From a candidate division WOR-3 bacterium (GTDB taxonomy: Bacteria; Hydrothermota; Tepidihabitantia; Tepidihabitantales; Tepidihabitantaceae), in NCBI GenBank assembly GCA_965648905.1, contig CBFGIT010000005.1, positions 32,001 through 96,000 of the forward strand: a stretch of 64,000 bases of DNA, given 5' to 3'. The first letter of the stretch is position 1. The number at the start of each line of letters is the position of its first letter. Positions 1 through 64,000 of the stretch are shown here, piece after piece. The position numbers and the translations under genes were made by a program. A model generated the notes under the pieces. That model did not search any database and was not told where the DNA came from. It saw only the letters and a program-made list of their open reading frames with translations.

Positions 1-672
<672 letters not shown>

Positions 673-676
<4 letters not shown>

Positions 677-1257
677 TTCCGTTTCTCGATGACGTCGTCG
701 ACGATGCCGTAGTCCCGAGCTTCCTCGGCCGACATGAAGTAGTTGCGGTCCGAGTCACGGATGATCCGGTCGACCGGCTGACCGGTGTGCTGGGCCATGA
801 TTTCGGCCAGTTGCTGCTTGAGTTTCAGTATCTCCTTGGCATGAATCTCGATGTCGGTTGCCTGGCCGCCGATGCCGTGAGCTGAGGGCTGGTGAATCAT
901 GATTCGGGCTCGAGGCAGGGCAAAGCGCTTGCCCTTCTCGCCCGCGGCAAGCAGCAGCGCAGCAATCGAGGCCGCCTCGCCGACACAGGTCGTGCAGACC
1001 TTGGGCCGGATGTAGCGGATGGTGTCGTAGATTGCCAGGCCGGATGAGACGATGCCGCCGGGCGAATTGACATAGATGTTGATGTCCTTTTCCGGGTCCT
1101 CGGCTTCGAGATAGAGCAACTGGGCAACGACCAGATTGGCGACGTTGTCGTCAATCGGCGAGCCGAGGAAGATGATCCGTTCTTTAAGCAGCCGCGAGTA
1201 GATGTCGTAGGCGCGTTCGCCGCGGCCGGTCTGTTCGATAACCATCGGAATCAGCAC
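673..1257 (-). CDS. clpP: ATP-dependent Clp protease proteolytic subunit
   Basis: [52 protein letters not shown] precedes GTG 1257. Confidence 0.98.
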
Positions 1258-1301
1258 AGGTACCTCCTGCTCAGACTTGCTTGAGGGGCGAGACGTTCTG
1301 G

Positions 1302-2516
1302 TCACGAGACTTCGGCCTTGTCCAGCACGAAGCGCAGGACCTTCTCGCGGAGGAGCTGGTTGCGATAGGCCGGGCTTTCGAGCAGCGGCCGGATTTCCTC
1401 AACCGGCCGCCTGGTATTCTCGGCCATTTCGGTGACTTCCCGTTCCAGTTCCTCGTCGGCGATGTGCAGGCCTTCTTTTTCGGCAATCAAGGAGACGAGA
1501 CAATCGAACTTCGCCCAACGCTCGGCCACGGGCTTGAGTTTGGCGCGTGTCGCATCGTCATCCGGCAGTTCATACTGGTGCTGCAGCCGTTCGAGGGCGG
1601 CCCTGACCCAGGTTTCGGGCGGCTCGAACTGGTGAGAACTGACGAGGAAGTCGAAGACCTGGTTCTTAAGGCCATTCTCCGCGAGCCGGGCGCGGTCGGC
1701 CAGAATGCCCTCGTTGATCTCGATGCGCAGCTTGTCCAGACTCTCATAGCCCAAGTCCCGGGCGAGTTCCTCGGTCAGCTCGGGCAGAATGCGTTCTTTC
1801 ACGTCGCGCACCGTGAACCGGTGGACCATGGTCTTGCCCGCGAGATTCGGGTCGGAGTGGTCGGCAGGCATCGGCACCTCGGCAACACGCTCGTCGCCGG
1901 GCCGGACCCCGAGCAGGGCCGAGTTCACCTCGGCGGCGTTCAGCTTGTCGCCGAGTTCAAGAGTAACGTTCGACTTGGGCTGGCCATGCTCAGTACCATC
2001 GACAAACGTCCGGTAGTCGACGACCACCAGGTCACCAGCCTGGGCCGGCCGGGCCAGCGGTCTGAACTCGGCGCAGCGCTCGCGCAGAGACTGGATTCGG
2101 CGCTCGAACTCCTCGTCGAATCCGGGTGGCTCTTCACGTCGGAGTTTCAGTCCGGAGTAGTCCTTCAGCTCGAACTCGGGTATGACTTCGACTGAGACGA
2201 TGAACCGGATCGTCTTGTCGGGCGTGACGTCGAGACTGGTGACGCGAGCCGAACCCGCGGTTCGCCATTGAACGTCGGTCAGCACCTGCTTGAGTGCGTC
2301 CTCGACCAGTTCTTCCACGGCCGCAGTCTCGAGCTGGCTGCCGATGCGTCGTTCCAGGACGCGGCGCGGGACCCGGCCGGGCCGGAACCCGGGCACGACC
2401 GCCTTGTCCTGGTACTCGACCATGAACTCGTCGAGCTTGGATTTCAGTCGCTCCGGCTCCAGCTCGACTTCGATTTCACGCAGCCACTCTTTGGGCGAGC
2501 GGACAGTCTTCTCCAA
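1302..2516 (-). CDS. tig: Trigger factor
   Basis: [10 protein letters not shown] ribosome-binding signature, FKBP-like middle domain, canonical tig-clpP-clpX order. Confidence 0.95.
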
Positions 2517-2553
2517 ATGCAGTTCTCCTGAAATGGCAATAGTCCTGAATCAG

Positions 2554-2635
2554 TGCGAGGAGGGGGAGTTGAACCCCCACCCGGTAAAGGACTGGATCCT
2601 AAGTCCAGCGCGTCTGCCAGTTCCGCCATCCTCGC
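2554..2635 (-). tRNA. tRNA-Leu(TAG), CCA not encoded
   Basis: GCGAGGATGGCGGAACTGGCAGACGCGCTGGACTTAGGATCCAG...GGGGGTTCAACTCCCCCTCCTCGCA: cloverleaf with long variable arm, in the usual position upstream of tig. Confidence 0.97.
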
Positions 2636-2667
2636 AGTACGGCGGCGGAGGCCGCTGAAGGCCTGCC

Positions 2668-2696
2668 AGTATAGAAAGCGCACCGGGAAGTGTCAA
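2668..2696 (-). promoter_or_regulatory. sigma70-type promoter of the tRNA-Leu/tig operon
   Basis: TTGACA-17nt-TATACT just upstream of the tRNA. Confidence 0.7.
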
Positions 2697-2897
2697 GGAA
2701 ACGAGAGCCTCAGCCCGGATGGTCAGATTGAACTGACACGCGAATCCCGGGGATACAGTACTCAATCATCGGTTGTCAATACGCAGGCAGGAAGGCGAGG
2801 GCCGGGCCACAGGCAACGGCGTGCACCTGCTCAAGCTCGTCGCAGCCAAGGAGCAAGCGACCCACACAACTCAGGTAACTTCGGCGGGGGAAAGCAG

Positions 2898-3086
2898 TCA
2901 GACCGGAATCGCGGCGCCAGACCGCTCCCACCGCGGCCTCGCCGGTGTCCGACGGCAGTTTTGCCTTCTCCGCCCCGACTCGTGACTTCTGATTTCGCCC
3001 TGCTGCTCCACGCGGTCCCACTCTGCCATGACCAGTTGTCCGAGCCGTTCACCCATCTCGGGCATGTCCAGACGGTTCGGCGCCAC
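2898..3086 (-). CDS. Possible small hypothetical protein (62 aa), possibly leaderless
   Basis: TATACT (3098-3093) lies 6 nt before the GTG; amphipathic N-terminus LDMPEMGERLGQLVMAEWDRVEQQ; no family recognised. Confidence 0.3.
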   Translation of the reverse strand: MAPNRLDMPEMGERLGQLVMAEWDRVEQQGEIRSHESGRRRQNCRRTPARPRWERSGAAIPV

Positions 3087-3204
3087 ACCACTAGTATACT
3101 CTTATCGCTACCCCTGCGCAAGCGGGATTTCAGCCCAACCGGTTGTCATGTCGCGACTTAGCCCACTGCGACATTTGAGGTGGGTACGGTCTCCCTTGCC
3201 ACTT

Positions 3205-3490
3205 GCGCCGCGGTTCTGGCCGTCGCCGTGAGAGCGGCTTGGCCTGTCCCGGTCGGTGTCGCTCTGGCCGACGCCGGCCTTAGCGTTCTCCCTGCCGAGG
3301 TGTCTATCCCTATGCCCGTCGCTCTGTTCCCGGCTTGGCTCTTGGCCCGCTGCGCCGCTCCGGCCTGCGCTCGGAATGTGGCTCTGGCCGTGGTTCCGGC
3401 CGCGGCTGGCATATCCGCTTCCCTCTGTGCACCAGTGATTGCGCACACTGGGCCGGTATCCGGGTGCGTCGCAATGCCTTTGTCGCATGC
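3205..3490. repeat. Degenerate 12-nt-period intergenic array (array A)
   Basis: In-register units, e.g. TGTGGCTCTGGC/CGTGGTTCCGGC/CGCGGCTGGCAT (3377-3412), TGTCGCTCTGGC, CGTCGCTCTGTT. Confidence 0.6.
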
Positions 3491-3631
3491 CTAATTCCCT
3501 GACTGACAGTGAGATACGTTACACTGCGTCCGGCTTGAAGCCAGCGGGTCTGACTTGACGCAGACCGTCCGATTCACGTCTATCATCCGCAACTACATGA
3601 ACTTAGCTTGATTGAGTTGTCCCGGTCAGGC

Positions 3632-3647
3632 TGGAACAATGGTTGCA
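3632..3647 (+). promoter_or_regulatory. Putative sigma54 (-24/-12) promoter
   Basis: TGGAAC-AATGG-TTGCA: invariant GG and GC at the correct spacing, about 120 nt upstream of the 3770 ORF. Confidence 0.6.
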
Positions 3648-3769
3648 CTGGAGTTGGCAGTTACTGGGGTAAGAAGGGGTTGGCTGCGTGGGTATTCCGG
3701 TCGACGGCCGGGCCGATGCGGTCACCCTGAGTTGAGGGTATCATAACAACCTACGTTTGGGGGTGTACA

Positions 3770-4732
3770 GTGTTTGCAGAACTACTAACAGTGGACCGCA
3801 CTGAACCGATACAAGAACTACTCAGTTCCTATCCTCATAAGCCCTTTGGCTGGGCGCTCAACGAGGACAGCGAAGGCCTCGTCGAGTACTTGAGGAGCCA
3901 GATTGCCCACGACATCGAGTCCGGCGGCATGGTGAAGACGTACTATCTCGGCGGCAAGGTCGTCGGGCTGTGCGCCACCTGCCCGGACAGTTGGGCCACT
4001 CAGGAGCTGCGACGGCGGGCACACCGCGTTACGCAGCTCATGGCTTTGGGCAAAACCGAGGCACAACTGCTCATCAAGACGCTGCTGCTCAACGAGGCGC
4101 TCCGCGACCTGAGGGGCGCAAGCTGTCTTGTGGCCAACGTTCCCTACTCCGACCTCACCAGCATCAACGCGCTCGAGCGCACCGGGTTTGTTGCGACTCA
4201 GACTTCGCTGGTCCTCGCCCGCGACTTGGAGAACGCCGAAGCCGACACGACCGCGGACGCCGGCTACGATGTTGCGACCGTTGACGACGACGAATTCGAC
4301 CGCGTGCTGCGTCAGGCCGGTATGGAGATTCCAGACGGGTTCCTCGGCTGGGATTCGGGCCTGCCGCAGGGTACGGTGACGAGAATCCACAACGACTGGC
4401 TCCGTTCCTATGCCCACGAGAAGAACCTCAAGGTTGCTTCGGACCACGGCCGTCCGGTTGGCCTGTTGGCCGAGCGGGTCCGTACCGACACGACCCCGAC
4501 GCTTGGCTTCAGTGTTGGTGCGATCGACCTGGTCGCAACCGTTGCCGAGTACCGCAACAACGGCGTTGCCGGCCACCTGGTCATGGATACGCTGCGCAGC
4601 TTCAAGGCCGACGGAGTCCGGCTGGCAGAGATGAAGGTTCATTCTGCTCTCACGCCGGCGGCAGCGGCGCTCGGGGCGAGCGGATTCGCCCCGGTCGGAA
4701 CCACGGTGACAATGACAAACTGGAGGCACTAA
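3770..4732 (+). CDS. Two-domain GNAT acetyltransferase (WecD/RffC-like)
   Basis: C-terminal GAIDLVATVAEYRNNGVAGHLV acetyl-CoA motif; N-terminal GNAT-like repeat (SINALERTGF). Confidence 0.7.
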   Translation: MFAELLTVDRTEPIQELLSSYPHKPFGWALNEDSEGLVEYLRSQIAHDIESGGMVKTYYLGGKVVGLCATCPDSWATQELRRRAHRVTQLMALGKTEAQLLIKTLLLNEALRDLRGASCLVANVPYSDLTSINALERTGFVATQTSLVLARDLENAEADTTADAGYDVATVDDDEFDRVLRQAGMEIPDGFLGWDSGLPQGTVTRIHNDWLRSYAHEKNLKVASDHGRPVGLLAERVRTDTTPTLGFSVGAIDLVATVAEYRNNGVAGHLVMDTLRSFKADGVRLAEMKVHSALTPAAAALGASGFAPVGTTVTMTNWRH

Positions 4733-4828
4733 CGGAAACCTGCACCGAGAGAGAAGCCCGGACCGGCCTCGCGGGAGAGCCGGCCCGGGTTGTCTCGGCA
4801 GCAGATGTCGCAACAAAGAGAGGAAGCT

Positions 4829-5260
4829 ATGAACAGAGCAACCGTCCACGTCCTGGTCTGCGTTCTGGTGCTTGGGGCGGGCGCGATAGTCCGGGCCCAG
4901 GATACTGAAACCGCCTCTTTGGCGGTGCGTGCCGCGGTCTGGGGTCAGGTTGCCCGACCCGGTCAGTATCTGCTTCGGGGCAGCCCGGACCTTTTCGAAC
5001 TGCTTTCCCAGGCCGGCGGTCCGACCGCCAATGCCGACCTCACCCGGATTCTGCTCATCCGAGAGCGCGACAAGACGCGCCGGCGCGTGAATCTGGACCG
5101 GGTCATCGCCTCGGGTGAACCGTTGTTCATCACGCCCGGTGACGTCGTGGTTGTACCCGAGTCGGGCTGGAGCCGATTCAAGAGTAACCTGCCGGTCGTC
5201 TCGACTCTTGTCGTCGTGGCGAATCTGGTTGTAACCGTGACTCTGATGGCACGCAAGTAG
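4829..5260 (+). CDS. SLBB-domain protein (polysaccharide export Wza-like module)
   Basis: Signal peptide; VWGQVARPGQY, LLSQAGGPTANADLTRI, PGDVVVVPES; C-terminal hydrophobic helix. Confidence 0.8.
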   Translation: MNRATVHVLVCVLVLGAGAIVRAQDTETASLAVRAAVWGQVARPGQYLLRGSPDLFELLSQAGGPTANADLTRILLIRERDKTRRRVNLDRVIASGEPLFITPGDVVVVPESGWSRFKSNLPVVSTLVVVANLVVTVTLMARK

Positions 5261-5278
5261 GGACACTCGACGACCAGT

Positions 5279-7705
5279 ATGACTACCGCAAAGGCCGTTC
5301 TCGCACCCGAGGAAAACGCGCACCTTGACCCGGTGCCGGTTGCCCGGACAGCTCCGGCGATTCTCGTTGTCGACGACGAAACCGGGTTTGCCGACACCCT
5401 CGCCGACATCCTCGGCTCCCGGGGTTATCGCACGGTTAAGGCGGGCAACGGTCGCGACGCCGTACGGATCGTCCAGCAGACCCAGATTGACCTCGCACTC
5501 GTAGACCTGAAACTCCCTGACATCCCGGGGACTGAGGTGCTTGCGCGCATCCGCGAGACGTCGCCGACCACTGAGGTCATCATCCTTACCGGCCATGCCT
5601 CGCTCGACACGGCCCTGCGGGCCCTGAACCTGGGCGCATCCGGCTACATCGAGAAGCCCTATGACATTGACCGGCTGTTTCTCGTCATTGAGCGGGCACT
5701 GGCAAGTCGGGCACGTCGTGCCGGCGGAACCCCGGCCGCCGAACTGGGCCGGTTGCTCGATGCGTCCAGTGTGCCGGTCTTTGCCTTCGAACTCACCACC
5801 GGCCGAGTCACGGCGGCCAGCGCCGCGTTTGATAACCTGTTCGACGACCTTGCCGGCGGCGAGCACCAGCCGCGGCCGACCCTGGCGGCGATTCTCGCCC
5901 ATGCCGACCCGCAGGAGTCGACTGCCCATGTTGCCCGACTGAACCGGTTCGGCCGGGCCGGAACCGACCTGCCGTTCCAACGCCGCGATGGGAGCGTGAC
6001 CTGGTTCGAGTTGACGTCAACGACAATTGACACGCGGCCCGGGCTTGCGCTCGGGGTGATGGTCGACGTTACGGCCCGGCGCCGGGCTGAAGCCGAATCG
6101 CGCCGCAGCCGGCGATACTTCGAAGCGATCTTCGACAACCTTGCCGCAGGCGTGGCCTTGATTGACTCGGCCTACACGATTCAGCGGGTCAACGCGGCCT
6201 TTGCCCGGTTCTACGGTTCAACGGCTAGCGCGCTTGTTGGCCGCCGGTGCTACGAGGTCATGCACAGGCACCCGACGCCGTGCCAGCTTCACGGCGAGGT
6301 CTGCCCGATGGTCAACTGCCTGGCGCTGGGTGCAACGACCCGGGTCCAGCACCGCCACACCGACCCTGAGGGTCGAGTCCGTTATCAGGAGACGACGATG
6401 ACCCCGCTGCGGGACGAAGAGGGTACGGTCATATCGTTCGCCGCGGTGTTCGCCGATTTTACGGAGATCAAGCTTGCTCAGGAGGAATCCGAGCTCAAGT
6501 CGAGGAAGCTTGAGCAGTTGAACCAGGACCTGGAGTCCCAGAGCAATCAGCTTGTCGCCCAGGCTGAGGAACTGGAGAGGGCCAACGCCGAGCTGATCCG
6601 ACTGACCGCAGCCAAGGACGACTTTGTCTCGATGGTCTCGCACGAACTCCGCACCCCGCTTACCGCCATCAGCGAGGGAATCAGCCTGGTCGCAGACAGC
6701 TCGCTCGGCCCGGTCAACGAACAGCAGCGCCGGTTCCTGGCGCTTGCGCATCGCAACTGCACCCGGCTCACCGACCTGATCAACGACCTGCTCGACCTCT
6801 CGAAGATTGAGGCCGGCCGGATGGATGTCCGGCCGGTCCGGTTCGATGTCAGCCGGATGCTCGGCGAGCTGGCGGAGACATTCGGCGTCTCGGCGCGGGA
6901 AAAGAAACTCGTCCTTGCTGCGCCGGGCAACGACTGTCAGCACCACGTCTACGCCGATGAGAAGATGGTCCGTCGAGTTCTCAACAACCTGCTCAGTAAT
7001 GCGCTCAAGTTCACCGACTCGGGCACGGTTCGGATTGCAGCAGAGACCCGGGGCGACCACCTCCTGGTCAGCGTCGCCGACTCAGGTATCGGCATTCCCG
7101 CATCAGAACAGCAGCGCATGTTTGAGAAGTTTCACCAGGTCCAGCGTGCTGACCGGGGCCGGCCGGCCGGAACCGGACTCGGTCTGGCCCTTACCAAGCA
7201 GATGGTCGAAATGAACGGCGGTCGTATCTGGTTTGAGAGCCAGGAGGGGGTCGGAACCACTTTCTTCTTCACGCTGCCGCTCGACTCAGACCTTGCCCGG
7301 GTATCGGCCCTGCTCAGCCGCCGTACCGTCAGTGCACCCCGGATGCGGGCAACATTGCTGCTCACGCTGCTTGACGCCGGCGAACTGTGCCGAACCCACG
7401 GTGCCGATGCTCTGGACCAGGCCGCGGATGCCATCGACAGCATCATCAATGCCTGCCATCTCAGTACCCTTGCCCGCCAGCGGCTGCCCGAGAGCGGCGA
7501 CACCATCCTGTTGCTTGAGGGAACCGAACCGGAACTGGTTGCTCAGGAGCGCTCGCTGCGGGGTAAGCTCAAAGGTGCAACCTTTGTCCTGGACGAAGAG
7601 GTTGCTCCAGTCAGAGTCGGGGTCGGCGTCTGCCGACTGAATGGTTCGGTTGAACCGCGCGACCTGCTTGAGACACTGCGTCGGGAGGTAGCCAGTGTCT
7701 GCTGA
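5279..7705 (+). CDS. Hybrid sensor histidine kinase (REC-PAS-PAS-HisKA-HATPase plus degenerate GGDEF-like tail)
   Basis: ILVVDDE receiver; PAS with CYEVMH...PC...CP; SHELRTPL, NLLSNALKFT, DSGIGI, GTGLGL boxes. Confidence 0.93.
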   Translation: MTTAKAVLAPEENAHLDPVPVARTAPAILVVDDETGFADTLADILGSRGYRTVKAGNGRDAVRIVQQTQIDLALVDLKLPDIPGTEVLARIRETSPTTEVIILTGHASLDTALRALNLGASGYIEKPYDIDRLFLVIERALASRARRAGGTPAAELGRLLDASSVPVFAFELTTGRVTAASAAFDNLFDDLAGGEHQPRPTLAAILAHADPQESTAHVARLNRFGRAGTDLPFQRRDGSVTWFELTSTTIDTRPGLALGVMVDVTARRRAEAESRRSRRYFEAIFDNLAAGVALIDSAYTIQRVNAAFARFYGSTASALVGRRCYEVMHRHPTPCQLHGEVCPMVNCLALGATTRVQHRHTDPEGRVRYQETTMTPLRDEEGTVISFAAVFADFTEIKLAQEESELKSRKLEQLNQDLESQSNQLVAQAEELERANAELIRLTAAKDDFVSMVSHELRTPLTAISEGISLVADSSLGPVNEQQRRFLALAHRNCTRLTDLINDLLDLSKIEAGRMDVRPVRFDVSRMLGELAETFGVSAREKKLVLAAPGNDCQHHVYADEKMVRRVLNNLLSNALKFTDSGTVRIAAETRGDHLLVSVADSGIGIPASEQQRMFEKFHQVQRADRGRPAGTGLGLALTKQMVEMNGGRIWFESQEGVGTTFFFTLPLDSDLARVSALLSRRTVSAPRMRATLLLTLLDAGELCRTHGADALDQAADAIDSIINACHLSTLARQRLPESGDTILLLEGTEPELVAQERSLRGKLKGATFVLDEEVAPVRVGVGVCRLNGSVEPRDLLETLRREVASVC

Positions 7706-8126
7706 CCGCCGCCCGCGGATACTCCTGGCCGACGACGAACGCGACATTGCGCTTGTCGCCCGGATGCGGCTTGAGGTCAACGGCTACGAAGTCCTGACGG
7801 TGGCCGACGGCGCCGAGGCTCTCGAGCGATTGCCGACGTTCCGGCCGGACCTCGTCCTCCTTGACCTGCGCATGCCCAAACTCGACGGGTACCAGGTCTG
7901 CCGAGCGCTCAAGTCCAACCCGGCAACCCGCTCGGTCCCGGTAATCATTTTCTCTGCCTCAAGCTCTCAGGCGCTGGCGCTGGAGCGCAAGTGCCTTGAG
8001 CTTGGCGCGGACGACTTCGTGCGCAAGCCGTATACCTCTGAAGACCTGCTGGCCAAAGTCCGACATCATCTGGCTGTCGGCGCGCGACCGACTGGTTGCC
8101 CGCAATCCACCGAGGTGTCATCATGA
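7695..8126 (+). CDS. Single-domain response regulator
   Basis: ILLADDE, LLDLRMPKLDG, DDFVRKP. Confidence 0.92.
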   Translation: MSADRRPRILLADDERDIALVARMRLEVNGYEVLTVADGAEALERLPTFRPDLVLLDLRMPKLDGYQVCRALKSNPATRSVPVIIFSASSSQALALERKCLELGADDFVRKPYTSEDLLAKVRHHLAVGARPTGCPQSTEVSS

Positions 8127-8569
8127 GTCAAGAGAACGGACATAAGACCATTCTGGTTGTTGACGACGAGGAAGATATCCGTTTCGTTCTTGAGGCCCGG
8201 CTCACGGCGGCTGGTTTTCGGGTCGAAACTGCCGCCAACGGCATGGAGGCGCTCAGCCGGATTCGCTCCAGCCCGCCGGACCTTATCGTCCTCGACCTGA
8301 TGCTTCCCGGCATTGACGGGTTCGGCATCTGCGGCATGGTCAAGCGCGACCAACGCTTCAGCCGCATTCCGGTCGTCATGCTTACGGCCCGGGTTCAGCC
8401 CAATGACCGCAAGACGTCGGCCAGACTCGGCGCCGATGCTTTCGTCGCCAAACCGTTCCAGGCCGAGGAACTGATTGGTCGGATTCGAGAGCTGCTCAAT
8501 CCCGCGCCCAAAGACGCCAGCGGCACATCCGAAGTATCGCTCGGCTCGCCCCTGCCATCTCCGGCATGA
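8123..8569 (+). CDS. Single-domain response regulator
   Basis: ILVVDDE, VLDLMLPGIDG, MLTA, AFVAKPF; ATG overlaps the previous stop. Confidence 0.92.
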   Translation: MSQENGHKTILVVDDEEDIRFVLEARLTAAGFRVETAANGMEALSRIRSSPPDLIVLDLMLPGIDGFGICGMVKRDQRFSRIPVVMLTARVQPNDRKTSARLGADAFVAKPFQAEELIGRIRELLNPAPKDASGTSEVSLGSPLPSPA

Positions 8570-10254
8570 ACGAACTCCTGCTCAGCCGCGTTCTCCGTCG
8601 TCATGCCGGGTTGGATGACGCCGCGCTTGCCGACCTGAACCACGAAGCGGTCAAGACCGAATCATCGCTCGAACAGGTCGTACTCCGGCGTAAGCTCGTC
8701 ACGCGCGAGCAGCTCTACGAACACTTCGCCCGTGAGCTCGACGTCCCTTACATCGACCTGGCCAACTTCATGGTTGACCCGGAGCTCCTCAAGCTTGTCC
8801 CTGAGGAAGTCGCGCGCCGCGTCCGAGCCGTGCCCTTGTTTCAGATCGACGGCAATCTTACTGTGGCCATGGCCAACCCGGACGACATCGGTGCGCTCGA
8901 CGAGCTCCATCGCATCCTTGGTCTTGAGATCAACCCGGCGCTGGCTGACCCGGAGGCGATCGACGAAGTCCTCAACCATCACTGCCATGCCGGTCAGGGC
9001 GAGGTGATGGAGTGTGTCCTGACCGAGCTTGAGGCCGACGAGGCCCTGCACTTCATCGAAGCCGAGTCGGCGGACAAGACGCTCGAACAGCTTGCGAGCG
9101 AAGCGCCGGTGGTCCGCCTGGTCAACTCGATGCTTGAACAGGCGGCCCGGGAACGTGCATCCGACATCCATGTCGAACCCGACGAAGACACCCTGCGCGT
9201 CAGAATGCGCGTCGATGGTCTGCTCCGGGAAACCGGCAAATGGCCGGCCAAACTTCACCCCGCGGTCGTCTCCCGTATCAAGATTCTCGCCGGCATGGAC
9301 ATCTCCGACAAACGGAGACCCCAGGATGGCCGGTTCGACATCGCTTTCGGCGGACGTCAGATGGACACCCGCGTCTCGACCTTTCCAACGGTCTACGGCG
9401 AGAACGTCGTCATCCGGCTGCTCGACAAGGCCGGCCGGCACATCGGGCTCTCGGACCTCGGCATGACACCGGAAACAACAAGCCGCTTCGAAACCGTCTT
9501 TCACCAGCCGCATGGCATCATCCTTGTCACCGGCCCGACCGGCTCGGGCAAGACCACGACCCTGTACTCGGTCCTCTCGGTTCTCAACTCGGCCGAGAAG
9601 AACATCGTCACGCTTGAGGAGCCGGTTGAGTATCGGCTTCCGCTCATCCGCCAGTGTCAGGTCAACCCCAAGGCCGGGGTAACCTTTGCCGGCGGATTGA
9701 GGGCGATTCTCCGTCAGGACCCGGACATAATTCTGGTCGGTGAAATCCGCGACGGCGAGACAGCGGAGATTGCGTTCCAGGCCGCCCTCACCGGTCACCT
9801 GGTGCTTTCGACGCTCCATACCAACGACGCAGCCAGTGCTCTAACCCGGATGATCGACATGCACCTTGAGCCGTTTCTCATTTCCTCCAGCGTCATCGGG
9901 ATTCTTGCTCAGCGGCTGCTGCGACGGGTCTGCGAACGTTGTGCTGAGACCTATGTGCCGGACGCGGCTGTTCTTCAACGTCTGGGGATTGACCCAGGCA
10001 CAAGATTCACCCACGGTCGGGGCTGCTCGGCCTGTGGCGAAAGGGGTTTTCGCGGTCGCATGGGAATCTACGAGCTTCTCCTGATGACCCCGGAAATCCA
10101 GCACATGGTCATGGAGCGCCGTTCGGCTGAGGATATCAACGTCCTTGCCCTCAGTCAGGGTATGGTGCCGATGCGCGAAGACGCGCTGGCCAAAGCCCGC
10201 AAAGGACTCACCACTCCGGAAGAAGTCCTCCGCGTCACCCAAGACAGCAACTAG
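8566..10254 (+). CDS. GspE/PilB family secretion/pilus extension ATPase
   Basis: ASDIHVEP, GPTGSGKTTT, TLEEPVEY, LRQDPDIILVGEIRD, GHLVLSTLHTND, Zn motif CERC...CSAC, degenerate MshEN-like N-terminus. Confidence 0.95.
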   Translation: MNELLLSRVLRRHAGLDDAALADLNHEAVKTESSLEQVVLRRKLVTREQLYEHFARELDVPYIDLANFMVDPELLKLVPEEVARRVRAVPLFQIDGNLTVAMANPDDIGALDELHRILGLEINPALADPEAIDEVLNHHCHAGQGEVMECVLTELEADEALHFIEAESADKTLEQLASEAPVVRLVNSMLEQAARERASDIHVEPDEDTLRVRMRVDGLLRETGKWPAKLHPAVVSRIKILAGMDISDKRRPQDGRFDIAFGGRQMDTRVSTFPTVYGENVVIRLLDKAGRHIGLSDLGMTPETTSRFETVFHQPHGIILVTGPTGSGKTTTLYSVLSVLNSAEKNIVTLEEPVEYRLPLIRQCQVNPKAGVTFAGGLRAILRQDPDIILVGEIRDGETAEIAFQAALTGHLVLSTLHTNDAASALTRMIDMHLEPFLISSSVIGILAQRLLRRVCERCAETYVPDAAVLQRLGIDPGTRFTHGRGCSACGERGFRGRMGIYELLLMTPEIQHMVMERRSAEDINVLALSQGMVPMREDALAKARKGLTTPEEVLRVTQDSN

Positions 10255-10316
10255 CCCAGCTACCAGGTTCCGCGTCCATCCTTGATTCGCCGGTTCAACA
10301 GGCTAACCTATCTCTC

Positions 10317-11255
10317 GTGAATCCGGTAACCGTTCTCGCCATCGGCGGCAATTCGCTGGTCCGCTCGAAGGACGCCATCTCATACTCAGACCAGATGGCC
10401 GCACTCGCCGACACGTGTCGCCACATCGCCGACCTTGCCGCCTCCGGTATCCGGCTTCTCATCACGCACGGCAACGGACCTCAGGTCGGGTTTCTCTTGA
10501 TTCGCTCCCACCTGGCGCGCACCCGTCTGCCTGAGACTCCGCTTGATGCCTGCACGGCCCAAACCCAGGCCGAAACCGGCTACATGATTCAGCAGGCCCT
10601 GGGCAACGAACTTGCCCGGCGCAACGTCTCAATTCCTGTGGTCACAGTCGTCACGAGGACAGTTGTCGCGGCTGATGACCCGGCGTTCGAGCATCCCTCG
10701 AAGCCGGTTGGCCCGTTCTATACCAAAGCCGAGGCAGCCCGGCTCCAGAAAGAACTCAACTGGGTTATGCGCGAAGACTCGGGCCGGGGCTTTCGCCGTC
10801 TTGTCCCTTCACCTCGACCGGTTGCAATTGTAGAGCTTGACCAGATTGCCGCGTTGCTCGAATCAGGCGCGGTTGTCATCGCTGGCGGCGGGGGCGGCAT
10901 ACCAGTGCTCCAGCAGGATGGAATCTACTCTGGTGTCGCGGCGGTTATCGACAAAGACCTTGCCTCCAGTCTGCTCGCGGCCCAGCTTGGCGCTACTCGA
11001 CTTGTCATTTCGACTGCAGTGGACCGCGTGTACCTTGACTACGGATTGCCGGGCCAGCGGCCGCTCACCAGTATCCGGGCCGGCGAGCTCCGTTCGCATC
11101 TTGACGCCGGGCAGTTTGCTCCCGGCAGCATGGGGCCCAAGATGGAAGCCGCGCTCGACTTCCTTGAGCGGGGCGGGGAGGAAGTCATCGTCACCGACCC
11201 GGACCACCTGTCGCTCGCACTTGCCGGTCAGGCTGGCACCCGCATAGTCCCATGA
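10317..11255 (+). CDS. arcC: Carbamate kinase
   Basis: LAIGGNSL, THGNGPQVG, SKPVGPFY, RRLVPSPRP, GGGGIPV, AVIDKDLAS, GSMGPKMEAA. Confidence 0.96.
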   Translation: MNPVTVLAIGGNSLVRSKDAISYSDQMAALADTCRHIADLAASGIRLLITHGNGPQVGFLLIRSHLARTRLPETPLDACTAQTQAETGYMIQQALGNELARRNVSIPVVTVVTRTVVAADDPAFEHPSKPVGPFYTKAEAARLQKELNWVMREDSGRGFRRLVPSPRPVAIVELDQIAALLESGAVVIAGGGGGIPVLQQDGIYSGVAAVIDKDLASSLLAAQLGATRLVISTAVDRVYLDYGLPGQRPLTSIRAGELRSHLDAGQFAPGSMGPKMEAALDFLERGGEEVIVTDPDHLSLALAGQAGTRIVP

Positions 11256-12520
11256 CTCGTCATTCGTCATTTGTCATTGCTCGTTTGTTCGTGCTGGCAG
11301 CTCTTGCCGTGACCGCAAGCGCTCAGAACATGGTCCTCATCCCTATGGACCTGACCCAGACCGATCATCTCAAGGCTTATGGCATCGCCTATCGTCTGCT
11401 CCAGCGCGGCCAGAAGGTCGAGTGGCTGCTCAACTACCGCGGCGGGTCATTCCTTTTTCCGGCCGATGCACAGGCACTCAAGGAATGTCAGCTCAACGGC
11501 GTGACCGCCCTTTCGGTTGGCCCGTCGGACGTCGTCGGGATTCGCGCTACCATCGAGAAGAGCAACATGCAGTCGGTTATGCTCGAACGGCCGACCCGGC
11601 TTGCGGTTTATGCTCCGCCGACGGCCGACCCGTGGGATGACGCGGTGCGGCTCGCGCTCGACTACGCCGGCATCAAGTACGACCTAGTCTGGGACCACGA
11701 CGTCGTGGCGGGCAAGCTATCTCAGTATGACTGGTTGCATCTGCACCATGAGGACTTCACCGGCCAGTACGGCAAGTTCTATGCCGGTTATCGTCAGGAG
11801 CCGTGGTACCAGAAGGAAGTCGCCATCAACATCAAGACCGCAGCCGAACTGGGCTATCGAAAGGTCAGCAAGCTCAAACTGGCGGTCGTCGAACTGGTCC
11901 ACAAGTACGTTGCGGACGGCGGCATGCTCTTCGCCATGTGCTCGGCCACCGATACTCCTGACATCGCCTGGGCAGCACGCAACACTGATATTTGCGACGC
12001 GGTCTTTGACGGCGACCCGGTGGACCCGAACTACGCTGCCAAGCTCGACTACTCGGGCTGCCTTGCTTTCGAGAACTTCAGTGTCATCACCGACCCTCTG
12101 GTCTATGAGCACTCGGACATCGATACCTACATCGAGGCTACGGCTCGGGGCCAGGATGTCTACTTTTCACTCTTCGACTTCTCGGCCAAGTACGACCCGG
12201 TACCCTGCATGCTGGTGCAGAATCATGTCGGGCTGGTCAAGGAGTTCCTGGGCCAGAACTGCGGTTTCCGCCGCACCAAGTTGAAGAAGGAAGTGCTCAT
12301 CATGGGCGACCTGGTCAATACCGAGGAGGTGAAGTACATCCACGGTAACTTCGGCAAGGGTACGTTCACTTTCCTCGGCGGCCACGACCCTGAGGACTTT
12401 GCTCATCGCATCGGCGACCCGGTCACCGACCTGTCATTGCACAGGAACTCGCCCGGGTACCGGCTGATACTCAACAACGTCCTGTTCCCAGCCGCGGAAA
12501 AGAAGCCACTGAAGACGTGA
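11252..12520 (+). CDS. Secreted conserved protein with glutamine-amidotransferase-like fold (family often mis-annotated 'asparagine synthetase B')
   Basis: Signal peptide; QTDHLKAYG, WLLNYRGGSF, DWLHLHHEDFTGQYGKFY, FAMCSATDT, GHDPED, PGYRLILNNVLFPAA. Confidence 0.75.
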   Translation: MTRHSSFVIARLFVLAALAVTASAQNMVLIPMDLTQTDHLKAYGIAYRLLQRGQKVEWLLNYRGGSFLFPADAQALKECQLNGVTALSVGPSDVVGIRATIEKSNMQSVMLERPTRLAVYAPPTADPWDDAVRLALDYAGIKYDLVWDHDVVAGKLSQYDWLHLHHEDFTGQYGKFYAGYRQEPWYQKEVAINIKTAAELGYRKVSKLKLAVVELVHKYVADGGMLFAMCSATDTPDIAWAARNTDICDAVFDGDPVDPNYAAKLDYSGCLAFENFSVITDPLVYEHSDIDTYIEATARGQDVYFSLFDFSAKYDPVPCMLVQNHVGLVKEFLGQNCGFRRTKLKKEVLIMGDLVNTEEVKYIHGNFGKGTFTFLGGHDPEDFAHRIGDPVTDLSLHRNSPGYRLILNNVLFPAAEKKPLKT

Positions 12521-12538
12521 GACGCGAGGCCCATACTC

Positions 12539-13405
12539 ATGCGTTCCTCTCCTGACTGCCTGTCCTGCGCGGTGAACCAGTGCCGCAAGATTGTCCGACT
12601 GGTTGGCGGCGATGAGGCACTTGAACAGCGGGTCATTGAGACGCTCTTGCCGGGATTCGACGGTCTGGACCGGTCTGAGCCACCCAGCACCTACACCTCG
12701 CACATCCTGCTTGCTGTGATGGAGCTCTTGGACGAACGAGACCCTTTCCGTGCAGTGAAACAGCAGCAGAATGACCGCGCCCAGCCGATTGCTGAGGCTC
12801 TCGACCGCGAGCTGGGCGACGGGCCTCGTGCTCTGGCGACTGCGCTGGCTCTGGCTGCAGCGGGCAACGTCATCGACTCCGGGCCCGGACACAAGTACAC
12901 GATTGAAGACGCGCTCTCGCATCTCCATTTTGCGCACGACGACTCGGCGCTGCTGCTTGACCGGCTTGCCCAGGCCGCGCGGGTGACGTACATTCTGGAC
13001 AATGCGGGCGAGGTGCTTTTCGACCTGCTCGTGCTCAAGCGGCTGCGTGTCCCCGAACTGACGATAGTAGCCCGGTCCAGCCCGATTCTGAACGATGTGA
13101 CCGTGGACGAGGCAAAGGCGCTCGGCCTTGACCGCTATGGCCGGCTCGTTGGCACGGGTTCGCCATTCCTTGGTGTTGACTACCAGACCGTGTCGGCCGA
13201 GTTCAAGGCTGCCCATGAGCACGCCGACGTGGTCATTGCCAAAGGTCACGCGAACTTCGAGTCCCTGGTCAATGGTCCGCGTGACGGCTTCTTCCTGCTC
13301 AAGGCCAAGTGCGACCTGGTGGCACGCGAACTCGGCATCAAGACCGGCGACTCGGCCTGCTTTTTCACTCCTTACTCCTCGCTCCTCACTCATTACTCAT
13401 CCTAA
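12539..13405 (+). CDS. DUF89/ARMT1-like damage-control phosphatase
   Basis: N-terminal CLSC, DPFRAVK, AGNVID, DNAGE, PILNDVT, AKGHANFESL, LKAKC. Confidence 0.9.
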   Translation: MRSSPDCLSCAVNQCRKIVRLVGGDEALEQRVIETLLPGFDGLDRSEPPSTYTSHILLAVMELLDERDPFRAVKQQQNDRAQPIAEALDRELGDGPRALATALALAAAGNVIDSGPGHKYTIEDALSHLHFAHDDSALLLDRLAQAARVTYILDNAGEVLFDLLVLKRLRVPELTIVARSSPILNDVTVDEAKALGLDRYGRLVGTGSPFLGVDYQTVSAEFKAAHEHADVVIAKGHANFESLVNGPRDGFFLLKAKCDLVARELGIKTGDSACFFTPYSSLLTHYSS

Positions 13406-13407
13406 GC

Positions 13408-13671
13408 ATGTGCCTCGCCATTCCGCTCCGCGTCAAGTCCATCAAAGGCGACATAGCGGTCGGTGAGGTCGACGGCATCGAGCGCGAAGTGTCGCTGATG
13501 ATGACACCTGATGCCAAAGTCGGCGACTACGTCATCGTCCACGCCGGCTTCGCCATCCAGATACTCGACCAGAAAGAAGCGGAAGAGAACCTCGACATCC
13601 TCCGCCAGATGGCCGGCCTGGTTCAGGAGAAGAAGGCCGAGGCGAAACGGCAGGTCCGGGTCAGGCGCTGA
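13408..13671 (+). CDS. hypC: Hydrogenase maturation chaperone HypC/HupF
   Basis: MCLAIP start, GDYVIVHAGFAI. Confidence 0.96.
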   Translation: MCLAIPLRVKSIKGDIAVGEVDGIEREVSLMMTPDAKVGDYVIVHAGFAIQILDQKEAEENLDILRQMAGLVQEKKAEAKRQVRVRR

Positions 13672-14821
13672 AGAACCGGCGCACCGCCTTAATCACAGCC
13701 GTCTGTTCTTCATCAGTCAGACTCGGCCTGACCGGTAAGGTCAGCACTTCCCGACACGCTGTTTCGGTCTCCGACAGGACGACAGAAGGGCAGTTCACGT
13801 TCTCCTTGGCGAACGCCGGTTCCTGATACACCGGCATTCCGTAGTAGTCTCCGGTTCCAATTCCGTGTTCTGTGAGGTACGTGCGTAACTCATCCCTTTG
13901 TTCCGTGCGCACCGCGTACTGATGGTAGTTCGACACGCAGCCGGCTGTGCCCTGGACCCGGCGCAGCTCATGGGGTAGTTCGGCGTCGTACCTTGCCGCA
14001 ATCTGTCTGCGCCGTTCGTTCTCGTTCTCGAGCCCGGCCAGCTTCACCCGCAGGAACGCTGCCTGGAGTTCATCCATCCGCGAGTTCCAGCCGATGCGCA
14101 CATGCCGAGGCGATGGGTTTCTCCCGTTTTGGCTGTTGGCTGTTGGCTCCTGGCTTCTGACTTCGCCTTCGATGCCGTGGTTCTGCAGTGACCGGACCTT
14201 GTCGGCAATCTTCTCTGACTGTGTTACCACCGCGCCCGCGTTGCCCAACGTGCTCAGGTTCTTGGTCGGGTAGAAGCTGAACGTGCCAACGTCGCCGAGG
14301 CTGCCGAGCCGTTTTCCCTGCCAGGTCGCGCCGATTGCCTGGGCCGCGTCTTCGACCAGAGCGAGCCTGCGCTTCGCGCGCAGTTCCCGGAACTGGTCCA
14401 AGTCAGCGCAATGCCCGAACACGTGCACGAGTAACACTGCTCTGGTGCGGCCGGTGACTGCCGCCTCGCACGCCTTGGGCGACAGGCATAACGTCGTCGG
14501 CTCGATGTCAGCGAACACCGGTTTCGCGCCCGCGAGCACAATCGCCTCAGCCGTGGCGAAGAACGTGAACGCGGTCGTAATAACCTCGTCGCCTGGCCCG
14601 ATGCCAAGGGCCTTTAGCGCCAGCACCAACGCATCGGTCCCGCTGTGCACTGCGACGGCGTGTCTCGTGCCGACGTATTGCGCCAGCTCCTGCTCGAACG
14701 CCGCGGTCTCCGGCCCGGCCACGAACCGGCCGCCTGCCATTACGCGTTCGAATACCTGCCGCAGGCGGGTTGCGTACCAGACGATTTCGCCTGACACGTC
14801 ATAGAGCGGGACTTGAGTCAC
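13661..14821 (-). CDS. DegT/DnrJ/EryC1/StrS PLP-dependent sugar aminotransferase
   Basis: SGTDAL, FTFFATAEAI, VEDAAQAIG, FSFYPTKNL, NSRMDELQAA. Confidence 0.95.
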   Translation of the reverse strand: MTQVPLYDVSGEIVWYATRLRQVFERVMAGGRFVAGPETAAFEQELAQYVGTRHAVAVHSGTDALVLALKALGIGPGDEVITTAFTFFATAEAIVLAGAKPVFADIEPTTLCLSPKACEAAVTGRTRAVLLVHVFGHCADLDQFRELRAKRRLALVEDAAQAIGATWQGKRLGSLGDVGTFSFYPTKNLSTLGNAGAVVTQSEKIADKVRSLQNHGIEGEVRSQEPTANSQNGRNPSPRHVRIGWNSRMDELQAAFLRVKLAGLENENERRRQIAARYDAELPHELRRVQGTAGCVSNYHQYAVRTEQRDELRTYLTEHGIGTGDYYGMPVYQEPAFAKENVNCPSVVLSETETACREVLTLPVRPSLTDEEQTAVIKAVRRFFSA

Positions 14822-15026
14822 AACGGCTATTATACCGGCTGCTCGTCCGGGGCAAAGCCGAGCCGAAGCGGCAGCAGTTGGAGTCAGCACTTGTCTGGAT
14901 GTCAGAACACCCGATTCTGGCAACATCACCAGACTCGGGTCAGGCATAAGAGTGCATGAAGACCGCTCCTGGGCGTAGACTCGCGCCCGGCTTCGATTAG
15001 GAGCTTCCTTGTGCCCGTTCCCGCAG

Positions 15027-15051
15027 AAAAGGGCGGCCAGAAGGTCGCCCT
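15027..15051 (-). terminator. Intrinsic terminator after the 1258-aa ORF
   Basis: GGGCGACC-TTCT-GGCCGCCC stem followed by TTTT on the minus strand. Confidence 0.7.
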
Positions 15052-15071
15052 CGAGGAGGAAAGGTCGGGTT

Positions 15072-18000
15072 CTAGTGCTGGATTACCAGCTTCTGTCTAA
15101 TCACGCTACTGCCGTCGTCGATTCGGGCCAGGTAGACCCCGGCCGGCAGGATAACGTCAATCTCCGAGCCGAGGCCGTAGAGCCCGCGGTGCACGACGCG
15201 GCCTGAGGCGTCGAGTATTGCCACGGCCACCAGATGACTCGCCTGCCGGGCTGATGTACCGCCCAGCTTGAGTTGCGCGCGTCCGGTCCGCGCCGGGCTG
15301 GGATAGAGGCGCAGTCGGGATGAGCTGAGCCAGTCAGTCTGGGCTGCGAGTTGACCGGCATGGGCCGGGGATGCTTTGCTGGTCGCGGCGAGTAGAATCG
15401 ACGGGTGGTACTGCCAGAGTTCAAGGGTCTTGTTGCCTTTGAGCGCGTAAATGTCGTTGCCTTCGCTGGCCAGTCCGGCTCCGGCCTTGACGCGCTTTTT
15501 GTTACCGCTTGAGCCCAGCTCGGGAAGCGGGTCAAGTTCGCCCCAGGAGTCCGTGGCCGAAGAGTAAACCCAGAACTCGCTCGTGTTGCCGCCCTTGAGC
15601 GCGAAGATGCCGGTGCTGAACCAGACCGCGCAGCCGCCGTCTTTCGACTTTTTGCTCTTACCGCTCCGGCTCAGCAGAGGCATGCCCGTGAGCCTTTCTG
15701 ACCAGGAGTCTCGAGCGATGTCGTAGGTGTAGAACTCGTGGTACTTGGCTTTGTGCGCATAGAGCTTGCCCGAGTGGTCCCAGACCAGCCAGGAACCCCT
15801 GTCCCATTTTGACGTGCCGGGCGCGTCGGCAACAGGATGCCAGGTTGTCGTATCAGGCTGACCTTGGGCCGGAATCTGCCAGCGCCAAAACTCGTTCTTC
15901 TGGCCTTTGAGCACAAAAACGCAGCCTGAGCCCTCTCGTTCAGCATAGGCGATACCGCCGCCGCCCTTGACTTTCTTCTTCGTCGTACCGAGCGGCACGT
16001 CCACGAGCTGCTGCCAGGAGTCGCTGGCCGCATCGTAGCGGTAGTAGCCGAGCGTGTTGTTGCCTTTGAGGGCATAAACATGTCCGCTGCCGTCTGCACA
16101 CCCGGCCGCTCCTTTGCCCGGCTTCTTGCCCTCGGTACCAAGGGGAATCGAAGCGAGGATGAGCCATGTGTCAAGGCCCGGGTCGTACGAGTAGAAGTCG
16201 GTTTGTTTGTTGCCTTTGGCGGCGTAGATGAGGTTAGTCCCGGCGTCGAAGGTCAGCCAGCCACCATCTTTCACCGGGCTGTTTGACGGTGGGGAAGGCA
16301 TTGACTTCTTCTCGGCCCAGCCGACCGGCAGCGGTGGAACCACGGCGCACGAGTCGCGAGCAGTGTCGTTGGCCGGGTTGGCATCACCGGACATGATGGT
16401 ATAGGCCATGAGCCAGTATCGGCCCAGGACGTTCGGCTGCCAGGTCTTGGTCAGGGTACGCGAGATGCTTTGACCGCCGGGGAGCACAATGTCGGACTCG
16501 GTCGTGTCGTAGACCAGAATACCGTTGGTGTCGGTGACGGTCAGCCGGACGCTCAGGTTTGCCTCGACGTTGCCGTAGTTGCGAAGCTGGACCCGGGGCG
16601 ACACCGGTTTTCCTGAGTCAACCAGCGTGCCCGGAGCGGTAATCTGAGCGACACCAACATCGAGCAACCGGACAAGAACCGCGCCAACCGTGCGGTCATT
16701 CGACGGGGCCATGTCGATTGCCAGCTCGGTCGAGCAGGAGGTCGGGAATGTGCCACGTTGGTTTGCGGTCCAGTTCGGGAACGTCAGGTAGAGATAAGTG
16801 CCCGGGGCATGGCTGGTGGCGGTGCGGGTCGTGTTGTAGCCTGAGCCGATTCTCATGCGAACTTCATAGGTCTCCGGCTCGGTGCCGTAGTTGTAGACCG
16901 AGCAGGCGGGCGTGACCGTGCTGCCCGAATCCACCCAGCCGGACGGAACGACGATGCGGGTTGCGCCGACGTCGTGCACCCGAACCATGCCGGCGGAAAC
17001 CGCCCGGTCGTTGGCCGGGTTTCCGTCAAGGTATAACTCGGTAGAGCATGATGCAGTGAACGGCCCGCGGCGGGTCGCGGTCCACTGCGGAAATGTCACA
17101 TAGACATGGGTCTTGTTGATGTGGCCGTTGACCAGAGCGGTCCGTTCGTATCCCGGCTCAATCTTCATTCTCACCGTATAGATCGGGTCGTCGATTCCGT
17201 AATTGAATATCGAGCAGGCCGGAGTGACGACCGTGCCTGAATCGAGCGGGCCGGCTGGTACGATGAGCCGGGTGCAACCGACGTCGTGCAGCGGATAGAC
17301 CATCACTGAATCGGACAGTGCGTCGTTTGTCGTCTCCATGTCGGTCGCGAGCTGAGTCGAGCAGCGCACGGCGTACTTACCTGGCGCTGCTGCAATCCAG
17401 TTGGGGAATGTGACGTAGACCGAGGTTCCTGGAGCGTGCGCCAGCACGTTTGTCTGATTGTTGTAGCCAGCGCCAATGCGCATGCGCACGGTGTAGGACT
17501 CGGTCGTATTGCCGTAGTTGTAGACCGAGCAGGCGGGGGTGATGGCCGTGCCTGAGTCAACTCCGCCCTTTGGCGCCGCAATGAACGAGCAGCCGACATC
17601 GCGGTCGGGAACAAAGTCGTCGATGTAGTAGGCGAGGATTCTTTCCTGAAAGTCCTTGACATAGAGCCAGTTGCGAACGCGAGTAACTGAATTGAGCATG
17701 CCGACCGTGTCTTCGGGATGGGGAATCGACTCGCGGATGGCACCGGTTGTCCGGTCGAGCACAAAGACGCAGCCACGCGGATAGCCGGCCGAGACATAGA
17801 CCCGGCCGCTGTCGAGCGTTGTAATCGCCAGGCCACCGCTGACTGCTCGGTTCAGCCCGCCTGTCTGCAGATATCGACCCCAGCCCGGAGCTGCCCGGCT
17901 GCCGTTGGTCTGTCGAATAGCAAGCACGGAGCATGTCTGGGTTCCTACAAAGACGAGCGTTGTGTCAAACGTACTGGGAATGCCGAAGGCCATCGAGCCG

Positions 18001-18833
18001 ATCTGCGCACTGGTCCAGGCTCGTCCGCCGTCTGAAGCCCGGACTGCAAACAGGCGGCCGCTGCCCGAGTCTGAGCCAAAGAAGACACGGCCATTGCAGT
18101 AGGTTGCGCCGGAACGGCAGTTGTATCCGTTGAAAGTCGTATTCCGGGACATGCGCCAGACCAGGCTGCCGGCCGGTGTCCACTTGCTCAGGCCGGAGTC
18201 AGAAGAGACCACATAGAGGTCGGCACCGTCGGTCGCGATTGCGCCGCGAATCGGGCCGGATGACACCTGCCAGCGGTAGCGCTGACTGCCGTTCAGCATG
18301 TTTATGCCCACGACATAGCCATCAGCCTGCCCGGCGTACAACGTCGGGATGTTGCCGGTAGTGAGGATGATGGGGTCAGACTCGACCGCAGAAGCGGTGA
18401 TCGCCCGGGACCACTTGGACGTGCCGTTGCTCAGACGCAGACAGCGTACGTTCCAAGTGGACGAGACACCATAGGCCCAGGCAACAACGCTGTCAGCAAA
18501 GATGATCGGCGTGCCAGCTTGCTGGCCAGCCGGGCCGTAGACACTGGACCGCCAGCGTCGGACACCGGTCTGAGCGTTGATGCAATGAACCCGGCCGTCA
18601 CTTGTGGCATAGACAACCGAGCTTTCAGTAGCGACCGGGCTGCCGTTCTCATTACCATTGAACGACGAAAGACCAGGGTCGTAGACCCAGGCAAGCGAAC
18701 ACGGACCCATAGGCACGACCGGGATTTGTCCGGAGTGAACGCTGTCACGGTTGTAGGTCGGCCAGTCAAGGGGCGGGGCTGCCATGACGCTGCCCAGCAT
18801 GACTGCAACTGCCAGTATTATCTTGATTCGCAC
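15072..18833 (-). CDS. Large secreted protein: PQQ/BamB-like beta-propeller, CARDB-like Ig repeats, Kelch-like propeller, T9SS-like C-terminal domain
   Basis: Signal peptide; W-containing propeller repeats; repeats D(V)GC..I..P.G.VDSG..(V/I)TPACS(V/I)(Y/F)NYG; (A/L)KG(N/G)(K/N)T repeats; C-terminus LYPSP...LPAGVYL...QKLVIQH. Confidence 0.85.
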   Translation of the reverse strand: MRIKIILAVAVMLGSVMAAPPLDWPTYNRDSVHSGQIPVVPMGPCSLAWVYDPGLSSFNGNENGSPVATESSVVYATSDGRVHCINAQTGVRRWRSSVYGPAGQQAGTPIIFADSVVAWAYGVSSTWNVRCLRLSNGTSKWSRAITASAVESDPIILTTGNIPTLYAGQADGYVVGINMLNGSQRYRWQVSSGPIRGAIATDGADLYVVSSDSGLSKWTPAGSLVWRMSRNTTFNGYNCRSGATYCNGRVFFGSDSGSGRLFAVRASDGGRAWTSAQIGSMAFGIPSTFDTTLVFVGTQTCSVLAIRQTNGSRAAPGWGRYLQTGGLNRAVSGGLAITTLDSGRVYVSAGYPRGCVFVLDRTTGAIRESIPHPEDTVGMLNSVTRVRNWLYVKDFQERILAYYIDDFVPDRDVGCSFIAAPKGGVDSGTAITPACSVYNYGNTTESYTVRMRIGAGYNNQTNVLAHAPGTSVYVTFPNWIAAAPGKYAVRCSTQLATDMETTNDALSDSVMVYPLHDVGCTRLIVPAGPLDSGTVVTPACSIFNYGIDDPIYTVRMKIEPGYERTALVNGHINKTHVYVTFPQWTATRRGPFTASCSTELYLDGNPANDRAVSAGMVRVHDVGATRIVVPSGWVDSGSTVTPACSVYNYGTEPETYEVRMRIGSGYNTTRTATSHAPGTYLYLTFPNWTANQRGTFPTSCSTELAIDMAPSNDRTVGAVLVRLLDVGVAQITAPGTLVDSGKPVSPRVQLRNYGNVEANLSVRLTVTDTNGILVYDTTESDIVLPGGQSISRTLTKTWQPNVLGRYWLMAYTIMSGDANPANDTARDSCAVVPPLPVGWAEKKSMPSPPSNSPVKDGGWLTFDAGTNLIYAAKGNKQTDFYSYDPGLDTWLILASIPLGTEGKKPGKGAAGCADGSGHVYALKGNNTLGYYRYDAASDSWQQLVDVPLGTTKKKVKGGGGIAYAEREGSGCVFVLKGQKNEFWRWQIPAQGQPDTTTWHPVADAPGTSKWDRGSWLVWDHSGKLYAHKAKYHEFYTYDIARDSWSERLTGMPLLSRSGKSKKSKDGGCAVWFSTGIFALKGGNTSEFWVYSSATDSWGELDPLPELGSSGNKKRVKAGAGLASEGNDIYALKGNKTLELWQYHPSILLAATSKASPAHAGQLAAQTDWLSSSRLRLYPSPARTGRAQLKLGGTSARQASHLVAVAILDASGRVVHRGLYGLGSEIDVILPAGVYLARIDDGSSVIRQKLVIQH

Positions 18834-18960
18834 CAACTCAGCCTCCAATTGTCCGGCGTATCCAAGCTAGAGCTCAACTTCCCCGCCGTTAGGAGGCGAG
18901 CCAAAGTAACCCGTCTGGGTAGTCTGGAGCCGCGCAGTATTCAGTCCGTGCGGCTGGGAT

Positions 18961-18988
18961 ATTCTAAGCCGAAGCCGGGCCGGGTCAA
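18961..18988 (-). promoter_or_regulatory. sigma70-type promoter
   Basis: TTGACC-16nt-TAGAAT upstream of the 18833 start. Confidence 0.6.
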
Positions 18989-19019
18989 GATGCTCAAACG
19001 GCCCGGCCGACACCTCGGG

Positions 19020-22373
<3,354 letters not shown>

Positions 22374-22509
22374 GGTTTGCTCCTTTCGCTCAGTCTCGGG
22401 TCTCTTTGGGGCAGTCCAGCGCCCGGCCCGGCTGCGAATCGATACCCTTGATTCGTTTTCAGCCCTGCCGGGCTGTCTACCTGGTCAGGCGTAACCGCTC
22501 GCGTGATAG

Positions 22510-22537
22510 ATTATACCGGCGCGCGTCATGTTGTCAA
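22510..22537 (-). promoter_or_regulatory. Consensus sigma70 promoter
   Basis: TTGACA-16nt-TATAAT about 135 nt upstream of GTG 22373. Confidence 0.75.
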
Positions 22538-22552
22538 GGTTGACTGGGGCGG

Positions 22553-22588
22553 AAAAGAAGCTGCCCGGCCATGCCGCCGGGCAGCTTC
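22553..22588 (-). terminator. Intrinsic terminator after the 22600 gene
   Basis: 13-bp perfect stem GAAGCTGCCCGGC/GCCGGGCAGCTTC followed by TTTT on the minus strand. Confidence 0.8.
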
Positions 22589-22599
22589 CGACCCTCTAA

Positions 22600-23460
22600 T
22601 CAGGAATTGGTGCCTGGTGCCGGTTCGAGCGTTGGCGCCGGCTCCGGCGTTCTGGTCCGGGCGGCCATGGTCAGCATGTAGAGCACGAACACGATCACCC
22701 CAAGCCAGCCGGCGCCGGTCGCGTTCATCCGCAGACAGACTGCGCTGGAGTAGAGCACGGCCGCACCGTACATGGCAAAACCAAGCGGCGCGAGACGCTG
22801 TTCCGGCTCGCGGAAGCGGTCGGCGTCGACCGCTCCGGGTTCGACAATCTGGAAAAAGAGCAGAATAAAGAGCGCGGTCGTGAACCAGCCGATGAAGCTC
22901 GAGAGCGGGATGTGGTGATAGAAACCGTTCTGCGCGAAGCCCATCATCGAGCGGCCAACGGTTGCCGGGCCCGCGGCCAGTTGCCAGAGTGCGACGAGCA
23001 GCGCGCCGACCAGCGGCACGGTCGCGAACGAACTGACGTCAGAAGTTCGTGCCCGGAGCAGATAGACCGAGGACAGGAACACGACATAGAGCAGGCCGTA
23101 CCAGGTGAGCACCGCACTCAGAGCGATTCGGCCGGGCAGCATGACGCCCACGGGAATCCTCAGGTCACGTGCCCGAGCGAACCAGTGGCTGCCGAAGATC
23201 GCCCCGAAGTTGGCGCCGAGATACTCGGCAACGAACGGCAGGATCAGTCCGAGCGCCAGGAACCATATCGCCCGCCGTGGACCGAGGAAAGTGAAGCTGT
23301 GGAGCAGAGCAAAGGCCGCCAGGCAGTAGACCGGCATCATGGTCAGCCAGAATACCGGCGGCCGGGTCATGATATCGGCCACCATGAAACCGACTGTCGC
23401 CAGCCCGAAGACCCAGATGCCCCAAGTCAACAGCCTGCTTGAGTATGTCTCTTTTGACAT
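22600..23460 (-). CDS. CruF/DUF422-like (carotenoid 1,2-hydratase family) membrane protein
   Basis: About 8 TM helices; AEYLGANFGAIFG and IPLSSFIGWF resemble the family motifs (E..G..TG.PFG, VPLSNF.GW) but are divergent. Confidence 0.6.
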   Translation of the reverse strand: MSKETYSSRLLTWGIWVFGLATVGFMVADIMTRPPVFWLTMMPVYCLAAFALLHSFTFLGPRRAIWFLALGLILPFVAEYLGANFGAIFGSHWFARARDLRIPVGVMLPGRIALSAVLTWYGLLYVVFLSSVYLLRARTSDVSSFATVPLVGALLVALWQLAAGPATVGRSMMGFAQNGFYHHIPLSSFIGWFTTALFILLFFQIVEPGAVDADRFREPEQRLAPLGFAMYGAAVLYSSAVCLRMNATGAGWLGVIVFVLYMLTMAARTRTPEPAPTLEPAPGTNS

Positions 23461-23860
23461 TCGTTTCCTCCAGATTGTAGTTGTGCAGGAATGGACGCGT
23501 GGCGCATGAGTGCCCCCCGGTCGCCTGACCGATGGTGAACGACTTCCTTCCGGTCCATTCCTTCCCGCATTGACTTGACGGTAATATTATACCGGCAGAC
23601 CGGCAGATGGTCAATTTTGACGAGTCGAAGACGTTCGACCGGCGGAGCCCGGGCCGGCTTGTTCTGTTTCGGTTTCTCGATAGACCCAGACCTCGGCCCA
23701 TCGGGCACGGTTCCGCCGGAATTGACCGAGGCTCATTCCTCTGGCATACTTATATGGGTTCTTTCCGAATCTTCAAGCGACAATTCTCAGTTCGACGGAG
23801 TTACGGCCCGGGCCGAAATGGTCCGGCGTCGGAGTTGACTTGATTTCTCGGAGGTACGTT

Positions 23861-24220
23861 GTGGAAGAAATGGTCCTTTTCAACCGCTTTGGCAAGTCGG
23901 TCTACCGGTTGTGCGGCGCCGCGTTCTATGACTTCCAGGGCAAGCCCCGAGGTTTCCTCGTCGGCGAGACAATCTATGACCTGCGCGGTCAGCATCGCGG
24001 CTTCTTCACCAAAGGTGTTGCCTGGGACCGGATGGGCCGAGCACTTGGTTTCACCGAGGAAGCCCAGAGCAACGGCCTGCGGCTGCCGATGGCCGAGATT
24101 CCGCCGGTGCCATACCGAAATTTGCCCGCACCACCGGCACCGGCCGATGCTGCGGACCGACCCAAGCCGACGCTCGTTCCGGCCTGGTCGATGATGCAGC
24201 TGGAGAACCTGCTGATCTAG
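23861..24220 (+). CDS. 4-fold beta-flower-like hypothetical protein
   Basis: Repeats FNRFGKSV / YDFQGKPRGF / YDLRGQHRGF / WDRMGRALGF; Pro-rich tail; GGAGG RBS. Confidence 0.65.
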   Translation: MEEMVLFNRFGKSVYRLCGAAFYDFQGKPRGFLVGETIYDLRGQHRGFFTKGVAWDRMGRALGFTEEAQSNGLRLPMAEIPPVPYRNLPAPPAPADAADRPKPTLVPAWSMMQLENLLI

Positions 24221-24283
24221 CACCCCGGTTCTTGACCCGGCGCAGGCACGGGTTAGAATAGCAGCGAATCCAAAGGAGTATCA

Positions 24284-24868
24284 ATGCTCAGATGCGTTGC
24301 ATTTCTCTCGGTGCTTGCGGCGTGCGCAACTGCCTCGTTCCAGGTCGGCGGTAGAGTCAGCGCAGCGTGGGACAATCATGAGTTCGTGGTCAGCAGTGGC
24401 TCGGAGCTGGCCCGGCTCTGGTTCACCGCGCCGGCCGGCTGCGTCTACTCGGTAAGTGTCAAGGGTGACTCCGGGGCCCAGACTACGACGCGGGTCCACA
24501 TGACCGGCCCGGTTCAACTCAAGGGCAAGGGCCGGTTCACAATTACGGTCGCCCACGATTCCGGAGCAGGCGAGTGGCGGTGCCAGGACGTGGGTGGCGA
24601 CCTACAACTGCTGAAGTTCGAGAGCTTCGTCGACCCGAAACACCCGGTCCGGTTCCGTTTCACCACCGAAGAGGACAAGACAGTCTGGCATTTCTCGGCA
24701 CCGTCAGAAGGGACTTTCCTGGTGCGGAATATCGGCCCCAGCGGCAAGGCGACCGAGGAGCAGGACATCGCCGATGCCGCCGAGTTCGAGTTCTTCGGCT
24801 CGGGTACGTTCACGGTCGAGGTTGCGGCGGCGGATGAGTCGGGCCGTTTCACCGCGGCACTCAAATAG
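24284..24868 (+). CDS. Secreted beta-rich hypothetical protein
   Basis: Signal peptide, AAGGAG RBS, promoter TTGACC-16-TAGAAT (24232-24259); two similar halves ending G.G.FT(I/V).V. Confidence 0.75.
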   Translation: MLRCVAFLSVLAACATASFQVGGRVSAAWDNHEFVVSSGSELARLWFTAPAGCVYSVSVKGDSGAQTTTRVHMTGPVQLKGKGRFTITVAHDSGAGEWRCQDVGGDLQLLKFESFVDPKHPVRFRFTTEEDKTVWHFSAPSEGTFLVRNIGPSGKATEEQDIADAAEFEFFGSGTFTVEVAAADESGRFTAALK

Positions 24869-24941
24869 CTGCCGGCGGCCGAACGCGCCTGACCATTCAA
24901 TCGTAGAAGCGCAGTATCAGCTAAACGTAAGGAGCAAACAA

Positions 24942-25418
24942 GTGTCAAAGATAGGAATCGTCGTCCTCAGTCTGCTCGCGGTGGTTGTGCTCGGAGTCAG
25001 TTCCGGGTGCATGAAGTGCGGCGAGAAGGCAATGGAGCGCATCGCCGAGCGGAGCATCGAGAAGGCCGCGGAAAAGGCGACCGGCGGCAAGGCGAAAATC
25101 GACGTCGGCAGTACGGTCGACATCTCGGGGCTGCCGGCAGAGTTCCGCTATGCCGGGGCAGTGGCCAAGAGCCGCTGGACCATGACCAATGACGACGGCA
25201 CAGGTGCGGCGTACATGCTCGAGACGAGCGACCCGGTCAGGACGGTTGTCGAGTTCTATAAGCGGGCACTGACCGGCTGGAAGGACCAGGCGACGATGGA
25301 GTCGGACGAGACGACCGTGCTGACTGCCGCTCGACCAGACGGCAAGGCGAGTGTCACGGTCAGCGTCCAGTCAAGCGAAGGCAAGACCGTCATCAGTATC
25401 GTCCACACAACCAAGTAA
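24942..25418 (+). CDS. Hypothetical lipoprotein
   Basis: AAGGAG RBS; hydrophobic leader ending SSGC; LPAEF..YAGA...TSDPVRTVVEFYK..L.GW. Confidence 0.75.
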   Translation: MSKIGIVVLSLLAVVVLGVSSGCMKCGEKAMERIAERSIEKAAEKATGGKAKIDVGSTVDISGLPAEFRYAGAVAKSRWTMTNDDGTGAAYMLETSDPVRTVVEFYKRALTGWKDQATMESDETTVLTAARPDGKASVTVSVQSSEGKTVISIVHTTK

Positions 25419-25431
25419 TCGTTGCAGTCAG

Positions 25432-25470
25432 AGACACCGGGCAGGCATGACCGCCTGCCCGGTGTCTTGT
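25432..25470 (+). terminator. Stem-loop, probable terminator
   Basis: 15-bp perfect stem AGACACCGGGCAGGC/GCCTGCCCGGTGTCT just after the lipoprotein stop. Confidence 0.7.
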
Positions 25471-25619
25471 CCGCGAGAATCGGCAGATAAGATACGGTAC
25501 TCTGAGTTGTCAATATGTTACGTCGGTTGCGGGGTGACTGGAGACGGGAGATTCTCTAGGTCCCGGAGCTCGAAGCAGGCGGTCGGGATGAATCTGAGCA
25601 GCAGAATCGGGTTGAAGCG

Positions 25620-25930
25620 GCCGGCCTCTGACCAGAGAGTTCCTCCTGCGGCTTGCGGCGCGGATTGGAAGGCGGCTTGCCGAGCGGCTCCTGAAGCGGA
25701 TTGGTAAGCGACGCCCGAAGCGACTCAGGCTGTGCACCCGAGAGCGCAGTGCCGAGCCGCAAGGAGAGCCGAAAGGGCTGCGCCTCGGGTCGCGACAGTC
25801 GCCGGGGCTCGGGCCACGCCGGCCTGAGCCGCGGCCCAAGCCGCAGGGAAAGCCGCGACGAGAGCGCTTCAGGGTTCGCTCCGGGCAGCGGTTCCCTGAG
25901 CCGTATAGGGAACCGTTCCCCCCGGGGGTT
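25620..25930. repeat. Degenerate 12-nt-period intergenic array (array B)
   Basis: GATTGGAAGGCG/GCTTGCCGAGCG/GCTCCTGAAGCG/GATTGGTAAGCG/ACGCCCGAAGCG from 25663; register continues to about 25920. Confidence 0.7.
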
Positions 25931-26189
25931 CTGGATACTGCTCCATTTTCAGCTAACTCCATGATACTTTGAGGGTTGAGTCTCGAAACCGGCCAGGTCG
26001 TCATTATACAGATTCGCCAAGTGGCCTTTGTGTCGCTATCTCTGAGACATGCGAAGACCGCCTTTCGGTTTCCGTGATGGCCTCGGCCTGGGTGTTTGGT
26101 GCTCTGGGGACGAATCGCCGGCAAGGTCGCCAAGGATGCTTCGCATTCCCGCAACGACAGGAGAGAGAAGAGACGACGGCGAATCATGC

Positions 26190-26249
26190 TTGACTTTGTC
26201 TGGATGCGCTCTAAACTTAGATGAGGCTAATAATGTTAGTTTCAGCTAA
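26190..26249 (+). promoter_or_regulatory. Promoter with two tandem DtxR/MntR-type operator boxes
   Basis: TTGACT-16-TAAACT. Boxes TTAGATGAGGCTAA (26217-26230) and TTAGTTTCAGCTAA (26236-26249) match the TTAG-N6-CTAA core of DtxR/IdeR operators. Confidence 0.8.
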
Positions 26250-26739
26250 GAAGAACAGTGGCCCGGCACCGCTGGGTGAAAGCGGCGAGGACTACCTTGA
26301 GGCGGTCTTTGTTCTGAGTCGGCAGCAGCGGCAGGTGCGGGTGCGGGACATTGCCGCGCGGATTGAGGTCAGTCTGCCTTCAGTGGTTGCGGCGCTGGCT
26401 CAACTGGAGAGGCGCGGGCTGGTCGAGCACGAGCGCTACGGCGAGGTTGTGCTGACCGCGGCAGGCGCAGCCCGAGCCGAGGCGGTGCATCGCCGCCACC
26501 AGTTGCTGCACCGGTTCCTGCACGAGGTCCTGGGTGTAAGGGAGTCGGTGGCCGAGCGCGACGCATGCCGGCTGGAGCATGCGCTGTCGCCAGAGACCGT
26601 AAGTCGACTTGCCCGGCTGGTCAGGCTGGTGTTGGAGCAGGATGTCGATGGCGCCGCGTTCGTTCGGGCCTTGAAGCGGGTAGCAGGGCGAAGCCGCAGC
26701 GACGCGCCGGAGGAAGATGATGGTGAAGCGGCTGAGTGA
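26233..26739 (+). CDS. DtxR/MntR family metal-dependent repressor
   Basis: EDYLEAV, HTH, HERYG.V.LT, RRHQLL..FL..VLG, DACRLEH; start position uncertain. Confidence 0.92.
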   Translation: MLVSAKKNSGPAPLGESGEDYLEAVFVLSRQQRQVRVRDIAARIEVSLPSVVAALAQLERRGLVEHERYGEVVLTAAGAARAEAVHRRHQLLHRFLHEVLGVRESVAERDACRLEHALSPETVSRLARLVRLVLEQDVDGAAFVRALKRVAGRSRSDAPEEDDGEAAE

Positions 26740-27229
26740 GTTGGCCGTGGGCGAGCGGGCGGTCGTGAAGTCGGTTGAGGGCGAACCGGCCGTGAGGAGA
26801 CGGCTGCGGGCAATGGGTTTTGTGGCCGGAGTGGAGGTGCGGGTCAGGCGCTGTGCGCCGATGGGCGACCCGGTTGCCTATGACCTGCTGGGCTACTGTC
26901 TGTCTTTGCGCCGAGAAGAAGCCGCGCTGGTGCTGGTTGGGCCTTTGCCGGCGCTGAGCCTGCTGTCGGCACCGGCCGGAGCGAGACTACGGGTGCTCGA
27001 GGTCGTCGGCGGCTGGGGTATGAGACGTCGACTTGCTGCTCTGGGTGTGGTCGAATCGGCCGAGGTGATGAAGGTGGCGGGCGGTGATTCGGGTCCGTTC
27101 GAGATAGAAGCCGGAGGGCGGCGGAGCAGCATCGGCCGAGGGGTGGCAGCACGGGTCATGGTCGAGCTGGCGGCATCATGGAAAGATGAACGTGCGAGGA
27201 TTGGGGAATGCCCCGGAAACGCGAGATGA
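26720..27229 (+). CDS. feoA: Ferrous iron transport protein A (two FeoA domains)
   Basis: RRRLRAMGFVAG...APMGDP...LSLRREEA, then RRRLAALG...IGRGVAARVMV. Confidence 0.9.
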   Translation: MVKRLSELAVGERAVVKSVEGEPAVRRRLRAMGFVAGVEVRVRRCAPMGDPVAYDLLGYCLSLRREEAALVLVGPLPALSLLSAPAGARLRVLEVVGGWGMRRRLAALGVVESAEVMKVAGGDSGPFEIEAGGRRSSIGRGVAARVMVELAASWKDERARIGECPGNAR

Positions 27230-29232
27230 GGATTGCGCTGGCCGGCAATCCTAATTCCGGGAAGACGAGTATCTTCAATGCTCTGACCGGCGCGCATCAG
27301 TACGTCGGGAACTGGCCGGGCGTGACGGTCGAGCGGAAAGAGGGGCGTTTCACCTTTGAGGGGCACGAGGTCCGCCTCGTTGACCTTCCCGGAACCTATG
27401 CGCTTGACGCCTACACGTTGGATGAGCGGGTGGCGCGCGAATACCTGGTCAACGAGAACCCGGATGCGGTCATTGCGGTGGTGGACGCTTCGAATCTGGA
27501 ACGCAACCTCTACCTGGTTGCGCAGCTCATTGAACTCGGGGCTCGGGTCATTATCGCCCTGAACATGGTTGACGTAGCTGAGGCGCGCGGGCTCGAGATC
27601 GATGCCGACAAACTGGGTACGTTGCTCGGGGTGAAGGTGGTGCCGACGGTCGCGTCGAAGAACATCGGCATCGACCGGTTGCGGCGTGCAGTCCACGACA
27701 TCCACACTGATGCCCCGCTGTCTGGATTGCGGGTTTCGTATGGTGAGGACATCGAGACCCGTCTGGCTCGACTAATTGAGGTGGTGCGGGCGGCCTGGCC
27801 CGAACGCGCGGACCGCGCCCGCTGGTGGGCGCTCAAGCTGCTTGAGCACGACCCGTCGGCACTGGCCGAGATGGAGTCGTCCGGCGCCGCGGACCGAATC
27901 CGGCCGGTGCTGGAATCGGTTCGGACCAGTCTGGAGAAGCACGTCGGTACTGATGCCGAGACCGCGGTAGTAGAGCGGCGGTACGGGTTCTTGTCCGGCC
28001 TGGTCAAGGAGTGCACGCGGCGCCGGCCCGGCCTGAGCGGACGGCTGGGCGCGTCGGATGATATTGACCGTGTTGTGCTCAACCGCTGGATTGGAATTCC
28101 CTTGTTTCTCGCCTTGATGTGGGGCACGTTTCAGCTTGTGTTCACGGTCGGCGCGCCGCTCAGCGACCTGATTGACCGCTTGTTCGGCTGGCTCGGCAGG
28201 CAGGCCGGGACCGGGATTTCTTTGCTCGGTGCGCCAGAGTGGCTGGCGTCGCTTGCGGCTGGCGGACTGATTGCCGGGGTCGGCTCGGTACTGGTTTTCG
28301 TCCCGAACATCATCATCTTGTTTTTCGTCATCTCGCTGCTGGAGGAGTCGGGCTACATGGCCCGGTCCGCGTTCGTGATGGACCGGTTCATGCACCTGCT
28401 CGGCCTGCACGGCAAGTCGTTCATCCCGATGATGGTCGGCTTTGGCTGCAATGTGCCGGCGATTCTGGCCACGAGGACGCTGGAATCGCGCAAGGACCGG
28501 ATTCTGACAATCCTTGTCAATCCACTGATGTCCTGCTCGGCCCGCCTGCCGGTCTACGTTCTCTTCGCGGGCGCGTTCTTCAGTCGGCACCAGGGTCTGG
28601 TGGTGTTTTCACTCTATCTGTTGGGCATCGTGCTCGCCGTGCTCGTGGCACGGCTGTTCAAGTGGTTGTTCTTCAAGGAGGAAGCAGCACCGCTGATCAT
28701 GGAGCTGCCGCCCTATCACCTGCCGACCGTGCGCAGCATCCTGACGCACACTTGGGAGCGTGCCTGGCTGTTTGTCCGCCGAGCCGGTACGGTTATCGCG
28801 CCGGCTTCGGTCGCAATCTGGCTGCTGGCCGGTCTGCCCTGGGGTGTCAAGTACGCTTCGGAATCGAGCATCATCGGCCGGCTCGGCGCGGTCATCGCAC
28901 CGCTGCTTCGACCCGCGGGTTTCGGCTACTGGTGGGCCGCGGTTTCACTTGTGGCTGGAGTCATTGCCAAGGAGCTGGTAGTCAGTACGATGGCCTCACT
29001 CCACAGTACCGGGCCTGACGGCCTGGGCGCGGTACTGCGGCAGGTGTTCACGCCGGTCTCGGCGTATGCGTTCATGGTGATGTCCCTGGTCTATATTCCC
29101 TGCGTGGCCACGGTCGCGGCCATCAAGCGCGAGACCAACTGGCGCTGGACCGCGCTGGCAGTCGGGTACACGCTTGCCCTGGTCTGGCTCCTGGCTGTTG
29201 CCGTCTTTCAGTTCGGGAGTCGGTGGGCATGA
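27208..29232 (+). CDS. feoB: Ferrous iron transporter B
   Basis: GNPNSGKT, VGNWPGVTVE, DLPGTY, NMVD, GFGCNVPA, MSCSARLPVY, YIPCVAT. Confidence 0.98.
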   Translation: MPRKREMRIALAGNPNSGKTSIFNALTGAHQYVGNWPGVTVERKEGRFTFEGHEVRLVDLPGTYALDAYTLDERVAREYLVNENPDAVIAVVDASNLERNLYLVAQLIELGARVIIALNMVDVAEARGLEIDADKLGTLLGVKVVPTVASKNIGIDRLRRAVHDIHTDAPLSGLRVSYGEDIETRLARLIEVVRAAWPERADRARWWALKLLEHDPSALAEMESSGAADRIRPVLESVRTSLEKHVGTDAETAVVERRYGFLSGLVKECTRRRPGLSGRLGASDDIDRVVLNRWIGIPLFLALMWGTFQLVFTVGAPLSDLIDRLFGWLGRQAGTGISLLGAPEWLASLAAGGLIAGVGSVLVFVPNIIILFFVISLLEESGYMARSAFVMDRFMHLLGLHGKSFIPMMVGFGCNVPAILATRTLESRKDRILTILVNPLMSCSARLPVYVLFAGAFFSRHQGLVVFSLYLLGIVLAVLVARLFKWLFFKEEAAPLIMELPPYHLPTVRSILTHTWERAWLFVRRAGTVIAPASVAIWLLAGLPWGVKYASESSIIGRLGAVIAPLLRPAGFGYWWAAVSLVAGVIAKELVVSTMASLHSTGPDGLGAVLRQVFTPVSAYAFMVMSLVYIPCVATVAAIKRETNWRWTALAVGYTLALVWLLAVAVFQFGSRWA

Positions 29233-29495
29233 TTCGACGGGTCCTGGCCGAGATGGAGCATGGTACGGCGACCGTCAAAGAGCTGAGCCGCAAGCTCGGA
29301 ATTGAGCCGGGTGTGCTTGAGGGTATGCTCGGGTACATGGTACGCAAGGGGCTTGTGCGCGCGGTCTACCCCCAATGCCGAACCAAGGGATGTCGAGGCT
29401 GTCGTTACTCGGGCCGCTGTGAGGAGCGGCCGGTGATCGGCTATGAGCGCGTCGCGAAGATGAGCCGCGACCAGGGGCGCGGCGCCGGGAATTAG
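29229..29495 (+). CDS. feoC: FeoC-like winged-helix Fe-S protein
   Basis: wHTH (ELSRKLGIEPGVLEGMLGYMVRKG) plus CRTKGCRGCRYSGRC; directly after feoB. Confidence 0.8.
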   Translation: MIRRVLAEMEHGTATVKELSRKLGIEPGVLEGMLGYMVRKGLVRAVYPQCRTKGCRGCRYSGRCEERPVIGYERVAKMSRDQGRGAGN

Positions 29496-29496
29496 C

Positions 29497-30336
29497 ATGC
29501 ACGCGAACTTCGGATTCGCCCTGGTGCTGTCCGCGGCGGCAGCGTGTGCCACGACGCTCGGAAGCCTGGCCGGGCTGGTGGTGCGCCGTCCCGGCTCCAG
29601 ATTCATGGCCGCAAGCCTCGGGTTCTCAGCCGGAGTGATGATGCTGGTGTCGTTTGCCGAGCTATTGCGCACGAGCATCAACGTCATCGGGTTTCTGCCG
29701 GCGATGCTTGCCTTTTTCGGTGGTATGGGCATTATGTTCCTCGTGGACGCCGTGGTGCCGCACGAGTTCATCAGCGAGCACAGCCTGCCGCCCGGGCCGG
29801 GCTTCTGCACCGACGACCAGCCCGGGGCCGGGCCGGGCCAGCGGCACCGGTTCGGACAGCGGCATGGCGCCGGGGTCGAGCCGCGGCAGTTGCTGCGGAC
29901 CGGGTTGCTCATCGCTCTGGGCATCGGCATCCACAATCTGCCCGAGGGCATGGCGACCTTTGCCGGCGCTCTGCAGAGCCGGGGCCTGGGCCTGGCCATT
30001 GCCGCCGCGATTGCCCTGCACAACATTCCCGAGGGGCTGGCCGTGGCGGTGCCGGTGTTCTGCGCCACCGGGTCGTGGCGCAAGGCAGTGACCTGGTCGT
30101 CGCTCTCGGGCGCGGCCGAGCTGGCCGGTGCGCTCTTGGCCGCGGTCGTGCTGCTGCCGTTCCTTACCCCGACGTTCCTCAACTACGTGCTGGCCGCGGT
30201 GGGTGGGCTGATGGTCTTCATATCGTTCGACGAGCTGATTCCCGGGTCATACGCCTATGGCCACGAGCACTACAGCGTGGCCGGCATCGTGGGCGGTATG
30301 GCCTTGATGGCGGCGAGCATCTGGCTGCTGGGCTAG
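29497..30336 (+). CDS. zupT: ZIP family metal transporter ZupT
   Basis: LGFSAGVM, IHNLPEG, IALHNIPEGLAV, SGAAE, FISFDELIP. Confidence 0.92.
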   Translation: MHANFGFALVLSAAAACATTLGSLAGLVVRRPGSRFMAASLGFSAGVMMLVSFAELLRTSINVIGFLPAMLAFFGGMGIMFLVDAVVPHEFISEHSLPPGPGFCTDDQPGAGPGQRHRFGQRHGAGVEPRQLLRTGLLIALGIGIHNLPEGMATFAGALQSRGLGLAIAAAIALHNIPEGLAVAVPVFCATGSWRKAVTWSSLSGAAELAGALLAAVVLLPFLTPTFLNYVLAAVGGLMVFISFDELIPGSYAYGHEHYSVAGIVGGMALMAASIWLLG

Positions 30337-30340
30337 CATC

Positions 30341-31198
30341 ATGCCATTCGACCAGGACACCGCAGTTCGACTGGTGTCTTTCTTCCTACCGGTCATGGCC
30401 TTGTACTTCCTGTCCGGCATCGCCCTGGCGATACTCTACCACCTCAGTCTGTACTACATTGATGGCGAGTATCGGGTCAAGAGCGAGCTGTTCCTGGACA
30501 TAACGGTAAGCGTACTGCGGGGCCTGCTCTATGTCTTTGCTTGGCCGGTGGTGCTCTACTTTGACCGGAGTGCCTTGACGCGTGTCAGGGACTTCATCAA
30601 CTACCTGGACCCGAACAAGCGCCAGCACGACGACGAGGTCTATGCCCAGGCGCATGAGGCGCGGCGGCGTCAGCAGGCGCATGCCCAAGCCCTGGAACGG
30701 GAGAAGCGCGAACGTCGCCGCGCGGTCGAACAGGAGACGCACGCGGAGCGCGACAAGCTGCTTCAGGTCGTCCATGAGCGCAACCCTGACCTCGAGCAGT
30801 ACTGGTTCCTTGCCGCAGTCGGCTCGACCTCGAGCGGCGCGAGCGAGCTCGTACTGCTGTATGACCCGCACGACCTGGCAGAAGAGGTAGGGGAAAAGGC
30901 CCGGCGCGAGGTCTGGGTGCGCAGTCATACCGAATGCCCGAAATGCGGCGGCCGTGTTTCGCCGGTGCATGTCGAGGTTCCGGACCCGTTCTTTCTGCGG
31001 GTGGTCAGTCCGGGCACGGGCAAGACCGTGCTTGAAGGCTGGGCTGTGCGCGGCGAGTACCGGGTGAAGTATGACCAGTGCTACGACTGCGATGCCGAAG
31101 TTCCGGACCGGGTCAGGCCGATTGCCGAACTCGGGCCGGCGTCTGATGTGGTGCGGAACATGCGTGCAGGCGTGACGCTGCACTATGACCTGCCATGA
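30341..31198 (+). CDS. Hypothetical membrane protein with coiled coil and zinc-ribbon motifs
   Basis: Two N-terminal TM segments, charged helical stretch, CPKC and CYDC. Confidence 0.7.
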   Translation: MPFDQDTAVRLVSFFLPVMALYFLSGIALAILYHLSLYYIDGEYRVKSELFLDITVSVLRGLLYVFAWPVVLYFDRSALTRVRDFINYLDPNKRQHDDEVYAQAHEARRRQQAHAQALEREKRERRRAVEQETHAERDKLLQVVHERNPDLEQYWFLAAVGSTSSGASELVLLYDPHDLAEEVGEKARREVWVRSHTECPKCGGRVSPVHVEVPDPFFLRVVSPGTGKTVLEGWAVRGEYRVKYDQCYDCDAEVPDRVRPIAELGPASDVVRNMRAGVTLHYDLP

Positions 31199-31980
31199 GT
31201 AGCGCCAGGCGACTAATCCTGCTCGTGCTGCTGGCCCGGGCATGGGCCGGACCGTTGCACGTGGTGCAAATCTATGACGGCGATACGTTCCAGACCGAGG
31301 ACAGCGCGGTCGTGCGCATGCTCGGCATCGATGCACCCGAGACGTACCAGCCAGGCGGTGACATAGCCCGGGACATCCTGGAGAAGTACCTGCTCGGGAA
31401 AGAGGTGCGGTTGGAGCCTGATGGGACAGACAAGGACAAGTATGGCCGGTTGCTCCGTTACGTCTACGTCGGCGACACGATGGTCAACTTCGAGCTGGTG
31501 CGCAAGGGCTACGCTTCGTACCGCAGCTTCCAATCCAGCCTCAAGTACCAAGACACGCTGGCCAGGCTCGAACAGGAAGCGGCCCGCATCGGCAAAGGCC
31601 TGTGGCCGTTCAATGTCTTCACGCCACCGACCATCGAGCTGCTCAAAGAGAAGGTTGTGGCCGAGTCGGCGCGGAGTGGTACCGGGTTGCGCTTGGTATC
31701 GTGGCTTGACGCGGGCAACTTTGTCGGTCGTCTGGTAACGGTCGAAGGCACGGTTGTAGCGACCTACAATTCAGGCAAGGTGTGTCACCTGAACTTTCAT
31801 CAGGACTACCGGAAGTACTTCAGCGTAGCGATATTCAGCCAGGACTTCGACAAGTTCCCGCCCAGCCCTGAAGATTACTACAAGAAGCGGCGTGTCCGGG
31901 TCACCGGCATTGTGAAGGAATACAAGGGTGCACCTGAGATTGTCGTCAATGACCCGGGGCAGATAGCGGTCATCGAGTAA
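31195..31980 (+). CDS. Secreted thermonuclease (SNase) with C-terminal OB-fold
   Basis: YDGDT, RMLGIDAPE, DKYGRLLRYV, GKGLW; VTVEGTV...VRVTG.V.EYKG.PEI. Confidence 0.9.
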   Translation: MSSARRLILLVLLARAWAGPLHVVQIYDGDTFQTEDSAVVRMLGIDAPETYQPGGDIARDILEKYLLGKEVRLEPDGTDKDKYGRLLRYVYVGDTMVNFELVRKGYASYRSFQSSLKYQDTLARLEQEAARIGKGLWPFNVFTPPTIELLKEKVVAESARSGTGLRLVSWLDAGNFVGRLVTVEGTVVATYNSGKVCHLNFHQDYRKYFSVAIFSQDFDKFPPSPEDYYKKRRVRVTGIVKEYKGAPEIVVNDPGQIAVIE

Positions 31981-31983
31981 CCC

Positions 31984-33333
31984 GTGGAGCAGGAACAGGA
32001 CAGGAGTCCAGTGCCAGAGGTCGCAGACGCGGCCGGCGAAGTGCAGGGCCATAGCGAGAGTGCTGAAGTCAGTGTGCAGCGAGCAGGGGTGCGGGCTCGT
32101 CGGACAGTGTTTGTCGTTGGCATCGGCGTTGCCGTCCTTGCCGTCGGGGTCTTTGTGGCGAGAGCAAAGACCCGGCCCCAGCCCAAGTGCGGGCCGGACT
32201 TGCCTTGTGCTGATTCGAGCTACTTTGCCCAGGACAGCCTGAGCGGCAAGGAGGTGTTCGCATCGGTGCTCTCTCGCTGGGAAGTGCCCGTGTCGCTAAT
32301 CAATCAGGCCTATTCGGCTCTGGCCCGAACCGACTTCAACTTCCGCAACATGAGGCCGGGCGAGCGGGTCACGCTTGAGTACCACGGCCTGGTTCTGGCC
32401 GGCCTTGAGTATCACAAGGACCGGGTCACAAGCTATGCGGTAACCTTTGATTCTTCCGGTGCAACTGCGTCGAAGCGAACCCGACCGGTTGATACAGTCC
32501 GCGCGGTCGTGCGCGGCACGGTTAAGGGGTCGCTCTGGAACTCGCTGGTCGGTCAGGGTGAACTGCCCGAACTGGTGGTGCAGTTTGCCGAGATACTGTC
32601 GTACGAGGTCGACTTCTTCGCCGAGTGCAATGAGGGCGACTCGTTTGAGCTGCTGCTCGACCGGTGCTATGTCGATACTTCGTTCTACCGGAACGGCCGC
32701 ATCTATGCGGTTCACTACCGGGGGCGAACCGGGAACTTCTACGGCTTCTATTTCCGGGCGCCGAACGGGCACTGGGACTACTACAACGAGAAAGGTCAGT
32801 CGCTCAGGAAAACAGTGCTCCGCTCACCGCTCACGTTTGCCAAGGTCACTTCCTACTTCGGCAATCGGTTCCACCCGATACTTCGGACCTATCGTCAGCA
32901 TCATGGGGTTGACTACGGCGCTCCGACCGGCACGCCGGTGTCGGCGATTGCCGATGGTACCGTGACCAAAGCGCAGTGGTCCGGCGGCTACGGTAACCTG
33001 GTTGAAATCCGCCATTCCGGTGGCCTGCTTTCGCGCTACGGACATCTTTCGCGCTATGGGCCGGGCATCCGTGGCGGCCAGCGCGTCCGCCAGGGACAAA
33101 CCGTGGGCTACGTCGGCTCTACCGGGCTCTCGACCGGCCCGCACCTTCACTTCGAAGTGCATCAGGGCGGCAGGGCGGTTAACCCGCTCAAGGTCATCCC
33201 GCCACGGGCCGAACCGGTGGCCAGAAAGGACATGCCTGAATTTGAGCGGCTGCGGGACGAGTACATCAGCCAGTTGCGGAGCCCGGCTGGTCCGATACTG
33301 CCGCAAGCGTCTGATTCGGTCGCAGCGCACTAG
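31984..33333 (+). CDS. M23 family peptidoglycan endopeptidase (MepM-like)
   Basis: N-terminal TM anchor; RFHPIL, HHGVDYGAP, YGHLS, STGPHLHFE. Confidence 0.93.
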   Translation: MEQEQDRSPVPEVADAAGEVQGHSESAEVSVQRAGVRARRTVFVVGIGVAVLAVGVFVARAKTRPQPKCGPDLPCADSSYFAQDSLSGKEVFASVLSRWEVPVSLINQAYSALARTDFNFRNMRPGERVTLEYHGLVLAGLEYHKDRVTSYAVTFDSSGATASKRTRPVDTVRAVVRGTVKGSLWNSLVGQGELPELVVQFAEILSYEVDFFAECNEGDSFELLLDRCYVDTSFYRNGRIYAVHYRGRTGNFYGFYFRAPNGHWDYYNEKGQSLRKTVLRSPLTFAKVTSYFGNRFHPILRTYRQHHGVDYGAPTGTPVSAIADGTVTKAQWSGGYGNLVEIRHSGGLLSRYGHLSRYGPGIRGGQRVRQGQTVGYVGSTGLSTGPHLHFEVHQGGRAVNPLKVIPPRAEPVARKDMPEFERLRDEYISQLRSPAGPILPQASDSVAAH

Positions 33334-35441
33334 AGCCTGAGACCGAGTTCAGCAAACCAGTTGCGGCCCGGGTTTGGATAGCCATGGGCGGTCTCGTATC
33401 GGGTATCAAGCAGGTTGCGGATTCCGGCACCGACGTTGAGCCGCACCCGGCCGAATACGGGCGAGGCCTGCGCGGTCAGGTCGGCCGTGGTGTAAGCAGG
33501 CAGCGAGGCGGTGTTAGCCGGGTCGGTCCACCGCGCACCAGTGTAGTTGACCCGGAGCCCGAAGCGTGGGGCAAGACTAGGCAGAGGCAGTTGATATGAG
33601 CAGTCCAGGCCGGCAGTCAGCCGGGGCCGGTAGGGGAGTTCAATGCTGTCTCCCATGCTGTGGGTCAGGGCAGCATCAAGCTCAAACTCGAAGCCGTGGA
33701 CAGCGTAGTCGAGCTCCAGTTCGGCACCCAGTATTTGAGCACTGGCGACATTCACCGGACTGAATCGGAAGGTGCTGTCCGGCTGCCACTGAATCAGGTC
33801 GTGGAGTCGGCTCGCAAAACCGGCAACCCGGCCTGAAAGACCTGAGACCGGCCGGGCCCTTGCTCCCAGCTCGTACGAGATGCCGGTCTCGGGTCGAAGC
33901 CGCGGGTTGCCATAGGCAAAGGCATCAGTCGGCCAGTACAGGTCGTTGAATCCCGGTGCACGGAACGAACGACCCACGGTTGTATAAAGGTCGACCAGGG
34001 GCAGGCGTGTGTACGTGGCGATTACCTTGGGGCTGAGCACACGATGGGTTGAGTAGCGCAGCGTCGAATCGAGCAAGGTTCCTGTGTTCCGCATCCACTC
34101 GTAGCGCAGCAGGTGGACGACATCAAAGCCGAAAGCCTGAACCCGGAACTGGAAGATTCCGGCAACCGTGTTGCGATGCGGCCAGCCGACCGCAGTGCTG
34201 CTGAGGTTTTCAGTACCGGCTTCTCCGGCCAGCAGGAAATCGGTGTGGCGGGTGGCGTGCCATGACCCGTCAACGGAGATGCCGGCTGTGCTGGTCGCAT
34301 GGGTATCATTGGTTGCCCATGCCGGGTCGCGGTAATTCTGCCATGACCGGGAGAAGCGGCCGCGGGCCGACATCCGCACGAGGTCAGTTGCCTGAAGTGA
34401 GTAGCTGCCGATGAACTGAGCCCGCTGGTCGTCGCGCCGGGCACTGTCTGACGGCCAGTCGGTCGTGCCCGGAGTGCCGCGTCCTGTTGCGCTGAACTCG
34501 CCGAGCAGGTCTGCCTGGTGCGGGCCGAATTCGAACCTGGTCTTGGCCAGAATACTCTTCCGGGTCAGGTCGGCGTTCTGCATCGTGCGCAGGCTGTCGA
34601 GCGAGTCCTGCCAGGCGAAGTCATTGCGGCAGGAATAGAGCTGGCCGGCAATCAGGTAGCCGAAAGGAGAGACCCAGTTTGAATGCCGGAACTCGAGTCG
34701 GCGCAGGCCAAACGAGCCGAGCCCGGCAGTGGCTTCGGCACCGAGCCGTTCAGGTGCCGGGGTGATGAGGTTCACGACCCCTCCGACCGCGCTCGAACCG
34801 AAGACGGCCGAGGCTCCGCCGCGTGCGACTTCAAGTCGTTCGACTGCGACCAAGGGCAAGGTGGACAGGTCGAATGTTCCAAGCTGGGCCGAGTTTTGGG
34901 GTACACCATCGAGTGCCACCAGGGTGTGCTCGGTACTGGCGCCGCGCAGACTGATTGACGTGTAGTTGGCATAGTCGCGTCCCAGCGTAGAAGATACATG
35001 CCGAACCGCGTCAGCCGGATCAGTTCGGCCAACAGACAACTGGTCCCGGTCGAGCAAACGGACTGCGCCGGCGCGGTCCAGAGGCAAAGACGTCCGGGCT
35101 GCGGTAACGGTCACCCGTTCAAGGTTCAGGGTCATCGGCTGCAGGTATACTCTGATTGCCGAGCCGACGTGAACCCGTTGCCGGGCTGGATGATAGCCGA
35201 TGCGGGAAGCGTGGAGGGTCACGGTTTCGGAGTCGATATCGAAGTAGAACGAGCCGGCGCTATCAGTCGAGATGGGCTCGTGGCCTTCGATTTGGACCTG
35301 AGCATAGGGGACAGGCATGCGCGTCTGGTCATCAAGCACCACGCCGCTGAGCGTGGCTCCTTGTGCCGGCAGGCAGGTGACGGCCAGAGCCGTCATCAGG
35401 AGCCGATATCGAATCGGCACGGACTTCGGATTTCGGTTCAC
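33330..35441 (-). CDS. btuB: TonB-dependent receptor, probable cobalamin transporter
   Basis: Plug motif ERLEVARGGASAVFGSSAVGGVVNLIT, SFRAPGFNDLYW, GNP.LRPE, NLLD..Y...GRNW; cobalamin riboswitch upstream. Confidence 0.9.
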   Translation of the reverse strand: MNRNPKSVPIRYRLLMTALAVTCLPAQGATLSGVVLDDQTRMPVPYAQVQIEGHEPISTDSAGSFYFDIDSETVTLHASRIGYHPARQRVHVGSAIRVYLQPMTLNLERVTVTAARTSLPLDRAGAVRLLDRDQLSVGRTDPADAVRHVSSTLGRDYANYTSISLRGASTEHTLVALDGVPQNSAQLGTFDLSTLPLVAVERLEVARGGASAVFGSSAVGGVVNLITPAPERLGAEATAGLGSFGLRRLEFRHSNWVSPFGYLIAGQLYSCRNDFAWQDSLDSLRTMQNADLTRKSILAKTRFEFGPHQADLLGEFSATGRGTPGTTDWPSDSARRDDQRAQFIGSYSLQATDLVRMSARGRFSRSWQNYRDPAWATNDTHATSTAGISVDGSWHATRHTDFLLAGEAGTENLSSTAVGWPHRNTVAGIFQFRVQAFGFDVVHLLRYEWMRNTGTLLDSTLRYSTHRVLSPKVIATYTRLPLVDLYTTVGRSFRAPGFNDLYWPTDAFAYGNPRLRPETGISYELGARARPVSGLSGRVAGFASRLHDLIQWQPDSTFRFSPVNVASAQILGAELELDYAVHGFEFELDAALTHSMGDSIELPYRPRLTAGLDCSYQLPLPSLAPRFGLRVNYTGARWTDPANTASLPAYTTADLTAQASPVFGRVRLNVGAGIRNLLDTRYETAHGYPNPGRNWFAELGLRL

Positions 35442-35487
35442 AGTCGTTCTCCTCTCTTCACAGGTTGAACTGCTGCTTCAGGACTAT

Positions 35488-35640
35488 GGACAGGTCTCCT
35501 GGCTTGCGGCGTCGCTGCTGCCTTCCCGGCTCAAGGCCAGTGGCTTGTTGCAGGACTCCAAGTACCGCTTACAGTGGGTGAGACCGCAGCCGATTCTCAC
35601 GGCTTTCCCTGTGCCGCACAGGCGGCAACCGTTTGTGCCC
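35488..35640 (-). ncRNA. Cobalamin riboswitch
   Basis: Minus strand: AGGGAAAGCCGTGAGAATCGGC...CCACTGTAA...GCCACTGG...CCGGGAAGGC...AGCCAGGAGACCTG (B12 box); promoter TTGACC-16-TATACT at 35714-35687. Confidence 0.93.
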
Positions 35641-36178
35641 AAGGCACCCGGTCTTCCACAGTCCGCTCGCTTTCACTCGCGAACCGAGTATAACGTTAGG
35701 ACGAATCGGGTCAAGCACGAAATCAGAAGGAACGTCGAACCATGCCGGAATCCCTTGACTTACGGGCGCAGGGGGGTAATATTCATAGGTCTGGAATGGC
35801 CGATTAGTCGGACCCAGCTCCAGCGCCATGGGCACCGGGGAAGACTAATGGGTCAGTCTAAGAAGCTACTTCAGTATGGCAGAGCAGACCATGATTACTC
35901 AGTTGGCTGATAGCTCCGGGCTATCGGCCGGGCCTGCTTTGTCTCCCTGCAGCAGGTTTGGGTCATGCGCATCGGGTATCACAAGGAATTCTGGCAGGGG
36001 GAGCTTGACCGAAGCACTCCCGATTTCCGAATCAGTAGGAAGGCGACCGAGGCGTCTAAGGAGGTGCGAGACAGAACGAACGCGGACCGAAGCAACCTTG
36101 AAAACACGTCTAAGCTACAACCCCATATGTGAGAGCCTAATAGCCATCCCGCGGGGTGGATTAAGGAAAGGAGCTTCC

Positions 36179-36901
36179 ATGAAGAGGCTTGTGACTCTAG
36201 CTCTCTTGTTTGCGATTGCAGGGATTGCGCTGGCTGAAGAGCCGAACGCGTGCCACTGGGTCGAAAAGCAGACCTGGTGGTACAAGGACGGTGGCTGGGT
36301 GTCGCAGGGCAGCGGCAGCCCGGGTGCCCGTGCGCGTTGCTGGATGTTTGTAGGTGACTACAAGGACTCCTGCAACAAGCGCGACTGGCAGATTCCGTTC
36401 AAGGCCGAGGCCAGTGTTGCGCAGTGGATCGTCATCGAAATGAACGGTGACGGCTTCCACTGGGGTGTCAGGAAGCCCGGTGACTACGCTAGTGACTGCG
36501 TGTGGCTGAAGTTCCGCAGCAACTACGATGTCCGGGTCAGTTTTTCCGGGTTTGATAATCTGATTTCCAAGACCCCGGATGACTGTATCGACGATACCAT
36601 CGAGGTATGGTACGCCTTCAGCGACGATGCCAACAACCCGCCGCCGTTCGGCGACCCGGCCTGGAAGACGCCGGAAGAGCTGAACCAGTGGGCCATCGAC
36701 GTGAGGGACAGCTACGACCTGCACTGGACCGGCTGGCTGAAGCACATCTGGTGCCGGATTCACGTCAGCCCGTGCAATACCTCGTGTGAGTACGTCGATC
36801 CGAACTGGGCGACAATTAACCTGACGCTCCAGCGCATAAAACCCTGGATCGACCCGGCAACCGGGAACTTCCGCAGCATGCCTCAGTTCCCTTACCAGTA
36901 A
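36179..36901 (+). CDS. Secreted Trp/Cys-rich beta protein, candidate major fibre/surface subunit (240 aa)
   Basis: Strong AAGGAG RBS; Sec signal MKRLVTLALLFAIAGIALA; 17 Trp and 8 Cys counted; first gene of the secretin operon. Confidence 0.85.
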   Translation: MKRLVTLALLFAIAGIALAEEPNACHWVEKQTWWYKDGGWVSQGSGSPGARARCWMFVGDYKDSCNKRDWQIPFKAEASVAQWIVIEMNGDGFHWGVRKPGDYASDCVWLKFRSNYDVRVSFSGFDNLISKTPDDCIDDTIEVWYAFSDDANNPPPFGDPAWKTPEELNQWAIDVRDSYDLHWTGWLKHIWCRIHVSPCNTSCEYVDPNWATINLTLQRIKPWIDPATGNFRSMPQFPYQ

Positions 36902-36910
36902 GGGAACAGG

Positions 36911-38509
36911 ATGAGCATAGCTCCCCCTGCCAGACGGCTATGCTTGTTCATCGGGGCAATCTGGACGTGCGCGCTCGGGTCGCTTTCCGTGACTCCGCAG
37001 CTCACTGAGCTGTCCCTGCCTCAAGGCGCGCGTAAGCGACTCAAGTTCACGGTCGTTAACGAAGACCCGCAGAGTACCCGTACGATTCGCTACTACCCGG
37101 TGTCGTTCTGCCAGAACGAGGAGGGCGCGTACGCTCTTGCACCAGAATCAGTGTCGCCTTATTCCTGCCACGAATGGTTCAGACTCGACACGGTCGAGCT
37201 GATGCTCGGGCCTGGCGAGGGGAAAGAGGTGTTTGTCGAGCTGGTGGTTCCCAGCGGTGCACGCGGAACTCGATTCGGTGCGGTGGCATTCGAGATGCTG
37301 CCTGTTCCCGTGCCCGGTGCGTGGGCATCGGCCGGCCTGGTGATAAGAATGCCCGCGTTCGTCGAGGTCACTATCACCGGCACCCGGGGCAGGAAGAGCA
37401 TCGAAGTGACCGACATCAAAGTTGAACCGGCCCGGGCCGTCCAACGGCAACTGCCGGTCGAAGTGAAGGAAGACGCGCTGGCCGTGGTCGTCTCTGTGCG
37501 TAACACGGGTGAGGTTTCGCTCCCGGTACGGGGCAGGCTGCTGTTTCGAGATGAATATCGGCGTCGGTACCGGGAGCTGCCGCTCGGCGCAGGTGGAGCC
37601 CTGCTGCCCGGGGCGAAGACAAGGCTGATTTCGGTCACGCCCAAGGTCAGACCGGGTAGCTACGTGGTTGAGGCCAACTTGAACATGGGAGGTGTCAGTC
37701 CGGCCAAGGCGAGTGTCCCGGTCGAAATAACGAGCACGACCAGCCGCACGGCCGGAGCCTTGAGCTCGGCCCCGGTTCTGGACTTGGCCGTCAGCACCGA
37801 GAAGATCGAACTGACTGCGCCGGCGCGGTCAACGCGCACGAACTATGTTGTCTTCCGTAATGAGAGCAACAAGGAACAGGTGCTCACGGCCGAGGTGACC
37901 TATCTGGCTTCGGATGGCAGCGGCCGTGTGATTGAGAGCGACAATCCGGGACGTCACGCTGACTGCCGGGACTGGATTACGTTCGAGAAGAACATGGTTC
38001 GCATTGCGCCCCACTCGAGCGAGGCGGTCCGGCTCACAATCAAAGTGCCGGATACGACTCCAGGCGGCAGGTACGCCTGTCTGTATTTCGAAGACTCTGC
38101 TGCCGTTCCCCAAGACAAGAAAGGTCCGCGTGCCTCGGTGTCAATACCGGTGTTCCTGACCGTGACCGGCAACTATCCACGCCGGGTCGAGATTGCTCGG
38201 GTGAACACGAGCAAGACACCGCTCGGCGTCCAGGTGAGCTTGGCAAATACCGGGGCGGTTCACGTCCGCCCTAAGGGCCGGGTTCTTGTCCGGCAGGCGA
38301 TAGTCCCGGGTGCGAGCTCGGACGACAGCTACAAGAGCCTTGGTTCGTTCACGCTCGACGACGACGTGCTGGTGCTACCGGGCGATACTGTCGTACTGGC
38401 CGGGACATATCAGGGCGACGTGCGCAAGGGTCACTACCGGCTGGACGTGAATATCGAGTGCGGGGCGGGATTGAGTCTGTTCAAGTCAGAGGAGGTGATC
38501 GTCAGATGA
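36911..38509 (+). CDS. Periplasmic protein with two tandem PapD/EcpB-like (DUF916/WxL-interacting-like) Ig modules
   Basis: Internal duplication: SCHEWF..L.PGE.KEV...VP / DCRDWI..I.PHS.EAV...VP; V.VRNTG / V.LANTG; LLPG / VLPG; GSY / GHY. Confidence 0.7.
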   Translation: MSIAPPARRLCLFIGAIWTCALGSLSVTPQLTELSLPQGARKRLKFTVVNEDPQSTRTIRYYPVSFCQNEEGAYALAPESVSPYSCHEWFRLDTVELMLGPGEGKEVFVELVVPSGARGTRFGAVAFEMLPVPVPGAWASAGLVIRMPAFVEVTITGTRGRKSIEVTDIKVEPARAVQRQLPVEVKEDALAVVVSVRNTGEVSLPVRGRLLFRDEYRRRYRELPLGAGGALLPGAKTRLISVTPKVRPGSYVVEANLNMGGVSPAKASVPVEITSTTSRTAGALSSAPVLDLAVSTEKIELTAPARSTRTNYVVFRNESNKEQVLTAEVTYLASDGSGRVIESDNPGRHADCRDWITFEKNMVRIAPHSSEAVRLTIKVPDTTPGGRYACLYFEDSAAVPQDKKGPRASVSIPVFLTVTGNYPRRVEIARVNTSKTPLGVQVSLANTGAVHVRPKGRVLVRQAIVPGASSDDSYKSLGSFTLDDDVLVLPGDTVVLAGTYQGDVRKGHYRLDVNIECGAGLSLFKSEEVIVR

Positions 38510-39738
38510 GCCGGACAAGGATTCTGCTGGTGGTACTTTCTGTCTTGTGCGTCGGGGTTCAAGGCCAGCAAGCCGACTCTGAAGCGAAGGTCCGGGCGGC
38601 TGAGGAGCAGCCCTCGGTTACCAACGTCTTCTTTGAGACCGACCTGGTTCAGGCACTGCACGACATCTCGAGCCAGACCCGGATACCGATTGTCACTGAC
38701 GGCAGCGTTGCCGGCATGGTTTCGGTCGAGCTGGTCAATCTGCCGCTTGAGGAGGCGCTGGCCCGGCTGCTTTACCCGCTGGGGTATGCGTTCCGACGCA
38801 TCGAGGACTACTATCTGGTCGGCAACGTCAATCCGGAAAGTCCGTCGTTCTACCTGCTGGCAATTACCGAGGTGCTGCGGCCGAGCTATCTCCGGGCCGA
38901 GGACGCCTACAAACTGCTGCCCGACCAGTACCGGCAGTACCTGAAGGTCAGCCCGGAGACCAACACCCTGGTGGCGGCCGCACCCCGTGGTCTTGTCGAC
39001 AAAATCAAGCAGGACCTTGCCCGGATTGACAAGCCCAAACGGAAGGTGCTGATTGAGGCACTGGTGACGGAGATTTCGACTGAAGCGGCCCGCAGTCTGG
39101 GGATTGACTGGAGCGGGGTGCTGTTCCGGGGTGGCGATACGATTTTGCGGAGCAACGCCGACCTCTCCGGCATTGCCGATACCAGTCTCGGCCTGGTGCT
39201 GAAGCGCGTCACCGGCCGGCTCGGTGACTGGGGCTACGGACTGACGCCCTCAATTCAGGCGCTGGTTCGGGACGGCAAGGCCAAGATCAAGGCCAGCCCG
39301 AAGCTCGTTACCCTTGACGGCCAGGCTGCGGAAATCGTCGTCGGCAAGGAACAGTACTACCAACTGGCGACCGGTGGCGAGCCGTACTACTACCTGCGGC
39401 TGGAGAAGATTGAGGTTGGCGTTTCGATGACTATCACGCCCTACGTTGCCGACAACGGCGACATCACCGTAATGGCCGAGCCGGTGGTGAGCGACGTGGT
39501 CGGTTCAAGCCTGGGGCAGCTTCCGATTGTCAGCAAGCGCAAGGCAAAGACCAGGATTGTGGTCCGGGACGGCGAGAACGTGGTCATCGGCGGGCTGACC
39601 ATGCGCAGCGAGCAGACAATTCAGTCGCGCATCCCGCTGCTCGGCAGCATCCCGATTATCGGGTTCCTGTTCAGCCACACGCGCAAGGTGGTCGAGGACA
39701 ACGAGGTGGTGATTATCATCACCCCGCGTCTGCTCTAG
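38506..39738 (+). CDS. Secretin (STN/N0, N3 and secretin domains)
   Basis: VLIEALVTEI, LGIDW, ASPKLVTLDGQAAEIVVG, VRDGENVVIGGL, IPLLGSIPIIGFLF, VIIITPRLL; GGAGG RBS. Confidence 0.95.
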   Translation: MSRTRILLVVLSVLCVGVQGQQADSEAKVRAAEEQPSVTNVFFETDLVQALHDISSQTRIPIVTDGSVAGMVSVELVNLPLEEALARLLYPLGYAFRRIEDYYLVGNVNPESPSFYLLAITEVLRPSYLRAEDAYKLLPDQYRQYLKVSPETNTLVAAAPRGLVDKIKQDLARIDKPKRKVLIEALVTEISTEAARSLGIDWSGVLFRGGDTILRSNADLSGIADTSLGLVLKRVTGRLGDWGYGLTPSIQALVRDGKAKIKASPKLVTLDGQAAEIVVGKEQYYQLATGGEPYYYLRLEKIEVGVSMTITPYVADNGDITVMAEPVVSDVVGSSLGQLPIVSKRKAKTRIVVRDGENVVIGGLTMRSEQTIQSRIPLLGSIPIIGFLFSHTRKVVEDNEVVIIITPRLL

Positions 39739-39778
39739 ACCGGATTACAGCATGGACACTGGCGGTGAGTCTGGGACA

Positions 39779-40408
39779 ATGACCTCTCGGTTCGCGTTTC
39801 TCATATTGGTCGTGGGTCTGCTGGCCTCCGAGGCATGCGCCCAGTCCAACACGCTCGTTGACCGACTCGGGGTTCAGACGATGACCTATTTCAAGCTCGG
39901 TACGTTCTGCCCGTGCGGCACGGCATTGAAAGAGGAGTTCGGGACCCGGGTGCCAATCGGCCTCGAGGCCCGGGCCGGCACGAAGTACGGCTTTGGTGCT
40001 GGTCTCTCGGTCGGGGTCTGGTGGGCTACCGCGGGCAAAGACATATCGACCTTCGTGCCGGTTGCGCTGGCCGGACACTACTCCCGGCCTCTGTTGGACG
40101 GCGCGGTCGTACCGTTTGGCGGGCTGTTCCTCGCCTACAACTCGGCTCAGCTCTACTTTGCGGCAGGCGATACGTTTGTTCGCGCCCGAGGCGCGGGTAT
40201 GACCGGCGGGCTGTTGCTCGGGGTTGAGGCGCCGTTCGTGGACAAGTTCAACCTGCTGGCTGACTGCCGGTTCGGGTTTGGCCGAGGCGCAATGGAGTTC
40301 GATAGACCGGTCGGCGAGATTCCGGCCGGAACAAGCAATGTCACGTTCTCCAACACCAGCCTGAACCTGGGCATCAGCCTTGGTTTCTCAGACATCTGTC
40401 TGTGGTAG
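39779..40408 (+). CDS. Small outer-membrane beta-barrel protein
   Basis: Signal peptide; alternating amphipathic strands ([28 protein letters not shown]); aromatic C-terminal residue. Confidence 0.7.
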
Positions 40409-40422
40409 GTGACGGCTGCGCT

Positions 40423-40986
40423 GTGTCCGGCCAGAGTCAGAGCTTGACCTGGCACTCGACGACGATCATCGGGGTGCGACGTTCAGGCCGGGTTGCGATG
40501 GCGTCAGACGGACAGGTGACGCTGGGTGAGACCGTGGTCAAGCAGTCGGCCCGCAAAATCCGCAGTCTGCGCGATGGTAGGGTTCTGGCTGGTTTTGCGG
40601 GCGCCAGTGCTGATGCTTTCACTCTGCTGGAGCGGTTTGAAGCCAAGCTCGACGAGCACCCGGGTAACATTGCCCGAGCTGTGGTCGAGCTGGCCAAAGA
40701 CTGGCGTACGGACCGGGTGCTCAGGCGTCTGGAAGCGATGCTCGGAATCATGGACCGCGAGAAGTCGTACGTTGTCTCCGGTTCGGGCGACGTTATCGAG
40801 CCGGATGACGGCATCGTCGCCATCGGCTCGGGCGGTGCCTATGCGCTGGTCGCTGCGCGCTGTCTGCTCGAACACACCAGTCTACCGGCAGACAAGGTAG
40901 CCCGCGCCGCGATTGAGGCTGCGGCTGCGGTCTGCGTCTATACCAACCGCGAAATCACGGTTCAGACAATTCCGGCGCGCGGCTGA
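40423..40986 (+). CDS. hslV: ATP-dependent protease peptidase subunit HslV/ClpQ
   Basis: [50 protein letters not shown]. Confidence 0.96.
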
Positions 40987-41866
40987 CCGCCGGGTCCCCG
41001 CCGTTTTCAGATTCGACCTTGGCAAGGTATGTTGTTGCGGCCAGACGGGCGAGGCGGCGCACCCGTGCAATGTAGTTGCGTCGTTCTGAAACACTGATTG
41101 CGCCCCGCGCCTCGAGCAGATTGAAGTAGTGCGAGCACTTGATGACGTGGTCATACCCGGGGTATACCAAGCCGAGCTTGAGCAGTCGGCCGGCTTCGGC
41201 CTCAGCCCGCTCGAAGAGAAGCCGGTGCAGGCTGACGTCGGCTTCCTCGAAGTTGAAGCGTGAGAACTCCTCTTCGTTCTGGCGGTATACGTCTCCCCAG
41301 GTGAGCTTCTTGTTCCATTCGACGTCGAAAATCGAGTCCTTGTTCTGGATGAACATTGCTATACGTTCGAGCCCGTAGGTCAGCTCGACCGGTACTACCG
41401 CGAGGTCGATACTGCCGCACTGCTGGAAGTAGGTGAACTGGGTTATCTCGATGCCGTTCAGTTCGACCTGCCAGCCCAGGCCCCAGGCGCCGAGCGTCGG
41501 CGACTCCCAGTCATCTTCAGTGAACCGGACATCATTCGCCTTCCGGTCGATGCCGATTGCGTCTAGGCTATCAAGGTACTGGTCCTGAACATCATCCGGC
41601 GCCGGTTTCAGGATTACTTGAAGCTGCCAGAACTGCTGGACCCGGAGCGGGTTGCGGGCATAGCGGCCGTCGCGCGGGCGCTTTGAGGGCTCGCAGTAGA
41701 CCACGTTCCACGGCCTTGAGTCGAGCACTCTGATGAAAGTCGCCGGATTGAACGTGCCGGCCCCCACTTCCGAATTGTAGGGTGACAAGACCGCACATCC
41801 CCGCTCGGCCCAGTACGACTCGAGGCGCAGGATGATGTCCTGGAAGTAGTAGACCGGCTTGGCCAC
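40955..41866 (-). CDS. glyQ: Glycine-tRNA ligase alpha subunit
   Basis: [67 protein letters not shown]. Confidence 0.97.
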
Positions 41867-42411
41867 TACAGCCCCAGGTCCTGGGCGATTCCCTGCATTG
41901 CGGTCAGACACACGCCGATGAACTCCTCAAGGCTGAGACCGAGACTGGTGCAGGTCTGAATCTGCTCGCGATTGGCACCGGCAGCGAATTTCCGCTCCTT
42001 GAACCGACGCATGATGAACTCGGTATCAAGGCTCGCCAGCTTCCGGGTCGGGTGCATCAGGGCAGCAGCAACAATCAGTCCGGTGACCGGGTCAGCAGCG
42101 AGCAGTGCCCGGTCGAGCAGGCTCTCGGCCGGCACCGCATGGACGTGCGCCAGTACGGCATGGACAATCTCATCATCCAGGCCCTGCCGGCGCAGAATCT
42201 CGGCTCCGGCTCGACCGTGCTGAGTCGTGTCGTCTTTGGTCTGGTCGTAGTCGAGGTCGTGCAGCAGGCCGGCCAGACCCCACTGTTCATCGTTCGCGCC
42301 CAGGCGGCGGGCCAATCCCCTAAGGCACGCCTCAGTGGCGAGCATGTGCTTGAGCAGGTTCTGGTTGGTGACCATGGAGCGAACCAGGTCCCAGGCTTCG
42401 GTGCGGTTCAA
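41866..42411 (-). CDS. HDIG/HD-domain phosphohydrolase
   Basis: [39 protein letters not shown] start after GGAG. Confidence 0.9.
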
Positions 42412-42436
42412 ACCAGTACTCCAATCATAGTGTGGG

Positions 42437-42512
42437 ATTATAGGAGCGCTGGTCCGGCTGTCAACGCTGCGCATGGTCGGTTCCTTGACAGCGGGCACGC
42501 GGCAGGGATAAT
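42437..42512. promoter_or_regulatory. Divergent sigma70 promoter pair
   Basis: Minus strand TTGACA-16-TATAAT (42464-42437); plus strand TTGACA-16-GATAAT (42485-42512). Confidence 0.7.
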
Positions 42513-42543
42513 CAGCCACCAAACCAGACGAAAGGGACCAACG

Positions 42544-42918
42544 TTGAATCATGTCGCGCTGTTCGCACTGTTTGCGTTCGTGATGGTCGGCTGCGGCGGA
42601 GCCCCGCAGCAGCCCAAGGCACAGGCTCCGGTCCAAGACACGTCCGCACCGGTCGTGACCGAGGTATCGTTCAGTCGGGATATTCAGCCGATCTTCTCGG
42701 CCAGTTGCATGCCGTGCCATGCTGCCGGCGGCAGGGCCGCCAAGTACGACCTGACATCCTACGACCGAGTCATGGCCGTGGTCGTTGCCGGTAAGCCTGA
42801 CTCAAGCGAGCTCTACACGATTCTGGACCAGGGTAAGATGCCGCCTTCGGGCAAGCTCGACTCGGCCCGGCTTGCGACAATCAAGCAGTGGATTACGGAA
42901 GGCGCCAGAAACAACTGA
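42544..42918 (+). CDS. Monoheme c-type cytochrome lipoprotein (Planctomycete cytochrome C-like)
   Basis: Lipobox VGC; VSFSRDIQPIF..SCMPCH; MPP; IKQWITEGARNN. Confidence 0.85.
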   Translation: MNHVALFALFAFVMVGCGGAPQQPKAQAPVQDTSAPVVTEVSFSRDIQPIFSASCMPCHAAGGRAAKYDLTSYDRVMAVVVAGKPDSSELYTILDQGKMPPSGKLDSARLATIKQWITEGARNN

Positions 42919-42992
42919 CGCCTCCCCAGCTTGACAGCGGCGCGGTCACGCACTTAGAATCAATGGTGCCTGACCACTGAAAGGAGACGTGC

Positions 42993-43358
42993 GTGAGACT
43001 CATCCTGGTCTTTGTTGCCGTGCTGGCCATTGCCTGTCAGAAGTCTGAGCAGGTCAAGACCGACCCGTCGTTCAGGGACGACGTCCAGCCGATCTTTGAT
43101 GCCAGTTGTGCTACTTCGGGCTGCCACTCAGGCGCGACCCCGAGCGGCAGCTATGACCTCACCAGTCATGCAGGCACGCTGGGTACGGGAACCGACACGA
43201 TCCCGAACGTAATTGCCGGCAGTGCTGATTCGAGCAAGTGCTACCGCCGCATCACCGGTGATGAAACACCCCAGATGCCGCAGGGTGCCACACCGCTTGA
43301 TAACATGAAGTCCGCGACCATCCGGAACTGGATCAACCAGGGCGCGAAGAACAACTAG
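42993..43358 (+). CDS. Second cytochrome c-like lipoprotein (CX4CH)
   Basis: Lipobox IAC; SFRDDVQPIF..SCATSGCH; QMP; IRNWINQGAKNN. Confidence 0.85.
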   Translation: MRLILVFVAVLAIACQKSEQVKTDPSFRDDVQPIFDASCATSGCHSGATPSGSYDLTSHAGTLGTGTDTIPNVIAGSADSSKCYRRITGDETPQMPQGATPLDNMKSATIRNWINQGAKNN

Positions 43359-44192
43359 ATGATTCTGGCAGCACTCCGCCGCCGGACAGCACTCGTGTTG
43401 CTTACCGGCTTTGTGCTCGCCTTTTCCTCTTCGGGCGGGCCGCCGGACGGCAAGACCGGCCGACCAGGCGAAGGTACGTGCGCTGACTGCCATTCAGGCG
43501 GAAGTGGTACGGCCGACTCGACTGAGCTGGCCGGCTTTGCTGGTGCGGTCTACGTTCCTGACTCGACCTATCACCTGACACTCACGGCTCGGTATCGAGG
43601 TGCGACGCGCTGGGGATTTGAGCTGACCGCAGTCAACCAGAGCGGGGCCCGGGCTGGGCAGCTTACCGTGACCGACCCGACGAACACCCAGTTCTCCAAT
43701 GCCGGGCCAGGCTACGTGAAGCAGACCAGTGCCGGTACGTTTCGCGGCAACCCCGGCCCGGTCTCGTGGAGTTTTGACTGGCGCGCTCCGTCGGCGGGCA
43801 CCGGCCCGGTCAGGTTCTACTGGACTTACAATGCGACCAACAACAACGGCAGCACGACCGGCGACATTCCCGGACAAGACAGCATGCTCGTGACCGAGTC
43901 GTCGAGCATTGTGGCTGAACCGGAACGACCCGACCGTCTGTTTGTGCGTTACCAGAACCCGGCCCGTGAGCGCATCGTGCTTGAGTACCAGGGCCGGGCT
44001 CGTGAGCCGGTTCGCATCTACTCGACCGAAGGCAGGCTTGTGCGCCGGCTCAACCCGACTCAGGTCGGAGACATGCTACAGGCGGTCTGGGATGGCCGCG
44101 ACCGTTCTGGTGAGTTTGTTCCTGCGGCCAGCTACGTCATCCGCTTCGGGCGAGAGCTCAAGTCGGTAGTACGGGTCGAGGTTGTCCGCTGA
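43359..44192 (+). CDS. Secreted Reeler-like (choice-of-anchor V-like) protein with CxxCH and FlgD-Ig/T9SS-like C-terminus
   Basis: GPPDGKTGRPGEGTCADCH, GFELTA, WSFDWRAP, N.NGSTTGD; VWDGRD.SG tail. Confidence 0.75.
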   Translation: MILAALRRRTALVLLTGFVLAFSSSGGPPDGKTGRPGEGTCADCHSGGSGTADSTELAGFAGAVYVPDSTYHLTLTARYRGATRWGFELTAVNQSGARAGQLTVTDPTNTQFSNAGPGYVKQTSAGTFRGNPGPVSWSFDWRAPSAGTGPVRFYWTYNATNNNGSTTGDIPGQDSMLVTESSSIVAEPERPDRLFVRYQNPARERIVLEYQGRAREPVRIYSTEGRLVRRLNPTQVGDMLQAVWDGRDRSGEFVPAASYVIRFGRELKSVVRVEVVR

Positions 44193-44230
44193 CACTTTTC
44201 CGGCCCGAGTTTAGCTAGAAGGAGTCCTGC

Positions 44231-44938
44231 ATGGCCATCCTGTTCTTACTCCTCGCCTTTCCCGGCGCACGCATCGCCAATCTGCCGACCGGACCGGTTA
44301 TCGACAACGGCACCTGGCTACTCAGTATCTCTCACCGGTTTCTGTCGGCTGAAGACAACAGCCGACTTGGCAACCCACTGAACTTTCTCAAGGACGCCAA
44401 TGTCAGGTTCGCCGCAGAACGCGGATTCGGCTCTGGCCTGGCCCTAGGCCTGAGCTACACCAACTACAACTACGAACTCGGAGCCAGCGCGCAGTGGGCA
44501 CCGATTAGTCTGGTCACGGGATACTGCGGAGTCGGCACCAACCTGATTGAACGCAAGCTGAGTAACACCTGGCTGAACGCGGCAGTTGCCGGCCATCTCG
44601 CGCCGGTCAGTCGACTGCATCTTGTTCTGCTGCCGCGCCTGACGACCAACACCGAGGACTGGTTTCTGTCGTGTGGACTTGGGGCCAAGGCCGACCTGCC
44701 GGCAGACCTATCAGTCGGCATCGAGACCGAACCGGTCATTCTCGGCCCGGAGCCGCAGTCAGGTTCGCGCCTGCTGGCCTGGAACCTTGCGGTTGACAAG
44801 GAACTCGGCTGGCACAACTTCACCCTGGTTGTGGGCAATAGCTGGCACCAGTCCATGCCCGGCTGGTTTGCTCTGGCCAACCGCGATATCTTCAAGGGCG
44901 TTTTCCGGGTCGGGTTCAATATCCTAAGAAAGCTCTAG
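44231..44938 (+). CDS. DUF5777-like outer-membrane beta-barrel protein
   Basis: RIANLPT, ISHRF, HNF.L..GNS, C-terminal GFNILRKL. Confidence 0.7.
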   Translation: MAILFLLLAFPGARIANLPTGPVIDNGTWLLSISHRFLSAEDNSRLGNPLNFLKDANVRFAAERGFGSGLALGLSYTNYNYELGASAQWAPISLVTGYCGVGTNLIERKLSNTWLNAAVAGHLAPVSRLHLVLLPRLTTNTEDWFLSCGLGAKADLPADLSVGIETEPVILGPEPQSGSRLLAWNLAVDKELGWHNFTLVVGNSWHQSMPGWFALANRDIFKGVFRVGFNILRKL

Positions 44939-44953
44939 ACGCGAGGAGAGTAC

Positions 44954-45376
44954 TTGAAGTACGAAGCTCAGGTTCGCTGGGCCGGCAGGATGACATTCAT
45001 CGGCCGGGCCGGCTCGAATCACATCGTGCCGATGGACTCCGGGCCTGATTTCGGCGGCGACAGCTCGGCGACCAAGCCGATGGAACTGCTGCTCGTGGGC
45101 CTGGGTGGGTGCACGGGCATGGATGTCGTATCGCTCCTGAAGAAGATGCGGGTGGACTTCACCGGCGTTGAAATGAACATCACTGCGGACCGGGCTGAAG
45201 AACACCCGGCAGTCTACACCAGAATCGACATCGAATACGTTGTAACCGGACACGATATCGATGCCGAGAAGGTCAAGCGAGCGGTCGAACTGTCGCAGCA
45301 AAGATACTGCGGCGTGTCGGCCATGCTCAGAAAAGCCTGCCCGGTCAACTACACTTTCCGCATCGTTCAGGTCTAG
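44954..45376 (+). CDS. OsmC/YhfA family protein
   Basis: PMELLL.GLGGCTGMDV, AVELS..RYC.VS. Confidence 0.92.
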   Translation: MKYEAQVRWAGRMTFIGRAGSNHIVPMDSGPDFGGDSSATKPMELLLVGLGGCTGMDVVSLLKKMRVDFTGVEMNITADRAEEHPAVYTRIDIEYVVTGHDIDAEKVKRAVELSQQRYCGVSAMLRKACPVNYTFRIVQV

Positions 45377-45804
45377 CCGCAGTCCTGTTCGGCTGGACAG
45401 CGACCAGCCGACCTGGCAACAGCAAGAAAGGCCTGGTAGAAGCCGTACAGGGCCGAGGCCAGACCAAGCACAGTCACAGCAAGAAGGAGCATCCTTGCGT
45501 CACCAGCCAGACGGGACACGCCCTGAAAGGCACGGACGAATGCGTAGCCGGTCGCAAGCAGACCCAGGCCGGTCATGACCAGAGCGAGTGTCCGGGAACC
45601 GACGCGGACCGGTCGGCGTCGTGCCAGGGACCGAAAGGCGCAACCGAATCCGTAGAGTGTGGAACAGAGTCCGGCCGCGGTGAAAAGCAGGGCAATCGGG
45701 CCGGCCCGAAAGCGGACGATGGCCCAGACAGCAACCGCAAACCCAAACAGGCTTACAGCCAGACCGGTGCTGACAAGAAGCGACGATAACCTGGACCTAG
45801 CCAC
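45373..45804 (-). CDS. Hypothetical 4-TM membrane protein
   Basis: Four hydrophobic segments with an internal repeat (TLYGF/ALYGF); coupled to the upstream gene. Confidence 0.6.
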   Translation of the reverse strand: MARSRLSSLLVSTGLAVSLFGFAVAVWAIVRFRAGPIALLFTAAGLCSTLYGFGCAFRSLARRRPVRVGSRTLALVMTGLGLLATGYAFVRAFQGVSRLAGDARMLLLAVTVLGLASALYGFYQAFLAVARSAGRCPAEQDCG

Positions 45805-46663
45805 CAGGAGCCGCGTGAGGAGTTCCCAGCCAGAGACCTTTGGCCTTGGGGTGTTCCTGCCGGGGCAGGAGTTTGATGGCTCCGGTCGGGCAGGCGGCCA
45901 TGCACACGCCGCACCCGAAGCAGCGGGTCGGGTCGATGTAGACCCTGGCCGCGAGATGCGAATAGAACTGGGCGCCGAACTGGCACTGACTCATGCACGA
46001 CTTGCAGCCGGTGCAGAGGTCTTGGTCTACCTCGCAGACGTACTCGGCCCGAAAGAAACTCGGCTGGCCCCGGTTCATGATGTACCCCCGGTATGCTCCG
46101 CAATCCCGGTCGCAGTTGCACAGGCCGACGACGTAGGGTGTCATGCCGGTCCAGATGCTGTGAATCAGGCCTTCCTGGTCGAGCCTGCGGATGATGCGTT
46201 TTGCCTCTTCCCGGTCCAGGACTTCGAGCGACGCGGCGGGGTCCGGGAACCGGCCCATGATGTTCCACTGGTCCATGCCCAGGCCGAAGCAGTAGCGGGC
46301 ATTGGTCTTGCCGGTCAACAGGAATCGGCAGCCACAGGGCATCCGTGTAATCGAGGTGGCAAGGTCGAGTACCGCCTCCACGTCCTTCATGGGCAGGACC
46401 TGGCCGAAGTGCACAGTCTCGTCGTCTTCCAGGGCATTGGGGCCGGGTTGCCGCGGGCCCCAATCCTCGGTGCCGGGTTGGCCGGTGGCCGCGGGCAGGA
46501 CGAAGTTATCCACGAACCGCTGCAGCCACTCAGCCCGGGTTGGGACCCCGGCCAGTTCCAGCTCCCGGCCTGAAAGCCGGGCATGGATCAGCTCGGCCGA
46601 GTAGTTCTTCATTTCCAGATACCACTTCTTGCCCTCGGCGTGTTTGGTGCAGAACTCACACAT
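45797..46663 (-). CDS. 4Fe-4S dicluster-domain protein
   Basis: MCEFC..H, PCGCR, CNCDRDC, CTGCKSCMSQC and CFGCGVCMAACP. Confidence 0.9.
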   Translation of the reverse strand: MCEFCTKHAEGKKWYLEMKNYSAELIHARLSGRELELAGVPTRAEWLQRFVDNFVLPAATGQPGTEDWGPRQPGPNALEDDETVHFGQVLPMKDVEAVLDLATSITRMPCGCRFLLTGKTNARYCFGLGMDQWNIMGRFPDPAASLEVLDREEAKRIIRRLDQEGLIHSIWTGMTPYVVGLCNCDRDCGAYRGYIMNRGQPSFFRAEYVCEVDQDLCTGCKSCMSQCQFGAQFYSHLAARVYIDPTRCFGCGVCMAACPTGAIKLLPRQEHPKAKGLWLGTPHAAPGG

Positions 46664-46679
46664 CGTCGTGCCCCGCGAC

Positions 46680-47315
46680 CTATTGGTTCAGGCTGAAAGG
46701 CGGGTAGCGGTCGGTTGCAAGCAGGCAGGAGTACCAGAAGACGCGCGCGGTCCAGCGCATCGCCCCGACCACGAAGTCGAAGAGCGAACGCGGGTAACGG
46801 CCAGTGAACAGGATGGCAAACCAGGCGATGATGACGCAGAAGATGGCCGCGACCTGGAGAAAGAAGAGCACGACAAGGTGCGGCAGCGCGAGCAACCACT
46901 TGACCAGAGGCAGCCAGCGGTTGAGCTGCGCAGCATCAGGGTACTCGACCGAGAGGTGCACGGCCTGCTCTTCGTCGGTTGAAGGGTATTCGTCGCGCAG
47001 CAGCGCAAGGTAGGCAGATACGCGCAGGGCGAACCGGTGCAGGGCCAGGTTCCAGTCAAACCACCAGCGAGGATACTTGCGCCGAAAGAGCAGCATCAGG
47101 ACGACCGGGATGAACACGAATCCGACCGCGGTGACGTTGCGCAGGGCGTCTGAGTTACTGCGGCTGTCGCCGCCCCAGTAGAAGAGCAGGGCGAGCACGA
47201 TGGCGATGGGAATCACGGTGAAGAGCCGGAAGAACGAAGTCAGGCGGTTCAGGTTCCGGTCCGGGTAGTCAACGGTCAGGTTCACGGGATAGGGTGTTAT
47301 GCTATCGGTCATCAT
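46680..47315 (-). CDS. DUF4389 membrane protein
   Basis: Twofold repeat LNR...(F/W)..IP/LP, LF..(K/R)YPR..FDF/W, D(E/R)YP. Confidence 0.85.
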   Translation of the reverse strand: MMTDSITPYPVNLTVDYPDRNLNRLTSFFRLFTVIPIAIVLALLFYWGGDSRSNSDALRNVTAVGFVFIPVVLMLLFRRKYPRWWFDWNLALHRFALRVSAYLALLRDEYPSTDEEQAVHLSVEYPDAAQLNRWLPLVKWLLALPHLVVLFFLQVAAIFCVIIAWFAILFTGRYPRSLFDFVVGAMRWTARVFWYSCLLATDRYPPFSLNQ

Positions 47316-47877
47316 GCCTCCTGGTGGCGACATTAGACAAGAGTCCGCGGAATGTGACAACCGTGTTGCGGCTCAGGGCACGGTCAAAGCTCTCAAGCCA
47401 GTGCTCAATGTAGGCCTGGTCGAACCTCGGGTTCTTGGCCAGCACCATGCGGGCATCCTCGACATCGCGCGGGCGGCCGGCGACGAGCTTGTGGACTACC
47501 AAGTCCTCAAGCGTTGCGAATCTTACCGGCGTCGAACCGATCAAGATTTCGGCCGCTCGGTCGAGAGCCTGGCGCTCATATTCTGAGAACGAAAGGATGA
47601 AATCTACGCGGACACCGCTTGACTGGTCTTCAGTCGGGACGACCATGGTGTCGCGGGCGAACTGCTTCGCATCGGCGGTCAGTGGTCTGAGACCGGCACT
47701 GCGGCACATAGCCAGCACGCGGTCGACCTCGTCGATGCCCACTCCGAGGGTGATATCGATGTCTTTGGTCATCCGCGGCTCGCCGTAGATTTGGACCGCC
47801 TGCCCGCCGATGACCATGTAGGGTATTTGAGCGGCCCCAAGCTCTCGGGCCAGGCGAGCGAGCAGTTCCTCAAACAC
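47302..47877 (-). CDS. Nucleotidyltransferase (DUF6036-like), putative TA component
   Basis: YMVIGGQAV..YGEPRMTKDIDI, EDLVVHKLVAGRPRDVED. Confidence 0.85.
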   Translation of the reverse strand: MFEELLARLARELGAAQIPYMVIGGQAVQIYGEPRMTKDIDITLGVGIDEVDRVLAMCRSAGLRPLTADAKQFARDTMVVPTEDQSSGVRVDFILSFSEYERQALDRAAEILIGSTPVRFATLEDLVVHKLVAGRPRDVEDARMVLAKNPRFDQAYIEHWLESFDRALSRNTVVTFRGLLSNVATRRHDDR

Positions 47878-48067
47878 TGTTGAGTGCCCGGGCCAGTTGT
47901 ATCTTGTGCTCGATGCCTTCGAGCGGGTCAGGGCGGGGCAGCACGCCAAGATGTCTGGCTTCCTGGTAGAGTGCTTCGACGATGCGCAGGTTCTTCCTGA
48001 AGTCAGGCGGCGAGCTGCGCACCAGTTCCAGCTCGAACTGCTCGAGCATCTGGGCGTTCTTCACCAT
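47870..48067 (-). CDS. Small protein overlapping the nucleotidyltransferase start (putative partner/antitoxin)
   Basis: 65 aa, 8-nt overlap; promoter TTGACT-16-GATACT ends 6 nt before the ATG. Confidence 0.75.
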   Translation of the reverse strand: MVKNAQMLEQFELELVRSSPPDFRKNLRIVEALYQEARHLGVLPRPDPLEGIEHKIQLARALNSV

Positions 48068-48142
48068 GCCATCAGTATCCTTGCTGGACCGGCCAAGTCA
48101 ATGCCGGTTCGCGGGCATTCAGGAGTCTGGTCAACGTGCCGG

Positions 48143-48451
48143 CTAGACTCCGGGTTCGCTGCCGCGCTTCTCTTCTTTCTCAAGTATCTTCTTGACCTGC
48201 TTTTCTTCCCAGTCGTGGCCGAACAGGCCATAAGCGCCGAACACGCTGAACGCGTGCGAGGCAAGGCCGATGCCCCAGCCCAGGAGCGGCCAGTAGAACC
48301 ACCACGTGCCGTGGCCCCGGCGCGTGAACAGGTTGATGAGAAACAGGCCCAGATTGACAACGAGATAGGTGAACAGGTGGGTGTAGAACGAACGCAGAGC
48401 TGCGACCTGTTCACGGGCGCGCGCGACACGGTCTCTTTCTTCGGCCATCAT
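48143..48451 (-). CDS. 2TM domain protein
   Basis: FYTHLFTYLVVN.GLF.IN, WWFYWPLLGWGIGL..H, WEEK. Confidence 0.88.
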   Translation of the reverse strand: MMAEERDRVARAREQVAALRSFYTHLFTYLVVNLGLFLINLFTRRGHGTWWFYWPLLGWGIGLASHAFSVFGAYGLFGHDWEEKQVKKILEKEEKRGSEPGV

Positions 48452-48628
48452 TCCTCCTTAGTGGCGTCAGATACTAAAGACCATCCGGACGCAGTGTAAT
48501 CAGCGACTGAGTCCGAACGGACATGGTCACGCCCAATTATGCCGCTGCCTGCCGGACGCGTCAAGGAACGGCACGGGTTGACCCTGGGCCGCGGGTCGCT
48601 AGACTGAGAGACTGAAGACCAGTCAACC

Positions 48629-49114
48629 ATGAGAGAAACCGGTCGAGTTACGAGCGTTCTGGACGGCCGCGCCGAGGTTGAGGTGACGGCGCAGGCCGCG
48701 TGCGGGCACTGCGGCGCCCATGGAGTATGCAACTGGGCCGGGGTCAAGGTGCGACGGGTCCTGGCGACGAATCAGGCAAACGCCCGGCCCGGCGATGCGG
48801 TCGTGCTTGACGTGGCCGAAGGCGGCCGCATGAGGTCGAGCCTGGTGGTTTTCGGGACCCCAGTGCTCTTGATGCTTTCCGGCGTCCTGGTCGGCGGGCT
48901 GGTCTTCGGGCGCGACCTGTGGGCCGGCGTGCTGTCCGGCGTCGGGCTTGGAGCCGGAGTGCTGATTGTGAAGCTGGTTGACATATCGGTCAGCCGGTCG
49001 GGCCGGTCTTTGCCCGTGATTGTTTGTCTGGCAGATGAAAGCGAACCCAAAGGAGTTACCGGTGATGAGACTTGTGACCGCAATACTCGCTGCCGTGATG
49101 GCCGCTCAGGTTAG
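48629..49114 (+). CDS. RseC/MucC family protein
   Basis: METG.V-type start, ACGHCGAHGVC, A.N...A.PGD.V, two TM helices. Confidence 0.85.
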   Translation: MRETGRVTSVLDGRAEVEVTAQAACGHCGAHGVCNWAGVKVRRVLATNQANARPGDAVVLDVAEGGRMRSSLVVFGTPVLLMLSGVLVGGLVFGRDLWAGVLSGVGLGAGVLIVKLVDISVSRSGRSLPVIVCLADESEPKGVTGDETCDRNTRCRDGRSG

Positions 49115-49988
49115 CGCCCAGCCGCTGCCGCCGCAGACCAATCCTGAGCACGGCAGCGCATCGTTCTGGAAAGACGTCAAGTTCACGCCCGACACGACCG
49201 ACCCGGCCGGCCGGCGCGGAACCTGGTCAGGCTGGTTCCATCAGGATAACATCGATGTGACCCGGCTCAAGGACGGCGTGGTGCGGGCGAAGATCGAGGG
49301 CAAGTGGCAGGACCTGAAGGTGGTCGAACTGCCCCAGGAGTTTTGCGACTGGAACTTCGAGCGCCGGCGCGAGCAGCTCGGGGCAATCAAGCGGCTCATG
49401 GCCGCGCCCGAGGACGGACGGATGACCCGGCCCGAGGTGGCCGGGCCGCACAACGCGATTGTCGCAAGCCACGGTATGAAACGGAACGACTCGGAGTTCG
49501 CCATCAACAATGCGGTCAAGGGCACGGGCTGGTTGCCCAGGCCGGAGAAGCTGCCTGAGATGCTGGCGCTGCTGAAGAAGACGTGGGACGACTCGATGGA
49601 GTCAAAGCTCGCGCTGCTCGAAAGTCTGTACACCAAGGCGACCGACGTCTTCGACCGGACCAAACAGGCTTCGCTCGAACTCTACTCGACACCCGGCTTT
49701 GAGACTCATACGTTCCTGAACCAGATGGTCGATGCCGGGGTCGCGGTCGTCTTCCTTGACCTGCCCAAGTCGTACGAACTGCGCTGCATTGCCCAGATGC
49801 TTCATCCTGAGGACCCGGGGCTGTCCGAGTATGAAAAGCAGGTGGTCGAGTACATCAACCTTGTTCACGACTACTTTCACGGTCGGGCGCCGCGCAAGTC
49901 AATCGGGGTCATCTACCACGTGGTGCAGGTCTTCGACAACTCGCCGGGCAAGTGGCGGGGGCAGCGCGTGGTCCCGCCTAAGCCCTAG
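49065..49988 (+). CDS. Secreted hypothetical protein, possibly FMN-binding split-barrel-like
   Basis: AAGGAG RBS, signal peptide; SLELY...HTFLN....V.VVFLD..SYELRC...V.QVFDNSP. Confidence 0.7.
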   Translation: MRLVTAILAAVMAAQVSAQPLPPQTNPEHGSASFWKDVKFTPDTTDPAGRRGTWSGWFHQDNIDVTRLKDGVVRAKIEGKWQDLKVVELPQEFCDWNFERRREQLGAIKRLMAAPEDGRMTRPEVAGPHNAIVASHGMKRNDSEFAINNAVKGTGWLPRPEKLPEMLALLKKTWDDSMESKLALLESLYTKATDVFDRTKQASLELYSTPGFETHTFLNQMVDAGVAVVFLDLPKSYELRCIAQMLHPEDPGLSEYEKQVVEYINLVHDYFHGRAPRKSIGVIYHVVQVFDNSPGKWRGQRVVPPKP

Positions 49989-50086
49989 CCGCGGCCGGAC
50001 TGAAGACAACCACCGACTCCTGAGCCCGGAGACCGGCCGGCAGTCTCTGGCCTTGACAAAACCCGGCCCGGCGTTATCTTAGACTC

Positions 50087-50695
50087 GTGCCCGAAGGCAA
50101 AGAGCTCCAGGTTGCGCCGATTGCGCTGCCGGTTCCGGACGACGAGCTGGTGCGTCGGGCCCAGGCCGGCAACACCGAGGCGTTTGAGGAGCTGGTCCGG
50201 CGCTACGAGCGCAAGGTCTACAACATTACTTACCGTATGCTCGGCAACGAACAGGATGCGAGCGAAGCGCTCCAGGATGCGTTCCTGCGCGCCTACCGGT
50301 TCCTGCCCAAGTTCCAGTTCAAGTCGTCGTTCTACACCTGGCTGTATCGGATTGCCACGAACGTGAGTCTAAGCAGATTGCGCGGTCGCGAGCGGGTAGA
50401 GACCGTGTCGCTCGACCAGCCGGTCGGCGAATCGGGTGACATTGCGCTGGACATCCCGGACTACAAGTACACGCCCGAGCGACTGATGCAGCAGCGCGAG
50501 CTGAGGCAGGCGCTGCAGGACGCGGTGAGCGAGCTGCCTGAAGACTACCGGTCGGTCGTTGTGCTGCGCGACCTCGAAGATTTGAGCAACGAGGAAGTGA
50601 GCAAGGTGCTCAAGCTTTCGGTTGCTGCGGTCAAGTCGCGCCTGCACCGGGGCCGGCTGGTGCTGCGTGAGAAGCTGGCCAAGTACCTCGAATAA
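50087..50695 (+). CDS. ECF sigma factor (RpoE/SigW-like)
   Basis: AFEELVRRY, SFYTWLYRIATN, LSNEEVS, VKSRLHRGR. Confidence 0.95.
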   Translation: MPEGKELQVAPIALPVPDDELVRRAQAGNTEAFEELVRRYERKVYNITYRMLGNEQDASEALQDAFLRAYRFLPKFQFKSSFYTWLYRIATNVSLSRLRGRERVETVSLDQPVGESGDIALDIPDYKYTPERLMQQRELRQALQDAVSELPEDYRSVVVLRDLEDLSNEEVSKVLKLSVAAVKSRLHRGRLVLREKLAKYLE

Positions 50696-50704
50696 GGAAA
50701 GAAG

Positions 50705-50989
50705 ATGCACAGTGATGATGATTTCGTCGGCGAGTGCCGGGAATGTGAGGAACTGCTTGAGACGATTTCCGAGTTCCTGGAAGGCGAACTGACCGATGAG
50801 ATGCGGCGGGACCTGCTGGTCCATGCGCAGTCCTGTTCCCGCTGCGCTGCCCTGTTGCACAGCCTGAGGCGGCTGGTCGGCTACTGCCGGGTCGAGCCGG
50901 GCGAGGATATGCCGGCCGAGGTGCGCCAGCAGCTTTGGGTGGCAATCAGGCAGGAAATCTATTCTGAGGACGATTCGGCCGGCACCTGA
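50705..50989 (+). CDS. Zinc-finger (ZAS) anti-sigma factor
   Basis: C....ISEFLEGEL and HAQSCSRC (HxxxCxxC); directly after the sigma gene. Confidence 0.88.
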   Translation: MHSDDDFVGECRECEELLETISEFLEGELTDEMRRDLLVHAQSCSRCAALLHSLRRLVGYCRVEPGEDMPAEVRQQLWVAIRQEIYSEDDSAGT

Positions 50990-51001
50990 CCGCTGAGGTT
51001 G

Positions 51002-52081
51002 ATGCGCGTTCTGGCCGCGATGAGCGGCGGGGTCGATTCTGCGGTTGCCGCAGCTCTGCTCAAAGAGCAGGGCTGGGACGTGGTCGGGGTTACGATGCTG
51101 CTCCACGAGGACGACATGGGCCGGCTCAGGCTGGATGGCCGGGGCTGCTGCGGGAGCCAGGCGGTGCGCGATGCCCGGCGGGTTGCGGCACGACTCAAGA
51201 TTCCCCACTATGCCTGGGACCTGCGGCGCGAGTTCGAAGCCGCGGTCATCAAGGACTTCTGCCATGAATATGCCCGGGGCCGGACCCCCAACCCCTGTAT
51301 CCGCTGCAACGACCGGATGAAGTTCGGGGTTCTGCTTGAGCGCGCCGGCCGGCTTGACGCAACCCACATTGCCACCGGCCACCATGCGCGGCTGGACCAG
51401 GTTGACGGCAAGTGGTACCTGCGCACCGGCAAGGACCAGGGCAAGGACCAGTCTTACTTTCTCTACACGATGACTCAGGAACAGATGAGCCGGGTCCTGA
51501 TGCCGGTCGGCAGTCTGACCAAACCTGAGGTCAGGGACATTGCCCGACGCTACCGGCTGCCGGTTGCCGACAAGCCGGAGAGTCAGGAAGTCTGCTTTGT
51601 TTCAGACCGCGACCACGTTTCATTCCTGAAGGCCCGAAGCCCTGAACTCAACCGGCCCGGGCCGGTACTGGATGAGCAGGGACAGGTGCTCGGTGAGCAT
51701 CAGGGCGCTGTTGGATTCACGGTCGGCCAGCGCAAGGGGCTCGGGCTTGCCCTGGGCGAGCGGATGTACGTTACCCGGGTGGACGCAGCCGCCAACCTGG
51801 TTGTGCTCGGGGCCGGGCGCGAAGTCCGGGGCCGCGTGGTCGAGGCGGCAGACGTGCGCTGGACCAGCGGTAGAGAGCCGGAATCACCGGTGCGGGTCCA
51901 TGCCCGGGTGCGCTACCGGAGCGCAGGCGGGCCGGCCCTGGTCGAGCCGCTGCCTGATAGACGCTGCCGCGTCTTATTCGACCGACCCCAGTGGGCGCCC
52001 ACTCCGGGCCAGGCGGTCGTGTTCTGGCTCGGAGACTCGGTGCTGGGGGGCGGAACTATCGAGTCGTGGCGCCGGGAATGA
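51002..52081 (+). CDS. mnmA: tRNA 2-thiouridine(34) synthase
   Basis: AMSGGVDS, TPNPCIRCN, ATGHHA, KDQSYFL, ESQEVCF, GQRKGLG, TPGQ. Confidence 0.97.
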   Translation: MRVLAAMSGGVDSAVAAALLKEQGWDVVGVTMLLHEDDMGRLRLDGRGCCGSQAVRDARRVAARLKIPHYAWDLRREFEAAVIKDFCHEYARGRTPNPCIRCNDRMKFGVLLERAGRLDATHIATGHHARLDQVDGKWYLRTGKDQGKDQSYFLYTMTQEQMSRVLMPVGSLTKPEVRDIARRYRLPVADKPESQEVCFVSDRDHVSFLKARSPELNRPGPVLDEQGQVLGEHQGAVGFTVGQRKGLGLALGERMYVTRVDAAANLVVLGAGREVRGRVVEAADVRWTSGREPESPVRVHARVRYRSAGGPALVEPLPDRRCRVLFDRPQWAPTPGQAVVFWLGDSVLGGGTIESWRRE

Positions 52082-52141
52082 GCTTCGGATGAACCGGGTA
52101 TATCTTCGCATCAATATCTCTAAAGACCAATCGGAGGAATC

Positions 52142-53710
52142 ATGATTGCATTGTTGCTCGCAGTTCAGGCGGTGACCGTATCGTCTCAGGTTGACTCGGT
52201 CGTGGTCTATCCGTATCAGGTGCTGGTGGTGCGCAGCGCAACGGTCAGCGTGTCGGGTTCAGGTGAGCTCTCCTTTCCGGGTCTGCCCGGCGGGCTTGAC
52301 GACAACAGCGTGCGGATTCGGGCCCGAGGCGTGCGTATCGGCGAAGTCCAGGTCAAGCCCGGGTACATGGCTGAGCCGACCCCGGAAGTCAGACGACTTG
52401 AAGCCCGGCTCAAAGAACTTGAGGACCAGCTCAAAGGTCTGGACGACGAAGCCGCAGTGCTGAAGGCCAAGGAGGATTTCCTCAACTCAATCAAGCTCGG
52501 CTCGCCGGAGATTATCGCCCGCGAGCTGCAGCAGGGCAAAGTCGCGCCTGAGTCGTGGCGTGGGGCCCTGGTCTTTGTCGGCGATGAACTGATGAAGGTC
52601 AAGGCGCGGGCCGTGAAGCTGGCCCGGGAAAAAGACGAGCTGGGCAGGAAGGTCGAAGCCGCCCGCCAGGAATACACGGCAGCCAAAGCTGCGGTCGAGA
52701 ACCGCAAAGAGGTCAGGTTCGACTACTCGGCTGAGCCGGGAACATACTCGGTTCAGCTCAGCTACGTGATTCAGAACGCCGCGGCCTGGACCCCGTACTA
52801 CGAGCTCAGGGCGCGTCCGGACGCGGCCAAGGTCGAGGTGAGCTACTTTGCCAAGCTGACCCAGCGCACCGGCGAAGACTGGACTGGAGTCAAGGTCGTG
52901 CTGTCGACCATGCGGCCTTCAGTTGGCGACGTTGCGCCTGAGCCGCGGCCTTGGTACCTGTCGTTGCTTGAGCCGGTTTCGACCCGGCGTCGGGCAATGA
53001 CGGAGGCGGCGCCGATGATGGCACCGGGCGGATACGCGGGCGGCGTGATGGACAAGCTGGCAGCCGAGGAAATCGAGCCGGTCGAGACCGGTATCTCGCT
53101 CCAATACGCGATTCCGGGCCGGGTCAGCCTTGCAAGCGGCGAACCGGCCAAGAAGCTCTCTTTGCAGCAGGTCAGCCTGCCCGCGGAGTTTGAGTACTAC
53201 TGCCTGCCCAAGGTTCGGGAACAGGCGTTCCTGACCGGCCAGGTTGCCAACTCAAGCGCGTTTGTGTTCCTGGCCGGCAGCGGCAACACCTATGTCGGCG
53301 ACGAGTACACCGGCTCGATCTATGTGCCTGCGGTTGCGCCCCAGGAATCGATTCGACTCAGCTTTGGCGTGGATGAGCGGGTCAAGGTCAAGCGCGAACT
53401 GGTGAAGAGCTTCAAGTCCAAGTCCGGACTCTTTGCCAAGACCGAAAAGGCGAGTTTTCACTACCGGACCACGGTTGAGAACTACCTGGCCAGGGCAGTA
53501 ACAGTCAAGGTCGTGGAACAGGTGCCGGTCTCGCAGCAGGCTGAGGTCAAGGTCAGCGTCACCAGAGTCGAGCCTAAGTTCCTCGAAGAAGACAAAGACG
53601 CAGGCACTTACACCTGGAAGCCGACGATTGAGCCTCGGGCCAGGTTCGAGGCGAACATCGAGTTCACGGTCGAATACCCGGCAGGCAGACAGGTCAACGG
53701 TTTGTACTGA
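52142..53710 (+). CDS. DUF4140/DUF4139 (MuiA-like) protein
   Basis: SQVDSVVVYP, coiled coil, AAWTPYYELRA, QRTGEDW..V...LST, SFGVDE. Confidence 0.88.
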   Translation: MIALLLAVQAVTVSSQVDSVVVYPYQVLVVRSATVSVSGSGELSFPGLPGGLDDNSVRIRARGVRIGEVQVKPGYMAEPTPEVRRLEARLKELEDQLKGLDDEAAVLKAKEDFLNSIKLGSPEIIARELQQGKVAPESWRGALVFVGDELMKVKARAVKLAREKDELGRKVEAARQEYTAAKAAVENRKEVRFDYSAEPGTYSVQLSYVIQNAAAWTPYYELRARPDAAKVEVSYFAKLTQRTGEDWTGVKVVLSTMRPSVGDVAPEPRPWYLSLLEPVSTRRRAMTEAAPMMAPGGYAGGVMDKLAAEEIEPVETGISLQYAIPGRVSLASGEPAKKLSLQQVSLPAEFEYYCLPKVREQAFLTGQVANSSAFVFLAGSGNTYVGDEYTGSIYVPAVAPQESIRLSFGVDERVKVKRELVKSFKSKSGLFAKTEKASFHYRTTVENYLARAVTVKVVEQVPVSQQAEVKVSVTRVEPKFLEEDKDAGTYTWKPTIEPRARFEANIEFTVEYPAGRQVNGLY

Positions 53711-53799
53711 ACCGGTGTGTTTCCCGGCCTGAGCCGGAACAGGCTGGGACGCACAGACAGACGGCAAGTGCCGAATCGGCAGGACTGCACGAGACGCCG

Positions 53800-54140
53800 G
53801 GCCCGGTTGCGCTGGCCTGCGCAGTACGTGACCTGACCGGCAAAACAAACCGCAAGAACCAAAGCCAAGACCGCGACCCAAACCGCGACAAGCGCCAGGA
53901 CAAGCGCCCGCGCAAACACCTAATCAACTGCCGACACAACCGCTCGGCAGTCTGCTCAAGCTGCTGCCCGACTTTCTGCTCGTGACACCGCACGCGGCTT
54001 CTGGCGCGTGACTGCTCAGGACAACGCTTCGGGCAATGCCTGAGAAAGCACATCCGGCATCAGGTGAAGCGAGACCAGAGAAAAGACCCGCACAACCGTG
54101 CTTCCAACCGCAAATCAAGATACTCCCTGGGGTACGGCCT
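53800..54140. repeat. Degenerate 12-nt-period intergenic array (array C)
   Basis: CCGCGACCCAAA/CCGCGACAAGCG/CCAGGACAAGCG/CCCGCGCAAACA/CCTAATCAACTG/CCGACACAACCG from 53871. Confidence 0.65.
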
Positions 54141-54379
54141 CTAGATGGCACAGGTACCGTGTAAGTCATTGCCATTGTGAGTATTAGAATCTGATAGCTC
54201 GTGCTGTGGGCAGTGCCCCGCTAACCCGAGCCAGAATCGAGCGGATAACAGATTGACAAGCAAGGCGTTACGCGCCCAAGGCAGGACTGCCAACCGCGGC
54301 TCGTAACCGTCAGGCAGGCGGTTCCCCAAAGCCTTTCTATTGTTGCTTCAGCCGGCCTGACCAGCGTCATTGTTCGAGT

Positions 54380-54690
54380 CGATTGTCTCGGCGATTCTTG
54401 GGACATGTCAGACATGATTCTCGGCGGAGATTCAGACGGCATCTGGCTCCAGACCCCTGTCAGAACGCGCCTTGGGACGCTGGCTGGCGCGGCAGCCGTG
54501 ATTGCAGTTGTCACACTGCCCGGCACTCCAACCGGCACTTCAGAAGGCACGACCAGCGGCATTTCTCAAGGCATGACCGGCAGCATTGTATAAGGCCCGA
54601 GAAGTGGCCCCGCCTTTGGCCGGTGCTGATTGTGCCGGAGCGTTAGGCGTGACGGTGTAAGTGGCCAATGCCCAATTGGTCGCAATGACG
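54380..54690. repeat. Degenerate 12-nt-period intergenic array (array D)
   Basis: ACTCCAACCGGC/ACTTCAGAAGGC/ACGACCAGCGGC/ATTTCTCAAGGC/ATGACCGGCAGC/ATTGTATAAGGC from 54525. Confidence 0.65.
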
Positions 54691-54704
54691 TCGAGCACCC
54701 TGGC

Positions 54705-57700
54705 CTACTCCTCCTCGAACTCGTGGGTGTCGAACTTCAATGTCCGGCAGTTTTCGGTGACGATGCGGACGGTCTTTTCCGGCACACCGTCAGGCACGGT
54801 GGCGCTGATTTCGAGGGTTACTTCTACGTCCGCACCATCGAGCGTCGTGATGTGCTGGAGCACTTCCTGGGCAATCTGGCCCGCATCTCGGGCCATCCTG
54901 GTCGGGTCAAGGCTGACTGTGGCGTGGAACCGCTTCGGCCTGGCCGCTGCCTTGGGCGGCTCTGGTTCGTCCGTTCCGCGACCAGTGCCCGGAGTCTGGC
55001 CGGTGCTGGTTCCAGTCACAGTGGTTTCGCCCCGCCTCCTTGCATCCTCGTCCAACTGTGCCTGCGCGATGTCCGGCTTGACCACGACGCTTGACTCGCT
55101 CGCAATCACCCGGCAGCGCGTACCTGCGGCCAATCCTGAGTACCGCTTTGTCCTTTCGTCCCAGTTCTGCGCGTAGGCGAACGTGTCAGTTTTCCAGGTG
55201 AGCTGGGACACGCCGTCGGCGATAGCTTCGAGCAGAACCTCAGAATCACGCAGCCGGGGCAGATACAGATATCTGGCAAAGTCTTCGGCCAACTGCCGGA
55301 CACTCACATGATTCCCCCGCCACAGCGGGATGCGGTCAAGTTCGATGCGCAGGCGCGTGCCGCCCATTTCAGTGAGCATGGCCTCGTCCCGGACAAGTCG
55401 TTTCGAAGCCCGGGGCCCAAGAGAGTCCTGCGCCTGCAGTCGGACTTCCTGCCATTCTACCGGGTCCTTTGGGTCTTGCTGGGTCGGCACGAGCAGCCAT
55501 TGGTAAGTTTCGGGCAACCGTACTTTGACCGTTTCCCGCGCCCGTTCGAGCTTGGTCTCGACCTGGCGCAACTGGAACTGGTCGAGGTTCAACTCCTCGC
55601 GGTCACGACTGATTGACTCCCATGCCATGACCTGCCTGACTGCTGTCTCAAGGTCCTGAAGCTTGACCGCGTCCGGCGCGAGGAAGACGAGCGTGTTCTT
55701 GTATTCGCGCGGGCCGTTGCCGCACTTGTCGAGGATGGCCGCAGCCTCCTTGCGGGCCGGGCTGTCCTTGACCTTGGTTGAATGGGTGTATGCCGGGCCG
55801 AGGATGACCAGGCGGCAGCCTTCTTCGTCCGGCACGTCGGCGCTTGAGACGCAGGCGTGTACCCGGACGAACTCGCCCCGATGCCGTGCGTCAGTCTTGA
55901 GCAGTTTCTCGATTTCGGCGTGGACGTCTTCTTGTTTCTGCTGTCCGGCCCGGTCCTCAGCCAGACGCGCGACCGTGGGCTGCAGCGAGTACCAATGGCG
56001 GCTGCCGTCGACATAGAGATACGTCGCCCGGTCGGTCAGACGCCGGAGCGCGTCGCCAAAGATTGCGGGGCTTTCGCCCGGCTGGGCACAGCCGAGCCTG
56101 ATACGCCGGTCGTCGATGCCCTTGTTCGGGGCCTGCGTCAGCGGTGCTGTGCCCAGAAAGATGGTCCGGGCAACGCGGCGGCAGGCCGAGTAGCGACCGA
56201 GGTCCGTGTTCTCGCCGTCGAGAGCAAGCGGTTGCGAGTGCGTGCCGTCGACGTCGTTGTCGATGACCGCGTCCCATTGCTGCTCCAGATAGCGGGTCAG
56301 CTCTGACTTCACGACCGGGTCATCGATCGGAGCCGTGGCGGGCATGATGAGCAGGTTCGGGTCGTGCCTTTCCCAGAGTGTGTGGATAACCGAAGCCATC
56401 AGGCGCAGGACTCCGCGGGTGCACTGGAACCGGTCGAGCGTGGACCAGTCGTTGTACAGCCGGTTGAACAACTCCGGGTGTATCGGATAGGCTGCAATAA
56501 TATCCCGCTCATAGGCTGCTTCGCGGCAGTAGGACGGAAACTCCTGAGGCTGGGCCCGGTACATCTCGGAGAAGGCGCGGGCGACCGCATCGCGCATCAC
56601 AGCCTGGTCCCGGCCGGTAATCGGCTGGAACAGCCGGCGCCGAACAATCTCGAACCCTTCTACCTGACTGGCAGGATGCCACGGCTCTTCGACCCGCTGG
56701 AGCGCGTGCTGCAGGCTGTCGATTGCCCGGCGTCCCTGGTCCCCGCCGATTTCGTTCTCTGAAGCAGGCACGCTGACCACAAGCATTGTCTTGTCCACGA
56801 CCTTGGCTGCTTCGCTCAATGCCTGGGCAAAGGTAAACTGTACGTCAAATGTACCAGCGGGCAGGTCGGCGTCGTCGTGCAACTGCCGGGCATAGGCAAT
56901 CCACTCGTCAATCAGGATGAGGCAGGGCGCGTACCTGGCAAAGAGCTTGTGCAGGGCATCGCCGGGATTGGTGGCGGTCTTGTCCGCATCAGCGACGAGC
57001 TTGTACCCCTCCTTGCCGCCCAGTTGCCAGGCAATTTCGCCCCAGAGCGTGCGGACGATGGTCCCGTCTGGTTTCTCGTGCTTCTTGCCCGGCGCAATCT
57101 TCGTGCCGACGATGACTGCCCGCTTCACGTTCTTCGGCAGGGTCAGGCCTGCTTCACTCAGGACTGCATCGATTCCGGGCAACTGCGACGCGGCCACGCC
57201 GGAGAACAGGTGATACAGAGCCAGTAAGGAGTGGGTCTTGCCGCCGCCGAAGTTGGTCTTGAGACGGACAACCGGGATGCCGGTGCCGCCGCTCAGCCGC
57301 CTGACCGCGGGCAGAAGCAGGCCGGTCAGGCCCTGAGTCAGGAACGTCCGGCGGAAGAACTCGGTCGGGTCCTGATATTCGGCCGACGCCTGATTCTGAT
57401 AGACCTGCCAAAGGTCGGCAGCAAACTCGGCCTTCTGGTAGTTGCCCGAGGCAACATCCGGGTGCGGGGTGACGACCTCGCGCCACGGCTTCAGGCCGGC
57501 CAAAGGCGTACCACTGATAGCCATCTCCGTCTGGCGCCGCGTTGCGCTCCGGCGCTGTTCGTCGAACTTCACCCGCAGCACTTCATCGCGCTGTTTCTCC
57601 ACTTCGGCGGCCTGCTCGGCGGAAACTGCCTGCAGCAGCCGGGCAATGCTGTCGAGCGCGCGATAGGTATCGTCGTAAGAGAAGGTGTCCTGGTGCGCCC

Positions 57701-57989
57701 ACTTGATTCTCACTTCACGCAACTCGCTCACCAGCGAGCGCTCGGCATGGCCGAGCACCCGCTTGAACACCTTGTTCCAATGGTCCCACATCACAGCCAG
57801 CAAGGCCTGGGCGTCCCACTTTACGCCCCGGTCTTTTTTCGGATACTGGTCCTCGTGCAGGGAGTCCTTTGCGAACTCGACCCACGAATCACCCAGCACT
57901 GACCTCATCTCGCGCTCGACAAACGGCGCAAGCCCTGCGACAAGCAAGTCCAGGGCTGCGCCGACTCGCTGCTGATTAGTCAAAGCCAT
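54705..57989 (-). CDS. DUF499 AAA+ ATPase with N-terminal Swt1-like HEPN domain
   Basis: VRIKWAH (Rx4H), PWREVVTPHPDV, EFAADL, TNFGGGKTH, LILIDEW, YPIHPELF, FQCTRGVLRLMA. Confidence 0.92.
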   Translation of the reverse strand: MALTNQQRVGAALDLLVAGLAPFVEREMRSVLGDSWVEFAKDSLHEDQYPKKDRGVKWDAQALLAVMWDHWNKVFKRVLGHAERSLVSELREVRIKWAHQDTFSYDDTYRALDSIARLLQAVSAEQAAEVEKQRDEVLRVKFDEQRRSATRRQTEMAISGTPLAGLKPWREVVTPHPDVASGNYQKAEFAADLWQVYQNQASAEYQDPTEFFRRTFLTQGLTGLLLPAVRRLSGGTGIPVVRLKTNFGGGKTHSLLALYHLFSGVAASQLPGIDAVLSEAGLTLPKNVKRAVIVGTKIAPGKKHEKPDGTIVRTLWGEIAWQLGGKEGYKLVADADKTATNPGDALHKLFARYAPCLILIDEWIAYARQLHDDADLPAGTFDVQFTFAQALSEAAKVVDKTMLVVSVPASENEIGGDQGRRAIDSLQHALQRVEEPWHPASQVEGFEIVRRRLFQPITGRDQAVMRDAVARAFSEMYRAQPQEFPSYCREAAYERDIIAAYPIHPELFNRLYNDWSTLDRFQCTRGVLRLMASVIHTLWERHDPNLLIMPATAPIDDPVVKSELTRYLEQQWDAVIDNDVDGTHSQPLALDGENTDLGRYSACRRVARTIFLGTAPLTQAPNKGIDDRRIRLGCAQPGESPAIFGDALRRLTDRATYLYVDGSRHWYSLQPTVARLAEDRAGQQKQEDVHAEIEKLLKTDARHRGEFVRVHACVSSADVPDEEGCRLVILGPAYTHSTKVKDSPARKEAAAILDKCGNGPREYKNTLVFLAPDAVKLQDLETAVRQVMAWESISRDREELNLDQFQLRQVETKLERARETVKVRLPETYQWLLVPTQQDPKDPVEWQEVRLQAQDSLGPRASKRLVRDEAMLTEMGGTRLRIELDRIPLWRGNHVSVRQLAEDFARYLYLPRLRDSEVLLEAIADGVSQLTWKTDTFAYAQNWDERTKRYSGLAAGTRCRVIASESSVVVKPDIAQAQLDEDARRRGETTVTGTSTGQTPGTGRGTDEPEPPKAAARPKRFHATVSLDPTRMARDAGQIAQEVLQHITTLDGADVEVTLEISATVPDGVPEKTVRIVTENCRTLKFDTHEFEEE

Positions 57990-57992
57990 AGA

Positions 57993-60881
57993 TTACTCCT
58001 CTCCGAACAGCCTGCCGGTCTCAGCTCGCCGGCTCGACTGGGCCAGCTCCAATATCTCAGGCCAGGCGATGACAAGGCTATTGTATGCCAACGCCTCTTT
58101 GGCCCACTGCTTTCGCTCGCAGATAGAATACAGCCGGTAAGCCAGCGCCCGCGCTTCCTCGCTCTTGCCCGCGCCCAGTTTGGCTACCAGCGCGGCCGCG
58201 GCCTGCCTGCCACCCTGCTCCAACGCCCGAATCAACTGCTGGGTGCACTCCCAGACAGTCAGACGCTTATCCTGAACAGGGTCCCAGTCCTCGGGCAACT
58301 CATCGCGCTCGAGCAGTCGCACTTTGCCCGCCTTGGCGACAAGGACTCCGGCCTCTGCCAGCCCGTTCACCGCGGTATTCATCGCCCGGGCCAGCACGTC
58401 GGCCTGACCAAACTCGCCTTCGTCCATTCCATGCTGGCCGAACCACGCAACGCAGAACCGTGTGTCCCTATCCAGCTCGCCCTCCTGCTCGGCAAGATAG
58501 GCATCAAGCTCCTGATTGATTATCTGCAAAGCGGTGCGCACCGACATCGGCCCGCCATCAGCCTCAACCACCTTTGAATACCGCGAGAACACGGCCATCC
58601 CCGGCCCGATTGCGGCCTGCGCGAAGTCCACGGGCGCGACATTCCCCTGCTGCAGCTTGGCCAGGGCGTCCGGCAGTTCCTTCTTCAGCCTTGCGCCAAA
58701 CTCCTTCCGCGTGGCAATCGGCGCATCTGAAGGACGACGACGGCAGACAAGGACGATGCTGGACGCAAGTGCATTGGAGTTCTTCCCGACAAGACGGCGG
58801 TCTAGCTCAGTCCGCGTCGGCCATGTGCCGGTCACTGCGAAGCCAGCCTGCTTTGCAGCATCGAGAAACGCGTCCCATCCTGTACTGGCAACGCCCTCAT
58901 CGCCTTCGCTCTCAGACTGCTTAAACGCGTAGTAGATTGTAACCGGGAACGCGGGATGCGCCTGTTCGGCCAGACGGTGCATCGCCTCGGTCATTCCATC
59001 GAGAAAGAACGCCTCCGCCTTGTCCTTACTCCCGTGGCGGTAGGGCGTGGCGACGAGTTCTTCCGCCTTGGGCACGGCGAGGGTGGCGAACAAGTCAGGA
59101 AACACCGGCTGTAGCGAACGCCGCAGCCAGACGTAGAAGAAGTCGGACAGGTCGGCGTAACCTATGTTGTCAAAGTACGGCGGGTCGGTTGAGACTACCC
59201 TGAAGTTCTGTGGAACGTACGACTGTGCGACAGCCTGCGCCGCGTGACCGGCCCAGGTGGACTCTGTTCCCTGAAGCCCGGTGGCGATCGACGTGATGCC
59301 TCCATCAAAGTTGCCACTTGAGTCCGAAAGTGCATTTGTCTCAGCGAAATCCCAAACCATGGGTATGGCCTGTCTGCCGAAGGTATTGCGAGCGTGTTCC
59401 CTCAAGGTAGCCCACGCGCAGATTGTGGAGTTGCGGTCTGCGAGCTTGTCTACCGCAAGTGCAAGATACACCGCGACCGCGTCGGCGTAGGCGGTTGCGC
59501 CGGTTCCGCCGTCGCGCAAGGGGACGCCGTCATCGGGCAGGCCGGCGATTACTGCGTCGCGCTTCGCCATCTCGCGTGCTTCCTGCACCAAATCCGAAAA
59601 CGTCGTCAGGGCAACAAGCTGGCGGGGCGTGAAGAGGTCGGCGAAAGTCTCCATGCCGTAGAGCGGCATCTGATCGCGAGCCTTGCCGTGCAGTGGTGCC
59701 TCCGGCTTCCACGCCGGCTGAGCACTGTGCGGCGCAGCCTCGTGCTCAGGCGTTGGCGGCAGGTACACTCGTCCACGATTGCCTTCGGCTACGATGGCCA
59801 TCAGCCGCGCTCCCATACGCCCGGCTCTGCCTTCGGCTTTGATGTAGTCGCCTGCAATCACTGAACCCGACATCAAGCAGCGGAAGTTGGCGCCGCGCGC
59901 GAGTTTGGTCCCATTCTTCGCCGCCTCGGCGTCTTTGGGTCTGCCGACCTTCACCGTGAAGCGGTAGCCGTTGCCTTCTATCACCGGCTCGACGTAGGCT
60001 TCTTTGCCTTCTCTGGTCGAGAGCATGAAGGTCGAGACAAGTGGTACGTCTATGTTCCTGAAAGCGGGATTGGGACTCTTGACCGTGCGTGCCCAGAGCC
60101 AGGCGATGACCGTGAGTTCCTTGCCAACATATTGCTTCAGATCAGGCCGGTCTTTGGCCATTTCGGCCGTGACCTTTACCTTTGGGTAGAGATGACCGAT
60201 TCGCTTCTCGGCCTCGTCCCGCATCCACTGGCCGTAGTAGCGCACGTCTTCGGCAAGGCCCTGCGCTCCGCGCCAGGTAGACGTGATGTGCGCCCGGCGT
60301 GCCTCAGGGTTCACCGGCGGTCTGCCTGCGAACCTGGGCGGGATTTCGATCATCGCCTTACAGATAAGCACCGCGACTGGGTTTAAGTCGCTGGCATAGG
60401 CTTCAAGTCCGAGCCGCTGCGCCTCAAGCGGCAGGGCACCGCCGCCGGCAAAGGGGTCGTGGAAGGCGGGAAGTTTGTCCGGGTTGAAGAGCTCCTTTGC
60501 CCGCAGATGGTTGGCGTTCTCGGCACAGGTGCGACGCCAGCTTTGCCTGATTTCCTCTCGCGCCCGCTCCAGCACGGTCTCATTGGTGGTGTTCTCCCAC
60601 AGCACGAGGTCCTCTATGATGCGGAAGAGCCGCTCGCGTTCTTTCTCCTGTGCCTTTTCGGTCGGGAACAGGTCAGGCCAGGCCGAAGGGTCGTCCACCA
60701 TCTGCGCAAATATCACGGCCCGCGCCGCAGCCAGTGGACGGCGTGCCCACCAGAGATGGAGCGTGCTTGGGTGTCCGTGGCGAATGGACTTTTCTCGCGC
60801 TGAGGCCTCGTTGATTGCCTCAAGCGGCAGGGCGACTTCGATGAGCTTCTTGCGGTATGGCAGGGTAGGGTTATCGCTCAT
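57993..60881 (-). CDS. DUF1156 DNA adenine methyltransferase
   Basis: [31 protein letters not shown] (SAM binding), TDPPY (catalytic). Confidence 0.93.
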
Positions 60882-60884
60882 GGC

Positions 60885-62498
60885 TCAGGGCCTCCATTTC
60901 GGATGAGTTCTGAGTGCTGGCTTGGTCGCGCCGCGCTTGGCCGGTTTGTGTTGGGTTTGGCCCATTTGTGGCCCATTTCGCGGAACTGACGGACGAGCCA
61001 TTTGAGCCATTTGTGAGCCATTTCCTGGATTGTGTCCGGCAGAGCCATTTGAGCCATTCTTGAGTCGTTTCTTCGGAACACGGTAGGCGGAACCGCGTCC
61101 GGCTCCGACCGGCTCCAGCAACCCCTTGTTCACCAAATCCTCTAGGTCACGCTTGGCCGTTGGCCGGCTCGTATCTGCCGCCTCCTGGTATCGGGCGTTG
61201 GTCAATCTGCCCTCGGTCTTGGCCACCGCGATCCCTTTCATCTGGCGTTCGTTCAGCCCGGCGGCTTCAAGCACTTCGGTGGTCAGCCAGTCACGCCACA
61301 TGGTCTGGATGAACTGGCCGCCGTCTTGTCTGAAGTCGGGCTCAGGCAGTTCGGCTTTGCGGCAGAGGTCAATCATGTCGAGGATGCCGGTGCCCGCTTT
61401 CTCGATGTAGCGGACGAGATAGAGCGGGTCGGCAATCAGCGGGTTGCGGGGAATCGAGGCATGAGGCTTGCGCAGGAGCTCGGGCGTGAGCGCGGGCGGC
61501 AGTTCACCGGGATTCCAGACTTCGAGCCGGTCAGCAAAGAGCATCACCTGGACACTGGCATTCGAGCTGTAGTCGCGGTGCGCGACCGCGTTCACGATGG
61601 CCTCAGCCACGGCGTCGCGCGGCAGTTCGTAGGTGACCGGGGCCTGCGGTCCGGCTGCGCGCGTGCCGACCGTGCGGGTAATCCTGGACATCACGAAGTC
61701 GACCGCCTGGTCAACCAGCTCGAACACGTCACCCCGGTACACCTGGTAGGACGGAATCGGTTTGCGGACCTCGGTCCCGTGGAAGTGCAGGCATTTTACC
61801 TCTGACGTAATCAGGAATCGCTGGGGCTGCCTGCTGAAGAGGAGCACCGCGGCGCGGGTCGGCCGGTCTCCGTCGAGCAGGTTCATGTGAGCCAAAGCGT
61901 CCGGCAGCGGCGTCCCCGGTCCGAGTGGATATCCGCGGGCGCGCTGCGCCCGCGCCAGGAATCCGGCGACCTTTTCCTCAGCGATGTCCTCCAGCGACGC
62001 ATCCGGACAGGCGGTGGCGTCAAACGGCCGCTGGCTGATTGCTCCCTGCTCCAGCAGGTACGTGACAAGGCTGGCGTAGACCAGTCGGTTCAGGTCGGCA
62101 GTGCCGACAAACCTGCGTCGGACAAGTTGCTGCTCGGCCTTGCGGATGAGCTGGAGCATCTTCGGCTCACGCACCGAGTCATCAGACCCCTTCACGTAGA
62201 CGAGTCGGCACTTGCCCTGCTCGGTTGCCCGGTCAAATTCGCGCTCGGTCGCGGACAGCCCGTCTTCGCCTGCGGCTCCGTACTCATTGCCGAACAGGCC
62301 GAGGTACACGTCGCACCGGTCCACCTCAGTCAGGTACACCGCGCGCGCCACGCGGCTCCCGGCCGGCTGCTCCTCGAACAGAAACAGGTCGAAGAAGCGG
62401 CCGAGCAGCGGGTCACCACGCAGGTAACCAGCCAGCGCCTCACGTTCGGGCTTCATCTCTTTCTGGACGTTGCTGACGAAAATGCGCAGTCTCTTCAT
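60885..62498 (-). CDS. DUF4062 + ATP-binding (RecG-C/HATPase_c_4) + wHTH accessory protein
   Basis: IFVSNVQKE...ER, SATEREFD, EAIVNAVAHRDY, NPG, PRNPLIA, IEKAGTG, TAKRDLEDLV. Confidence 0.85.
   Translation of the reverse strand: MKRLRIFVSNVQKEMKPEREALAGYLRGDPLLGRFFDLFLFEEQPAGSRVARAVYLTEVDRCDVYLGLFGNEYGAAGEDGLSATEREFDRATEQGKCRLVYVKGSDDSVREPKMLQLIRKAEQQLVRRRFVGTADLNRLVYASLVTYLLEQGAISQRPFDATACPDASLEDIAEEKVAGFLARAQRARGYPLGPGTPLPDALAHMNLLDGDRPTRAAVLLFSRQPQRFLITSEVKCLHFHGTEVRKPIPSYQVYRGDVFELVDQAVDFVMSRITRTVGTRAAGPQAPVTYELPRDAVAEAIVNAVAHRDYSSNASVQVMLFADRLEVWNPGELPPALTPELLRKPHASIPRNPLIADPLYLVRYIEKAGTGILDMIDLCRKAELPEPDFRQDGGQFIQTMWRDWLTTEVLEAAGLNERQMKGIAVAKTEGRLTNARYQEAADTSRPTAKRDLEDLVNKGLLEPVGAGRGSAYRVPKKRLKNGSNGSAGHNPGNGSQMAQMARPSVPRNGPQMGQTQHKPAKRGATKPALRTHPKWRP
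60959..61070 (-). repeat. AAATGG(CTC/GCC) short repeats in the 3' end of the DUF4062 gene
   Basis: Plus strand: GAGCCATT x5 (60995, 61004, 61015, 61042, 61051) and GGCCCATTT x2 (60959, 60970). Confidence 0.8.
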
Positions 62499-62501
62499 CG
62501 G

Positions 62502-64000
62502 CTATGCCTTGTCGGTCCGGCTCCTGCCCCGGGCGAGCAGTTCGCTCAGACTATAGTTCACGCTCGTGACGCCGAAGTCCGGCTCGCGCTGGAACGGCGA
62601 CTTGATGTAGATAGGCTCGCTTGCAGTCTGGCCCGCGACCGGCACGATGGCGAGGATATACTCGTCCGGTTTGTTCAGGCCGGTAAGTATCTCGTTCTTG
62701 GTGATGGTCACGGTGTCGGCGTTCTCGGCCCGGCCTTTGACTTCGATGAAGAGCAGCCTGCCGGTGTTCGGAATCGCCGACTCGATATCATAGCCCAGGT
62801 TCTGGTCGGAAACATCCTGGGGCAGGCGGCCAAGTCGCCGCTCGGTTGCCATCACCGCGGCCATTGCCAGTTGCTCGACCGCTTTTCGGTCAGCCTCAGC
62901 CCGGTCGTGAACTGCCGGAGCTTGGCCGCTCAACCGGTCGATCAGTCCCTGGGGCACGACGAGCGCACCGCCGATGACTACGGGCGGCAGGGGCGAGATG
63001 CTGCGCTCCTGTTCAAGTTCCTCAAGGCGCTTCTGCATCCGCGCCTGCAGTTCGTCCGCGCGCTGGCGGGCCTTTCCAGAGTTCATCCTGGCATTGGGTT
63101 TGCCCGCGAGTTCCTGTTCCTTGAGTTGGTTCGCACGATGGTCCCAGTAGTTGATCTCTTTGGACAACCGTTCTTTGACGGCCTGGGAAGTCCGGGAGAT
63201 GAGGTCGAGCTTGGTGCGCCTGACTTCTTCGAGGTGGCGGGGGATAAGGTGCTCGGCCGCGTATTGCAGAATCGTCGACTCGTGGTCGCGCGTCAGCCAG
63301 TCGGCCTCCAGCTCACCGGCTATCAAACGCCGGTTCTCTTCGCTGATTGGGGCGTAGTTCAGGTACGGAGCCGAGCCGGCGTTCCTGACGTTGCCGTCGC
63401 GGTCGATTTCCATGAACTGCAACCGCTTGGAGACGATTCGCCGCGTGCCGTCGCGGTTCAACCGGCCGTCCTGCAGCGCGTGTTCGAGAAAGAAGAGCAT
63501 CCGCACCCGGTCTGAGGTATCGGTCGGGTCAACCAGTACCGCACCGCGCTTGAGCACGTCGCGGTCTCTTTCCAGCAGCAGGTCGATAGTCGCATCCAGC
63601 AGGGGATGGCCCGGGCAGACAAACTCGGCCATCGGTTTACCGGAGAGGCTCATCAGTTCCTTGTCAAAGCAGATGCGCTCGTAGCGTGACAGCAGGGGTG
63701 TGCCGACACCGATGAGCCGGTCCCGCTGGCGTAAGGCGGCTGGGACGTGCTTGATTTCGAACCGGCGCGGCTCGCGTTCGTGGATGGTGCCGCCGAGGCG
63801 GCGAAAGGCCTCGATGAAGAAAGTGCGGATGAAGTGCGGCTGGAGCCGGCGCGCCTCGGCCCGCTCCATGTCTTCGCGCACGCGTCGCACCTTGGCCGCA
63901 TCCATCGCATCATGAGCCAGGGCCCGCTCTTCGAGCAGGTCACACAGGTGCTCGTGGTCGAGCTTCTCGTCGATGACCTGATTCAGCCGGGCCTTGACTT
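62502..64000 (-). CDS. SNF2-family helicase C-terminal part with DUF3883 (PD-(D/E)XK) nuclease; 5' end outside the window
   Basis: ARRLQPHFI..FF, PGHPL, VKERLSKEINYWD, GYDIES...LFIEVKGR, TKNE; frame is open to the window end. Confidence 0.88.
   Translation of the reverse strand, partial: VKARLNQVIDEKLDHEHLCDLLEERALAHDAMDAAKVRRVREDMERAEARRLQPHFIRTFFIEAFRRLGGTIHEREPRRFEIKHVPAALRQRDRLIGVGTPLLSRYERICFDKELMSLSGKPMAEFVCPGHPLLDATIDLLLERDRDVLKRGAVLVDPTDTSDRVRMLFFLEHALQDGRLNRDGTRRIVSKRLQFMEIDRDGNVRNAGSAPYLNYAPISEENRRLIAGELEADWLTRDHESTILQYAAEHLIPRHLEEVRRTKLDLISRTSQAVKERLSKEINYWDHRANQLKEQELAGKPNARMNSGKARQRADELQARMQKRLEELEQERSISPLPPVVIGGALVVPQGLIDRLSGQAPAVHDRAEADRKAVEQLAMAAVMATERRLGRLPQDVSDQNLGYDIESAIPNTGRLLFIEVKGRAENADTVTITKNEILTGLNKPDEYILAIVPVAGQTASEPIYIKSPFQREPDFGVTSVNYSLSELLARGRSRTDKA

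What the first reader, a model, noticed from the sequence alone, without database searches (positions are those of the whole stretch)
36179..40408. Candidate chaperone-secretin surface-fibre system lacking usher, ATPase and prepilin
Seen: four closely spaced plus-strand genes. They encode a Sec-exported 240-aa Trp/Cys-rich subunit behind a strong RBS, a 532-aa exported protein made of two tandem PapD/EcpB-like Ig modules, a short secretin with no C-terminal S-domain, and a small OM beta-barrel. Established: Ig chaperones normally deliver pilins to an usher (chaperone-usher pathway), whereas secretins serve T2SS/T4P/T3SS/Tad/filamentous-phage systems that carry ATPases and, for T4 filaments, class III prepilins. 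None of those partners is in this operon. Inference: a hybrid pathway in which a fused double chaperone folds a disulfide-rich subunit and passes it through a secretin to build a fibre or surface layer. From memory, similar subunit-secretin neighbourhoods may occur in Thermotogae and other anaerobes; this is unverified.
Basis: partly seen in the sequence, partly recalled or inferred. Interest (0 to 1): 0.85.

Follow-up and report, generated by a model that had tools for sequence, protein, structure and literature searches.

The report
Secretin-linked chaperone pilus gene cassette
A conserved gene block in several little-studied double-membraned bacteria joins a pilus-type subunit and a doubled pilus chaperone to a secretin pore, with no usher or motor beside them, which points to an undescribed way of building surface fibres.

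Summary
The four genes are real, and three form a conserved unit. The 240-aa protein (A) has no Pfam or PDB sequence match. Its confident model is a chaperone-usher-type pilin fold with an unpaired N-terminal strand, like a donor strand. The 532-aa protein (B) is two copies of a WxLIP/PapD-like chaperone. Of 61 genomes of the window's WOR-3 order, the same 16 carry A, B and a distinct short secretin (C), separate from PilQ; B and C are neighbours in 14. The cassette recurs in Thermotogota and Zixibacteria. No pilus ATPase, platform or peptidase gene was found in 81 loci, and no usher in this genome. The beta-barrel (D) was seen only in this family. Best reading (0.6): a chaperone-guided donor-strand pilus that leaves through a secretin. 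All 61 genomes have a pilus-type ATPase elsewhere, so help in trans is open. Ten literature searches found no description. This scan noted similar cassettes on other DNA in seven earlier findings.

The parts
36179..36901 (+). A: exported 240-aa subunit; pilin-type Ig fold (residues about 81-218) with a putative donor strand (W70-V80), an extra N-terminal beta module and a conserved C-terminal tail
   Evidence: AF2 pLDDT 95.6; CsuA/B Z 8.2, rmsd 2.9, 114 aligned, and nearly all top rows are pilins; 323 clusters at 50% identity; 0 Pfam families
36911..38509 (+). B: soluble double chaperone, two WxLIP/PapD-like two-domain modules in one chain, no membrane anchor
   Evidence: hhalign of halves E 1e-36; WxLIP Z 16.9, CsuC 12.0, CfaA, FimC and EcpB 11.7; weak WxLIP_PGBD hits in 22 of 32 homologues; no hydrophobic 19-mer above 1.6 in 32 of 32
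38506..39738 (+). C: short secretin (STN, one Secretin_N domain, Secretin domain), of a type confined to genomes with A and B
   Evidence: Pfam Secretin E 1e-40; below all nine NCBIfam secretin cut-offs; scores split cleanly over 61 genomes; trees
39779..40408 (+). D: small outer-membrane beta-barrel-like protein, accessory; start 39779 preferred over 39752
   Evidence: Atlas 0.97 to OMP_b-brl clusters; follows C in 7 of 7 cassette genomes of the window's family and was not hit in the other loci scanned; alignment
35755..36178 (+). Candidate sigma-70 promoter (35755-35783) and a leader of about 400 nt ending in a strong ribosome-binding site
   Evidence: Consensus match 9 of 12, weak alone, aligned in two close relatives; no Rfam family near its threshold

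Best explanation
[quoted passage not shown] A is exported by Sec as an incomplete Ig fold. B completes the fold in the periplasm by lending a strand. Because B has two chaperone modules, it could hold two subunits at once and let the N-terminal strand of one displace the chaperone strand in the other, the hand-over that an usher performs in classical pili. The fibre grows through C, driven by subunit folding energy rather than ATP. Shown here: folds (predicted), gene linkage, co-occurrence and absent partners. Inferred: binding, polymerisation, passage through C, energy source and the two-site role of B.
For: A: pilin fold whose match ends at the pilins' last strand. Alignments to FimF, FimG and CanA that include their N-terminal extension start at model residues 44-52. 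That stretch has no secondary structure in the monomer despite pLDDT above 90 and is hydrophobic at alternate positions (70: 67%, 72: 82%, 74: 95%, 80: 95% of homologues). B: both halves match pilus chaperones. Linkage: same 16 of 61 genomes, varying together inside three genera (1 of 4, 4 of 6, 1 of 2). A-B-C order in 12 of 12 Zixibacteria regions not used to build the B and C profiles. A secretin lies beside 17 of 18 divergent double chaperones in Thermotogota, one cut by a contig end. Three single-module chaperones had no secretin and sat before 739-1058-aa proteins. One to four tandem subunit genes, some with longer N-termini, resemble major and minor pilins. No ATPase, platform or peptidase hit in 81 loci, 1,147 kb. 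No usher (0 of 1; 0 of 118 over cut-off).
Against: No fibre or export has been observed. A's best Z of 8.2 is near what unrelated sandwiches reach (tool note: 7-8); the case rests on the uniform pilin identity of the hits. All 61 genomes have T2SSE-family ATPases, so a motor in trans is possible. In 2 of 16 WOR-3 genomes C lies apart from A-B, and three metagenome loci show B followed by an unrelated gene. One double chaperone (L238) had no secretin within about 5 kb. One locus (L092) has a prepilin-like gene about 6 kb away on the other strand. One origin of all chaperone-linked secretins has support of only 80. How the secretin gate would open without a motor is unexplained. The genomes are related, so the counts are not independent.
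Confidence: 0.6

Rival explanations
1. Dedicated secretin, shared motor: folded A (with or without B) is pushed through C by the cell's type IV pilus ATPase and platform acting in trans, as in type II secretion, and polymerises outside.
For: Every genome tested has T2SSE-family ATPases (61 of 61), and this genome has PilB, PilT, PilC, PilM and prepilins. By established knowledge, protein-exporting secretins work with a motor. A stand-alone PilB/GspE gene lies in the window (8566-10254).
Against: No alignment or platform gene travels with the cassette. Three cassette genomes have only two T2SSE matches each, while several genomes without the cassette have four or more, so no extra ATPase tracks it. 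C has a very short periplasmic part.
Confidence: 0.18
2. A non-pilus envelope structure: A and B build a short periplasmic strut, plug or surface lattice anchored at the secretin (for example a tether of the outer envelope), not a long extracellular fibre.
For: A has extra N- and C-terminal parts absent from classical pilins. Thermotogota cassettes add a second, degenerate secretin-like gene (hhalign probability 92). Periplasm-spanning tubes were seen in T. maritima and assigned to type IV pili/T2SS by appearance (PMC10160955, passages).
Against: Patchy presence inside genera fits an accessory adhesin better than a core envelope part. Variable paralogues with longer N-termini suggest tips. The nearest solved folds are all extracellular fibres.
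Confidence: 0.14
3. An uptake or polymer-export channel: C passes a solute or polysaccharide, and A and B are binding or scaffold proteins.
For: Secretins can act apart from protein secretion in slime export (PMC12475490, abstract). In this family the cassette is divergent from a cobalamin-riboswitch TonB-dependent receptor.
Against: No transporter or glycosyltransferase recurred among the neighbours read or scanned. The receptor neighbour is family-specific. The A and B folds are pilin and chaperone.
Confidence: 0.05
4. Chance neighbours: an orphan PilQ paralogue next to unrelated exported proteins.
For: C is unlinked in 2 of 16 WOR-3 genomes.
Against: Even there the same secretin type is present, and it was not found in the 45 genomes lacking A. 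The order is conserved across three phyla.
Confidence: 0.02

Closest known systems
Chaperone-usher pili, archaic Csu (CsuA/B, CsuC) and alternate CFA/I (CfaB, CfaA) classes
   Same: Pilin-type Ig subunit with N-terminal extension, soluble periplasmic two-domain chaperone fold, several tandem subunit genes, no ATPase.
   Different: No usher found; a secretin stands in its place; the chaperone is doubled; the subunit is larger (221 against about 145 aa) and has no sequence match to any pilin family.
Elr/WxL pilus of Enterococcus (DUF916-DUF3324 chaperone ElrE/WxLIP); bioRxiv 10.64898/2026.10.17.759780 (abstract, passages and Discussion read)
   Same: B's best structural match is WxLIP (Z 16.9, rmsd 6.8, 228 aligned); chaperone-guided donor-strand exchange without an usher.
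   Different: ElrE is single and membrane-anchored, the pilins are WxL domains, anchoring is by sortase, and the authors find it only in Bacillota. The text has 0 mentions of secretin.
Pam pili of CPR bacteria; PMC13278184 (abstract and section 8 read)
   Same: Usher-less donor-strand pili with PapD/FimC-like chaperones.
   Different: Two separate membrane-anchored chaperones, two-domain pilins, no outer membrane, no trans-envelope machinery.
Type IV pilus / type II secretion secretins (PilQ, GspD)
   Same: Secretin domain with STN and Secretin_N domains.
   Different: No linked ATPase, platform, alignment protein or prepilin peptidase; coexists with a separate PilQ in the same genomes.
TLP-1a/b environmental fibrils; PMC11494351 (passages read)
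   Same: Donor-strand fibrils of unknown origin with a 236-237-aa protomer; Z 6.6-6.9 to A.
   Different: No sequence match to the A profile; the score is no better than for other pilins; their assembly genes are unknown.

Membership tests
Chaperone-usher pilus | Subunit with incomplete Ig fold and N-terminal donor strand | tested here: met
   Predicted only. The open groove was not inspected in coordinates.
Chaperone-usher pilus | Periplasmic PapD-like chaperone | tested here: met
   Fold match in both halves; no PapD_N Pfam hit in 32 homologues.
Chaperone-usher pilus | Outer-membrane usher (PF00577) | tested here: not met
   0 of 1 own genome, 99.6% complete; 0 of 118 Thermotogota over cut-off. 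Very divergent ushers could escape this profile.
Chaperone-usher pilus | Chaperone binds subunit by donor-strand complementation | not tested
Elr/WxL pilus | DUF916-DUF3324 chaperone | tested here: inconclusive
   PF06030 below cut-off in the window protein (22 bits against 27.3); weak hits in 22 of 32 homologues, PF11797 in 1 of 32; fold match strong.
Elr/WxL pilus | Chaperone anchored by a C-terminal membrane helix | tested here: not met
   0 of 32 homologues have a hydrophobic C-terminal 19-mer.
Elr/WxL pilus | WxL-domain pilin (PF13731) | tested here: not met
   0 of 149 A homologues hit WxL; only a weak Atlas lead at 0.87.
Type IV filament systems (T4P, T2SS, Tad) | Secretin | tested here: met
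   PF00263 over cut-off.
Type IV filament systems (T4P, T2SS, Tad) | Linked ATPase, inner-membrane platform and prepilin peptidase | tested here: not met
   0 hits in 81 loci; they exist elsewhere in the genomes.
Type IV filament systems (T4P, T2SS, Tad) | Subunits with a class III prepilin signal | tested here: not met
   A loose motif occurs in 2 of 148 A homologues; A's fold is Ig-like.
Type IV filament systems (T4P, T2SS, Tad) | Export depends on the motor | not testable with these tools
   Needs deletion mutants.

The most novel reading that the evidence does not exclude
A new class of pilus assembly machine in which a secretin, with no inner-membrane motor, replaces the usher, and a fused double chaperone carries out donor-strand exchange in the periplasm. 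It spans at least WOR-3, Zixibacteria and Thermotogota (double-chaperone family hits in 73 of 118 Thermotogota genomes, with divergent pilin families), and would supply a protein-export route for a phylum reported to lack all standard secretion systems.
Probability: 0.55. Interest if true: 0.92.

Novelty: categorically new. Interest (0 to 1): 0.83.

Why it matters
Secretins and chaperone-usher parts belong to separate machine families. From established knowledge, protein-passing secretins are paired with a motor, and donor-strand pili of double-membraned bacteria need an usher. A conserved unit that joins one to the other challenges both rules and offers a minimal three-gene system for asking how a secretin gate opens. 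Abby et al. 2016 (PMC4793230, passages) found Thermotogae the only diderm clade lacking every modelled secretion system and suggested unrecognised ones; this is a concrete candidate. Named cultured-type records carry family members (Pseudothermotoga sp. U03pept, whole cassette; Geochorda subterranea, subunit only), so it can be tested.

Tried and rejected
Sequence searches gave no name for A: Pfam and NCBIfam 0; PDB nothing below E 0.3; Atlas nearest clusters unnamed; plasmids no match. The stand-alone PilB in the window was rejected as a dedicated partner. D is not homologous to the fourth gene of Thermotogota cassettes. L046 is titled Latescibacterota, but a locus with the same genes is returned within the window's order, so it is not counted as another phylum. 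A look in T. maritima envelope proteomics (PMC10160955, one supplementary table) by locus-tag prefix found only TM_1112; tag forms were uncertain and I did not test which named genes form the cassette, so it says nothing on expression. The careful tree did not finish; quick trees are used. Five incomplete rows were skipped, including this genome's Tad secretin; one search used 30 of 45 chaperone-linked and 13 of 18 other rows. Literature: ten searches found no secretin-chaperone-pilin system. The library lacks most subscription papers, and bioRxiv supplements were not seen. The neighbourhood of the Bacillota subunits (P0036, P0186, P0209) could not be fetched.
Full report
Observation. The four ORFs are present as described: A 36179-36901, B 36911-38509, C 38506-39738 and D about 39779-40408. 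Close homologues are named candidate division WOR-3 (a 98% identical B). Pfam names only C, a secretin with STN and one Secretin_N domain; B has a sub-threshold WxLIP_PGBD hit; A and D have none. The genome (99.6% complete) has three secretins. One sits with PilM-like, PilT-like and prepilin genes on contig C20, one in a Tad-like cluster on C6 (gene identities read from the translations), and the third is C. No usher was found.

The subunit. A heads a family of 323 clusters at 50% identity with no Pfam family shared by more than 1 of 149 members. The AlphaFold2 model of the mature chain has mean pLDDT 95.6. Against 48,161 representative chains the best match is the Csu pilin CsuA/B (Z 8.2, rmsd 2.9, 114 aligned), then CsuE, FimH pilin domain, CS17, CS20, CfaE/CfaB, Hyper2, CupE, FimF, PapG, TLP-1b and CanA; Foldseek ranks CfaB first (E 8e-4). 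These scores are modest, but the list is almost all donor-strand pilins. Mature residues 39-64 have no secondary structure although confidently placed. Where targets include their N-terminal extension, the alignment starts at model residues 44-52. Across homologues, positions 70, 72, 74 and 80 are large hydrophobics in 67-95% and the positions between mostly are not. I infer a donor strand at W70-V80. Cys65 is the best-kept cysteine (83%).

The chaperone. B's halves are homologous. Its model (pLDDT 88.2) matches enterococcal WxLIP best (Z 16.9) and then YadV, CupB2, CsuC, CfaA, FimC and EcpB (Z 11.7-12.7), with rows covering either half. Foldseek's own top rows are long tandem-Ig ciliary proteins with rmsd of 19 or more, which reflect repeated Ig domains. 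None of 32 homologues has a membrane anchor, unlike ElrE and PamC/D.

Linkage. In 61 genomes of the window's order, A was found in 16, B in the same 16 plus one half-length hit, and a secretin scoring E 1e-126 or better in the same 16; all other matches scored 1e-50 or worse. Nine of the 16 secretins were in the profile; seven were not. B and C are adjacent in 14 of 16 (one with A on another contig end); in two the same secretin type stands alone elsewhere. Across the phylum sample, 11 of 201 genomes had A with the narrower profile. In the phylum of the Zixibacteria record, 16 of 151 had A; 12 of 12 regions fetched and the named record show A'-A-B-C, two with a gene inserted between the subunits. 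In Thermotogota 30 of 118 genomes had A-family genes and 73 of 118 a B-family gene. A secretin lay within 1.5 kb of 29 of the 30 best B hits, the miss ending at a contig edge. Of 20 weaker hits that I picked, 18 were double chaperones (16 with a secretin domain nearby, one with a cut secretin, one without) and two were single modules without a secretin. A single-module homologue on a Deinococcus plasmid also lacked one. The small exported proteins beside the divergent cassettes are distant relatives of A (hhalign probability 96, E 2e-9). D followed C only in the window's family. Thermotogota cassettes end instead in a gene with a degenerate secretin-like region or extra STN domains.

Missing partners. 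Seven type IV/Tad components of this genome, used as queries on 81 loci (1,147 kb, some from the same genome), gave no hit at E 1e-5. A prepilin motif was found once, about 6 kb from a cassette, while the control cluster gave four. All 61 genomes have such ATPases elsewhere, but no extra copy tracks the cassette. In quick trees C groups with other WOR-3 cassette secretins (support 99-100) and away from this genome's PilQ-type secretin, which sits among 13 WOR-3 rows (support 100). All 30 chaperone-linked secretins fall on one side of a branch against 13 others, at support 80: not shown, not rejected.

Mechanism. Most likely (0.6), Sec-exported A is held by B through strand complementation, polymerises by donor-strand exchange and exits through C, powered by folding energy as in chaperone-usher pili (established for those; inferred here). 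The link between doubled chaperones and secretins, against three single ones without, suggests that the second module replaces the usher's hand-over site; this rests on few contrasts. Rivals are export by a shared type IV motor (0.18), a non-pilus envelope structure (0.14), a solute or polymer channel (0.05) and chance (0.02).

Known systems. It works like a chaperone-guided donor-strand pilus but fails a defining feature of each family: no usher (chaperone-usher), no WxL pilin or membrane anchor (Elr; 10.64898/2026.10.17.759780, abstract, passages and Discussion), and no motor or prepilin (type IV filaments). Pam pili (PMC13278184, abstract and section 8) are the other usher-less precedent, in cells without an outer membrane. 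A 2026 review (PMC13721041, passages) mentions secretins only for type IV, Tad and type II systems in the passages shown. A Thermotoga genome paper (PMC5637354, passages) lists two or three secretins per strain, all as pilQ competence genes. Ten searches found no description; most subscription papers are outside the library. Seven earlier notes of this scan describe similar cassettes on other DNA. I saw them after the tests above; they are unchecked and not counted as evidence. One says the cassette is found only in Thermotogota, which the WOR-3 and Zixibacteria loci contradict.

Verdict. A real, conserved and apparently undescribed three-gene machine. I rate it categorically new in architecture, though built from familiar folds and with its function inferred. 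Interest 0.83.

Noticed in passing
window 35472-35648 (-) and 33330-35441 (-): Cobalamin riboswitch ahead of a TonB-dependent receptor, divergent from the cassette; the riboswitch is also upstream in L026, L027 and L140.
   Followed up: partly
window 8566-10254 (+): Stand-alone MshEN-PilB/GspE ATPase behind a sensor kinase and two response regulators, with no pilus genes beside it; a second ATPase of this size occurs in many genomes of the order, with or without the cassette.
   Followed up: partly
window 15072-18848 (-) and 19020-22373 (-): Large Kelch/beta-propeller proteins with Por_Secre_tail (T9SS-type) C-terminal domains.
   Followed up: no
window 54705-63905 (-): Cluster of HEPN_Swt1-DUF499, DUF1156 methylase-like, DUF4062-HATPase and NOV_C proteins, defence-island-like.
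   Followed up: no
L042:12356-14668: In this Zixibacteria record the cassette secretin has a long N-terminal extension with a weak FadL-type barrel hit.
   Followed up: no
L092:5496-6545, L237:1538-2569 and other Thermotogota loci: BTAD (SARP-type) activators recur beside the cassettes; AraC-type genes precede the subunits in two WOR-3 families.
   Followed up: partly
L252, L253, L254: Single-module chaperones sit among small exported proteins and before 739-1058-aa proteins; a possible sister system with a divergent usher-like protein.
   Followed up: partly
L182, L183, L234, L241, L244: Several Thermotogota genomes carry a second, divergent cassette with another pilin family.
   Followed up: yes
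L118 and L125: A single-module chaperone gene precedes the subunit; in L125 a double chaperone and secretin follow.
   Followed up: no
L120:10755-12379: The double chaperone gene is in two overlapping frames in this contig.
   Followed up: no
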